From contig JAUNIO010000001.1 in assembly GCA_030535355.1 (NCBI GenBank), forward strand, positions 3,983 to 67,982: a stretch of 64,000 nt of DNA, given 5' to 3'. Position 1 is the first letter of the stretch; each line of letters begins with the position of its first letter. Position numbers and translations under genes: made by a program. Source of the stretch: a bacterium (lineage in GTDB: Bacteria; Vulcanimicrobiota; Xenobia; Xenobiales; Xenobiaceae). Of this stretch, positions 1 to 64,000 are shown piece by piece. The notes under the pieces are model-generated. The model did not search any database and was not told the origin of the DNA. It saw nothing but the letters and a program-made list of their open reading frames with translations.

Positions 1-3000
1 GATGTGCTGCCATCGTCATAAGAACCCATAGCTTTCATCTGAGTGCTCAGACCGACAGACATAGTGGGAGCAGCGGGGTCTAAAGTAATGCTCTTGAGTT
101 TGGCAGTTACTTTAACTACGCAGGGGGCATCACAGCTAATGCCATCATAAGAAGCGGTAATGTTAGCCGTGCCCGAAGCCCTGGCGGTGATGGTGGATCC
201 GCCGTCAGCTTTAGCGGTAATTCTAACTATATTAGTATCGGAACTGGTCCAATCAGCCAGTTTAGAAATATCGACAGTCCTATTGTTATTATAAGTACCG
301 GTCGCTTTAACCGTTCCCGTACCGCTGACATCTAAAGTCAGTTCCAAAGGCTCCAGAGCAATAGACTGCAGTACCGGAGCAGTGACTTCAACCGCGCAGC
401 CGGGATCGCTGGTTACACCATTCCACTTGGCAATAATGGTAGCCGTGCCTTCAGCAACGGCGGTCACGGTACCGTTATCATCAACGGTAGCCACAGCAGG
501 ATTGCTGCTAGTGAAAGTTACCCCGGTCAGCTCATCTTCTCTGCCGTCAGAGAAGTGGCCGATAGCTTTAATCGTACCGGTTAAATCTTCTACAACCGTT
601 AATGAAGCAGGTTCGAAAGTAATGGAATCTAAGGTAGCATCATTGACGGTCACCGCGCAAGTTGCGGTCAATTCGGTTGCCGTGTGTTTGACCGTAATAG
701 TCGCTGTGTCACCCGTGGTCTCGCCAGCGGTGATCACGCTATTGATAGCGGTAGCGACCTCTGCCTTGTCGGTAGACCAAGTCAGCCCGTCAGCATCGGT
801 CAGCGTCTTGGTCGAACCATCGCTGAACTTACCTTCAACTTTGACGTTTTTACCCTGTTTGGCGCTCAGAGTTACACTGTTGGGCGTAATAGTCATGGAC
901 TGCAGAACCGCATCGGTAATGGTAACTGCGCAGGTCTGGCTGCAGGGCAAATCGCCGCTGGTCGCGCTGATCGTAGCCGTGCCGGGTTTCACACCGGTAA
1001 CCACACCATTGGCGTCAACGGTAGCAACACTCGTATCACTGGACGTCCAGGTTAAAGCGGGAGTAGAAGCCGGCTCGCTTTCATCGCTCATCACGGCTTT
1101 GGCAGACAGTTCAGCAGTCAAACCAGCCGGAGCAGAAGCGGTCGTTTCCTGAATAGCGATGGAAACCGGCACAGCAGCGGTTACCTCAACAGTACATTTA
1201 CTGTCGCCGCTATCTACACCGTCATAAGCAGCGGTCAGCGCAGAGCTTCCCACTGCTAAACCCTTAACCGTAGCCCCAGTAGCGGTCTTTTCGGTGACCG
1301 CTGCATAAGTTTCCTGAGTACTGGTCCAGGTAACCAAATTAGAAATCTCTTTGGTAGTGCCATCGCTGTAAACGCCAGTAGCGTGAACCGTGTCGGTCAG
1401 GCCTTTAGCGATTGACAGCGCACTAGGAGTTACAGTAATAGATTTCAGTTTGGCATCTGTCACGGTGACGTGGCAGTTAGAACTGGTAACTTTATCGCAG
1501 ACTACGTAAACATCGGTTTCAGCATTGACCGTTTTACCAGTGATCACGCCGTCCATAACGATGGCTATGGAAGTGTCTTTAGACTTCCATTCTAAATTAT
1601 CGGTCAGATAAGCAACAGTGCCATCGTTATACGTACCCTTAGCCTTAAGAGCTTCAGTGGTGCTTTCACCGTTAGGCAGTAAAACCGCGTCGGGTTCGAG
1701 GGTAATAGATTTTAATTTAACAGCACTTACTTTAACTACACAGGCAGAGCTGGTAATGTTTCCGCTCTTTACCTTAATATTGGCTTTGCCGGCACTTACA
1801 CCGCTGACAGTGCCGTCCTCAGAGACTGTGGCCACTGAACTCTTATCAGTGGTCCAGGTTAAGCCTTCGCTTAGTTCAATGGTCTCGCCATCGGTAAAGG
1901 TACCTTTAGCAACGAGCTTGTTTTCGTAATCGTGACCGGCGAAAACAGAAATAGTCGCAGGCTCAATAGCTATGGACTTCAGCACAGCGTCTTTAACTGT
2001 TACTTTACAGGATGCCGAGCATTCATCCAAACTAGCTGTTACATCGATCGGGCCGCCTACACTCTTAGGAGTGATCTTACCTTTTTCCACTACGGCAACA
2101 GCCGCATCGGAGGTAGTCCATTCAGCGCTTCCCGTTATATCTTTCGTTGTACCGTTATCGTAAACACCAGTTGCTTTAACTGTGACCGCAACGCCTAAAG
2201 GAGTGCTAACAGTTTCGGGGTCGATGGTGATAGCGGTAAGGGTTACAGCTTTAACGGTAACTTTAACAGTAGCCGTCTGACCATTTATAGTAGCAGTAAT
2301 GGTAGCTGTACCTGCTTCAACACCGGTAATCTTACCAGCTTCGCCGCCGGTAGAAGCCGATTCTACTGTGGCGACTTTGGGGTTGCTGCTGGAGAATTCC
2401 ACCTGATCGGTAACATCAACCGTGGAACCATCTGCTAATGTAGCGATAACTTTCAGAGTATCGCTATCCCCTACAAAGACTTCGGGAGACGTTTCCACGA
2501 ATTCGATCTTGGTGATCTGAGCATCGTCTTTAACCGTAACCTTACAGGTTGTTTTCAGGTTATCGAGAGAAGCCGTAATGGTCGCAGTACCTGCCGTATA
2601 GCCAGCGACTTTAGGAGCTGATTTATCTCCGTTGGCCGGGAAGACTATATTAGCCACGGCCTCATCAGAGCTTGACCAGGTAACCAAAGCAGTTACGTCC
2701 GAACTAGTGCCGTCGCTGTACTGACCTTTGACAGAGATGCTCTTTTGCAAACCTACGGGAACAGTCATAGCCTCACTGCTCATCGTAAGTTTGACCAATT
2801 TACCATCTGTCACGATAACGGTCAGACTGCACAGAACCTGACCTTTTTCATTGGAGGCAGTTATGATGGCTTTACCGGGATTGTGGGTAATGATATAAAC
2901 ACCCAATCCCTTGGCCGCTGCATTAGCGGTAACCGGTTTAACTTCGGCTACGTTGGTGTCAGAGCTATTCCAGCTGACCACATCAGTTAAATCAATAACC

Positions 3001-3506
3001 GAGCCAGAGCTGGTCACAGCAATCGCGCGGACAGGAGCCGTTTCATTGACGTTCATATACGCCACGCCATCTTTAACGGTGACGTTCTCTGGATCAATTT
3101 CGTGGTCCACGACTTTGTCGCTGTTAACTATGACCTTAGCCGTAGCGGAGAGGTTGTCACAGTAGGCAGTTACAGTAGTCGAACCGACTTTTAACGCTGT
3201 GACTTTGCCGCCCGTCACGCTGGCAATAGTTTCATCGGCCATACGCCAGCTGGCACGATCGGTAATACGCGATGTAGTACCGTCGCTGTACGTACCTATG
3301 GCATCGACCTTCGCGGCCAAGCCCACAGGCAGTTTCACCGTCGTATAATCCAAAGTAATTTTTGTGAGTCTGGTTCCAGTAGAACCTGATGAACCATGTC
3401 CATCTGAGTCGTAGCAGCCACCGGCAAACAGTGGCAACAACACCAACAAGGCTAGCAAATAACTCAAGCTAAGCCGTCGTTGAGCGGTGTGGCTGTGTTG
3501 TAGCAC
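1..3506 (-). CDS. Giant surface lipoprotein built of >=13 tandem bacterial Ig-like (Big_2-type) domains; partial, C-terminus runs off the left window edge
   Basis: Own translation of the minus strand: the frame is open from GTG at 3506 (AGGAGG 6-7 nt upstream, ~3512-3517) down to position 1 with no stop. It is therefore absent from the ORF track, because the stop lies outside the window. N-terminus is a signal peptide plus lipobox-like LFAGGC. Then ~85-90 aa repeats follow with the Big_2 pattern (L.SI.I.P..L.L..G...QL.A.G.YSDGT..D.T..V.W.SSD..VATV...G.VTAV..GTA.ITA...G....C.VTV). Plus-strand ORFs 382-3165 are antisense artefacts of this gene. Confidence 0.8.
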   Translation of the reverse strand, partial: MLQHSHTAQRRLSLSYLLALLVLLPLFAGGCYDSDGHGSSGSTGTRLTKITLDYTTVKLPVGLAAKVDAIGTYSDGTTSRITDRASWRMADETIASVTGGKVTALKVGSTTVTAYCDNLSATAKVIVNSDKVVDHEIDPENVTVKDGVAYMNVNETAPVRAIAVTSSGSVIDLTDVVSWNSSDTNVAEVKPVTANAAAKGLGVYIITHNPGKAIITASNEKGQVLCSLTVIVTDGKLVKLTMSSEAMTVPVGLQKSISVKGQYSDGTSSDVTALVTWSSSDEAVANIVFPANGDKSAPKVAGYTAGTATITASLDNLKTTCKVTVKDDAQITKIEFVETSPEVFVGDSDTLKVIATLADGSTVDVTDQVEFSSSNPKVATVESASTGGEAGKITGVEAGTATITATINGQTATVKVTVKAVTLTAITIDPETVSTPLGVAVTVKATGVYDNGTTKDITGSAEWTTSDAAVAVVEKGKITPKSVGGPIDVTASLDECSASCKVTVKDAVLKSIAIEPATISVFAGHDYENKLVAKGTFTDGETIELSEGLTWTTDKSSVATVSEDGTVSGVSAGKANIKVKSGNITSSACVVKVSAVKLKSITLEPDAVLLPNGESTTEALKAKGTYNDGTVAYLTDNLEWKSKDTSIAIVMDGVITGKTVNAETDVYVVCDKVTSSNCHVTVTDAKLKSITVTPSALSIAKGLTDTVHATGVYSDGTTKEISNLVTWTSTQETYAAVTEKTATGATVKGLAVGSSALTAAYDGVDSGDSKCTVEVTAAVPVSIAIQETTASAPAGLTAELSAKAVMSDESEPASTPALTWTSSDTSVATVDANGVVTGVKPGTATISATSGDLPCSQTCAVTITDAVLQSMTITPNSVTLSAKQGKNVKVEGKFSDGSTKTLTDADGLTWSTDKAEVATAINSVITAGETTGDTATITVKHTATELTATCAVTVNDATLDSITFEPASLTVVEDLTGTIKAIGHFSDGREDELTGVTFTSSNPAVATVDDNGTVTAVAEGTATIIAKWNGVTSDPGCAVEVTAPVLQSIALEPLELTLDVSGTGTVKATGTYNNNRTVDISKLADWTSSDTNIVRITAKADGGSTITARASGTANITASYDGISCDAPCVVKVTAKLKSITLDPAAPTMSVGLSTQMKAMGSYDDGST

Positions 3507-3804
3507 GACATTACCTCCTATTATCTTTTAACAATGCACCCCAATAACAACCAGGTACAAATTATTGCTTAATTAGTTTATCTTCGCAAAAACTCATTTC
3601 GTCCCTGCCACGTTCGACTCATTTTCGATAAAATCAGCTTCAGTTTAGATAAGCGTTTTCTAAAGACTATGATGCCCCCACTAACTATTAATACTTATTA
3701 AAACTAAAACATACCTAGTTAAGCAGCGCCTAAGCAATTCTGTGCGCCAATGCTAGTAGAGTACCCAAAAGAGGCAAACCAATCTTTAACGCGAAAACGC
3801 ACCC

Positions 3805-6504
3805 ATGACTATGGCAGAAACAGGATCAGAGAGCGCTCAGACGGCAGAACGCGGCCAGCATTACATAGTTGGCATAGATTTAGGAACGACGAATTCAGCT
3901 ATTGCGCGCATTTCCCGCAGCGGCAGCACCCTCGAAAATCAGCTCATTTGGCAGAGAGTATCTGCCGACCAATTAGCGGAGCTGAGGACCCTGCCCAGCT
4001 TTTTGTACTTACCAGGGCCTCACGAGCTGCCTCCTCAGGCCCTACAGCTGCCCTGGAGCAATAACTGCTCTTACATTGTAGGTGACTTTGCCCGCACCCA
4101 AGGCTCACGCGTTCCAGGACGGGTAGTCACATCCGCAAAGTCCTGGCTAGCCCATCGGCGCAACGATCCCAATGAAGCTTTCCTACCCCGCGAATCTTTA
4201 CAGAATACTCCTAAAGTCAGCGCCGTAGAAGCGACCAAGCGCTACCTGATACATTTGCGAGAGGCGTGGGATTACGCCAATCCCCAGCATCCCTTAGCGC
4301 TGCAGAATATCGTCCTCACAGTCCCCGCTTCCTTTGATGAAGTAGCCCGCGAATTAACATTAACTGCTGCTGAGCAAGCCGGCCTATCGCGCATTAATCT
4401 TTTAGAGGAACCCCAGGCAGCTTTTTATGCCTGGCTGTGGCAACATCAAAACTGGCGTCAGGAACTCCAGGGTATAGAACAAATCCTCATCTGCGACATA
4501 GGAGGCGGCACAACCGACTTCACCGCTATTAAGTTTGCCAATGACAGCTTAGAGCGCGTAGCCGTTGGGGAACATCTTATGCTAGGCGGCGACAATTTAG
4601 ACCTAGCTATCGCCCATTTAGCCGAGCCGCGCTTGGGAGGTTCTCTGGATATTCTGCAATGGGGCGTTTTGCGCCACGAATGCCGCCGCGTTAAAGAAGT
4701 TTTATTGGGTGAAGAACCTCCTGAGGAATGCACATTAACTATCCCAGGCAGCGGTTCTAAATTATTAGGAGGAGCGTTAAGCGCTACAATAACCCGCGAC
4801 GAAGTTAATAAGTTAGTACTCGACGGCTTCTTCCCGCTGGTGGGCCTCGATGAGCCAGTGCAGCAGCAAACCCGCCCGGGATTGCGCGAATGGGGATTGC
4901 CATACGCCAGCGATCCCGCTATTCCCAGACATTTAGCGGCCTTTTTGCGTACCCATCAGCTCGAACCAGACGCAGTCCTGTTCAACGGCGGGGCCTGCCG
5001 TCCGGCTGCCATCACCCAGCGTTTGTGTGAGATCCTTCAAAATTGGCGGGGGGGCCGCCGAGTTCGGCTGCTTAACAACTCTGAAGGAGATTTAGCTGTA
5101 GCTCAAGGGGCGGCCGCATTCGGATGGCTTAAGCTGCAGGGCCGCCAGCGCATCAAAGGAGGCACTGCGCGCTCATACTATTTAGGCGTAGCCGAGGGAC
5201 AGGCTCTTTGTGTCGTCCGGCGCAATCAGGAAGAAGGAGTCACACAAGAGATTCAGCAACCAGAATTGCGTCTGCGTTTAGGCATACCTGTAACCCTGCC
5301 GCTTTATTCCTCTACCGAGCGTCCTGAAGATGACTTAGGCAGCCTCACGGCAACAGACTGTTTACGGCCCGCTGGATCACTGGAAACCGTGATCAGCGGG
5401 AATAAAAATGAACACGGAGAGCTGCCCGTGCATTTAGCCGCCCAAGTCACCGAAATTGGGACTTTGGAACTTTGGGCTATTTCTCAAAAGCGCCGCTGGT
5501 CGCTGCAGTTGCCCTTGCGCGGCAAGCGCCAGGCCCCCACCGCACCCGAGCTCGATTTAGCCAAATTGGAACCCCTGCGCCAAAGGTTAATTGCCACTTT
5601 TCTCGCCAAAGTACCTAAAGATTCCCACGCCAAAGCGAGACCGCGCACAGCTATGAGCGCCTTAGAAGAGAGCTTAGGACCGCGCGATTCCTGGTCGCTG
5701 GCTTTAAACCGCTATCTCTGGGAAGGCTTTCTGCAGACCCTTACCCGCCGCCGCAGTTCTCCTGAACACGAAGCGGCCTGGTTCAACGGAGCGGGGTTCT
5801 GCCTACGCCCAGGATTAGGTTACCCATTAGACAGCTGGCGCTCGCAGCAAATGGCCAATATTCTCAGCGACTGGATGCAGTACAACAGCGAAGAGCGCGT
5901 GCGCAAAGAGTGGTGGGTTTTCTGGCGCCGTCTAGCCCCAGGCTTAAGCGAAGACTGTCAGAATGAACTCTGGCATCATATGGCCCCTAAGCTTATGCCT
6001 TCACGCAAACACCTGAAAAGCCGTATAAAATCCCTCCTGCCTTCAGAGATCAACGAATTCCTGCGTTTAGCCGTCAGCCTAGAGCGCTTAGAATTAAGCG
6101 AAAAAATCGCCTTAGGCAATGTTCTCAATCAGCGTTCCCAGCCAAGCGCGGAATTATGCTGGCAGTTAGCCCGCTTAGGAGCCAGGCGTTTGGTTGGCAG
6201 CGGTTCCAATCGCGTTTTGCCACCTGATACTGTAATACCATGGATTGAGCGCTTCCTAGCTGTAACCTCGTGGAATCAGCCCAGAGCCTACGGGTATAGT
6301 TTAGCCGAGATGGCCAGATATACCGGAGAGCGAGATTTAGATGTGCCCGAATCCCTGCGGAAGCAAGTCGCCCAGCGCCTGCAGCGGGAAAACTTAGCAG
6401 AAGCTGCCCTAATAGTCAGCGAAATTACAGCTATAGAAGAAGAAAACCGCGCTCATTTGCTCGGCGATACTCTTCCCCTAGGGCTGCACCTGACTGATCA
6501 TTAA
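3805..6504 (+). CDS. Hsp70/actin-superfamily ATPase (DnaK-like nucleotide-binding domain) fused to a ~400 aa C-terminal domain of unknown function
   Basis: ORF 3805..6504 (899 aa). Contains 'IVGIDLGTTNSAIA' (Hsp70 phosphate-1 motif) and 'ILICDIGGGTTDFTAI' (phosphate-2 motif). No recognisable DnaK substrate-binding domain or EEVD tail. The C-terminal half is Arg/Trp-rich and unrecognised. Start 3805 vs 3811 is ambiguous and there is no strong SD. Confidence 0.7.
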   Translation: MTMAETGSESAQTAERGQHYIVGIDLGTTNSAIARISRSGSTLENQLIWQRVSADQLAELRTLPSFLYLPGPHELPPQALQLPWSNNCSYIVGDFARTQGSRVPGRVVTSAKSWLAHRRNDPNEAFLPRESLQNTPKVSAVEATKRYLIHLREAWDYANPQHPLALQNIVLTVPASFDEVARELTLTAAEQAGLSRINLLEEPQAAFYAWLWQHQNWRQELQGIEQILICDIGGGTTDFTAIKFANDSLERVAVGEHLMLGGDNLDLAIAHLAEPRLGGSLDILQWGVLRHECRRVKEVLLGEEPPEECTLTIPGSGSKLLGGALSATITRDEVNKLVLDGFFPLVGLDEPVQQQTRPGLREWGLPYASDPAIPRHLAAFLRTHQLEPDAVLFNGGACRPAAITQRLCEILQNWRGGRRVRLLNNSEGDLAVAQGAAAFGWLKLQGRQRIKGGTARSYYLGVAEGQALCVVRRNQEEGVTQEIQQPELRLRLGIPVTLPLYSSTERPEDDLGSLTATDCLRPAGSLETVISGNKNEHGELPVHLAAQVTEIGTLELWAISQKRRWSLQLPLRGKRQAPTAPELDLAKLEPLRQRLIATFLAKVPKDSHAKARPRTAMSALEESLGPRDSWSLALNRYLWEGFLQTLTRRRSSPEHEAAWFNGAGFCLRPGLGYPLDSWRSQQMANILSDWMQYNSEERVRKEWWVFWRRLAPGLSEDCQNELWHHMAPKLMPSRKHLKSRIKSLLPSEINEFLRLAVSLERLELSEKIALGNVLNQRSQPSAELCWQLARLGARRLVGSGSNRVLPPDTVIPWIERFLAVTSWNQPRAYGYSLAEMARYTGERDLDVPESLRKQVAQRLQRENLAEAALIVSEITAIEEENRAHLLGDTLPLGLHLTDH

Positions 6505-6546
6505 ATAGCATTGCCTAAAATTTAATGCCGTTTTGTTTCATGCCGC

Positions 6547-6586
6547 TTAGTTAGCGATCAGCTAACCCGCGAACTATCCAGTCCCA
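6547..6586 (+). repeat. Intergenic repeat family, copy A (core only: AGTTAGC-GATCA-GCTAACc hairpin + GCGAACTATCC)
   Basis: tagTTAGCGATCAGCTAACccGCGAACTATCcagtccc lies 40 nt after the stop of the Hsp70-like gene and abuts the stop of the convergent zinc-ribbon gene. It matches copies B-F. Confidence 0.7.
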
Positions 6587-6597
6587 AGTTTATATTA

Positions 6598-6807
6598 TCA
6601 TCCCATAATATCGAGGCTGTGCCCCAAATATTTATTTTGCTGATGACGGGCCACAACTTCACGCGGCAGGCGAATTAAACCGCCGCACTCGGGACAGCTA
6701 CAAACATCCCCTTCCAAAGCAGCTGTCAAATCTTCATCGCTGAGCACAGAGCCGCAATGAGGACAGGTTATGCGTTTAACCGGCTGTACGTTTCCTAATT
6801 CTGCCAT
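6598..6807 (-). CDS. Small zinc-ribbon protein (CPHCG...CPECG), function unknown
   Basis: ORF 6598..6807, 69 aa. Two CxxC pairs spaced ~20 aa apart. ATG is preceded by GAGGG with a 6 nt spacer. Convergent with the Hsp70-like gene. Confidence 0.6.
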   Translation of the reverse strand: MAELGNVQPVKRITCPHCGSVLSDEDLTAALEGDVCSCPECGGLIRLPREVVARHQQNKYLGHSLDIMG

Positions 6808-7029
6808 GCTGAACCCTCACAATAAAACGGCTGCCCTGCTTTCTCCACTACGAAAACCACGAGGAAAACAGAGCAAAAAATATTAATAATTAAAACTAAA
6901 TTATTGGTAATTAATATTATAATGCTAATTATAAGGCTATTATAATTGTTAGTGGTTCACTTCAACCTAAAACCTCCCTGCTAAAAAATATCATGTTAAA
7001 AAATATCATTTAGTTAGTGCTTAATGCCG

Positions 7030-7079
7030 TAGTTAGCGATCAGCCAACTTGCGAACTATCTGACTCACCCTAAAGGATG
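7030..7079 (+). repeat. Intergenic repeat family, copy B (core)
   Basis: tagTTAGCGATCAGCcAACttGCGAACTATCtgaCtCaCCCTAAAGGATG, 5 nt before copy C and in the same orientation. Confidence 0.75.
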
Positions 7080-7084
7080 TCTTA

Positions 7085-7192
7085 TCATTTAGTTAGCGAT
7101 TAGCTAACTAGCAAACTATCTAACTCCCCCTAAAAGATGGGAAGGAGAGATGTCGCGGCTGCGACAGAGGGGGTGCCCAAGACTGTTGGGGA
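7085..7192 (+). repeat. Intergenic repeat family, copy C (core + extended module GGAGAGATGTCGCGGCTGCGACAGAGGGGGTGCCCAAGACTGTTGGGG)
   Basis: The core atttagTTAGCGATtAGCTAACtaGCaAACTATCtaaCtCCCCCTAAAaGATG is followed by a ~50 nt extension. The extension is ~85% identical at nucleotide level to the extension in copy E and has two hairpins, GTCGC-ggct-GCGAC and CCCAA-gactg-TTGGG. It overlaps the first 43 nt of ORF-track ORF 7150..9171. Confidence 0.75.
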
Positions 7193-7242
7193 GAAAACAG
7201 CAAAAAGGAACCTCTGTACAATTTCCAGAACATTGCAAAGTT

Positions 7243-9171
7243 ATGACACCAGACATTTTGGGTAATCGCTATTTATTGCAAGAACGTATAGGCGAAGGCG
7301 GCATGGGCAAAGTTTTTTGCGCTTATGACCGTGAAACCGGCAATGACGTTGCCATAAAATTACTGCACGGCAGACTGACCAAAAGAGAACGCTCCTGCCG
7401 GCGTTTTAAGCGCGAGGCCATGATAGCCATCCACCTCAGTCATCCCGGCATAGTTAAAGTTTACGATTACGGCACCGAACCGCGTCCCTACATCGTAATG
7501 GAAAAGTTGGAAGGCTTGCCACTGCGCAAATACATCCGCTCCCATCAATTAGATTATATTCAAGTTCTGCAGCTGGCGCTGCAAATATGCGATATACTGC
7601 ATTACGCCCACGGCAAAGGAATTGTCCACCGCGACCTCAAGCCGGATAATATTATCGTCGAACCCAATGGCCGCGTAAAACTGCTCGATTTCGGCTTAGC
7701 CCGCATGACTAAAAATACCAATTTATCGGCGCTTACCAAACAGGGCACGGCTTTAGGCACATGCTCCTATATGGCACCAGAACAAGCTGCGGGCAAAGAA
7801 GCAGATGAACGTTCCGACCTCTACTCTTTAGGTATAATTCTTTACGAGTTTATCGTAGGCATGACGCCGTTTTCCGCTGATGATCAGGAAGCGATACTCT
7901 ACATGCAGGTGCATCAAAAACCGGAACCGCCCTGTCAGGTGAACCCTGATTTACCCAAGCCCGTCGGCGATTTACTGCTGTGGATTCTCAATAAAAGGCC
8001 AGAAGACCGTCCTCAGTCCGCTCTGCAGCTCAAACACAAAATTGAAGAGATATTAGCATATTTAGAGCAAAACGCCCGTCTCAGCCGTCCTTCCGTTTTG
8101 CTTCCCGATCCCAACGAAATTCACGGCGCTGGCGTAAAGATAATTAATCGCTACCCCGAAGCGGATCCGGACACTGCGCCTATGCCCAATGTCTCAGCTA
8201 AAACACCAAACGTTCCTGCTTTTATCCCCGCCCCAGGAACAGCCCGTCTCCCCGAAAAAGACCCCTGGCCCAAGCGTCTGCCTATAACCGTGCGCAATTC
8301 CCAACCGCAGTCAGCTCCGACTCAGTCGTTACTAGCGCCACCAGCACGGCCTGCCCTAAAATCCAAGAAGTACCTGCTTTCTTTAGAAGAAGATGGTCAG
8401 CACACTCTAAACAACAAAGTTAACGCTCAGCTCACTCCTGGCAGTGTCATAAGATCGAGTGTAGAAAACGAGCTGGCTGGTTTCGACTTTCCAGAAGTAG
8501 AATTCAGCTTCCCTCAGCCAGAAGCTGCCCGCCAGTCTTCCCAGCCCCTAGCCCAAGAACAGCCAGCGCCGCCTATGCCGGCTAGACAGCGCCACATGAC
8601 ACAGTATCAGCTGCGCCGCACCACCAAAACTCAGCCTGGCAAACGCTGTCTAGTTACCATGCTGTATATGGCAGTAGATAAGTACAGTCATTTATGTCAT
8701 GAAAAACAGACATTGATAGAATTGAGCGAAGCTATGACCTACAGTCTGCGCGAAGCTGTAGATTCCTACAAGGGACAGCTGCGCAAAAGCAGCAGTGAAG
8801 CGCTATCGGCACTGTTTACTGGGACTCAGAGCGGGCTGCGGGCCGCCCAAGCTGCCCAGAAAATGCGCCGGGAATTAGAAGCTATTAAACTGAGTTTTGG
8901 CATAAACAGCGATATAGCTTTAAAAGTGGGCATATACAGCACAGAGCTACTGCTCACCGCTGATGATCGGCTTCGCGAAGGAGAAGAAAACAATCTGCGT
9001 TTTTATGCAGAGCGTTTGGCCAGTATTTCCCGCACCGAAGCCCGAGGGGCTACAGTTGTCAATTCCGAAAGCCTTGACAAAAACATGCAGTACGAGTTTC
9101 TGCGCACTATTTATATTGGCGGCGGGCGCAGCGACGCCGTATATCTGCATAAAATAACCGCACTTCCTTAA
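7243..9171 (+). CDS. Hanks-type Ser/Thr protein kinase with a ~370 aa C-terminal extension
   Basis: ORF-track frame 7150..9171. Kinase motifs: GEGGMGKV (Gly loop), VAIK, HRDLKPDNII, DFGLAR, SYMAPE. I place the start at the internal ATG 7243 (MTPDILGNRYLL...), because 7150-7192 is conserved at DNA level with repeat copy E and so is probably non-coding. The C-terminal ~170 aa (CLVTMLYMAVDKYSH...ALKVGIYST) weakly resembles a degenerate class III nucleotidyl-cyclase fold; this is speculative. Confidence 0.8.
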   Translation: MTPDILGNRYLLQERIGEGGMGKVFCAYDRETGNDVAIKLLHGRLTKRERSCRRFKREAMIAIHLSHPGIVKVYDYGTEPRPYIVMEKLEGLPLRKYIRSHQLDYIQVLQLALQICDILHYAHGKGIVHRDLKPDNIIVEPNGRVKLLDFGLARMTKNTNLSALTKQGTALGTCSYMAPEQAAGKEADERSDLYSLGIILYEFIVGMTPFSADDQEAILYMQVHQKPEPPCQVNPDLPKPVGDLLLWILNKRPEDRPQSALQLKHKIEEILAYLEQNARLSRPSVLLPDPNEIHGAGVKIINRYPEADPDTAPMPNVSAKTPNVPAFIPAPGTARLPEKDPWPKRLPITVRNSQPQSAPTQSLLAPPARPALKSKKYLLSLEEDGQHTLNNKVNAQLTPGSVIRSSVENELAGFDFPEVEFSFPQPEAARQSSQPLAQEQPAPPMPARQRHMTQYQLRRTTKTQPGKRCLVTMLYMAVDKYSHLCHEKQTLIELSEAMTYSLREAVDSYKGQLRKSSSEALSALFTGTQSGLRAAQAAQKMRRELEAIKLSFGINSDIALKVGIYSTELLLTADDRLREGEENNLRFYAERLASISRTEARGATVVNSESLDKNMQYEFLRTIYIGGGRSDAVYLHKITALP

Positions 9172-9282
9172 CAGTCTCGGGCAACAGTCTCGATTAAACA
9201 GCCTTGAGCATTGCCCAGTAAACCATTCATTATTTATTGTTTATCATTTAGTAATATGTACGGCCATTTATTTTGCAGTTTA

Positions 9283-9320
9283 TGTAGCAATTAGCTAAGC
9301 TGCGAACTATCGGACTCCAT
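9283..9320 (+). repeat. Intergenic repeat family, copy D (degenerate core)
   Basis: tgtagcaaTTAGCtaAGCTgcGaACTATCggaCtCC, preceded by 'ttatcatttag' at ~9241-9251. It lies upstream of the membrane-protein/shc pair. Confidence 0.5.
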
Positions 9321-9373
9321 CTATATTAAGCAAAATCAAACTACAGCACCGTTTGACGCTGACGGAGAAACTT

Positions 9374-9826
9374 ATGCTTATAGCCATTCATTACGTCATT
9401 CCGGCTCTTCTTTTAACTGGATCGCTTTGGCTGGCCTACCAGGAATGGGGGTATTTTCGGCAATGCGCCCGCAAGCCATGGCTGCGTTTCCTTCGCCGCA
9501 TTCTAGGGGCCGTCATGCTGTTAGCCATTGGCTGTATGATGAACAAAGGCGACACAACTCTAATTTTCATGGCCAAAGATCAGGTTGCCGAATTAGCCAA
9601 GCAAAACCCGGAATACGCCAACTACTGCCTTAACTACTGGTTAACAGTAATGGCCTTAGTTTTAGGAACTTTAGCCATGGCTGTCTGGGATATAATTGCC
9701 AGTTTTATCAGCATCCGCGCTATGCTCTGCGAAACAGCGCGCGAAGACCTAAAGGCTTTTACAGAAGCGTTAGAGAAAAGCCAAAAACGCAATAAACAGT
9801 CTAAGCAAAAGGAAGAAAATAAATGA
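9374..9826 (+). CDS. Small integral membrane protein (3-4 predicted TM helices), unknown function; translationally coupled to shc
   Basis: ORF-track 9353..9826 begins at a TTG. The in-frame ATG at 9374 has GGAG 6 nt upstream. The protein is hydrophobic (LMLIAIHYVIPALLLTGSLWLAY...). The stop overlaps the shc start (ATGA at 9823-9826). Confidence 0.6.
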   Translation: MLIAIHYVIPALLLTGSLWLAYQEWGYFRQCARKPWLRFLRRILGAVMLLAIGCMMNKGDTTLIFMAKDQVAELAKQNPEYANYCLNYWLTVMALVLGTLAMAVWDIIASFISIRAMLCETAREDLKAFTEALEKSQKRNKQSKQKEENK

Positions 9827-11826
9827 GCGAAAGCAAGGCCATTTTTACTGCTGAACAGGTTCAGCAGCTAAACAAGACCATCGAGGCCAGCGTAAATTGG
9901 CTGCGCCATGAGCAGCACGAAGATGGACATTGGGTGGGCTTTCTTAAGACCAATTCCTCCATTGAAGCCGAATGGATATTTGCTATGTACTTTTTGGGCA
10001 TAGAAAACGATCCCAAATACGACGGCGTAGTCAAAACGCTGATCCACGAACAGCGCGAAGACGGCTCTTGGGAAGCTTACAAAAATGCTCCCACCGGCAA
10101 CATAAGCACCACCGTTGAAGCTTATACAGCACTGCGCATTGCGGGGCAGAATCCCAATTCCAAACGCATGACTCAAGCTAGAGAATGGATATTAGCCCAC
10201 GGCGGTCTTTCTAAAGTCCGCGTCTTCACAAAAATCTGGCTGGCGCTTTTGGGCGAATGGCCCTGGGATGCGACCCCCAACATACCCCCCGAAATTATTT
10301 TACTGCCCAAATGGTTCCCCATCAACATTTGGAAATTCGCCAGCTGGGGACGCGCCACAGCCATTGCTATTGCTCTCTTTTCCTGCAAACGCCCGGTCAA
10401 ACAGTTACCCCCAGATAAACGGCTTGATGAACTATTCCCAGAAGGACGCGACAAAGAAAACTACGCCCTGCCCTGTCCCAAAAGTGCATGGGGACGCTTC
10501 TTCTGGATCGCCGACCGCGTTTTGCAAAAATACGTCAACTGTCCTGTCCAGCCTCTGCGCGACTTAGCTACAAAACTCTGCATCGAGTGGATAATCCGCC
10601 GCCAGGAATCTGATGGATGCTGGGCCGGGATTCAGCCGCCTTGGCTTAACGCCATTATCGGTCTATATTGCCAGGGTTACGCTCTGGATCATCCCGTCGT
10701 AAAAGCTGGCCTAGAAGCCTTCAACGAACCGTGGGCTTACACCAACGAAAACGGCACTTATCTGCAGTGCTGCACATCTCCGGTTTGGGATACCGTGCTC
10801 AGCCTGCAGGCTTTATGGGATTGCGATCTAAGCGCCCGCGACGCCATGGTGCAAAAAGCCATAGACTATACCTTGCGCGAGCAGATAAAAGTTATCGGCG
10901 ATTGGAGCATCAACGCCCCGGTAACGACACCTGGAGGCTGGGCTTTCGAATACCAAAACGATAATTATCCCGACATCGATGACTCTGCCGTAGCGGTCTT
11001 ATCGCTGGCGCGCCACCGCCACGAATCCGCCGATCCTCAAGCGATTGACGAAGCTGTGCAGCGGGGTATGAACTGGATCGAAGCTCTGCGCAGTGACAAC
11101 GGTGCCTGGGGAGCGTTTGACAGCAACAATGACGACGATATTGTCACGCAAATTCCCTTCAGCGACTTCGGAGAGCTGCTCGATCCTCCGTCCGCTGACG
11201 TCACCGCCCACGTCGTAGAAGCTTACGCCTATTTAGGGCGGGACCTCAGCAACAGCACTATCGTGCGCCGCGCCGTCGCTTATCTGCGCCGCGAACAGGA
11301 AGAAGAAGGCTGCTGGTTCGGGCGCTGGGGCGTCAATTACGTTTATGGCACCGGCTGGGTACTGCCAGCGCTTAAAGCCGCCGGCGAAGATATGCAGGCC
11401 GAATATGTGCAGCGCGCCGCTCAATGGCTGTGTTCCAAGCAGAACGAAGATGGCGGCTGGGGTGAGACCTGTGCCTCCTACATGAATCCCGCCCTGCGCG
11501 GGACTGGTGTCAGCACCCCCAGTCAGACTGGCTGGGCTCTAATGGGGCTTTTGGCTCTGGACGACCACAGCTACGACGCTGCTATCATTAAAGGACTAGA
11601 TTATTTGATGCGGACCCAAAAAGACGGCACCTGGGAACAGCCGGAATATACCGGCACGGGCTTCCCGGGCTACGGCATCGGCGAGCGCACCGATCTAGCC
11701 AATAAGAAAACCCTCGACCAAGGCCAGGAACTGGAGCGCGGCTTCATGCTCAATTATGCTATGTACCGCCACTATTTCCCCATGATGGCCTTAGGCCGGG
11801 CACGCAAATACTTTAACAAACAGTAA
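9823..11826 (+). CDS. shc: Squalene-hopene cyclase
   Basis: 667 aa. Multiple QW motifs (HEQHEDGHW, EQREDGSWEAY, RRQESDGCWAG, RSDNGAWGAF, REQEEEGCWFGRWGVNYVYGTG, SKQNEDGGWGE, RTQKDGTWE) and the catalytic DxDD motif (PDIDDSAVAV). Confidence 0.9.
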   Translation: MSESKAIFTAEQVQQLNKTIEASVNWLRHEQHEDGHWVGFLKTNSSIEAEWIFAMYFLGIENDPKYDGVVKTLIHEQREDGSWEAYKNAPTGNISTTVEAYTALRIAGQNPNSKRMTQAREWILAHGGLSKVRVFTKIWLALLGEWPWDATPNIPPEIILLPKWFPINIWKFASWGRATAIAIALFSCKRPVKQLPPDKRLDELFPEGRDKENYALPCPKSAWGRFFWIADRVLQKYVNCPVQPLRDLATKLCIEWIIRRQESDGCWAGIQPPWLNAIIGLYCQGYALDHPVVKAGLEAFNEPWAYTNENGTYLQCCTSPVWDTVLSLQALWDCDLSARDAMVQKAIDYTLREQIKVIGDWSINAPVTTPGGWAFEYQNDNYPDIDDSAVAVLSLARHRHESADPQAIDEAVQRGMNWIEALRSDNGAWGAFDSNNDDDIVTQIPFSDFGELLDPPSADVTAHVVEAYAYLGRDLSNSTIVRRAVAYLRREQEEEGCWFGRWGVNYVYGTGWVLPALKAAGEDMQAEYVQRAAQWLCSKQNEDGGWGETCASYMNPALRGTGVSTPSQTGWALMGLLALDDHSYDAAIIKGLDYLMRTQKDGTWEQPEYTGTGFPGYGIGERTDLANKKTLDQGQELERGFMLNYAMYRHYFPMMALGRARKYFNKQ

Positions 11827-11939
11827 CGCAGTTAAGTCCTGCAATTCCATTATTTCACGCTCGGCATAATTAGAAAACCTGCGGCCATTTGGCTCCGCTG
11901 CAATGGCTGCGGGTTTTTAATTAAGGGAGAAACAGCGTT

Positions 11940-12815
11940 ATGCGGCAATGGCTGGGATATTTAGCGTTTTCTTTAGCGGCACTCTTTTTATTCAGCGCTT
12001 CGGGACAAGCTCTGGAACAAGGAGATCGCGCCCCCAAATTAACCCTCGCTACAGCAGACGGCAAAGTCCTAAATTTGCCTGACAAACAGCTGCCCTCGCC
12101 GACCTTAGTGTGGTTTCCCTTGGCCTGGCGCACTCCAGCTCATCTCTGCGATAAGCTGATCAGCGTAGCCAAAGACAGCCAGGCCACACTAGTGATCATC
12201 CCTATTTACGATTATGCAGGCCTGCAGCGTTTAGCGCATCCGCTAAGCAGCGAGAGCGATTCCGTATCAGCTGACGGCGAACCGGCAAAAAAGTCAGAAT
12301 CTGACAGCCATACTGCTGATCTCCCTGGTCATGAGACAGTGCCTTCAGTGCTCCCCTCTCAAGGACTGCCCAAGCCCGAGGAACAGCCTACCGGCAATTT
12401 ACCGCCAGCCGGAGCTGCAGAACCTGCCGCATCCGGTCAGGAAACGGTGCTCCCTAGCTCTGCCAGCAGTGCCAGCTCCCCGGACAATTTGCCTGCCAGC
12501 GGCAGCCCAACTGAAAATAACGATGTCCCAGCTGTCCCAGAAAAGTTCAGCGCACTGCAGGCCCAGCAACTATTCCGGGAACGCGTAGAAACACTGGCTC
12601 AGCGTTACCCGGAAGCTATTTTTATATGCGATGCCGACAATCAGGCCCTGCTGGCCTACACAGATTCCTTTATAACCAATATTCTGCCCAACCCAGACCT
12701 TTTCATCATCGATGCTCAGGGCTTCATTAGCTGGCGGGCATTTTATCCTGGGTTAACCGTAGGAACGCTGACCAGGGCCATCATTACTGCCCGGCCCAAA
12801 CAGTCAAGTTTTTAG
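11940..12815 (+). CDS. Secreted redoxin/AhpC-TSA-family thioredoxin-fold protein with a ~130 aa Pro/Ser/Ala/Glu-rich low-complexity insertion
   Basis: Signal peptide MRQWLGYLAFSLAALFLFSASGQA. 'GDRAPKLTL...DGKVLNLPD....TLVWFPLAWRTPAHLC' matches the redoxin motif (GdkAPdFtL...vLvFyP.dfTpvC). A late 'LFIIDAQGFISWR' matches the beta-strand before the C-terminal helix. The middle is low-complexity. RBS AGGGAG precedes the start. Confidence 0.55.
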   Translation: MRQWLGYLAFSLAALFLFSASGQALEQGDRAPKLTLATADGKVLNLPDKQLPSPTLVWFPLAWRTPAHLCDKLISVAKDSQATLVIIPIYDYAGLQRLAHPLSSESDSVSADGEPAKKSESDSHTADLPGHETVPSVLPSQGLPKPEEQPTGNLPPAGAAEPAASGQETVLPSSASSASSPDNLPASGSPTENNDVPAVPEKFSALQAQQLFRERVETLAQRYPEAIFICDADNQALLAYTDSFITNILPNPDLFIIDAQGFISWRAFYPGLTVGTLTRAIITARPKQSSF

Positions 12816-12907
12816 AGAAGAGATGCTGGTTTAGCATTCCTTAGCTTATAGCCTGCGCTGCCGTCTAACGCGGCTTCAGCGAAGGTACGACAAGATAAGA
12901 TAAGTCC

Positions 12908-14323
12908 ATGAAATTACTGCTCTGCAAAAAAAAATATATTGCTTGCTTCTTCTTATTAGTTTTAGCCGTTAGCGGCGTAGGCTGTTCTTCGTGGCTGACT
13001 CAAAAGCGCTCCCCCTTCAGCGGGCTCCTTCCGCATGATACGCCTCTCATCGTCGAAGGTGCGCCTGACAGCGTTGTAAAATTCCTGCATCAGCTGGAGA
13101 TTCCCATTCCCGAACTCGGGGAAGGCCTTGATATAGGCCAGATTAACTGCGAACGCCTACTGTACGCGGCCGTACCCTTGGAGAATAACGGCGATTATGC
13201 CGGCTGCCGTCAAACGATCATGCAGACAGTAAACTCTCTTGAAGAGAAATGGACGGAACAGCAATGCTATCCAGTTCCCGATTCCATCAAATTGCCTCAG
13301 TGCCCTTATGGCGGCCAATTGACCTATAACAGCGACGGCCAGCAGTTTACCATAACCTGCCGCGGCAGCGAACACGCGGCTTTGTACAATTCCGTATCAG
13401 GTTTAAACGTTCAGAACTCCAGCAGTCAGCCTCTGATCTTTATTGCTTTCCAATCCGATGATCCCCAATGGCAAAATGCTGCCATCTCCAAAAAATATCC
13501 CCACATCAGAATACTCACTTCCGATCCCCAGCGCACAGTAGAGTATTTAGAGCAAAACGAAAATAATTTAGAGATCAGGTATCCCAAAGAGACCTCTCTG
13601 TATGCCAGTGTAATTAATGAGCACTTGGGAGATTTTTGGAACAGTTTACCTTTATTGCTTCCCGGTGAACGAACGATTATCACCAAAAATTCTCAAACGG
13701 GAATCTATAGCCTACGCTCTGCCTTGCCAGCTTCAGAGAGCAGCCCTTCAGGCAGCAGCCCAGAGAAAGGACTTCCCAGCGCGGAGCGCTGCTGGAAGCA
13801 GCTGCCTCAGGGAGAGATACGCCTGGCTGCCTCTTCTGAACTGCTGCGCCGGATAAACCTGCTGCCCTGGCCTATGCACAGCACAGAAAAAGCTCAGCCA
13901 CTTGTTTTCGGCATCGCCACAGATTCGGTTCCTCATCTAAACAAACTGCTGCCCTCCGTTAACTCCGCTTTCTCCGGACTGACAGAAGCGGGAATTGTCA
14001 TGGAATTCACCGATAAATCATCAGCAGAAAAGGGTCTGAAGAACAGTCCCTGGGGTGACTTAAGCGCGGACAGCAATCCCTACTGCTTTGGAGAGCAGAA
14101 GGACAGCACTCTCAGCATTACCATAGGCGAAAAAATGCCTGAAATAGGGACTAATGTCCCGCTGCTACCGCAAGGCCCCGGTCCAGTTCAGTTAGCCTGT
14201 CAGCTCACGCTCAGCAAAAACGCTCAGGAAAAACGGCGCTATTTAATCAGTGGTGGCTGGCATAACGGCCAGCTGTGGATGGAGATTTTGCCGCAAATCG
14301 AAACAGCTACGCAAAATCATTGA
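12908..14323 (+). CDS. Lipoprotein, unknown function
   Basis: 471 aa. Signal peptide with lipobox (LAVSGVGCSS). No recognisable domain. Confidence 0.55.
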   Translation: MKLLLCKKKYIACFFLLVLAVSGVGCSSWLTQKRSPFSGLLPHDTPLIVEGAPDSVVKFLHQLEIPIPELGEGLDIGQINCERLLYAAVPLENNGDYAGCRQTIMQTVNSLEEKWTEQQCYPVPDSIKLPQCPYGGQLTYNSDGQQFTITCRGSEHAALYNSVSGLNVQNSSSQPLIFIAFQSDDPQWQNAAISKKYPHIRILTSDPQRTVEYLEQNENNLEIRYPKETSLYASVINEHLGDFWNSLPLLLPGERTIITKNSQTGIYSLRSALPASESSPSGSSPEKGLPSAERCWKQLPQGEIRLAASSELLRRINLLPWPMHSTEKAQPLVFGIATDSVPHLNKLLPSVNSAFSGLTEAGIVMEFTDKSSAEKGLKNSPWGDLSADSNPYCFGEQKDSTLSITIGEKMPEIGTNVPLLPQGPGPVQLACQLTLSKNAQEKRRYLISGGWHNGQLWMEILPQIETATQNH

Positions 14324-15006
14324 CGGGACGGCAACTGGCATCCATCCAGCCTAGAGATATAATCAGTGGGGCCATTAGATTCTCTCCATTGCTGTGAAGA
14401 GAGACGATAATATATTGGCGGGGCCATATTGGCATTGGGGAAGACATCCAGACCTTCGTAAATCCATTGGCTCTGGCAGCGCTGAAAGCCCAGTTTTTCG
14501 TAAGTGCGCTGAGCCGCAATATTGTAATTGGCCGTGTCTAGCTCAACAAAATCGCAGCTCAGTTCCTCAAACAGAAACTTCAGCATCATTTGCAGCGAAC
14601 GCGCTCCGTAACCGCGGCGGCGCTCTTGGCTAAGACCGATCACAATGCCCACAATGGCTAAGCGCTGCCCTGACACGTTGCGGGTATTAAAAAAAATGCT
14701 GCCGATCAGTTTTTCATCTGTACAGATGGCCGCATAATTATTAAGCACCCGCTCTAAATTAGCGACATAGTTATCCACAACAGTCTGCACATAAGCTTCC
14801 CCAGCCTGCGGTTTGAGACCAAAAGTATAACGCGCCAATTCGGGATCGCGCAGCCAAACTACAAAATCATTAATTTCATCCTGCCGCAGAGCGCGCAGCG
14901 TCAAGTTCCCGTCAGCATATCCGGGAAATGGAGCATTCACATCATGCAAAGCTACGTTCTCCAATATTATTTTAACGAAACTATTCCAGCATTTCTTTAA
15001 AAGCAA
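14317..15006 (-). CDS. GNAT-family N-acetyltransferase (RimJ/RimL-like)
   Basis: 229 aa. Acetyl-CoA binding motif 'RRRGYGARSLQMM' (R/Q-x-x-G-x-G/A) and 'QRTYEKLGFQ'. Convergent with the lipoprotein gene and overlaps it by 7 nt. Confidence 0.75.
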   Translation of the reverse strand: MLLKKCWNSFVKIILENVALHDVNAPFPGYADGNLTLRALRQDEINDFVVWLRDPELARYTFGLKPQAGEAYVQTVVDNYVANLERVLNNYAAICTDEKLIGSIFFNTRNVSGQRLAIVGIVIGLSQERRRGYGARSLQMMLKFLFEELSCDFVELDTANYNIAAQRTYEKLGFQRCQSQWIYEGLDVFPNANMAPPIYYRLSSQQWRESNGPTDYISRLDGCQLPSRQ

Positions 15007-15070
15007 ATATCTCGCCTTCTTCGAACCTCTTTTTCAAGCCGTTAATTCGGCAAGCGGTCCATAATGTAAT

Positions 15071-15178
15071 ATCATTTAGTTTTTGATCAGCTAACTTGCG
15101 AACTATCTAACTTCCCCTAAAGGATGAGAGGGAGAGAGGCCGCGGCTGCGACAGATGGGGATGCCCAAGACTGTTGGG
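15071..15178 (+). repeat. Intergenic repeat family, copy E (core + extended module)
   Basis: atcatttagTTtttGATCAGCTAACttGCGAACTATCtaaCttCCCCTAAAGGATGagagGGAGAGAGGCCGCGGCTGCGACAGATGGGGATGCCCAAGACTGTTGGG. It is the closest match to copy C. It lies ~130 nt upstream of the trkH/ktrB-like gene. Confidence 0.75.
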
Positions 15179-15308
15179 AAATTCACCGTATGATCAGGCT
15201 ATCCTGGCACGGTATCCTCGAAGCGTTACACCGCAAAAAAGCTATTTAATTTAGCCAAATAAAGGTTAAGTTCATCACAATGTAAAATAGTATTAGGTTT
15301 ATTTTACC

Positions 15309-16673
15309 ATGATCAACCGTTACCATGATTGGGCGGCGGCCCTGTTGCGCTTAACGCCCACGCGCATTATGGTGCTTAGTTTTATTCTGCTGATTTTGCT
15401 TTGCACCGCCATACTAATGCATCCCGCCTGTTACACCAGCAATACCACCCCTAATTTTATCGACGTGGTATTTATGAGCACCAGCGCCGTGTGCATTACT
15501 GGACTGACGACGCTGGACGTGGCCACTGATTTCACGCGTTTAGGCCAATGCGTTATTTTATTTTTCATCCAAATTGGCGGGCTAGGCATGGTAACCTTTA
15601 CTTCCTCTCTCTTAGTCCTGTTTGGTGCCAAATTGGGATTAGGCCACAGGAAGATGCTCCAGGAATATCTGCCCGGCATAGAGATGTCCAGCATCCTCCG
15701 CGTCACCAAATACGTAGTGCTGGTATTTTTTGTCGTTGAGCTGTTAGGCGCACTGATCTTATCCTTGGTCTGGGTGCCCATTTACGGCTGGGGCGATGGC
15801 CTATTCCACGCTTTGTTCCACTCCGTAGCCTCGCTCTGCAATGCTGGAATTTCCACAATTCCCAACGGCTTAATAACGTATCGCTCTAACGTACTCATCA
15901 ATTTCACGGTGATGGCCATGGTGATAGTCGGCGGTTTAGGATATGTGGTCATCATTGAATTTGTCAAGTTTTTTGTCGGCAAAGACAGAGCTTCTATGCA
16001 CCACCGCCTGCACATCCGCATCGTGCTGATGACCAGCCTTATTCTCACCATAATCGGGGCTATAGGCATATTTTTATTCGAAAACAGCAACCCGGAACTC
16101 AATTCCAATTCTCTAGGGACTGCTATCATGGCCGCCCTTTTTCAGTCGGTCACCTGCCGTTCCTGCGGCTACAGCACTGTAGATATAAGCTCTTTTGAGC
16201 CCTATACAAAACAGTTTATGATGGGGTTAATGTTCATCGGCGGAGCTACAGGATCAACAGCCAGCGGCATCAAAGTCACTACATTCGCCCTTTTAATCAT
16301 GGCCACTTGGGCGCAGATCAAAGGCAAACGCGACATTGAAATCGAAGGGCGCCGTATTCCCTGGACCCGCGTGGCCCACGCGACTTCATTAACCATCATC
16401 GCTTTCTTTACGGTCATTGCTGTAATAGTTATCCTGAATTATTTAGAGCCCAATATCGATTATGCCGATTTGGTTTTCGATGCGGTTTCCGCTTTAGGAA
16501 CAGTCGGCCTATCGACCGGAGTGCCGTCCCGCTGCGGAGTATTAGCCAAACTGCTTTTTTGCGTGTGCATGTTTATTGGCAGGCTGGGGCCTTTTACCGT
16601 AGCCTTAAGTTTAATTTCCCAGCCCAATCCTCAGCACACTACTTACCCTGAAGGCAATATTCTCATAGGGTAG
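15309..16673 (+). CDS. TrkH/KtrB-family potassium uptake protein (membrane subunit)
   Basis: 454 aa polytopic membrane protein. It carries the four selectivity-filter-like glycine motifs typical of the family (GLTTLD, GGLG, CNAGIS, GLSTGV). No trkA/ktrA gene is adjacent. Confidence 0.8.
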   Translation: MINRYHDWAAALLRLTPTRIMVLSFILLILLCTAILMHPACYTSNTTPNFIDVVFMSTSAVCITGLTTLDVATDFTRLGQCVILFFIQIGGLGMVTFTSSLLVLFGAKLGLGHRKMLQEYLPGIEMSSILRVTKYVVLVFFVVELLGALILSLVWVPIYGWGDGLFHALFHSVASLCNAGISTIPNGLITYRSNVLINFTVMAMVIVGGLGYVVIIEFVKFFVGKDRASMHHRLHIRIVLMTSLILTIIGAIGIFLFENSNPELNSNSLGTAIMAALFQSVTCRSCGYSTVDISSFEPYTKQFMMGLMFIGGATGSTASGIKVTTFALLIMATWAQIKGKRDIEIEGRRIPWTRVAHATSLTIIAFFTVIAVIVILNYLEPNIDYADLVFDAVSALGTVGLSTGVPSRCGVLAKLLFCVCMFIGRLGPFTVALSLISQPNPQHTTYPEGNILIG

Positions 16674-16762
16674 CGAACCGAAAGCTAAACTCGATTTGAA
16701 ACCGTTCGCACATTGACGTACCGCTAATATAATACTTATAATTCCCTCTAAAGGTAATGCCG

Positions 16763-16810
16763 TTAAGTTAGCGATCAGCTAACCTGCAAACTATCTGACT
16801 CCCCATAAAG
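16763..16810 (+). repeat. Intergenic repeat family, copy F (core)
   Basis: gttaagTTAGCGATCAGCTAACctGCaAACTATCtgaCtCCCCaTAAAGG, ~150 nt upstream of the J-domain gene. Confidence 0.75.
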
Positions 16811-16956
16811 GTAATATCAGCACACCTTAACTAAATGACAGTTAAAATTAAACTAATAAAGATATTGTGCAGGTATTTAACCAAGCAACGCGAAGATTTC
16901 GGTTTGTTGACTATACAGATTTCCTAAATTTTGCTACAAAGGAGATGAGCTAATCA

Positions 16957-17583
16957 GTGGCTAAGCGCGATTATTACTTCGTATTGGGTGTGGCTCCCAT
17001 AGCTCCCCCTGAGGAGATAAAAAAGGCTTACCGGACGCTCTCAAAAAAATATCATCCGGACCTCAATCCTACTATGAAAGCCGCCTCAGACGAGAAAATG
17101 AAAGAGCTCGTCGAAGCTTACAATATCATAAGCGATACCACTAAACGCAGTAGTTACGATAAGCAGCCGTTCTTTCAGATCAAACGCTTTGCTAAAACTT
17201 CAGCGCGCAACAATATTGACAATGCTGCCTTTAGCAAAAAGCCAAAAGTTAAAGAACAGTCTTTCTTAGAAAAAATCATGTCGCTTTTTAAGAAAAATTC
17301 GGACAATGCTGGTACCGAGACAGCTCAAGACCCCAAACAGGCAGATGTGCATTTCACTTTGGGTCTTTCTATGGCTGAGAGCGAATCGTTTTTTGAACAG
17401 GCTCGCGGAGAATTCAAACTAGCCTTAAAATTTGATACCCGCCACAAAGAAGCCTGTTATAATCACGCTTTGATGTGCTATAAACTCGGAGATTTTGACG
17501 AAGCTCGCGACGGACTGCAGGCTTATCTTAAGATGGCGCCCAACGACGCCAACGCCAAAGCGTTCTTATCTCTGCTGGAATAA
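16957..17583 (+). CDS. J-domain (DnaJ N-terminal) co-chaperone with C-terminal TPR-like repeats
   Basis: 208 aa. GTG start, with AAGGAG ~12 nt upstream. '[33 protein letters not shown]' carries the HPD motif. The C-terminal ~80 aa resemble TPR helices ([34 protein letters not shown]). Confidence 0.8.
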
Positions 17584-17644
17584 GTTTCCATTAGAAGCAT
17601 TTAGTAATTTTAGCAATTTAGTAATTGTAACTGCTAATAAAAAT

Positions 17645-17676
17645 CAGGCTGCCGATTTAGCAGCCTGTTTTTATTA
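17645..17676 (+). terminator. Rho-independent terminator of the J-domain gene
   Basis: CAGGCTGCcgatttaGCAGCCTG followed by TTTTTATT. Confidence 0.7.
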
Positions 17677-17734
17677 GCAGTTAAGCGTCAGACACACACC
17701 CGCACTGTTGGATGTTTTGATGGATAGCTAACCA

Positions 17735-17806
17735 CCAACTAAACGGCCCAAACTAAACGGCACCACATAAACGGCACCAGCTAAACGACGCTAACTAAAC
17801 GGCACT
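17735..17806. repeat. Imperfect short tandem repeat, 5 copies of (a)CTAAACGGCAC, period 13-16 bp
   Basis: aactaaacggccc / aactaaacggcac / ataaacggcac / ctaaacgacgc / actaaacggcac lie between the J-domain gene and the hutU stop. A single related copy (ggccaactaaacgacat) is at ~20652-20668, upstream of the rodA-like gene. Confidence 0.6.
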
Positions 17807-17815
17807 AAGATTGCT

Positions 17816-19465
17816 CTAATTGAGCATGGGAATCTGTACCCCCCGGTCTTTAGCGACTTGGATAGCTTTGTCATAGCCAGCGTCAGCATGGCGCATCACG
17901 CCCAATCCCGGATCTGTAGTCAGCACGCACTGCAGTCTCTCTGCCGCATCAGCTGTGCCATCGGCGACTATTACCATACCCGCATGCAAAGAGTAGCCTA
18001 TGCCCACGCCTCCCCCATGGTGGAAGGACACCCAGGTAGCTCCTGAAGCGGTGTTCGCTAAAGCGTTGAGGATAGGCCAATCGCCAATAGCATCGGAACC
18101 GTCGCGCATGGCTTCGGTTTCGCGATTAGGCGAAGCTACCGATCCAGAATCCAAATGATCGCGGCCAATAACGATAGGGGCGCTGATTTCGCCCTTAGCC
18201 ACCAATTCGTTGAAGACCAGCCCCAGTTTAGCGCGTTCTCCGTAGCCCAGCCAACAAATGCGGGCAGGCAAGCCCTGATAGCGCACCTTTTCACCAGCGT
18301 ATTTAATCCATTTGGCCAGCTGTTTATCCTCTGGAAAAGTCTCCAAAACGGCGCGATCTGTACGGGCAATATCGGCAGGATCGCCACTTAAAGCGGCCCA
18401 GCGGAACGGGCCTTTGCCTTCGCAGAACAGAGGCCGGATATAAGCCGGCACAAAACCGGGAAAATCAAAGGCATTTTCCACACCTACTGATTTAGCCTGA
18501 GCCCGAATGTTATTGCCATAATCAAAGACAACAGAACCGCGTTTTTGGAATTCCAGCATACTGCGCACATGAGAAGCCGCAGTTGCATAAGCCAGCTTTT
18601 GGTATTTGTCCGGATCGGCGCGGCGCAGTTCTAAAGCTTCGGCATAGCTCATACCTGCTGGGACATAGCCGTTGAGCATATCGTGAGCGCTGGTTTGGTC
18701 GGTCACCACATCGGGGACGATACCGCGCTTTAATAATTCGGCATGAACGTCAGCAGCATTGGCCACGACGCCTACCGACAAAGGCTTCTTAGCCCGCAGA
18801 GCTTCCTGAGCCCAGCGAATAGCTTCGTCTATATCCTCAGTTAGACGATCGCAGTATTCCGTATCTACGCGGCGTTTAGCCCGTTCGTAAGAGACTTCTG
18901 CGCAAAGCGCCACACCATCATTGAGCGTAACCGCTAAAGGCTGGGCACCTCCCATGCCTCCCAAGCCCGCTGTCAGCACCAGACGCCCCTGGAGGGTACC
19001 TCCGAAATTCTGCCGCGCCACTTCGGCCAAGGTCTCGTACGTGCCCTGCAAAATACCCTGCGCACCGATATAAATCCAGGAACCAGCAGTCATCTGTCCA
19101 TACATAGTCAGCCCCTGCCGCTCCAGCTCGCGAAACTTCTCCCATGTTGCCCAGCGGGGAACCAAATTAGAGTTAGCTATGAGCACACGGGGAGCGCGGG
19201 AATGCGTGCGGATCACCCCCACAGGCTTACCCGACTGCACCAACAGAGTTTCATCGTTGCCCAGCTTTTGCAGGCTAGCCACAATGGCATCAAAACATTC
19301 CCAGCTGCGGGCCGCCCGTCCCGTTCCGCCGTAAACGACAAGCTCGTCGGGGTTCTCAGCCACTTCGGGATCGAGGTTGTTCATCAGCATTCGCAAAGCC
19401 GCTTCCTGCTGCCAGCTTTGGCAGGAGATTTCACTGCCGCGGGGCGCACGTACAATTCTAGACAT
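17816..19465 (-). CDS. hutU: Urocanate hydratase
   Basis: 549 aa. The N-terminus RAPRG...[28 protein letters not shown] and the overall length match urocanase. ATG with AGGGAGG upstream. Confidence 0.9.
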
Positions 19466-19493
19466 ATTGACCTCCCTGTAGTTTCCGAAATAA

Positions 19494-20579
19494 TTAGCAA
19501 GAACGGCGCGAGGACAGATAATTCAGTATGCCCAGCGCCGCACAATTAGTTATAAGCGCCGTCCCTCCAAAACTGACAAACGGCAGGGGACTTCCCACCA
19601 CGGGCAGCACTCCCGTAGTCATGCCTATGTTCACCATCGCATGAACGGCCCAAAAAACGCCGATACCCGCTGCTACCATACAGGCATAGGTGCTCTTGGC
19701 CGCACAGGCGACCTGAAAGGCCCTTCCTACCAAAAACGCCAAAAGCAGGATAACACAGATACAGCCCACCAATCCCAATTCTTCCCCGATGATGGTAAAG
19801 ATAAAATCGGTGTGGTGTTCGGGCACAAACTTAAGGCGGTTTTGCGTACCCATAAACAGGCCTTTACCCCAGATGCCTCCCGAACCGATAGCAATTTTAG
19901 CCTGAACTATGTTCCAGCCGCTGCCCACCAAATCTTCCTCGGGATGCAGAAACGTCATTATGCGCTGTTTTTGGTAATCGTGGAGTATAAAGGGAATAAC
20001 AGCCCCACCGGCACCCACACAGCTAAAGACCCACCACAAAGGCACATTGCCCAGAGCTATAATGGAGATACCGACGATAGCTGTCACCAGTGCCGTTCCC
20101 AAATCGGGCTGCTTTAGAACCATAACCATAGGGATACCCACCAAAATCATGGCAAAGACAAACTTGCGCACTAGAGGGGGCCGCTGGCCGTAAACGCCAT
20201 CATTGGACCCTGCCATAAAACGGGCTATAACCAATAACAGCAGCAGCTTCGCTATTTCAGACGGCTGAAAATTTCCCAAGCTTCCTAGACTAACCCAGCG
20301 CTTCGCACCGTTAATCTCCGTCCCACACAGCAGCACCGATCCCAGCAAAACCAGCATAACCAAATAAAGAAACGCAGCATGGCGGGACCAAAACGAACTA
20401 TCGACTAGCGAACACGCAAAAAAAACCACAGCTCCCACCCCAGCCATCTGCAGCTGGCGGATAAACTCGGTGGAATTTTCATCCAAGGTAGCGCTATAAA
20501 TAGCGACGAGGCCAATACTGACCAACAAAACGGCACAGATTATCAGCACCCAATCAAATTTGGGCCAGCTATATTTCAC
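19494..20579 (-). CDS. SEDS-family (RodA/FtsW/SpoVE) peptidoglycan glycosyltransferase-like membrane protein
   Basis: 361 aa, ~10 TM segments. N-terminal '[13 protein letters not shown]' is typical of RodA/FtsW. GTG start with GAGGT 8 nt upstream. 28 nt separate it from hutU on the same strand. Confidence 0.7.
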
Positions 20580-20756
20580 TTAGCATTACCTCAATATGTG
20601 TTTTTAGCAAAGTCAATTAAGGGTAGTTAGATAGTTAGCAGATTAGTTAAAGGCCAACTAAACGACATAAGCGTTTCTAGGAATAGGAAATATTCTACTT
20701 AAGCAGGAAATTTACTTTTTGGCGCTCAGCAGCGCACATCAACTAAGCAGGATAAC

Positions 20757-21857
20757 ATGACCCCGAGCAGCTTACTACATACAACCGGAGCTATCCCTTG
20801 CCAGCTTATTAAAAATTACATCCAGCAAGGCCTGATCAGCGCCGCCTCCCCTATCCCCGATCACAACATTCAGCCGGCTAGCCTCGATTTGCGTTTGGGC
20901 GAAAAGGCCTGGGCTGTTAAGGCTACTTTCCTGCCTAAGCCGGAAGAGACTATAGAAACAGCCCTGCAGCGCTATGCTACCTCAGCCCTTGACCTGAGCC
21001 AGCCCACAGTCTTTGACCTAAACCGCACCTATGTGGCAGAACTGGCGGAAAGCTTTCGCTTACCTCAGCATGTACACGCCTACACCAACAACAAAAGCAC
21101 CACGGGACGTACCAATGTCTGGGCGCGAACGCTGGTCGATCGCTATCCGCGTTTTGACAAAATACCCGAAGGCTATTGCGGCAAAGCCTATCTGATGATC
21201 ATTCCCCGTTCCTGGCCGATTATCGCGCAGTGCGGCCAAACGCTAACCCAAGCCCGCCTTTTGATAGGAAACAATGCCCTAAGCGATTATAATTTACAGC
21301 AGCTTCAGCAAGAAGTCGGCCTAGTTTACACCCCAGAAGGATATAAAGACAGACCGCACTTAGACGGCGGTTTGCTGCTATCGGTAGATTTATCACAGGA
21401 AGTTGTGGGCTATCGCGCTTTACCCTGCGATAAGCCCGTAGATTTGGCCAAAGTTCAGCCCAGCCGCGATTATTTCTGCCGCATCTCAGCGCAAAGAGGC
21501 GAACTGCTATTAGAACGCAACAATTTTTACATTCTTTCCACTAAGGAATACCTGCGCGTCCCTCCCCACTTAGCTGTGGAAATGGCAGCGTATGATATAC
21601 ATTCCGGCGAATACCGCTCCCACTATGCAGGCTTTTTCGACCCCGGTTTTGGCTACGGCGATCAGGGCCAGCTGCTGGGCACCCCTGCTGTTCTCGAAGT
21701 TGATACCCACGAAGACGTTATTTTTACAGACGGCCAGCCAATATGCAAAATGAGCTTTGAATATTTGGTGCAGCTGCCGGAGAAATTATACGGACAGCAG
21801 CTCAATTCCCATTACCAGCATCAGCGCGGCCCTCAGTTAGCCCGAATATTCAGCTAA
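20757..21857 (+). CDS. Long-form dCTP deaminase-like protein (DCD family, dUTPase superfamily)
   Basis: 366 aa. 'IQPASLDLRLGE' matches the dCTP deaminase motif (qPn.vDLrlg). The length fits the ~360 aa DCD family. Confidence 0.55.
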   Translation: MTPSSLLHTTGAIPCQLIKNYIQQGLISAASPIPDHNIQPASLDLRLGEKAWAVKATFLPKPEETIETALQRYATSALDLSQPTVFDLNRTYVAELAESFRLPQHVHAYTNNKSTTGRTNVWARTLVDRYPRFDKIPEGYCGKAYLMIIPRSWPIIAQCGQTLTQARLLIGNNALSDYNLQQLQQEVGLVYTPEGYKDRPHLDGGLLLSVDLSQEVVGYRALPCDKPVDLAKVQPSRDYFCRISAQRGELLLERNNFYILSTKEYLRVPPHLAVEMAAYDIHSGEYRSHYAGFFDPGFGYGDQGQLLGTPAVLEVDTHEDVIFTDGQPICKMSFEYLVQLPEKLYGQQLNSHYQHQRGPQLARIFS

Positions 21858-21884
21858 GTTAGCAATGTCTATCGCTTAGAAAGC

Positions 21885-21914
21885 TTAAAATAAAACAGCC
21901 CGCCACTGCGGGCT
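21885..21914. terminator. Bidirectional rho-independent terminator between convergent genes
   Basis: AAAACAGCCCGCcactGCGGGCTGCTTTATTTT has A-rich and T-rich flanks on both sides of the stem. Confidence 0.7.
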
Positions 21915-21966
21915 GCTTTATTTTACTGCTTTGCTTCAGCGAGCTGTTTAACTTAATTGCGCAGGT

Positions 21967-22545
21967 TTAATGCTTGCCGGAACGGCAGCGGCAATAGGCT
22001 AAATCCTGATCGATATAGTTAACAGCGGCATCGATAACTTCGACGTCATTGATCTGACCGTGACCGACGATCGCCGCAGCAAACAGAGCGGAATGATCGA
22101 CAGGCTCGCAGTTCTCAGCTTTTTGCTTCTCCACCATCTTTTTAATATCATCGTAGATGGCAGTAAGAATGTTCCTTTCAGCTTCGGGAGCGTTTTTCAG
22201 GGACATACCCAGCCTGTCGGCTGCCTCTTCCAGATTCTTTTCCAAGCGCTCTAAAGAACGGAACTTGCAATAAGCCAAATCCTGGTCGATATAATTGACG
22301 GCAGCTTCGATCATAGCCGCATCGTTGATTTGTCCATGTCCGACTATCGCGGCAGCAAAAAGCGCAGAAGCGTCGATCGCTTCACTATTTTCAGCTTTCT
22401 GCTTTTCGGCCATCTTTTTAATATCATCGTAGATGGCGGTCAGAATAACTTTCTCCTCTTCGGGAGCGTTTTTCAGGGACATACCCAGCTTTTCACCGGC
22501 GTCTTCTAAGTTCTTTTCCAGTTGCTCTAACGTAATCTCCGCCAC
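21967..22545 (-). CDS. Protein made of two tandem ~95 aa repeats (unknown family)
   Basis: ORF-track 21967..22560 begins at a TTG. GTG at 22545 has GAGGT 6 nt upstream. The two halves are ~80% identical (LEKNLE[DE]A[GA][ED][KR]LGMSLKNAPE.E[KR].ILTAIYDDIKKM.EKQKAEN.E..D.SALFAAAIVGHGQIND....I.AAVNYIDQDLAYC). The DNA halves, ~21990-22270 and ~22270-22550, are clearly repeated. Confidence 0.6.
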   Translation of the reverse strand: MAEITLEQLEKNLEDAGEKLGMSLKNAPEEEKVILTAIYDDIKKMAEKQKAENSEAIDASALFAAAIVGHGQINDAAMIEAAVNYIDQDLAYCKFRSLERLEKNLEEAADRLGMSLKNAPEAERNILTAIYDDIKKMVEKQKAENCEPVDHSALFAAAIVGHGQINDVEVIDAAVNYIDQDLAYCRCRSGKH

Positions 22546-22648
22546 GGCTTTACCTCGCAAAAGTTTATTGGGAAAGAAAAATTTCGCCTGTACTGTCAGC
22601 TTTCCTCCTACTGTCGCTGCGTTAAGGCATAAGAACGCGGCTCAGCTG

Positions 22649-23983
22649 TCAGCTTCGCTTGAATGTCCCCATCATCACTGCGGGATATTCCGCGCCTTTA
22701 ATATAGCTGAACGACATAAAGCGCAGGGTACCGTCAGGCAGAACTGTCACATAAAACTCGCGTTTAGGGCTGTCGTTAAGCAAAGCAGCGCACCAATTTG
22801 TGACACAGCCGTCATACATTGCATTGTCTTCAACTTTCACTTTGAGCCCGGAAAAATCATCGTGATTATCGCCTTGGTTATAGACATAGTGCGCATAGCC
22901 ATCGTTACCAATTTCCAAGGTAGAGTCTATGCCGGAAGCTTTGGCGTCCATCACATCGCCTTCAATTTCAAGCGAAACCAGGTGCCATTTTCCCAACAGT
23001 TCGGAAAAATGTTCGGAACGCAGCGGCACCGCCACTGATTTCCTAGCATTAGGGACAAACAGACGCTGAGCAGCAGTTTCAGCAAAAAGCTCGGGATGCG
23101 CAGCATATTCAATATCAACCGTCAAGAGCCCGTCAGCGTAACTGGCCACCTCATAAGGATTAAAATGAAATGCTATGCCGGTATTGGTCAGCGTCCAGTG
23201 CTCTTCTAAAATTCTGCCGTCTAGATCATTTTGAGCAGCTTTGGCAAAAAGGGAGTGAATGGTCTTCTCGTGATCGAACAGACTAGCATCTGGATATTGC
23301 TTAGGCAAAGCAGTGACTAAATAATTCTCCAGCGTTTTTAGGTCCCGCGCTACCTCAGCCAAAAAGAGCATCTTGCCGTTCTGAGGATCAATATTGTAGG
23401 AAACAATGCTATAATCACCATGAGTCCCGCCCAAATAAGTGTTAGCAAACTTTTGCAGGCTTACGGCCTGATCATCAGCGCGAATAACAGAATAGGCAGC
23501 TTCCATGTAGTTGCAGAAAAAATAATCAGGGGGAACTTCTTTTTTGGTTTGCTGATCAGCCCAAACCTCTGCCAAAGTCTGGCTCATTTTATCGTTTAGG
23601 CTGCCTGCTTCAGCGAGCGTCTTATTATTAATACCATCAATAACAGTTACCAGGCCGGGATACTGCTGAGCTGCCTCCCCACGCACCGTCAGCTCAGGCG
23701 CGGCGGCATAACAATACCAGTTGGCGCCATCGCGGGCGTTAAAAATTTTGTTAACGGCCTGGAAAGACTGAGGAGTGAGAATCTGCTTTTCGGGTCCCCG
23801 GGCAGCAGCCAAGGAAGTATCCTGACCTTGCTCATCCGCAGGAGAAGTCAGCGCCGCCGGGCTGGAGGCTGGCAAGTTTTCTGGCACAGGTTTCAGCGGT
23901 GACGTTGTAGCCCTCACTAAAGAACAGGCCGATAAAAACAGCAGCGAGCTGGCGCAAATACTCATAAACAAAGCTTTTTTCAT
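22649..23983 (-). CDS. Lipoprotein, unknown function
   Basis: ORF-track 22649..24055. I place the start at the internal ATG 23983 (MKKALFMSICASSLLFLSACS, signal peptide + lipobox) with GAGGTG 7 nt upstream. The longer ORF would overlap truA. Confidence 0.6.
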   Translation of the reverse strand: MKKALFMSICASSLLFLSACSLVRATTSPLKPVPENLPASSPAALTSPADEQGQDTSLAAARGPEKQILTPQSFQAVNKIFNARDGANWYCYAAAPELTVRGEAAQQYPGLVTVIDGINNKTLAEAGSLNDKMSQTLAEVWADQQTKKEVPPDYFFCNYMEAAYSVIRADDQAVSLQKFANTYLGGTHGDYSIVSYNIDPQNGKMLFLAEVARDLKTLENYLVTALPKQYPDASLFDHEKTIHSLFAKAAQNDLDGRILEEHWTLTNTGIAFHFNPYEVASYADGLLTVDIEYAAHPELFAETAAQRLFVPNARKSVAVPLRSEHFSELLGKWHLVSLEIEGDVMDAKASGIDSTLEIGNDGYAHYVYNQGDNHDDFSGLKVKVEDNAMYDGCVTNWCAALLNDSPKREFYVTVLPDGTLRFMSFSYIKGAEYPAVMMGTFKRS

Positions 23984-24035
23984 AGAATTCACCTCTGCAG
24001 ACTGTACCAGGCGGCACAATGTTAAGCAAAAAAAA

Positions 24036-24887
24036 TCAAGGATACACTGGCCCATCCCCCCACAAGTCCTGGGGATAATCGACCTTTACGAAATACAGGC
24101 CGTCGGACGGCATAGGCCGTGGGCACAGTCCCGTCTGATGCGCTTCGCGCACGCGCAGAGGCTCATCCTCCGCCCATTCTCCCGTGCCGACGCTGACCAG
24201 AGCTGCGGCCAGCAAGCGCACCATGCGGTGCAAAAAACCGTTAGCCCTGGCGGTAATGACCACCAGCTCGCGGCAATGCTGCAGGCAGCTGGGAAGCTCA
24301 GTTAGCTCATTGCCTAAATAGCGCTTATCTACGCGCAATTCCTGCAAATCGCGGACAGTGCTCATGCCCTTTTCTATCTGAGCTCCATAAGAAATAAAAT
24401 CGGTATGCCCGATCAGAGTCTGGGCCGCTCTGTTCATGCGCCCGATGTCGATATTATCAGGAACGCTGGGAAAGCGCAGGCGGAAAATAGGCTCGCGCCT
24501 GCGGCACAAAGGCTCAAAGCGTTTTTCTAAGCGCATCACATACTCATAAGTGCGCGTTAAAGCGGAAAAGCGGGCGTGAAAACGCTCAGGCGCTTCCGCG
24601 CACTGCAAGACCTTTATATCCTGGGGCAAAAGCATATTGGTAGCCCGATATATAGTGGGCAGCTCCCGGCGGCAGGAAGATTTAAAAGAGATGACCTGCC
24701 CTAAGGCGTGCACTCCGGCATCGGTCCGCCCAGCGCAGCTAATGTGGATCGGTTCAGCAAACAGCTTGCTCAGCACACTCTCAAGCTCGCCTTGGACCGT
24801 AACCACTTCCTGATTAGGCTGGGCTTGGAAACCGTTAAAGCGCGAGCCATCATAACAGACCAGCAAACGATAAACAAATTTGCTCAA
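24036..24887 (-). CDS. truA: tRNA pseudouridine(38-40) synthase
   Basis: 283 aa. 'LVCYDGSRFNGFQAQ' and the catalytic 'CAGRTDAGVHALGQV' are present. TTG start with GGGAGA 7 nt upstream. It overlaps the ecfT 3' end. Confidence 0.85.
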   Translation of the reverse strand: MSKFVYRLLVCYDGSRFNGFQAQPNQEVVTVQGELESVLSKLFAEPIHISCAGRTDAGVHALGQVISFKSSCRRELPTIYRATNMLLPQDIKVLQCAEAPERFHARFSALTRTYEYVMRLEKRFEPLCRRREPIFRLRFPSVPDNIDIGRMNRAAQTLIGHTDFISYGAQIEKGMSTVRDLQELRVDKRYLGNELTELPSCLQHCRELVVITARANGFLHRMVRLLAAALVSVGTGEWAEDEPLRVREAHQTGLCPRPMPSDGLYFVKVDYPQDLWGDGPVYP

Positions 24888-25605
24888 AGTATTTATCTCC
24901 CCAAATAGAAGCGAATATACAGACTACACCAATTACAGCCGCAGCTAAATCGCGGGCATGAAATTTCAGCTCGTGCAGGCGGGTGCGCCCCTGCCCCCCC
25001 CGATAACAGCGGGACTCCATGGCCAAAGCTAAATCGTCAGCATAGCGAAACGCGCTGACGAATAGAGGCACCAAGACAGAAACCAGAGCTTTAAGGCGCA
25101 CATTTAACGGTCCGCGGTCCAAGCTGGCTCCCCGGGCCAGCTGAGTTTTCATGATGGTGTCGGCTTCCTGAGCTAAAGTCGGCACAAAGCGCAGGGCAAT
25201 GGTGGCTACCAAAGCCAATTCATAGGCGGGAATTCCCACAATTTTTAGAGGGGACAGCAGTTTTTCAATAGCATCGGTCAGCAGAATCGGCGAGGTGGTC
25301 AGGCTGAGCAGCGAAGTCAGCAAGACTAAAATAAAAAAACGCAGCGCCATAGCCACACCGCGGTGCAGCCCTTCCCAAGTAACATCAGCTGGCCCTATCT
25401 GGAAGCACACCTGACCCGGAGTCAGCACAGCATTGAAGATAAAAGTAAACAGGGCTAAAATCCAAATCAGCCGCAGACCGCGCAGCAAATAACCTAAGGG
25501 AACACCGGCGGCCACCCCAAAGATCAGCAGCACAGTGCCAACACCGAGCAAAATCTCCCAGCGCTGCAGCAAAAAAAGGCAAAGCATAGCCGCAAACGCG
25601 ATCAA
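24850..25605 (-). CDS. ecfT: Energy-coupling-factor transporter transmembrane component EcfT (CbiQ family). The true N-terminus probably extends to ~25689 via a non-canonical start codon
   Basis: The ORF-track ORF starts at TTG 25605. The same frame stays open 28 codons further upstream and encodes the conserved EcfT N-terminus (..LGQYIPGHSFLHRLDPRTKLL). That extension contains no ATG/GTG/TTG; an ATC at ~25689 has GAGGT 6 nt upstream. Confidence 0.75.
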   Translation of the reverse strand: MIAFAAMLCLFLLQRWEILLGVGTVLLIFGVAAGVPLGYLLRGLRLIWILALFTFIFNAVLTPGQVCFQIGPADVTWEGLHRGVAMALRFFILVLLTSLLSLTTSPILLTDAIEKLLSPLKIVGIPAYELALVATIALRFVPTLAQEADTIMKTQLARGASLDRGPLNVRLKALVSVLVPLFVSAFRYADDLALAMESRCYRGGQGRTRLHELKFHARDLAAAVIGVVCIFASIWGDKYFEQICLSFAGLL

Positions 25606-25787
25606 TAACTTTGTACGCGGATCGAGACGGTGAAGGAAAGAATGGCCGGGAATGTATTGTCCCAGGGTTAAGTTGCGCAGGAAGTTGATAGCGTTACCTC
25701 AAGATAGATAATTGCCTGATTGACAAATCGCTGAATAAGCCAACGAAAAGTAATTATAACATAAAACGGCCACGGTACAAGCAAATA

Positions 25788-25827
25788 AGAAAAAAAGAAA
25801 AAGGCCGAACCCTTTGGGGCCCGGCCT
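25788..25827 (-). terminator. Terminator-like hairpin + T-tract downstream of the first RTX-repeat gene
   Basis: On the minus strand, AGGCCGGGCCCCaaagGGGTTCGGCCT is followed by TTTTTCTTTTTTT. Confidence 0.6.
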
Positions 25828-25880
25828 CTATGCAGGAGCTATAGTAACTTAGTAGCTAAATATGAAACTAATATTCACGT

Positions 25881-27524
25881 CTAGCCAAGAGCGCGATACC
25901 AAGGTCTACCTTCATTTAGTTTGTCAGTCAAATCTGTGGCTTCGCCAGTCTCAGAGTTGACAACCTGCATATTCTCCATGTTCTTGACGTTGATTACAGT
26001 GCCACCTTCGCCTTGCTGATAGATGACTTCACCCCATTCGTTGACGATGGTAACATTGTCGCCTTCTTTCAGATGAACAGTGCCTTTGTCATCGGTTGTG
26101 AAACCGAGATTACCGCCATCCATGGTAACGCGGTCGTTGCCTTCGCTTACCACATAGTGCAGCTCGTCAGCACCCGTTCCGCCCTTCATGGTGATATTGT
26201 CATCACCTTCTCCACCGTCAGCTACTAACAGATCTTGTCCAGTACCGCCTTTTACGGTGAAGGTATCATCACCGGCTCCGCCTTCCTGGAAGATAGCATC
26301 TTTACCCCAACCGCCTTTAGCGACCAAGGTATCATCTCCATCTCCACCCTTTTGCTCGATAACATCGTCGCCAGTGCCGCCCTTAGCGGTCAAAGTGTCA
26401 TTGCCTTCGTCACCACTTTGCTCGATGTGATCAGCGCCAAAGCCACCTTTAGCTATTTCGGTGTCATTGCCTTCACCGCCGCTCTGTTCAATATGATCGC
26501 TGCCTGTGCCGCCTTTGGCCTCGAGCTTATCATTGCCCTCTTCACCATACTGTTTAATATGGTCATTGCCGCTATTGCCTTTAGCGACCAGCTCATCATC
26601 GCCAGCTTCACCATGCTGTTCGATGGTATCATTGCCAGAACCGCCTTTAGCCTCGATCTCATCGTCGCCAGCACCACCGTGCTGTTCAATAGTATCGTTG
26701 CCGCCTTTTCCTTTGGCTTTCATTTTATCGTCGCCATCGGTTCCAACTTGATAAATACTATCATCATCAGAGGTGCCTACAGATTCTATCACAGCACCAG
26801 GTACGGACGCTCCACCCGCAGCCGCAGGATTACCAGCGATAGGACCGTTGCCAAGATAGAACTCGATAACATCAGCGGGAGCACCCATAGCTTCATACAT
26901 GCCCTTCAGCTGGGTGTACATACCCTCTGTGTAGCCCTTGCCGCCAGCACCCACGGGCGTGAAGAGTCCCATATACTCTTCATAACTGCTGGTCCCGGTT
27001 GCAGCCATAGCCGAAGCGTTCTGCGCAGCCACATACTCTTCGGGAGACATCTCAGCATTGACGCCGGCAGCAGCAGTCTCATTAGCGGTACCACCGAACA
27101 TGGCGTTCATTTCTCTTGTGGCTAATTCAGCATATTGGGCGTTCATGGCGTTGATCTCGTTCTTCTCGCCAACCGCACCGCCGATGCTGCTACCAGCACT
27201 ACCGCCGATCAAACCACCAATAACAGCACCAACAGCAGTACCCAAACCGGGTATAATGGAGCCTATAATCGCGCCAACTGCGGCACCGCCGAGCGCACCA
27301 GTTGCGCCACCGGCGACTTTACCGTGGCTGCCATTGTCGAACCAGCTCAGGAAGGTCTCCTTGAGGCCTTCGGGCTTCTGAGCGGCAGTCTGCATGCCCT
27401 GAGTCATGCCAGACTGGTCGTATATCGTCCCGCTACTGCTGTAATAAGGTTTGCTGTTAGCAACTGTATTCTGATAATCGGTCATCTGCATCTGCATAAC
27501 TGAATATGCTGTTGACATTGCCAT
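25881..27524 (-). CDS. Glycine-zipper / RTX beta-roll repeat protein, paralog 1
   Basis: ORF-track 25881..27629. Start refined to ATG 27524 (MAMSTAYS..) with AGGAGG 9 nt upstream. The N-terminal ~50 aa are conserved with paralog 2. A hydrophobic Gly-zipper follows (AGGATGALGGAAVGAIIGSIIPGLGTAVGAVIGGLIGGSAGSSIGG); there is no signal peptide. Next comes a low-complexity linker, then ~14 nonapeptide RTX repeats (KGGTGDDVIEQ/KGGDGDDTLVA/KGGWGKDAIFQ.. = GGxGxDxUx). The C-terminal block (VIYQQGEGGTVINVKNMENMQVVNSETGE) is conserved. Confidence 0.75.
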   Translation of the reverse strand: MAMSTAYSVMQMQMTDYQNTVANSKPYYSSSGTIYDQSGMTQGMQTAAQKPEGLKETFLSWFDNGSHGKVAGGATGALGGAAVGAIIGSIIPGLGTAVGAVIGGLIGGSAGSSIGGAVGEKNEINAMNAQYAELATREMNAMFGGTANETAAAGVNAEMSPEEYVAAQNASAMAATGTSSYEEYMGLFTPVGAGGKGYTEGMYTQLKGMYEAMGAPADVIEFYLGNGPIAGNPAAAGGASVPGAVIESVGTSDDDSIYQVGTDGDDKMKAKGKGGNDTIEQHGGAGDDEIEAKGGSGNDTIEQHGEAGDDELVAKGNSGNDHIKQYGEEGNDKLEAKGGTGSDHIEQSGGEGNDTEIAKGGFGADHIEQSGDEGNDTLTAKGGTGDDVIEQKGGDGDDTLVAKGGWGKDAIFQEGGAGDDTFTVKGGTGQDLLVADGGEGDDNITMKGGTGADELHYVVSEGNDRVTMDGGNLGFTTDDKGTVHLKEGDNVTIVNEWGEVIYQQGEGGTVINVKNMENMQVVNSETGEATDLTDKLNEGRPWYRALG

Positions 27525-27798
27525 AGTAGTATACCTCCTGCATACGGTCATGAGACCTATATTACTTATCTTTATTTTCACTTCAAAAGTGCAAAAGTTA
27601 ATAGGATGCAACAAAAAACATAGAGACAATTATGTAAAAATATTTTTAATTTGTTTATGCAAATTGTTACAATAAATAAAAAGCCAAACATTATATTATG
27701 CTCGGCTTTTTATTTACCTTTTCAGCTTGCTAGCGTGACGCTCTCAAGCAGCGCTTCACCAGCAAAGCCAATGCGCCAAAGTTAAAGCAAATTCATCA

Positions 27799-27842
27799 TT
27801 TGACGGTAAGCGTCAATACTGCGTTTGATGCTTACCGTCAAA
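27799..27842. repeat. Perfect 13-bp inverted repeat (TTTGACGGTAAGC ... GCTTACCGTCAAA, 18 nt loop) immediately 3' of the second RTX-repeat gene
   Basis: Read directly. The gene stop at 27849 is 7 nt away. No T-tract follows on the minus strand. Confidence 0.7.
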
Positions 27843-27848
27843 TATCAA

Positions 27849-36984: not shown

Positions 36985-38301
36985 TTACTTCATGAACCCC
37001 TGATAATGACGCTGAATCAAACGCGCTTGAATTTGCTGCATCGTATCTAAGGCGACACCGACAATAATCAGCAGCGAGGTTGAACCGAGGAAGAAAGTAT
37101 TCACACCGGTAAGCTGCATAATATAAGTAGGCGCAACCGCAATAAAAGCTAAGAAAATAGCAGAAACGAAAGTCAGGCGCGAGAACAAACGCTCAAGATA
37201 TTCAGCAGTATTAACGCCGGGACGAATACCAGGAATAAAACCACCGGACTTCTTTAGGTTTTCAGCCACATCTTTAACATTAAAAGTGATAGCGGAATAG
37301 AAGTAAGTAAAGAATATTACCAAGCCAGCGTAACAAACGTTATAGAGCAGACCACGCGGGTTGAACCAAGTCGAAAAGGCTTGGTAGATATTCTGGAACT
37401 GCTCGCTGGGCTGTCCAAAGCCCATAAACAGCTGCAGAATAGTGCTGGGAATATACATAATAGAAATAGCGAAGATGATAGAGATCACACCGGCGTTATT
37501 AACTCGCAAGGGCAAATAACTGGAATGACCGCCATACATCTTATTGCCGACTTGGCGCTTAGGGTACTGAACGGCAACTTTCCTAACCCCTAAGTGGATG
37601 AAGATAATCCCCATCACCAACGCCACCATAATGACCAGGAACAAAACTAAAGACAAAACATAAGTCGCTCCCTGGACATTGGCTACTTTTAACGAATTGA
37701 GCAAGTAATCGGGAAAGCGCAGGACGATACCAGCAAAGATGAGCATAGAAATACCGTTGCCGATACCCTTCTCGGTCATCAGCTCGCCCAGCCACATCAG
37801 GAAGGCAGTTCCCGCGACCATGGCCAAAATCACCATGACATAGAATCCAAACCCCTGCATAGTGAAAACGCCATTGCCAGAGGAACCGGAATAGCGGGCT
37901 AAAGAGAAGGTCATAAAAGACGCCTGAAGCGTAGCCAAGGCAAACGTCAAATTGCGCGTGTATTGCTGAACCTGACGCCGCCCGCTTTCTCCTTCTTTTT
38001 GCAACTCCTTAATCTGAGGCAACACGACCCCGAGCAGCTGCATAATAATGGAAGCGTTAATATAAGGAGTTATCCCCATCGCCGCAACTGAGAAGTTATT
38101 AAGGGCGCCACCGGTGAACATTCCCAAGAACTGGAAAAGTTCGCCGCGAGAGAGCAGGGCGTTCCACACATCTTTATTGACGCCGGGCATACTAATATGC
38201 ACGGTCAGCACAAAAATCGCCAGACCTACCGCAACCCAACCTAAACGGTTACGCACATCATCAGACTTCATTGCGTCTTGGAAGGACGTACTCACTAGCA
38301 A
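36985..38301 (-). CDS. secY: Preprotein translocase subunit SecY
   Basis: 438 aa. Typical SecY sequence and position. Confidence 0.9.
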   Translation of the reverse strand: MLVSTSFQDAMKSDDVRNRLGWVAVGLAIFVLTVHISMPGVNKDVWNALLSRGELFQFLGMFTGGALNNFSVAAMGITPYINASIIMQLLGVVLPQIKELQKEGESGRRQVQQYTRNLTFALATLQASFMTFSLARYSGSSGNGVFTMQGFGFYVMVILAMVAGTAFLMWLGELMTEKGIGNGISMLIFAGIVLRFPDYLLNSLKVANVQGATYVLSLVLFLVIMVALVMGIIFIHLGVRKVAVQYPKRQVGNKMYGGHSSYLPLRVNNAGVISIIFAISIMYIPSTILQLFMGFGQPSEQFQNIYQAFSTWFNPRGLLYNVCYAGLVIFFTYFYSAITFNVKDVAENLKKSGGFIPGIRPGVNTAEYLERLFSRLTFVSAIFLAFIAVAPTYIMQLTGVNTFFLGSTSLLIIVGVALDTMQQIQARLIQRHYQGFMK

Positions 38302-38738
38302 ATCTCCTCAACTTTACCGCCGGCTTCTTCAATAGCTGCACGGGAAGAAGCGGTGAAAGCATGTAAAACAACAGTAAGCTTACGGGAAAGCGTTCCATTA
38401 CCCAATACTTTAATGGGGTTATTGAGACTTCTGACCAAGCCCATATCGTACAAAGCTTCAGGAGTCACCACGTCGCCATCTTTAAAGCGCTCTAAGCTAC
38501 CCAAAGAAATCTCCGTAAACTCCACACGGAAAGGATTTTTGAAGCCCTTATATTTAGGCAATCTGCGATACCAAGGGGTCTGACCGCCTTCAAAACCAGG
38601 GGCTTTGGTGCCGCCGGAACGGGAACTCTGTCCGTTGGAACCGCGGCCTGCGGTTTTAACGTGGCAGCCGTGGCCGCGAGCAACGCGTTTGCGGGCATGG
38701 CGAGCGCCTTTCGGTGATCTTAAATCGTTAGCATCCAT
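38295..38738 (-). CDS. rplO: 50S ribosomal protein L15
   Basis: ORF-track 38295..38801. Start moved to the internal ATG 38738 (MDANDLRSPKGARHARKRVARGHG.., 147 aa) with GGAGG 8 nt upstream. Confidence 0.85.
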   Translation of the reverse strand: MDANDLRSPKGARHARKRVARGHGCHVKTAGRGSNGQSSRSGGTKAPGFEGGQTPWYRRLPKYKGFKNPFRVEFTEISLGSLERFKDGDVVTPEALYDMGLVRSLNNPIKVLGNGTLSRKLTVVLHAFTASSRAAIEEAGGKVEEIC

Positions 38739-38815
38739 TATAGAATCCTCCAGGCTCGCCATTTGAACACCTTCCAAATGGCGAGCTAAAAAGTATCGCA
38801 AGTCTTATAAAAGAC

Positions 38816-39391
38816 TTACTCGGCCTCAGCCTCTTCTTCAGCGGCAGGAGCAGCCATAGCGCTCTGAGCCAGCAATTCCGCGCATTTGCGCCCAACCAGT
38901 TCCTCAACAGTTTTACCGCGGCGTTTGGCCACCGCATCGGCATTCATAATACCGCTCAAGCCTTTAATCGTAGCATACACTACGTTGACGGCATTGTTGG
39001 AACCCAAGCATTTGGTGATAACATCGGTAATACCGCACAGGTCGACCACCGTACGCACTGCTCCGCCAGCGATAACACCAGTACCAGGGGCAGCAGGTTT
39101 CAAAATAACTCGAGAGGAACCGAAAACATAATTAACTTCGTGGGGAATAGTATGGCCCATAATAGGTACTCTGACCAAAGCTTTCTTAGCTTCTTCAGAA
39201 CCTTTTCTAATGGCTTCAGATACTTCGTTGGCTTTGCCAATACCCACACCCACTACACCATGTCCGTCACCAACTACAACCAGGGCAGCGAAAGACATGC
39301 GTTTACCGCCTTTGACGACCTTAGACACGCGGTTGACTTTCACCAACTGCTCTTTGAGGTCAAGACCGGACGGATCAATACGTTTATTCAT
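38816..39391 (-). CDS. rpsE: 30S ribosomal protein S5 (with short acidic Ala/Glu-rich C-terminal tail)
   Basis: 191 aa. Conserved S5 core. Tail ...[12 protein letters not shown]. Confidence 0.9.
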
Positions 39392-39429
39392 TAAAATCCT
39401 CCAGATTGCGAGAAAGACTCGCTATAAGT

Positions 39430-39783
39430 TTAGAACTCGAGACCTTTTTCACGAGCACCGGCAGCGAAAGCAGCCACACGGCCGTGATAGAGATAACCGC
39501 CGCGATCAAAAACTACGGTGGTTATATTTTTTTCCAAAGCGCGCTCTGCACACTTTTCGCCAATAGTCTGCGCTAACTCGACAGGAGTTAGTTCGTCGTT
39601 CTGAAGCTCTTTTTCCAGAGAGCTAGCAGAAGCTAAAGTGACGCCTTTGGCGTCATCAATAATCTGACCATAAATGTGTTTGCTCGAACGAAATACGACT
39701 AAACGAGGACGCTCGGCAGTTCCACTAACATTGCGACGCACACGGGCATGGCGGCGCTGACGAAGAGCATTACGAGATAACAT
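39430..39783 (-). CDS. rplR: 50S ribosomal protein L18
   Basis: 117 aa. [24 protein letters not shown]. Confidence 0.9.
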
Positions 39784-39785
39784 GA

Positions 39786-40349
39786 TTATTTACCCGTCTT
39801 TCCAGCTTTACCAGCTTTGCGCATAATAACTTCGTTGACATATTTGACGCCTTTGCCTTTGTAGGGTTCAGGGGCGCGCAGCTTGCGAATATCGGCAGCG
39901 ACTTGACCAACTTTAACCTTGTCAATGCCGCAGACATGCAAGCGGTTGATTTTAGCGCGAGCGTCAACTTCTAACTCAAAAGTGATGCCGGGAATTTCCG
40001 CAACTTCAATAGGGTGAGAATAACCCAGCGATAAGGTGATGCCATTACCGTTTTTAGCCACACGGTAACCAATACCTACGATGTCCAAGGAGACCTTGAA
40101 CCCAGTCGTCACACCGGTGATCATATTCTGGATCAGCGTTCTGATCAGACCATGCTGACCGCGAACGTAACGGTCCTCGCTGTCCCCGCGGGACACAATT
40201 ACTTTACCATTCTCGATCTTAATATCGAGGTTCTTGTCATAGGCCTGAGTCAGTTCGCCTTTGGGCCCTTTTACTCTTACCTGACCATCTTCTACTTTAA
40301 CATCGACGCCGCTGGGGATATCGACGGGAATTCTGCCAATTCGAGACAT
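39786..40349 (-). CDS. rplF: 50S ribosomal protein L6
   Basis: 187 aa. [19 protein letters not shown]. Confidence 0.9.
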
Positions 40350-40366
40350 TGTTCAATCCTCCCTGA

Positions 40367-40765
40367 TTACCAAACGTAAGCGAGCACTTCGCCGCCTACG
40401 TTCAGACGCTGGGCCTGTTTACCGGTAAGAACTCCCTTAGGAGTAGACATAACAACGGTACCGAGTCCGCCGAAGACGCGGGGGATCTCATGAGAAGCGA
40501 CATAAACGCGCAGGCCGGGACGGCTAATGCGTTTCAAACCATTGATAACGCGTTCACGATCAGGACCGTATTTGAGGAAAATACGAATGGTATCCTGAAC
40601 TTTAGTCTTGATAATCTGAAAATCTTTGATAAAGCCTTCACGCTTTAACACCTGAGCGATCTGCTGCTTCAACTTAGAAGCCGGAATGTCAACCTGGTCG
40701 CGTACCGCTGCATTGGCGTTACGAATGCGGGTGAGCATGTCGGCAATAGGATCGGTGGTGGGCAT
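40367..40765 (-). CDS. rpsH: 30S ribosomal protein S8
   Basis: 132 aa. [13 protein letters not shown]. Confidence 0.9.
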
Positions 40766-40819
40766 TTAATTCCTCCAAAATTAAGCTTGCTGAGCAAGCA
40801 CGCACGAAATAAGGGAAAA

Positions 40820-41005
40820 TTACCAGCTAGATTTGGTCACGCCGGGGATGAGACCCAAATGAGCTTTCTCGCGGAAGCAAATACGGCAAAGTCCGAATTT
40901 GCGCAAGTGCGCACGGGGACGCCCGCAAATCTCACATCTGTTGACGCGGCGGGTTTTATACTTAGGAGTCCGTCTAGCTTTAACTTCAAGAGCGGTAGTT
41001 GACAT
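40820..41005 (-). CDS. rpsZ: 30S ribosomal protein S14 type Z (zinc-binding, 61 aa)
   Basis: Internal Met of ORF 40820..41056. C4 motif [26 protein letters not shown] upstream. Confidence 0.9.
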
Positions 41006-41037
41006 TAAAATCCTCCAATAAAAAAGGCAGCTATTAG

Positions 41038-41667
41038 CTATTTCTTCAAGGGGCAACCGAGCAGGCGCAATAAAGCTAAACCCTCGTTGTCGTTTTTAGC
41101 GGTGGTAACGACGCAAATGTCCATACCGCGTACCTTATCAATCTTATCGTAATCAATCTCGGGGAAAATCGTTTGCTCTTTTAAGCCAAACGTATAATTG
41201 CCGCGGCCATCAAAAGAATTGTTAGGCAGACCACGGAAGTCTCTAATGCGGGGCAGCACTACGTTAAATACTTTCTCAATGAAAGCCCACATGATATCAC
41301 CGCGCAGGGTAACTTTGCAGCCAATTTTTGCGCCTTCGCGCAGCTTGAAGTTAGAGATTGATTTGCGCGCTTTAGTAACGACAGGAGCCTGGCCAGTAAT
41401 AGCTGCCATGTCAGCAACAGCGCTCTCTAATGATTTAGGATTAGCGATTGCTTCACCAACGCCCATGTTGACGACGACTTTTTCCAAACGCGGGATCATC
41501 ATCACGTTGGGATAATTGAACTGTTTCATCAAAGCAGGAGCTATCTCAGTGCGATAACGCTCTTTCAACTGCAACTTAGCGATAGGCGGACGTCCGCCTT
41601 CGGCAAACTTAGACTCTTTTTTGCTAGCCTTACCCTGTTTGCTGGCAGGCGCACTAGTCTTAGCCAT
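41038..41667 (-). CDS. rplE: 50S ribosomal protein L5 (with ~25 aa Lys/Ala-rich N-terminal extension)
   Basis: ORF-track 41038..41715. Start at ATG 41667 ([20 protein letters not shown]..), GGAGGTAATA upstream. Conserved L5 core follows ([19 protein letters not shown]). Confidence 0.85.
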
Positions 41668-41752
41668 TATTACCTCCATCTGTGGATTTCCGACCCACAA
41701 GATAAATATTCTCAATTACCAGAGCAGGGTCACCCCTACCCTGGTTACAGCA

Positions 41753-42073
41753 CTAAAATCTTTCGTTGCAACGGCGGCAGGCGCGATAGCGTCTGGTCTT
41801 GTTGCCATCAGTCTCAACCTGCACCATAGTGCGGGTAGGCTTACCGCATTTCGGGCAGACCGGCATAACGTTGCTGATGTGGATGGGCAATGTTTTTTCA
41901 ATCAAACCGCCCTGAGGGTATTTTTGACTGGGTTTGGTAGCGCGTTTTACTACATTGACGCCTTCAACCACAACCTGACCTTTTTTAGGATAAACATCAA
42001 GCACTTTACCACGCGTGTTAACATATTTACCGGCCAACACGACAACTATGTCACTTTTCTTAACGTTAGGCAT
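41753..42073 (-). CDS. rplX: 50S ribosomal protein L24
   Basis: 106 aa. KKSDIVVVLAGKY.GK.GKV. Confidence 0.9.
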   Translation of the reverse strand: MPNVKKSDIVVVLAGKYVNTRGKVLDVYPKKGQVVVEGVNVVKRATKPSQKYPQGGLIEKTLPIHISNVMPVCPKCGKPTRTMVQVETDGNKTRRYRACRRCNERF

Positions 42074-42088
42074 ATCTAACTCCTAATA

Positions 42089-42457
42089 CTAGAGAACCTC
42101 AGGGGCCAAAGAGACGATCTTCATGAATTCGCGATCGCGAAGTTCACGGGCCACGGGGCCAAAGATACGCGTACCGCGGGGGTTAAGGTCTTCACGAATA
42201 ATAACCGCAGCATTTTCGTCAAAGCGGATATAAGAACCGTCACGGCGGCGGATAGGTTTGCGGGTTCTGACTACGACCGCTTTCACAACGTCACCCTTTT
42301 TAACAGCAGCACCAGGCTGAGCCTGTTTAACGGTAGCCACAATAATATCGCCGACACCGGCAAAAGGATGGGTAGAACCGCCAAGTACTCGTATGCACAG
42401 GAGCTCACGGGCGCCGCTATTATCAGCGACTTTAAGTCTGCTTTCCTGCTGGATCAT
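42089..42457 (-). CDS. rplN: 50S ribosomal protein L14
   Basis: 122 aa. [19 protein letters not shown]. Confidence 0.9.
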
Positions 42458-42539
42458 GATAAATCTCCTTCAACAGTCTGCATCAGTTTTACCCAGTTCC
42501 GGGCGTTTCCAATGCAAGAAAAAAAGAACAAACGATTAG

Positions 42540-42800
42540 TTACTTCGCTTTTTCAACGATCTCCACCACGCGCCAGGTTTTAGTAGCGGAGAGAGGGCGA
42601 GTTTCCTGAATGCGAACAATATCGTTCACGTTGCACTCGTTGTTCTCATCATGAGCATGGAACTTACGAGTTCTTTTAATAATCTTTTTATAAATGGGGT
42701 GCGGGAACTGACGGACGACACTGACGACTACGGTCTTGTCCATTTTGTTACTTATCACACGGCCAATTCTTACTTTACGCTGTCCACGTACTTCAGACAT
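42540..42800 (-). CDS. rpsQ: 30S ribosomal protein S17
   Basis: 86 aa. Confidence 0.9.
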
Positions 42801-43021
42801 TACTTAGTCTCCTTAAGCTCGAACTCGCGGATAACAGTGTGAATTCTAGCTATTTGTTTTTTCACATGTCCTACACGCGACGAATCTGTCAAATGCCCAG
42901 TAGCTAACTGGAAGCGAAGATTGAAAAGCTCCTGCTTAGCATCGCTAAGGCGTTCACGCAGACCTACTAAATCCAATTCGCGCAAACTATTGAGTTCTTC
43001 TCTGAGCTTCATATTATTCAC
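42800..43021 (-). CDS. rpmC: 50S ribosomal protein L29
   Basis: 73 aa. Confidence 0.9.
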
Positions 43022-43436
43022 CTCCCAGTTTTTCGCGGGCGATAAATTTAGTCTTCATAGGCAGCTTATGCGCAGCTAGACGCATAGCTTCACGGGCCAT
43101 TTCCTCGCTAACGCCAGCGACCTCAAACAACACACGGCCGGGCTTAACTACGGCTACCCAATATTCAGGGGCACCTTTACCGGAACCCATACGGGTTTCA
43201 GCGGGTTTCTTGGTAGCGGCTTTATCAGGGAAAACTTTAATCCACACTTTACCGCCGCGTTTAATGTAACGTGTCAAAGCCACACGAGCAGCCTCAATCT
43301 GGCGATCAGTAACCCAGCAAGGCTCCAGTGACTGAATACCGTACTCACCAAAAACCACAGCATTACCACGCTGAGCTTTACCGGTCATACGGCCACGATG
43401 CGTTTTGCGATATTTGACCCTCTTAGGGCTTAACAT
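43014..43436 (-). CDS. rplP: 50S ribosomal protein L16
   Basis: 140 aa. [16 protein letters not shown]. Confidence 0.9.
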
Positions 43437-43504
43437 TGTAACTTACCTCCGACGCGCAACTAGTTAAGCATTATAACTAGTTGCGCGAATACTGTCAACA
43501 GTGC

Positions 43505-44155
43505 CTAGTTGGCTTTAGATTTATTGCGCTGCGGCAGAATATCACCGCGATAGATCCATACCTTCACACCGATGGTACCATAAGTGGTATTGGCTTCGCG
43601 AATCGCATAATCGATGTCGGCGCGCAAGGTGTGCAGAGGCACCTTACCTAAGAAAGCGCGCTCAGACCTAGCGATTTCAGCACCGCCTAAACGGCCAGAG
43701 ACCTGTACGCGGATACCTTTAGCTCCAGCTTTCATAACGCGCTGAGTAGCCTGTTTCATAGCTCTGCGGAAAGTAACACGCTTCATCAAGGCATCGGCGA
43801 TATTTTCGGCGACCAAAGTAGCTTCTAAGTCGTGCTGCTTTACTTCCTGCACAGAGATATTGATCTGTTTGCCAGGAACGAACTGCATTAAGCTCTTCTT
43901 GAGTTCTTCAATACCAGTTCCCTTGCGTCCGATTACCAAACCGGGCTTGGCAGTGTTAATGATGACGTGCACTTTATTAGCGCGTTCAATTTCGACGCGG
44001 GTAATACCAGCCTGACGATGCGTCTTCATGATATAGTTGCGAATCTTCAGGTCCTGGTGCAGCCAGCTGGCGTAATTCTTCTGCTGATACCAGCGGGAAT
44101 CCCAACCGCGAATGATGCCTACACGGAGACCAACGGGATTAATCTTCTGACCCAT
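43505..44155 (-). CDS. rpsC: 30S ribosomal protein S3
   Basis: 216 aa. [14 protein letters not shown]. Confidence 0.9.
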
Positions 44156-44526
44156 TATTTGACCTCTTTCTCCTTGACGATGATGGTGATATGACTGGTT
44201 CTCTTATGAAGCTGGCTAGCTCTGCCTCTAGATCTGGGCAACCAGCCTTTTCCAACCGGACCACCATCGACATAAGCGCGGTAAACCACCAACTTTTCGA
44301 CGTCAGCGTTATTGTTGTGAACTGCGTTGGACATAGCGGAGACTAAAACTCTCTCCACGGTCTCAGCAGCGCGTTTATTTGAAAAGTGCAATAAATTGCG
44401 TGCTTCAATAGCATTGCGGCCAGCAATAGCGCGGGTGCAAAGGCGCAGCTTGCGGGGAGCCATATGCACATATTTGGCGACCGCTCTAACTTCAGCAGAA
44501 GTCTGAGTATTAATTTCCTCAGCCAT
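44155..44526 (-). CDS. rplV: 50S ribosomal protein L22
   Basis: 123 aa. Confidence 0.85.
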
Positions 44527-44564
44527 ATTTCCTCCAAATGCTTTCTATATACAGCTAAGGCAAT

Positions 44565-44852
44565 TTACTTAGCTTTAGACTTCTTCTCAGCCTTAGTTCC
44601 AGCGTGAGAACGGAACATACGCGTAGGAGCGAACTCTCCTAATTTATGGCCGACCATCTCAGCAGCGATATAAATAGGCACATGGGTCTTGCCATTATGG
44701 ATAGCGATAGTATGACCGATCATTTCGGGAAGAATGGTCGAAGCTCTGCTCCAGGTCTTGATAGGTTTTTTATCATCCTGGCTGTTCATCAGCTCGACTT
44801 TTTTCATTAAGCTTTCAGCCACATAGGGGCCTTTTTTTACTGAACGAGACAT
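44565..44852 (-). CDS. rpsS: 30S ribosomal protein S19
   Basis: 95 aa. [11 protein letters not shown]. Confidence 0.9.
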
Positions 44853-44867
44853 TACCTACTCCTTATT

Positions 44868-45695
44868 CTAACGGGCGTTGCGGCGGCGCAGAATCATTTT
44901 ATCGCCGGGCTGTTTCTTACGGGTCTTCAAACCATAAGTTGGCTTACCCCAAGGTGTAGTGCTGGGGCGTCCAGGAGTAGAACGGGCTTCACCACCGCCA
45001 TGGGGGTGGTCACAGGGGTTGGTAGCCAAACCGCGGATATGAGGGCGCTTGCCCATCCAGCGGGAACGTCCAGCTTTGCCAATCATAACATTTTCATGCT
45101 CGAGATTGCCGACCTGGCCAACAGTAGCGCGGCAGACTACGGGCACCATACGGAGCTCGCCGGAAGGCATACGCAGCAGGGCGTTTTTGCCTTCTTTAGC
45201 CATCAGCTGAGCAGCAGCACCTGCGGAACGCACTAACTGAGCGCCGCGGCCGGGGTGCAATTCAACGTTGTGCACCAAAGTACCGACAGGGATATACTTC
45301 AAGCTCAAAGCATTGCCATTTTTAATATCCTGGCCATCACCAGAGATGACTACATCTCCGACTTCCATTTTATTGACAGCTAAAATATAGCGTTTTTCGC
45401 CATCGGCATAGTTAAGCAAAGCAATACGCGCAGATCGATTAGGATCGTACTCAATGCGGGCAACTTTAGCGGGAATGTTATCTTTATCGCGCATCCAGTC
45501 AATGATGCGATATTTGCGCTTGTGACCGCCTCCGCGATGACGGGCGGTTACGCGGCCCTCAGCATTGCGGCCGCCTGTGCTTTTAATGGGGGCGAGCAGA
45601 CTGGCTTCGGGACCTTCTTTGCTCAGACCGCTGTTGTCCATGACCGACATGAAGCGCCGTCCCGGCGAAGTCGGTTTATACAATCTAGTAGGCAT
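44868..45695 (-). CDS. rplB: 50S ribosomal protein L2
   Basis: 275 aa. Confidence 0.9.
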
Positions 45696-45817
45696 AATAA
45701 CTCCTTTTGCGGATATACAAGTTCAGCTGCCATCCGGACTGGGGGCTTAACCTAGCATCCGCGTCGAGGCAACAAGATTAAATTCCGGAAGTATTGCCCC
45801 GTGTAAAGTCGTAATAT

Positions 45818-45858
45818 TAAATCATAAAAGGCCGCAAAGTTCAAGACTTTACGGCCTT
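45818..45858 (-). terminator. Terminator-like hairpin + T-rich tract inside the S10 operon (rplW-rplB spacer); possible attenuator
   Basis: On the minus strand, GGCCGTAAAGTcttgaACTTTGCGGCC is followed by TTTTATGATTT, within an unusually long 188 nt rplW-rplB gap. Confidence 0.45.
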
Positions 45859-45883
45859 AATATTGGAAATATTTTATAAGCGA

Positions 45884-46216
45884 CTAGCGTTCAAAGAGAG
45901 GAGCGCCACCAACTTCGATGACATCGCCCTCTTTAAGAGTAACATAAGCTTTCTTGTAGTCAGAACGCTTGCTGAAAATACGTCCGCGGCGTTTCATTTT
46001 GCCCTGCATGCGCACAGTTGTTACTTTGGTAACACTAACGTTAAACAATTTCTCAACCGCATTGCGAATTTCAATTTTGTTAGCGCGCAGGCTGACCAAG
46101 AAGGTATATTTATTATCGGTATTCTGAGCCATGCTCTTCTCGGTAATTACCGGTTTGAGAATGACGTTATGCTCTGTATAACGCAAGTCGGCAACACTAT
46201 TCAAAACCTTAGTCAT
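45884..46216 (-). CDS. rplW: 50S ribosomal protein L23
   Basis: 110 aa. ..VILKPVITEKS... It overlaps the rplD 3' end by 8 nt. Confidence 0.85.
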   Translation of the reverse strand: MTKVLNSVADLRYTEHNVILKPVITEKSMAQNTDNKYTFLVSLRANKIEIRNAVEKLFNVSVTKVTTVRMQGKMKRRGRIFSKRSDYKKAYVTLKEGDVIEVGGAPLFER

Positions 46217-46841
46217 TGGCTAATACCCCCTGAATAGTATTGATAGCCGCTTCGGTAGCAATTACTTTAGGATAATTGATCAGATCTAACAAGTTCATGT
46301 TGCGGGCTGTAACCATCCGCACATTAGGGAGGTTGGAAGCGGACTTATAAACTTTGTCATCAGGCTGATCGATCACGATCAAAACCCTACCTGATTCGTG
46401 CTTCAAAGCGCCGAGTACTTTCACAAAAGCCTTAGTGCTGAATTCATCGAATTTGAGTTCGTTGAGAGCCACGAACTTCTCTTCGCGCAAACGCTGGGAC
46501 AGAGCACAGCACATGGCCAAATGGCGCATCTTGCGAGGTATGCGCTGATAGTAACTATGCGGCTGCGGACCAAATGTAATAGCACCGCCGCGCATCAAAG
46601 GAGAGCGGTTGCTTCCGCGGCGAGCGGAACCGGTACCTTTTTGACGATAGGGCTTTCTGCCACCGCCGCTGACCATACCGCGGGTTTTAGTAGAATGGGT
46701 GCCATGGCGTAAATTAGCCTGCAAAGACACCATCACCTGATGCAAAACTGCTTCGTTATAAGGGACTTCGAAAACTTCGCTCTTGAGTTCAAGCTCACCA
46801 GCGTTTTCGCCCTTCATATTTAACAAGGATACCTTCGGCAT
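46209..46841 (-). CDS. rplD: 50S ribosomal protein L4
   Basis: 210 aa. Confidence 0.9.
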   Translation of the reverse strand: MPKVSLLNMKGENAGELELKSEVFEVPYNEAVLHQVMVSLQANLRHGTHSTKTRGMVSGGGRKPYRQKGTGSARRGSNRSPLMRGGAITFGPQPHSYYQRIPRKMRHLAMCCALSQRLREEKFVALNELKFDEFSTKAFVKVLGALKHESGRVLIVIDQPDDKVYKSASNLPNVRMVTARNMNLLDLINYPKVIATEAAINTIQGVLAND

Positions 46842-46865
46842 CTTACTTTCCTAGAGCCTTTCTAA

Positions 46866-47531
46866 CTATTTGTGATGCTTGACAGAGCTGCGAATCGCAA
46901 CCATACCGTTGTTAGGGCCGGGAATAGATCCCTTTATCAACAAAACGTTGGTAAGTGCGCCTTCTTCTTCTTTAACAATAACATCAACGACTTTTAGACC
47001 CTGAGTCGTAACGCGTACACTGCCCATATGACCAGGCTTGCGAGTACCGGGGAAGACTCTGGCTGCATCGGTGGCACCAGAAGAGGCGGGGACACGGTGG
47101 GACATGGAACCGTGGCTATTGCCGCCGCCGCCGAAGTTGTGACGTTTCATACCGCCCTGGAAACCTTTACCTTTAGAGGTTCCAGTAACATCAACTAAAT
47201 CACCTTTGCTGAAGATGTCAGCCTTGATAACCTGACCTACCTGATACGCATCTATATCTTCAACGCGGAACTCGCGCAGATAGCGTTTAGCGCTGACACC
47301 AGCCTTCTTAAAATGACCGGCTTTAGGTCTGTTCACTAATTTTTCACGGATATCGCCGAAACCAAGCTGAATCGCTTCGTATCCATCATTCTCTTTAGTG
47401 CGCTTCTGAATCACAACGCAAGGACCGGCTTCCACAACGGTAACGGGAATAATAGCTCCAGTCAGAGCGCCTTGCTCGTCGCGCTCATAGACCTGCGTCA
47501 TGCCAACTTTTTTTCCTAAAATGGCTTTCAT
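46866..47531 (-). CDS. rplC: 50S ribosomal protein L3
   Basis: 221 aa. Confidence 0.9.
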
Positions 47532-47632
47532 AGAATCCTCTATTCATACTTTAGCGCGGGGGCTAAAGCTAAGGTAGCTTGCAGATGATGACCTCATCCA
47601 GTAACCAGCGGCTACATAAAGCGAAAGGTGAC

Positions 47633-47944
47633 CTAACCCTTAACTTCAATATCTACGCCGGTCGGAAGGTCAACTTTCATCAACTGTTCCATAGTGCTCT
47701 GCGCTTTATCGAAATAGATATCGATCAGGCGCTTATGCGTGCGAATTTCAAAATGCTCACGGGATTTCTTATCCACGTGGGGAGAGCGGTTTACACACCA
47801 AACATTCTTCTCAGTAGGAAGGGGCACGGGTCCGGAGATTTTAGCGCCAGTCTGGCGGGCGATCTCCACGATCTTTTTGGCCGAATCATCCAATAAAGCG
47901 TGATCATAAGCTTTAAGGCGGATGCGAATCCTTTGAGTAGCCAT
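47633..47944 (-). CDS. rpsJ: 30S ribosomal protein S10
   Basis: 103 aa. [15 protein letters not shown]. Confidence 0.9.
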
Positions 47945-48007
47945 AAAAAAAATCCTCCAAGGGGATAAAGAGTCCGCGCTGAAACAGCGCGAACTCTTGC
48001 TAACAAA

Positions 48008-49210
48008 CTAGTCGGCGACTTCAGTTACGACGCCGGCGCCTACGGTTCTGCCGCCTTCGCGGATAGCGAAGCGGAGATTAGGCTCGATAGCGATGTGCTG
48101 GATGAGGTCGACAGACATCTTCACGTTGTCGCCAGGCATGACCATCGCTACATCTTCGGGAAGAGTAATAGTACCGGTTACGTCAGTCGTACGGAAATAG
48201 AACTGAGGGCGATAGCCGGTTGCGAAGGGTTTGTGGCGTCCGCCTTCGTCGGTACCCAACACGTAAACCTGAGCGGTGAAATGAGTGTGGGGTTTAATGG
48301 TTTTCGGTTTAGCGAGAACCATACCGCGCACGATGTCTTTGCGATCGACGCCGCGGAGCAACACACCGACGTTGTCGCCGGCTTGGCCTTCATCGAGAAG
48401 TTTGTGGAACATCTCAACACCGGTCACGACGACTTTACGGGTCTCTTCGTGAATACCAACCATCTCGACTTCGTCATTGACGTGCACAACACCACGCTCG
48501 ACGCGGCCGGTAGCAACGGTACCGCGGCCGGTGATGGTGAAGACGTCTTCAACAGGCATCAAGAAAGGCTGATCGACAGGACGTACGGGATCGGGAATGT
48601 AGCTGTCAACAGCATCCATCAAGTCCCAAATCTTACCGCACCACTCGCAATCGCGCTTACCGCAGCCGCACTCCAAAGCCTTTAAAGCGGAGCCTTGGAT
48701 AATAGGGGTGTTGTCGCCATCGAACTCGTACTTGCTTAACAAGTCACGGAGCTCCATTTCGACGAGCTCGATCATCTCAGGATCATCAACCATGTCGCAC
48801 TTGTTAAGGAAGACGACGAGCTGAGGAACGTTAACCTGACGAGCCAGCAAGATGTGCTCACGAGTCTGAGGCATAGGACCATCGGTAGCGGCGACCACCA
48901 GGATCGCACCGTCCATCTGCGCAGCACCGGTAATCATGTTCTTGATATAGTCAGCGTGACCGGGGCAGTCAACGTGAGCATAGTGACGTTTTGCAGTCTC
49001 ATACTCTACGTGGCAGATAGCGATCGTGATACCACGAGCCTTCTCTTCGGGAGCACCGTCGATTTCATCGATGCCCTTTTTCTGAGCCTGACCAGCAGTG
49101 GACAGAACGTTCAGAATAGCAGAAGTCAGAGTGGTTTTGCCGTGGTCGACGTGTCCGATAGTACCCACGTTCACGTGGGGCTTGGTGCGGACGAATTTTT
49201 CCTTGCCCAT
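48008..49210 (-). CDS. tuf: Elongation factor Tu (with a Cys-rich insertion [12 protein letters not shown] in domain I)
   Basis: ORF-track 48008..49237. Start at ATG 49210 ([28 protein letters not shown]), GGAGGCTTACTA upstream. The G-domain motifs are conserved. Confidence 0.9.
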
Positions 49211-49397
49211 TAGTAAGCCTCCAAACCGACAAAGCATTTAAAGCTTGCGGTCTTTGTAGTATTAGTATCGGTTTTATGCCGAATAGTTAAACGGTAAAGT
49301 GGCAACAAAGTTTCTATGCCCAAAGCTATATTCCTGCTAGAGCTAGTCAAAATCTAAGCCGACCTAAGCCGACTTGCCATTCCGCTATATTCGGCCC

Positions 49398-49426
49398 ATT
49401 ATAAGCCAAAACGCGCAAATAGGCAA
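49398..49426 (-). promoter_or_regulatory. sigma70-type promoter for tuf (TTGCCT-17-TATAAT) with ~180 nt leader
   Basis: On the minus strand: ttgcctATTTGCGCGTTTTGGCTtataat, in the fusA-tuf spacer. The leader contains a direct repeat GTCGGCTTAG x2. Confidence 0.55.
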
Positions 49427-49449
49427 CAGTTTTAGCGGGAAAGAATTTA

Positions 49450-51552
49450 TCAATAATATCTGCGCATGCCGATCATCGCATCCTGAATCTGGCGGGGGAC
49501 TTCTTCGTAATGGCCAAATTCCATCGACGAAGTTCCCCTACCCTGGGTCAGATTGCGCAGGACAGTAGTATAGCCGAACATCTCAGCCAAAGGTACCAGC
49601 GCCGATATTTGCTGGATGTTGTTCTCGGCAGCCGCGAGGTTTTCGATTTTGCCGCGTCGGGCATTCAGATCGCCGATAACATCTCCAATATAGTCATCGG
49701 GAACATCAATTTCCACCTTCATGACAGGTTCTTTTAGGTAGCAATCATTGCGCTCTAAACCGTCTTTGACAGCCATAGAAGCAGCGACTTTAAAGGCCAG
49801 CTCCGAAGAATCGACTTCGTGATAAGAACCATCAATCAAAGTTACGGATATATCAACCACGGGATAGCCAGCCAGCATACCACACTGCACGGCTTCCTGA
49901 CACCCCTGCTCTACGGCCTTATAATACTCTTTGGGCACTGAGCCGCCCACTACGCGGGTTTCAAACTTAAATCCGCTGCCCGGAGGCAAAGGCGCTAATT
50001 CCAGGACCACGTGACCATACTGGCCGCGCCCTCCCGTCTGACGCACAAAACGCCCCTCAGCGGTGATTTTCTTGCGAATGGATTCTTTATAGGCCACCTG
50101 GGGTTTACCCACATTGGCGTTAACCTGAAACTCACGGGATAGGCGATCAACAATGATTTCCAAATGCAGCTCGCCCATACCGGCGATCATGGTCTGCCCA
50201 GTTTCGGCGTTGGTTACAGTTCTGAAGGTGGGGTCCTCATCGCTAAGCTTTCCTAAAGCTACGCTCATGCGGTCCTGATCCGCTTTAGTCTTAGGTTCAA
50301 TAGCCACCGAGATCACCGGCTCGGGAAAGACGATGTTTTCCAAGACGATCATCCCATGCTCATCGCACAGCGTATCTCCAGTAGTCGAGAGCTTCAGGCC
50401 GATCACGCCGCCTAATTCTCCAGCGCGCAATTCGTCAACTTCTTCGCGGTGGTCAGCGTGCATACGCACCAAACGGCCAATGCGCTCGCGTTTGCCTTTA
50501 GCGCCATTCATAACCGCACTGCCGGATCTCAAAACGCCTGAATACACTCTGACAAAAGCTAATTTACCCACAAAGGGATCGGTTGCAATCTTAAAGACCA
50601 GAGCTGCCAGAGGCTCGTCAGGATCGCTGTGCCGCACAATTTCGCTGCCATCATTGGGATCGCTGCCGATTACCGGGGGTTTATCTAGCGGAGAGGGAAG
50701 ATAATCGACTATACCATCTAGAAGCGGCTGGACTCCTTTATTCTTAAAGGAAGAGCCAGTAAACACGGGAACAACTTCGTTGCGCAGTGTGCGCGCCCGC
50801 AAACCGCGTTTAATTTCCTCTATGCTCAGTTCCTCGCCATTCAGGAATTTTTCGGTAAGTTCGTCATCGCCTTCCGCCGCTTTCTCAACCAGCTCATCGC
50901 GCAGCGTCTGAGCACTGGCGACTAAATCGTCAGGAATGTCTTCCTCGCGTCTATCCAGCCCCAAATCATCGGTATAAACGTAGGCTCGCATACTCAGCAA
51001 ATCAACATAGCCCTGGAAATCCGCCTCAGCGCCGATCGGTATCTGCATTGGGACCGCGTTAGCCCCCAAACGATCGCGCATCTTATCGACAACATTGAAA
51101 AAATTAGCTCCAGTACGGTCCATCTTATTGATATAAGCAATGCGGGGAACGGCGTAACGGTTTGCCTGCCGCCACACAGTCTCCGACTGAGGCTGGACAC
51201 CGCCTACTGCGCAAAAAACAGCCACGACTCCATCGAGGACGCGCAGAGAGCGTTCCACTTCTACGGTGAAATCCACATGTCCAGGAGTATCAATAATATT
51301 GATGACATAATCGTGCCACATAGCTGTGGTAACCGCAGAAGTAATAGTAATGCCGCGTTCGCGTTCCTGGACCATCCAGTCCATAGTCGCAGAGCCAGCA
51401 TCGACTTCACCGATGCGGTGAGTCCTGCCGGTATAAAAAAGAATGCGCTCGGTTGTAGTAGTCTTACCCGCGTCAATATGGGCTGCAATGCCGATATTGC
51501 GCACCTGGCTTAAGTTGATATTTGGAAGTTTAGCCAACTGTTCCATCCCCAT
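49450..51552 (-). CDS. fusA: Elongation factor G
   Basis: ORF-track 49450..51588. Probable start at one of the clustered Mets 51552/51546 ([42 protein letters not shown]). No strong SD, so the start is uncertain by a few codons. Confidence 0.85.
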
Positions 51553-51682
51553 ACTCATTTCAGTCCACAGCGTAATTATTGAGAGCACGATCAGCCTGTA
51601 TAGTGTGGACTGATCTTTAATTTACACATAAAAACGGCGCTCAACAGCTATGCCAAGCGCCGTCTGAAATTTTGACTTAAAA

Positions 51683-52201
<519 letters not shown>

Positions 52202-52234
52202 CTAACGGCAATCAATCCGGAAGTTTAGTCAAAA

Positions 52235-52666
52235 TTACTTCTTATCAGCGGTCTTTTTAGGACGCTTGGCGCCATACTTGGAACGGCTCTGGTTTCTCTT
52301 GGCCACGCCGGCAGCATCGAGGGTACCGCGAATGATGTGATAGCGTACACCGGGCAGGTCTTTTACACGGCCACCGCGGATGAGCACCACCGAGTGCTCC
52401 TGCAGGTTGTGTCCCTCGCCGGGAATATAAGCAGTGACTTCGATCTGGTTAGTCAAACGCACACGGGCAATTTTACGCAACGCAGAGTTAGGCTTCTTAG
52501 GGGTAACGGTGCTGACTTTAGTGCACACACCCTGCTTCTGAGGGTTACCGCCAATGTCAAAGCTCTTAGTCTTCAAAGAGTTGTAAGAAATCTGCAAAGC
52601 GGGAGCTTTGCTCTTACGAGTTACCATTTTACGCCCGCGCCGTACGAGCTGATTGATAGTGGGCAT
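52235..52666 (-). CDS. rpsL: 30S ribosomal protein S12 (with ~14 aa insertion after PALQ)
   Basis: 143 aa. MPTINQLVR...PALQ[[16 protein letters not shown]]PQKQGVCT...[10 protein letters not shown]. The conserved streptomycin-region residues are present. Confidence 0.9.
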
Positions 52667-52796
52667 TTAATTTACTCCCTAATTATAAGTCAGCCGAGAG
52701 CCGGCGCTACTGAAATACAATTTCAGTTAGCTCTTGTTCTTAGCTTTTCAAAACGATATTTCTGAGACAAACAACAGTGCTCAAAAATGCCAGGTT

Positions 52797-52825
52797 ATTA
52801 TACAATTCGCAGTTAATATTGTCAA
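52797..52825 (-). promoter_or_regulatory. Consensus sigma70 promoter (TTGACA-17-TATAAT) for rpsL-rpsG-fusA
   Basis: On the minus strand: ttgacaATATTAACTGCGAATTGtataat, located between the rpoC terminator and rpsL. Confidence 0.65.
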
Positions 52826-52845
52826 TAATAGCCTGGGAAACCTTA

Positions 52846-52890
52846 AGAAAAAAACATGCTCCCGGCCGCAAAACCTCGCCCAGGAGCATG
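52846..52890 (-). terminator. Rho-independent terminator after rpoC
   Basis: On the minus strand, CATGCTCCtgggcgaggttttgcggccGGGAGCATG is followed by TTTTTTTC. Confidence 0.7.
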
Positions 52891-52906
52891 TAGTTACGAA
52901 GCCAGA

Positions 52907-55900
52907 TTAGCTAATTTCGCCGAGATCGGCCATAGGATCGCCGCGCAAGCCTTTTACCAAAGCCTGGTCCAAAACCTCTGAAGCTTCATCTTCTTCGGTT
53001 TCTAAGCGAATGTTGCGGCTGGTATACGGAATAGCCGTTCTGGAAAGCCCTACCTCTACATTGCGATACTCTTCCATACCAGTTCCGGCCGGAATCAGCT
53101 TGCCGATAATCACGTTTTCCTTTAAACCGCGCAAATAGTCGGTCTTGCCGCTGATAGCTGCCTCAGTAAGCACTTTAGTAGTCTCTTGGAAGGAAGCGGC
53201 CGACAGGAAGGATTCCGTAGCCAAAGAGGCTTTAGTTACGCCTAAAAGCACTAAGCTGTACGTAGCTCCCCGGCCGGGACGCATGTATTTGTTGCCATCT
53301 TCATCGACATCTTCCACCATGGAATTCTCCACGGTTTCGTTAATATTATCGACCACCAAGCGATCCTGAGTGCTGCCGGGCAAGAAATCGGTATCATTGG
53401 AATCCACGATTTTCACCTTGCGCAGCATCTGGCGCACAATAACTTCGATGTGCTTGTCGTTGATATCCACGCCTTGATCGCGATAAACAGTCTGGACCTG
53501 ATCGACGATATAGTTCTGCACCGCATTCAGGCCGCGCACTTCGAGCACGCGGTGAGGGTCCATAAAACCTTCTACGAGCACGTCGCCGCGTTTTACATAG
53601 TCACCCTGCTCCACGGTCAGCACGGATTTAATAGGCAAATGGATATCTTCGCGCACCTCTTCATCGGGATTGTTCGGATTGCTGCCGATAATGGAGACCA
53701 AGAGCATGCCTTTGTCTTCTGACAGTTCAATCACGCCGTCAATACCCGCCAACTCACCTTTATTTTTAGGTTTGCGCGCCTCGAAAAGTTCCTCAACGCG
53801 GGGCAGACCCTGAATGATGTCGTCCTGGGCCACGCCGCCGGTGTGGAAGGTACGCAGAGTCAGCTGCGTGCCGGGCTCGCCGATAGACTGGGCGGCTACA
53901 ATACCTACAGTAGCGCCGATCTCGACCTGTTTGCCGGTAGCTAAGTCCTTGCCGTAGCATTTAGCGCACACGCCCTGAGTAGCTCTGCAGGTCAGCACCG
54001 AACGGACTTCGATTCCCGGGCGCTTCCAGCGATGTTCAGGAACGCCCTCTTCGGGAATAAAGCCCTTAGCGTTCATACCGCGCGACAGCCAGGCTTCAAT
54101 TTCGACGCTGTGCTCTTCGTCAATCATCTCGTCCTTGCTGATAAAGCACTTGTTGCCTTCGCGATCCTCGTACTCCAAATCATTGACGAGGTAACGGCCC
54201 ACCAAGCGCTCAGCCAGGCCTTCTTTAATATCCTTGCCGTTGACAGCAGGGCCCAGACGCGTACCATGAGTGCAGCCACAGTCAGCTGTGCGCACGATAA
54301 TATCCTGAGACACATCGATCAAACGGCGAGTCAGATAACCAGAGTCAGCCGTGCGCAGAGCGGTATCTGCTAAGCCTTTGCGGGCACCGTGGGTACCAAT
54401 GAAGTACTCCAGTACGGTTAAGCCTTCGCGCAGATTGGCGCGGATGGGCAAAGGAATGATACGTCCTGTAGGGTCAGCCATCAAGCCGCGCATACCTGCC
54501 AGCTGTTTCACCTGGGCTGGGTTACCGCGGGCTCCGGAGGTAGCCATCATGAAGACGGGGTTCAGACGGTCCAAGTGACGCATCATCGCCGCCTCCACTT
54601 CATTAGTGGCATCAGACCAGATATTCATCAGCTGGTGATAGTGTTCGTCTTCGGTCAGCAAACCGCGGCGCAGATAAGTATCAGCTTTCTGCACCAGGTT
54701 ATCGGCGCGCTCCAAAATCGCGGGCTTTTCAGGGGGAATCTTAATATCGGTTACACTGATGGTCGTACCAGAACGGGTAGCGAACTTGTAACCCAAAGCT
54801 TTAAGATTGTCCAGGAATGAGGCCGTACGGGTATTGCCGTGAGCGGTATGCACGCGTTTGACAAAGCGCACTACGTCTTTTTTGACGAATGTTCTATTGA
54901 TCTCGCTAAAGCACACCGGGCCTTTGCCGAATTTAACCCCTTCGAGCGGATTGATGGAGTGGACTTTAATGTTCTCGGGCACAGCGTTCCACATGAACAG
55001 GCGGCCCACCGTGCAGCGCACCAGCTGATCGTAAATCTGAACGCGTATCGGAGCCTGCAGCTCGACCACTCCGGCGTCATAGGCCAGCATGGCTTCATCT
55101 ATGCTGCTGAACAGCTTGCCCTCACCCTTAGAATCGTGTTTCTCGATAGTCAGGTAATACATACCGAGAATCATATCCTGCGTAGGAGTCGTAGCCGGTG
55201 AGCCATACGCAGGCAGCAGAATATTGTGAGCGGAAAGCATCAGCAGACGGGCCTCGGCCTGAGCACCGGCAGAAAGAGGAAGGTGCACGGCCATTTGGTC
55301 GCCGTCGAAGTCGGCGTTATAAGGCGTACAGACCAAAGGATGCAGCTGAATAGCTTTGCCTTCCACCAAAACCGGCTCAAAAGCCTGGATACCCAGACGG
55401 TGCAGCGTGGGGGCGCGGTTCAGCAACACGGGATGATCGATAATAACCTGCTCCAAAGCATCCCATACGCAGGGTTCAACCCTTTCGACTTTGCGCTTGG
55501 CGCTCTTAATATTATTGCAGATGCCAGCATCCTGCAGTTTTTTCATGACAAAGGGCTTGAACAGCTCCAAAGCCATTTCCTTGGGCAAACCGCATTGATG
55601 CAGTTTCAGTTTAGGGCCGACAACGATAACCGAACGGCCGGAATAGTCCACGCGCTTACCCAGCAGATTTTGGCGGAAACGTCCCTGTTTGCCCTTTAGC
55701 ATGTCGGACAGCGACTTCAAAGGACGGCTATTCGGGCCGGTAACAGGGCGGCCGCGGCGGCCGTTATCGATGAGCGCATCCACAGCTTCCTGAAGCATAC
55801 GCTTTTCGTTTTTAACAATAATTTCTGGGGCACCCAGCGTCTGCAGACGGCGCAGGCGGTTATTGCGGTTGATAACGCGGCGGTATAAATCGTTAAGGTC

Positions 55901-56695
55901 CGAAGTCGCAAAACGCGCACCGTCCAGCTGCACCATGGGGCGCAGATCGGGAGGAATAACAGGCACTACGGTCAGGACCATCCACTCGGGACGGTTGCCG
56001 GATTTGCGGAAAGCTTCCACCACGCCCAAGCGCTTGACGATTTTAGAGCGTTTAGTCGAACTGCCACCCTGCTCCTTAGCTTCGCGCTTTAAATCTTCAT
56101 ACAGCTGATCCAGGTCTAAATGCTCAGCGCTCAGCAGCTTCAGAATAGCTTCGGCACCCATGCCCACTTCAACGGATTCGAGGACATCAGTGCCCTTCTC
56201 CGCTAACTCCATGCGCTTGACGCGCCAATCCACTTCGCTGATCAGCTGATTTTTGGTCAGACCTGTCACCGCTTCATCGCCGGGATTGATGACCACATAG
56301 CTCATGAAATAGATAACGCGTTCCAGCTGGCGCGGCGTTAGATCGAGAAGCAGGCCGATGCGGCTGGGAACTCCCTTAAAATACCAAATATGCGTAACCG
56401 GAGCGGCCAGCTTAATATGCCCCATGCGCTCACGGCGCACTTTGGAGCGAGTCACTTCAACGCCGCATTTATCGCAGATCAATCCCTTAAAACGCACGCG
56501 TTTATATTTGCCGCAATGGCATTCCCAATCTTTCGTGGGGCCAAAAATGCGTTCGCAGAACAGCCCGTCACGCTCAGGTTTTAAGGTGCGGTAATTAATA
56601 GTTTCGGGTTTCTTAACCTCGCCGTACGACCAAACGGCAATTTGGTTGGGAGAAGCCAAACCGATCTTCATCGCCGCAAAATAATTAACATCCAT
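52907..56695 (-). CDS. rpoC: DNA-directed RNA polymerase subunit beta'
   Basis: ORF-track 52907..56737. Start at ATG 56695 ([16 protein letters not shown]..), GGAGGG 8 nt upstream. The zinc-binding [20 protein letters not shown] and the catalytic NADFDGD motif are present. Confidence 0.95.
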
Positions 56696-56772
56696 TAAAA
56701 TGCCCTCCAAATAGGGAAAAAAGCCCATACGCTGCAAGCATCCGGAGAGGCTTAACCTCTCCGGGCCAGCGT

Positions 56773-59700
56773 TTAACGCAAGGTGGTATCTTCGGAGTAT
56801 CCAAACGTATCTCGGCTCTGGGGATTGACAATATCCTGATCTTCGACTGACCGCATTTCCTTAGATTTGCCGTTCTTATCCAACACGCGCACATCTAAGG
56901 CCAAGCTCTGCAGCTCTTTCATCAAAACTTTGAAAGATTCGGGAACGCCGGGATCCATTACATTTTCGCCTTTGACGATAGCTTCGTATGTCTTCACACG
57001 GCCAACTACGTCGTCTGATTTTACGGTCAGCAGTTCCTGAAGCGTATAAGCAGCGCCATAAGCCTCCAAGGCCCAGACTTCCATTTCACCGAAGCGCTGG
57101 CCGCCGAACTGAGCTTTACCACCCAAAGGCTGCTGAGTAATTAAGCTGTAAGGGCCAGTTGAACGGGCGTGAATCTTATCATCTACCAAGTGCAGCAGCT
57201 TCAGCATATAGATCTGGCCAACCATTACCTTGGTATCGTAAGGTTCCCCAGTACGTCCGTCGTACAGAATAGTTTTGCCGTCGGTTACCACATGAGACTG
57301 GAAATCGACGATATACTGAGCCAGCTCTTTTATTTCCTCAGGAGAGTAATAGCGTTCATGGGTACTGAGCACACGGGTCAGCTTCTCTTCCAGCGTGCGT
57401 TCAGCGATCACTTCAGCCAAGGCTTCTGTATCGACGTTCTTAACGCCATTTTCGTGCAAAATTTCGATGACTTTCCCCGCCAGCAGATTCTCAGGCACGG
57501 AGGCAATGAGGTCTTTGATCTCCTTAGTGGTCATCACGACCCCATCGTGATCGTTGATGAAGGCCAGCAAGCGCACATACAAAGGCTGATCATCTAAAAC
57601 ATCGACCAGCTCGGGAGTATTGAGATAAATACCCTTTTGTTTCAAACTGGACTGAAGTTTGGCCAGCCCCATCAGATCGTGGATCTGATCTTCGCTTACA
57701 CTGTCGAACACCGGCACTTCCACTCGCATAACCGGCTCTTCAGGATCGCTGAGCATACGCATGGCCATGCCCAAATGGGTTTCCAAAATCTGTCCGATAT
57801 TCATACGCGAAGGCACGCCCAGCGGATTGAGCACGATCTGCACTGGAGTGCCATCGGGAAGGAAGGGCATATCTTCAACGGGCATGATGCGGGAAACTAC
57901 ACCCTTATTACCGTGACGCCCGGCCATTTTGTCGCCCTGCAGAATCTTGCGCTTCTGGGCCACGTAAACGCGCACCATACGGTTGACGCCAGGCTTTAAC
58001 GAATCCGTAGTATTGCGGTCGAATACTTTAATATCGATAACTTTGCCGCGCTCGCCATGAGGCACTTTCAAAGAGGTGTCGCGCACGTCGCGTGATTTCT
58101 CACCAAAGATTGCGCGCAGCAGGCGCTCTTCAGCGGTCAGCTCGGTCTCGCCTTTAGGAGTGACTTTACCCACCAAAATATCCTCGGTGCGCACTTCGGC
58201 ACCGATGCGGATAATGCCGTTTTCGTCCAAATTGCGCAGCATATCTTCGCCGACGTTGGGTATATCGCGGGTAATTTCTTCAGCTCCCAGCTTAGTATCG
58301 CGGGCTTCGCAGTCGTACTCTTCGATGTGAATAGAAGTGAACACATCGTCGCGAACCACTTCTTCGCTCAGCAGGATAGCGTCTTCGTAGTTGAACCCCT
58401 CCCAAGGCATGAAAGCAACCAGCACGTTGCGGCCCAAAGCCAATTCTCCGTTAACCGACGACGTACCATCGGCCAAAATATCGTTAGCTTTCACGCGCTG
58501 GCCTTTTTTCACGATAGGGCGCTGGTTAATGCAAGTACCCGAGTTGGAACGGCGGAACTTGTGCAGCTTATATTCGTGCTCCTCGCCTTTATCGTCGCAG
58601 ATCACAATAGAAGTCGAGCTAACCGCGGTCACCACGCCGCTGTGCTTAGAGACCATCAAAGCGCCGGAGTCTTTGGCCGCCCGGTATTCCATACCGGTTC
58701 CCACGATAGGAGCCTGGGGATTGATCAGAGGCACAGCCTGACGCTGCATGTTGGCTCCCATCAAAGCGCGGTTGGCGTCGTCGTGTTCCAGGAAGGGAAT
58801 TAAAGCCGTAGCCACAGACACCATCTGCTTAGAGGTTACGTCCATGTAATCGATGTCGCGGGGACTGACGATCAGCGGCTCATTCTTTTCGCGCACGACT
58901 ACGCGATCATCGATAATAAAATTGCGCTCGTCGAGGTTAGTGTTGGCCTGAGCGATGACAAACTCGTCTTCGCGATCGGCGGACATATAATCAACCTGAT
59001 TGGTGACCTGCACTTTCACCTCTAAGCGGCCCAGCTTGGATTCCAGTTCCTGCAGCTCAAAGCGGGGCACAACATCTCCTTTATGATAGAGGAGTTTGCC
59101 ATCAGTATCGATTACATCCTGATCCAGCACCATATTGACCTTGCGGTAAGGAGTTTCGATAAAGCCGAACTCGTTGACCTTTCCATACGTAGCCAAAGAA
59201 CCGATCAAACCGATGTTGGGGCCTTCAGGCGTTTCGATGGGGCAAATGCGCCCGTAGTGCGAATAGTGTACGTCGCGGACTTCGAAACCAGCGCGTTCAC
59301 GCGATAGACCGCCGGGGCCTAAAGCCGAGAGACGGCGCTTATGGGTAAGCTCCGCCAGCATATTGGTTTGGTCCATAAACTGAGACAGCTGCGAGGAACC
59401 GAAGAACTCTTTGATGGCAGCCGTGACGGGACGTATATTAATTAAGGAGGAAACACTGCTGGCCTGGACATCGGTCGTGGACATGCGCTCTTTGATGACG
59501 CGCTCCAAGCGCTGCAGGCCTACCCGGAATTGATTCTGAAGCAATTCGCCGACACCGCGGATACGGCGGTTACCCAAGTGGTCGATATCGTCGCTGAAAA
59601 CGGGAACATCAAAGCAATCGGGGTCCAATGCTTTCAGATAGATAGTTCTGTCTTTGACATAGAGAGGCAGACCTTCGCTGAGTTCCTGCTCATCGTTATA

Positions 59701-60747
59701 GCGCTCATAGCGTTTGGCCTTCATCAGAGCCAGCATGTAGCGCACAGCAGCCACAATATCCTTAACGCTTAAGGTCAGAGAGTACGTCAGGCGGGCCCCG
59801 CATTCGGGGTCGCTGCAGACAAACGAGCCGGGATTCTGCAGCTGACCGCACTGGGGGCAGACGACCTTGCGTCCCAATTTACGGGCCAGGCGGAAACTGC
59901 CTACTTTGGCCAAATCATAGCGTTTGGATTCAAAGAAAAGATTATTGAGCAGCTGCTGGGCACCTTCAGGAGTAGTTATTTCGCCCGGGCGCTGCTTTTT
60001 GTAAATTTCGGTCAGAGCGATCTCGACGGGCTTCTTCTCTTCTTCGCCCACCATATCGTCAATGCCATCTTTTTCCAGAGTTTTCTCAATCAGAGGATCG
60101 TTGTTGAACAGTTCGGCGACTTCTTCGCGGGTACCGTATCCCAAAGCGCGGAGAAGCACACTGGCCGGCAATTTGCGGGCCTTGTCAATACGTGCATATA
60201 TCACGTCGCTGGTATCGGTTTCCAGCTCTAGCCAGGCACCGCGGTTGGGAATAACCGTAGCTGTCCAAGTGGAGCGCCCAGTCGCCGTATCCAAACTGTG
60301 CTGATAATATATGCCAGGAGAACGCACTAGCTGACTAACAATTACGCGCTCAGCTCCGTTGACCACAAACGTGCCCGTATCGGTCATAGCCGGGAATTCG
60401 CCCATAAATATGTCGGTGTCGATTTTTACAGGCCGGCCGGCTTCATCGAGATGGGAGAAACTGGTGTCAACATGCAGGGGACGTGCAAAAGTATCGTCAC
60501 ATCCGCGGCACTCATCTACAGAATGTACAGGCTCTCTTAGAGTGCACTTGCCAAACGATAATTCCAGATTCCCTCCAAAGTCTTTAATGGGAGAAAAATC
60601 ACTGAAAGTTTCACGCAAGCCTTCGTTGACGAATCTCTCGTAAGATTCGCGCTGCAGCTCGATCAGATTGGGAAGTTCCAGAGCGGGAGTTACCTTTAGG
60701 AAGGAGATACGCCCAGTAGCCTCGTTCTTTTGTCGAAGAAACGACAT
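56773..60747 (-). CDS. rpoB: DNA-directed RNA polymerase subunit beta (1324 aa, with a lineage-specific Cys4 insertion CPQCG..CSDPECG)
   Basis: Conserved RpoB throughout. An insertion with a C4 motif lies at ~residues 295-320. Confidence 0.95.
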
Positions 60748-61188
60748 TGAGAAGATCCTCCTAACGCATACGCGTAATTATTATGGCACTATTGTGATTA
60801 ACATGGCGATTACCATGACGCAGCCTAAAAGCAGACTGCTGCGGAGAGTTCGGTATCCTCTCTTACCGACATAAATTTACCGAAATAAATTTCCCCGCAT
60901 TTAGCCGCTGCAGACATTTGCACATTACCAACAAACACAAAAAAAAGAAAACACAAACACACCCGCCTGCTTCGACCGGTGCGCTGTTTTCATTCTTCGT
61001 TATTTATAAATGGTGAACTTATACAAATTATCTTCCAGACGGCTAGGCTGACGTTTGTTTTCAGCGTCCTGAGAACAAACGCTAGACATCTCGTATCTTA
61101 TTGCCATTTTAAGCACAGTATATATTACTACAACTCATTTGTAAAGTCAAGATAGTTAACAGAAACAATTAGTTGGCGGCTTAACCTC

Positions 61189-61217
61189 TTGCAGAATAAA
61201 TCTAACTGTGCTAGAAT
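61189..61217 (+). promoter_or_regulatory. sigma70-type promoter for tRNA-Pro (TTGCAG-17-TAGAAT)
   Basis: ttgcagAATAAATCTAACTGTGCtagaat ends ~28 nt before the mature tRNA 5' end. Confidence 0.55.
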
Positions 61218-61245
61218 ATTTCTGCTTTTGTGAAGGCAATGGTAA

Positions 61246-61322
61246 CGGGGCGTAGCGCAGCCTGGCAGCGCGCAACGTTCGGGACGTTGAGGTCGAAGGT
61301 TCAAATCCTTTCGCCCCGACCA
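61246..61322 (+). tRNA. tRNA-Pro (anticodon CGG)
   Basis: Manual fold: 7-bp acceptor (CGGGGCG/CGCCCCG), D-stem GCGC/GCGC, anticodon stem CAACG/CGTTG with loop TTCGGGA, T-stem GAAGG/CCTTT with loop TTCAAAT. Discriminator A and encoded CCA. Confidence 0.85.
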
Positions 61323-61329
61323 AATAAAA

Positions 61330-61375
61330 ATCTAAGCAATGTTCATTTTTTGGGACATTGCTTATTTTTATTTCC
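61330..61375 (+). terminator. Rho-independent terminator after tRNA-Pro
   Basis: AAGCAATGTTCattttttGGGACATTGCTT is followed by ATTTTTATTT. Confidence 0.6.
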
Positions 61376-61773
61376 GTCTCAGCAGCAGTCAGCCGCCCAG
61401 CGCTCTAGAGAGCATGCAGTCTCCCCTGCCGCAGTTGCTGCCTATCCCCATCCCATCGTCCAGCCATGTCATTTAGTTAGTGTCCGCAAACAAGTTAGCT
61501 TTTGCACCGTCTTCCGTAACCTCGGCGTTGCAGCAGTTCTGCTAAGCGTAGCATCTTAGCGTAGCGAAGCAGCGCAGCGGGCAGAAGCTGACGCAAAAAA
61601 AGCCAGGTGTCTGAGGCCTAAAGGAAGCGAAGATTCGCTTGATCTGAATGTACAGGTGCTATACTTTGCTTAACTAAATGATATTAGATATTTGACAAAG
61701 AAGATTCAATAGAATAAAACTAAGCTGAGCAAGCTCGCTGAGCTTGCCATATTTTTTGGGAGAGTACCAGTCC

Positions 61774-62100
61774 ATGTCCGAAGATGTTGTCAGCAACGCC
61801 CCGGCTCGCGAATACGATGCCGACCTGCACGTGCACCAAGTCAGCGAAGCTGAAAAACTAAACGAAATAATCGAGCGCATTGAAGAGATCGAACAGCAAA
61901 AAGCCGATTTGAGCGCCGCCCTGAAAGAAGTTTACAATGAGGCCAAGTGCGAAGGCTTCGACGTCAAAATTTTAAAACAGGTGGTGAGAATGCGCAAAAT
62001 GGAACAGCGCGAGATTGAGGAAGAGCAAAGCGTGCTCACCCTGTATCTGCAGGCGCTGGGAATGCTGGGCGGCCAGTCTATAAAAAGAGGGCTTCAGTAA
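61774..62100 (+). CDS. DUF2312/GapR-like small coiled-coil DNA-binding protein
   Basis: ORF-track 61744..62100. Start at ATG 61774 (MSEDVV..), GGGAGAG 9 nt upstream. The sequence ..LNEIIERIEEIEQQKADLSAALKEVYNEAKCEGFDVKILKQVVRMRKMEQREIEEEQSVLTLYLQALGM closely follows the DUF2312/GapR pattern (IERIE.LEEEK..L..D.K.VY.EAK..GFDVK.L...IR.RK.D...R.E.E..L.LY..ALGM). Confidence 0.65.
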   Translation: MSEDVVSNAPAREYDADLHVHQVSEAEKLNEIIERIEEIEQQKADLSAALKEVYNEAKCEGFDVKILKQVVRMRKMEQREIEEEQSVLTLYLQALGMLGGQSIKRGLQ

Positions 62101-62197
62101 CAATATTTACCCACCTTGTTGAAGGTAAAAAGAATTAATCTGGAAATATTTAATTTTAGGCGTTATTGCCTGGCAAATGATTGTTAGGGGAGCTGTT

Positions 62198-63196
62198 ATG
62201 TTCAAAAATAAGCTGCCGCTACTGTGCGTCACTTTAGCTGTGGGCGGATGTCTCCTGGGCGGTCTCGAAGCAGCCCAGGCGCAGGGAGCCACTGAAGAAA
62301 TTCCTGAACAGATTTACGACATGCGCGGCGATGACGGAATCCTAGAGAATTTTCGCCCTACAGGAGTGAGTTTTTTAGGAGCCGATCGCGTTTTAGTGTG
62401 CGACGGATCAGATCAGCGTCTGCACATTTTCGATACTCAAGGCCGGCGCTTCAAACGGCTGAACGTACCGATTATTCTGCCCAACCCCGATTATGCGGGT
62501 ATGGCGCAGCTGAGCCAAGATAACTATTTGGTTATCGGCAGTCATTACCATATCAACAATTACGCCCGTTTCCTCAACAACCGCAGCGTTATGCATCTAT
62601 ATACTCTGCGCGGTGAAATAGTTACAGGAGAATCGGCTACCAAAGATTACGATCCCATCGTTGCCCTGCGCAAAACCGGTTTTTGGGGAGATTACGCTCA
62701 GCGCCATATGCGCGTAGATGGCATAGCTACGGCTCCTGAGGCCAACAAGCTGTACATAGCTCTTTCTCAGCCCTTAGAAGAGGACGGCTCGGTCTTAATT
62801 TACGAAGGCAATCTGGAGGAGATCATGGCCTGCGATAAACGCGCCAAGCTCAGCCAGCATAATTACGGAATTTATCCCCGCGTAGATGAGATTACAGAGC
62901 AGCCTTATCAGATAACCGATATCTGCCACGTTCCCGAACGGGGGCTTTTGATTCTAATGGCTTCCGTCAAACACGGCGGTTACACCTTCGGCTCCAATCA
63001 GCTCTGGTTCAAGCCGGACGACAGTGAAGAGGCTTACCTGCTGGCTGAGGATATAGCTCCCGGCAACTTTGGCAGCGGCATCGCTGTAAGGGCCAACGAC
63101 AGCGGCTCATACAATATCGTTATTACTTTCGACAACGATACCGGCAAAACCAGTACGCCAGCGCGTATGATGCTGTTGGAGAACATAAACTTCTGA
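62198..63196 (+). CDS. Secreted protein/lipoprotein, unknown function
   Basis: ORF-track 62177..63196. ATG 62198 (MFKNKLPLLCVTLAVGGCLLG.., signal peptide with possible lipobox) has AGGGGAG 6 nt upstream. Confidence 0.5.
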   Translation: MFKNKLPLLCVTLAVGGCLLGGLEAAQAQGATEEIPEQIYDMRGDDGILENFRPTGVSFLGADRVLVCDGSDQRLHIFDTQGRRFKRLNVPIILPNPDYAGMAQLSQDNYLVIGSHYHINNYARFLNNRSVMHLYTLRGEIVTGESATKDYDPIVALRKTGFWGDYAQRHMRVDGIATAPEANKLYIALSQPLEEDGSVLIYEGNLEEIMACDKRAKLSQHNYGIYPRVDEITEQPYQITDICHVPERGLLILMASVKHGGYTFGSNQLWFKPDDSEEAYLLAEDIAPGNFGSGIAVRANDSGSYNIVITFDNDTGKTSTPARMMLLENINF

Positions 63197-63663
63197 TGGC
63201 CTCGCAAAAACGCCACAGCCGCCCTTGGTACGAGGAAGGTTTGCGCTTCGAATGCCAGCGCTGCGGAGGCTGCTGTTCCGGGCCGCCCGGCTACGTAGAG
63301 CTAACTTCCGAGGAAGCGCTGCACATGGCCCAATTCCTGGGAATCAGCCTCGGCGAGTTTCAGGAGCGCTACACGCGCACAGAATATATGCCGCGCTGGT
63401 ATCTCAAAGAAGTGCCTTCAGAGTTCGGCTTTGACTGTATCATGCTAGAAAGGGATTCTGAGCCACCCTACCTAGCCGGATGCAAAGTCCACAAATGCCG
63501 TCCGCAGCAATGCCGTACTTGGCCTTTCTGGCCTTCAAATCTGCGCAGCGCCTCCGCCTGGGCCTCACATGCTCAGCAATGCCCAGGATTTAACTGCGGG
63601 CCTCTGTTCAGCTTCTCTGCCATAGAAAGGTTAAAAAATCAAAGCGGCCTCGAAGATTTATAA
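63196..63663 (+). CDS. YkgJ/UPF0153-family Fe-S or zinc-cluster protein
   Basis: 155 aa. CQRCGGCC (the CxxCGxCC family signature) plus further Cys pairs. The start overlaps the upstream stop (ATGA-type coupling). Confidence 0.6.
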   Translation: MASQKRHSRPWYEEGLRFECQRCGGCCSGPPGYVELTSEEALHMAQFLGISLGEFQERYTRTEYMPRWYLKEVPSEFGFDCIMLERDSEPPYLAGCKVHKCRPQQCRTWPFWPSNLRSASAWASHAQQCPGFNCGPLFSFSAIERLKNQSGLEDL

Positions 63664-63744
63664 AGGAAGACATAAAAAAGCGCACTTCACAGCGAAGAGC
63701 GCTTTTTTATATCTCAAAGAATTAGACAGGCGGCAGCGTCCGCA

Positions 63745-64000
63745 TTATATCCAGATATGCTTGGCGTCTATGGACATATCCCAATCGCGCCCACCATGCA
63801 CTTTGATGATAGCTCCTTTGCAGGCATAATCAAAAAAGGAACTCCAGTCCATAGTTTCATCTTTAAAACTGCCGTCTTCCAAAAATATGCGGTGTGTCAT
63901 GACGGTATTAGTGTTAACATAGACCCAGTTCTGACGCCGATCAGGGTCAGCATCGCGCAGACACACCCCAAGGCGCAGTCTGCTGCGATCAACGTGAGTA
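63745..64000 (-). CDS. Hypothetical protein, 5'-partial (frame open to right window edge)
   Basis: The ORF-track lists 63745..63966 from an internal Met. The frame continues open to position 64000, so the real start is probably outside the window. Confidence 0.35.
   Translation of the reverse strand, partial: THVDRSRLRLGVCLRDADPDRRQNWVYVNTNTVMTHRIFLEDGSFKDETMDWSSFFDYACKGAIIKVHGGRDWDMSIDAKHIWI

Follow-up and report, generated by a model that had tools for sequence, protein, structure and literature searches.

The window, by which we mean the whole 64,000-nt stretch of DNA analysed here, carries a family of short repeats in the gaps around genes for an Hsp70-like protein, a zinc-ribbon protein, a kinase, a membrane protein, GNAT, TrkH, DnaJ, urocanase, RodA, and dCTP deaminase. 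A profile of the repeat core detects seven copies in the window (nhmmer, E 1e-14 to 1e-19). The six copies that the sequence-only reading had placed on the plus strand are recovered at 6536-6597, 7021-7080, 7078-7141, 9270-9330, 15065-15127, and 16753-16814 (E 2e-15 to 5e-19). It had also stated that all copies lie on the plus strand, overlooking a minus-strand copy at 20612-20671 (E 1.4e-14). A further minus-strand copy lies ~210-295 nt past the window end (L014 2630-2716). A 20-mer of the core has five matches in the window (0.00 expected), and the motif ATRYCRTTTAGTTA occurs ten times with at most one mismatch (0.16 expected). The dispersed sites of the element amount to ten in the window and one just outside.

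The first site (6536-6597, plus; E 2.7e-15) is a left-end fragment, consisting of the end motif ATGCCGCTTAGTTA with one mismatch and the hairpin region. It is positioned between the Hsp70-like gene, which ends at 6504, and the convergent 69-aa zinc-ribbon gene (6598-6807, minus). Ahead of the kinase gene, a solo end motif ATATCATTTAGTTAGTG (7003-7023, plus), which matches ATRYCRTTTAGTTA perfectly, directly precedes a ~60-nt left-end unit (7021-7080, plus; E 2.9e-17), the first in a head-to-tail pair. The second in the pair (7078-7195, plus) is a left half that comprises the end motif, the core, and an extended module with the hairpins GTCGC/GCGAC and CCCAA/TTGGG; alignments and a profile of the left 120 nt (E 4.8e-35) show that it is truncated and that the right end is missing. 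It is followed by the native kinase leader AAAAAGGAACCTC... and the kinase start at 7244. At 9241-9330 (plus), a degenerate solo end motif (9241-9254) is accompanied by a diverged ~60-nt left-end unit (9270-9330, E 2.2e-15). The divergent GNAT / TrkH gap contains another left half with core and extended module (15065-15185, plus; left-120 profile E 8.5e-34), in which hairpin 1 has lost its left arm. The extended module of ~50 nt had been reported for two copies, and it is indeed present at 7078-7195 and 15065-15185, which are 84-85% identical to each other.

The remaining sites differ in architecture. Nhmmer and the end-motif search define a short element at 16753-16843 (plus) that has an internal deletion and keeps both ends, the left ATGCCGTTAAGTTA at 16757 and the right (the reverse complement CTGTCATTTAGTTA) at 16828-16841. 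On the minus strand, a repeat search and motif counts reveal about five 14-nt copies of the end motif (G[CT]CGTTTAG...) in tandem, after which comes a degenerate remnant of the core with a weak profile match (17720-17806, E 0.005); the array proper (17733-17806) is directly 3' of the urocanase gene. The minus-strand copy at 20612-20671, also found by an inverted-repeat search, is a ~60-nt left-end unit that lies where RodA and dCTP deaminase diverge. A 219-nt segment (61466-61684, plus) downstream of a tRNA (61246-61319) lies between the perfect inverted end motifs ATGTCATTTAGTTA and TAACTAAATGATAT, and its interior is unrelated to the other copies. A relic had been suspected here, at ~61470-61510. 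The core profile does not match it (E 0.59), but the end motifs are perfect, at 61466-61479 (plus) and 61671-61684 (minus). Thus, only two window copies, of 85 and 219 nt, keep both ends, and a target-site duplication is unrecognisable at all window copies, including these two.

The repeat had been described as non-coding yet running into the kinase ORF. The former is supported: the reading frames vary among copies owing to an indel at alignment column 92, and the copy in the relative L010 has a stop codon. The latter is an artefact of choosing the longest ORF. Gene calls on L001 (a Logan contig of the same genome) and on a relative start the 642-aa kinase at window position 7244, and the false 5' extension of the ORF is due to the repeat copy. 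We also considered whether a conserved ATG after AAGGA marks a remnant transposase N-terminus (M-x-x-x-[DE]-V-A-x-A-T-E-G-V...). This candidate is rejected, because the frame is broken by a frameshift in one copy (15076) and by the stop in L010, and substitutions are not concentrated at third codon positions.

Between 6 and 21 kb, copies occupy eight of the ten intergenic gaps that are 60 nt or longer, compared with about one of 21 elsewhere. Transposition alone is insufficient to account for this clustering, which needs local hopping, self-targeting of end-like motifs, or insertion-intolerant ribosomal-protein operons.

Full copies of ~205-250 nt are present in three related species. Each begins with (C)AATRTCRTTTAGTTAAG and closes with the reverse complement of that sequence, and opposed pairs of end motifs lie at 7075/7316 in L007, 4830/5050 in L011, and 4875/5081 in L010. 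Terminal inverted repeats of 16-19 bp are found in L011, L010, and L007 and, in the window, at 16757/16841 and 61466/61684. In the relatives, 9-bp target-site duplications flank the full copies, two perfect and one matching at eight of nine positions. In L011, the duplication GCTGCGCTC stands on both sides of an element that splits one unit of a 106-nt tandem repeat; the adjacent unit is uninterrupted, and the BLAST pieces share a 9-nt overlap. In L010, ATTAATAGTT stands on both sides, and removing the element restores CTATTAATAGTTAGTG, a sequence that occurs intact twice ~300 nt upstream. In L007, the flanks are CTATTGATC and CTATTAATC (8/9 match). The clean transposon hallmarks hence rest on the relatives and not on the window copies. 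The left ~120 nt are far better conserved among the three species than the right half, which is species-specific. No transposase is found among the window ORFs scanned, and no insertion-sequence ends in the sequences compared match the element.

Occupied gaps differ between related species. L007 has a copy in the urocanase-RodA gap, where the window has only 28 bp, and this copy is antisense to both neighbours. L007 has no copies upstream of TrkH, DnaJ, or RodA; its TrkH-to-DnaJ gap (window copy 16753-16843), RodA / dCTP deaminase gap (window copy 20612-20671), and GNAT / TrkH gap are empty, the last being occupied in the species of GCA_017444045.1. The kinase-to-membrane-protein gap, site of the 9241-9330 copy, measures 181 nt in the window; in L010 and L019, where this gap is copy-free, it measures 31 and 57 nt, respectively. 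L017 has no copy between the zinc-ribbon and kinase genes or 3' of Hsp70. The gap 3' of Hsp70 is occupied in the window and in L012, in opposite orientations. No copies are present in L017, in the more distant L009, which retains the syntenic block in full, or at the Ca. Xenobium loci. Two gaps, zinc-ribbon / kinase and GNAT / TrkH, each carry a copy in two species, and the orientation there is the same in both. Between species, copies that occupy non-orthologous sites share 83% identity, as much as those within one genome (84%), whereas flanking genes share 53-67% at their third codon positions. The probably orthologous kinase-gap copies are only 68% identical, near neutral divergence. The short-read assemblies L001, L014, L011, L012, and L019 break within copies, as expected of a multi-copy repeat; L014, a Logan contig, begins within the 61466-61684 segment, at about window position 61580.

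The hairpins were assessed in six sequences. The 7-bp core hairpin AGTTAGC/GCTAACT (hairpin 1) had been taken as conserved; it survives in only some copies, as the copy at 15076 has lost it and those at 7029, 9283, and in L007 have mismatches. In this hairpin, 74% of cells are paired and there are no compensatory pairs. Hairpins 2 and 3 are those of the extended module. In hairpin 2, 96.7% of cells are paired around four different loops, with one U-A to C-G swap, and hairpin 3 has one A-U to C-G swap. The two compensatory pairs overall are equalled by 107 of 500 shuffles, so the covariation is not significant. The short window copies do not exceed shuffled sequences in stability (z from 0.1 to -2.2). 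The complete elements fold stably (z = -3.0 to -4.0), and the full L011 element forms a terminal stem of ~20 bp (z = -4.0). A search of the whole window against Rfam 15 at the gathering threshold returns tRNA only, and in E-value mode two copies give only chance-level matches, elsewhere. L007 and L010 carry a T-arm-like sequence GGAGTTCGATTCCCC on their reverse strand, which was rejected as a tRNA, as ARAGORN finds none. A sigma-70 promoter TTGCGA-N16-TAAAGG within the core was likewise rejected, being missed by the consensus scan; the region shows no enrichment of promoter-like sites (22 versus 16.4 +/- 3.7 expected), and no promoter or terminator is found consistently beside the copies.

Given the architecture, the duplications, the filled and empty sites, and the differences in gaps between species, the repeats very probably constitute a lineage-specific MITE family of Candidatus Eremiobacterota class Xenobia, with window copies that are mostly truncated or decayed. 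The sequence-only reading had named a MITE/REP-like element as its alternative, and it is this alternative that the evidence backs. The complete element is a non-coding unit of ~205-250 nt with terminal inverted repeats of consensus (C)AATRTCRTTTAGTTAAG that inserts into intergenic DNA and makes a 9-bp target-site duplication. A duplication of this length implies a DDE-type transposase, which would act in trans and be supplied by a putative insertion sequence. The core corresponds to the left end, i.e. the terminal repeat plus ~45 subterminal nt, and the extended module to the following ~55 nt of the left half. Related uncultured gut-type bacteria carry insertions of the element at different sites. 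The window copies look like old, decaying insertions, since most are truncated, internally deleted, tandemly duplicated, or solo ends. Rather than host regulation, the conservation of the left ~120 nt most plausibly reflects either recent spread or selection acting on the element for the cis sequences that transposition needs.

The sequence-only reading preferred a cis-acting leader, operator, or riboregulator, which would co-regulate kinase, hopanoid, K+ transport, and co-chaperone genes. Most window copies do have a co-oriented gene downstream, and they cluster strongly in one 14-kb neighbourhood; the palindrome AGTTAGC-N5-GCTAACT could bind a dimeric protein, the left module is conserved across species, and two gaps hold same-orientation copies in two species. 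However, comparison of the relatives largely refutes a shared regulator, which we consider very unlikely. The L009 gene block is element-free, closer relatives use other gaps (at most gaps the window is unlike L007, L010, L017, and L019), and the L007 copy faces neither neighbour, so that position and orientation upstream of orthologous genes are not conserved. The claim that all copies sit 5' of co-oriented genes does not hold: the 6536-6597 copy, the 17733-17806 array, and the L012 copy are 3' of genes in convergent gaps. Most co-oriented cases are in divergent gaps, where either orientation faces a gene; in tandem gaps co-orientation holds for only three of four. The palindrome is broken in several copies with no compensatory changes, the short copies lack stability beyond that of shuffles, and the terminal inverted repeats and 9-bp duplications demand a transposon anyway.

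A transposon could also have been co-opted, with the left ~120 nt (the block ACTCCCCCTAAAGGATGG and two hairpins) serving as a portable promoter, terminator, RNA, or protein-binding cassette that alters the expression of adjacent genes. In accordance with such a role, the left half is conserved far above the right half in three species, hairpin 2 is largely paired and has four loops, hairpins 2 and 3 have one swap each, and copies are retained at two gaps in two species. Yet the covariation is matched by shuffles, the probably orthologous kinase-gap copies have diverged nearly neutrally, several window copies have no module or disrupted stems, and subterminal conservation is expected for transposase binding. 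Co-option is thus unlikely, if a little less so than a shared regulator, and equally unlikely is its specific prediction that the invariant ACTCCCCCTAAAGGATGG and the two variable-loop hairpins form a functional module retained by the host upstream of kinase and TrkH in more than one species. If true, it would mean a mobile regulatory cassette in an uncultured phylum, spread by the element across this conserved neighbourhood. A REP/BIME-like or IS200/IS605-type hairpin element mobilised by RAYT or TnpA-Y1, or a family of small RNA genes, is scarcely credible. The hairpins close to the end, the plus-strand excess in the window (seven versus two copies), and the stable folds of complete elements could be read that way, but REP and IS200 families have neither terminal inverted repeats nor target-site duplications, both of which are present here. 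In addition, the strand bias is not significant, with two plus-strand copies being the tandem pair, no RAYT or TnpA gene is seen, and the copies have no consistent flanking promoter or terminator, no Rfam match, and no tRNA-like gene.

The decayed MITE family was also sought in sequence collections. Scans with GATYAGCYAACNNGCNAACTATC give one match in genome contigs, four in metagenome contigs, and none in viral contigs, all by chance in unrelated coding sequence; a scan of viral contigs with ACTCCCCCTAAAGGATGG gives one chance match in a phage ORF, and a distant-mode search of a plasmid collection gives none. As only chance matches are obtained, the family is absent or unassembled in the genome, metagenome, and viral collections scanned.

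Annotators should mask the repeats as debris of a mobile element rather than treat them as leaders or small ORFs, and for assembly the repeats explain the short-read breaks at these gaps. In host-associated Candidatus Eremiobacterota (class Xenobia), for whose phylum we found no paper on MITEs, they document a MITE family that is or recently was active and that leaves clean 9-bp duplications. Insertions that differ between genomes are possible strain markers and natural experiments on neighbouring-gene effects.

Several known systems resemble the element in part. REPs, which lack terminal inverted repeats and target-site duplications, are imperfect palindromes of 20-40 nt; REP/BIME elements with RAYT are likewise short intergenic hairpin repeats, at times clustered, but their defining features do not fit. 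Insertion sequences that duplicate 9 bp include IS1, the IS4 family (IS10/IS50), and the IS903 group of IS5, with terminal inverted repeats of ~18-23 bp. They share the 9-bp duplication and the inverted repeats and are the expected kind of autonomous partner, but assignment to one family is unsupported, as the sequences compared contain neither a transposase gene nor matching ends. BOX elements of Streptococcus pneumoniae are modular boxA-boxB-boxC repeats. The element here is similarly built of modules (core with or without extended module) in variable number, with tandem duplication, intergenic location, and predicted hairpins. However, its complete copies show clear terminal inverted repeats and 9-bp duplications, and its module order is set by the transposon left end rather than by three independent boxes.

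Bacterial MITEs include Correia/NEMIS in Neisseria, RUP in Streptococcus pneumoniae, and Nezha in cyanobacteria. They are ~100-300 nt long, intergenic, non-coding, and multi-copy, with terminal inverted repeats, target-site duplications, and a long hairpin fold; their presence varies among related genomes, and truncated or internally deleted copies are common. The element described here is like MITEs in general in all of these traits. It is a repeat of an ordinary kind, from a phylum that has received little study, and reveals no new kind of system. Its sequence is not known to be related to those of Correia/NEMIS, RUP, and Nezha, and Correia and RUP duplicate TA, in contrast to the 9 bp here. 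The element further differs from known MITEs in its conserved left ~120 nt and species-specific right half, and in the recurrence of its ~60-nt left end as head-to-tail duplicates and solo ends.

The short intergenic repeats very probably represent a lineage-specific MITE family, of which the window holds mostly degenerate copies. With a profile of the ~65-nt core, the part that carries a 7-bp hairpin, nhmmer finds seven copies in the window (E 1.4e-14 to 4.5e-19): 6536-6597, 7021-7080, 7078-7141, 9270-9330, 15065-15127, and 16753-16814 on the plus strand, and 20612-20671 on the minus strand. A repeat search of the window groups the six plus-strand copies (families D5, D6, and D8), and the 20-mer TTAGTTAGCGATCAGCTAAC has five matches there at ≤3 mismatches vs 0.00 expected. 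The family described by the sequence-only reading therefore exists, but the minus-strand copy was overlooked and the copies are not all on the plus strand. As had also been noted, two copies continue into an extended module with two more hairpins (7078-7195 and 15065-15185). A supposed relic at 61470 is not matched by the core profile (E 0.59), and one more minus-strand copy lies just beyond the window end (2630-2716 of L014, a Logan contig overlapping the window). The ends of short-read contigs recurrently fall inside MITE copies. The apparent entry of the module into the kinase ORF results from longest-ORF extension; in gene calls on L001, a contig of the same genome, and on one relative, the 642-aa kinase starts at window position 7244.

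The copies in relatives, as read from their sequences, identify the core as the left-hand terminus of a larger element. The 225-nt element of contig L011 (CAATGTCGTTTAGTTAAG ... CTTAACTAAATGGTATTG) sits in a tandem array of 106-nt units, one of which it splits, and has GCTGCGCTC on either side; the neighboring unit is uninterrupted (...CTTCGCTGCGCTCAGATG...), and the two BLAST pieces of the split unit share a 9-nt overlap. The L010 element (AAATATCGTTAACTTAG ... CTTAAGTTAACATTATAT) is flanked on both sides by ATTAATAGTT, and its in silico excision yields CTATTAATAGTTAGTG, which is intact twice ~300 nt upstream. The flanks of the L007 element are CTATTGATC and CTATTAATC. Inverted ends and flanking duplications of complete copies bear out the MITE part of the MITE/REP-like alternative that had been named. 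In L010, CTATTAATAGTTAGTG (~4540-4575 and 5082-5097) itself resembles a MITE end and occurs as two tandem copies and as the insertion target, which suggests that MITEs may insert into end-like sequences. A second repeat family (L011 4620-4830 and 5053-5087, L020 ~4190-4255, and window ~61540-61600) takes the form of a ~106-nt tandem repeat (ACCAGCTTTCG..GGCACTGCTTCGCTGCGCTCAGATGTGCC...) in the GCA_017444045.1 species.

At ≤1 mismatch the window has 10 matches to the end motif ATRYCRTTTAGTTA vs 0.16 expected, and this motif explains every left end there; the MITE ends are also written CAATRTCRTTTAGTTAAG. Solo motifs lie at 7003 and 9241. A right end at 16828-16841 gives an 85-nt internally deleted element, and an opposed pair at 61466 and 61684 bounds an element of 219 nt whose interior differs from that of the other copies. 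Inside this element is a GCGAAGCAGCGCAGCG motif related to the second repeat family, where L014 starts. Downstream of this element are genes for a 108-aa product (61765-62101, mapped by offset; Pfam GapR_DNA-bd listed for the L014 match) and a 155-aa product (63196-63663; Pfam CxxCxxCC listed for the matching L014 gene). On the minus strand, 17733-17806 consists of five tandem 14-nt units (CTAAACGGCACCAA-like when read on the plus strand), which are end motifs in reverse complement. The urocanase stop codon is immediately followed by this array, after which comes a hairpin resembling a bidirectional terminator (17645-17667).

The sequence-only reading preferred a cis-acting element (leader RNA, operator, or riboregulator), conserved in structure and always upstream of a gene in the same orientation. 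This is unsupported, since the occupied gaps differ among relatives and the orientation is not constant. Syntenic contigs at several distances, found via the 471-aa and Hsp70-like proteins, keep the gene order Hsp70-like, zinc ribbon, kinase, membrane protein, squalene-hopene cyclase, two unknowns, GNAT, TrkH, DnaJ/TPR, urocanase, RodA, and dCTP deaminase, yet the repeats are not conserved. In the L007/L010 species (Hsp70 identity 85%), one copy lies in the zinc-ribbon/kinase gap and one between urocanase and RodA (28 bp in the window), facing the RodA 3' end and away from urocanase; the gaps upstream of membrane protein, TrkH, DnaJ, and RodA are free of copies. L017 (82%) has a 5-nt Hsp70/zinc-ribbon gap and no copy in the zinc-ribbon/kinase gap. 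The GCA_017444045.1 species (78%; L011, L012, L019-L021) carries minus-strand copies on both sides of Hsp70 and a copy in the GNAT/TrkH gap, and none between kinase and membrane protein. The full block of L009 (GCA_024712465.1; 74%) has no copies or intergenic repeats, and two 22-kb Ca. Xenobium loci (61%) have no copies. Exact-pattern scans of genome, metagenome, and viral collections give only chance matches within coding sequences, and our literature search found no published description of MITEs from this phylum (Candidatus Eremiobacterota). Proteins encoded in the window are 100% identical to those of an NCBI MAG (locus tag Q4F00, 138-kb contig). The nearest named homologs of the Hsp70/DUF3731 protein are in Candidatus Xenobium, Candidatus Bruticola, UBP9, Candidatus Xenobia, and Candidatus Eremiobacterota, which places the genome in the host-associated class Xenobia of that phylum. 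In all relatives examined, a conserved 69-aa zinc-ribbon protein (CPHC...CPEC; 6598-6807, minus strand) is encoded between the Hsp70/DUF3731 and Ser/Thr kinase genes; its stop codon adjoins the MITE fragment 6536-6597.

The seemingly constant orientation is mostly geometry. In divergent gaps (7021-7195, 15065-15185, 20612-20671, and the L010 and L011 copies) a copy faces a gene whichever way it lies, and in convergent gaps (6536-6597, the 17733-17806 array, and apparently the L012 copy, whose contig stops short of the next gene) no orientation does so. In tandem gaps three of four copies are co-oriented (9270, 16753, and 61466, not L007). As for structure, the predicted fold of the full L011 element pairs the terminal repeats (z = -4.0), with z = -3.0 for the L007 element and -2.7 to +0.1 for window copies. 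Among six left halves from three species, the 7-bp hairpin AGTTAGC/GCTAACT is paired in 74% of cells and lacks compensatory changes. Hairpin GTCGC/GCGAC is 96.7% paired with four different loops and one U-A to C-G swap, and CCCAA/TTGGG has one A-U to C-G swap; both are plausible predicted structures. The overall number of compensatory pairs is reached by 107 of 500 shuffles, and the repeats match no Rfam family.

Copies are genuinely clustered: within 6-21 kb, 8 of 10 gaps of ≥60 nt are occupied, vs ~1 of 21 elsewhere in the window. We infer that local hopping, insertion into end-like motifs, and tightly packed operons jointly produce it. Such insertion is suggested by L010 and by the head-to-tail arrangements at 7003/7021/7078, in L012, and in L020, and tightly packed ribosomal and RNA-polymerase operons fill 32-60 kb. 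An EF-Tu homolog there (48008-49237, minus strand) has a Cys-rich stretch absent from typical EF-Tu, which may be a zinc-binding insertion. Elsewhere, two large minus-strand ORFs (25881-27629 and 27849-30164; 582 and 771 aa) are built from repeats with a 33/66-nt period, in which GGxGxD-like codons abound, and have no Pfam match at E ≤ 1e-5. A 276-nt tandem duplication (21980-22530, 76% identity) lies inside a 197-aa minus-strand ORF (21967-22560) with no convincing Pfam family. Positions 1-3800 have no listed long ORF on either strand and contain coding-like repeats (families D14, D15, and D18); this stretch may represent either a pseudogene or a large repetitive gene that extends beyond the window start.

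Between species, left halves at non-orthologous sites share 83% identity, as high as the 84% within one genome; for the flanking genes, identity at third codon positions is 53-67%. The kinase-gap copies of the window and L010, probably orthologous, are only 68% identical, near neutral, and the right halves are species-specific. This pattern is as expected if a transposable element required its left subterminal region in cis and its old insertions were decaying.
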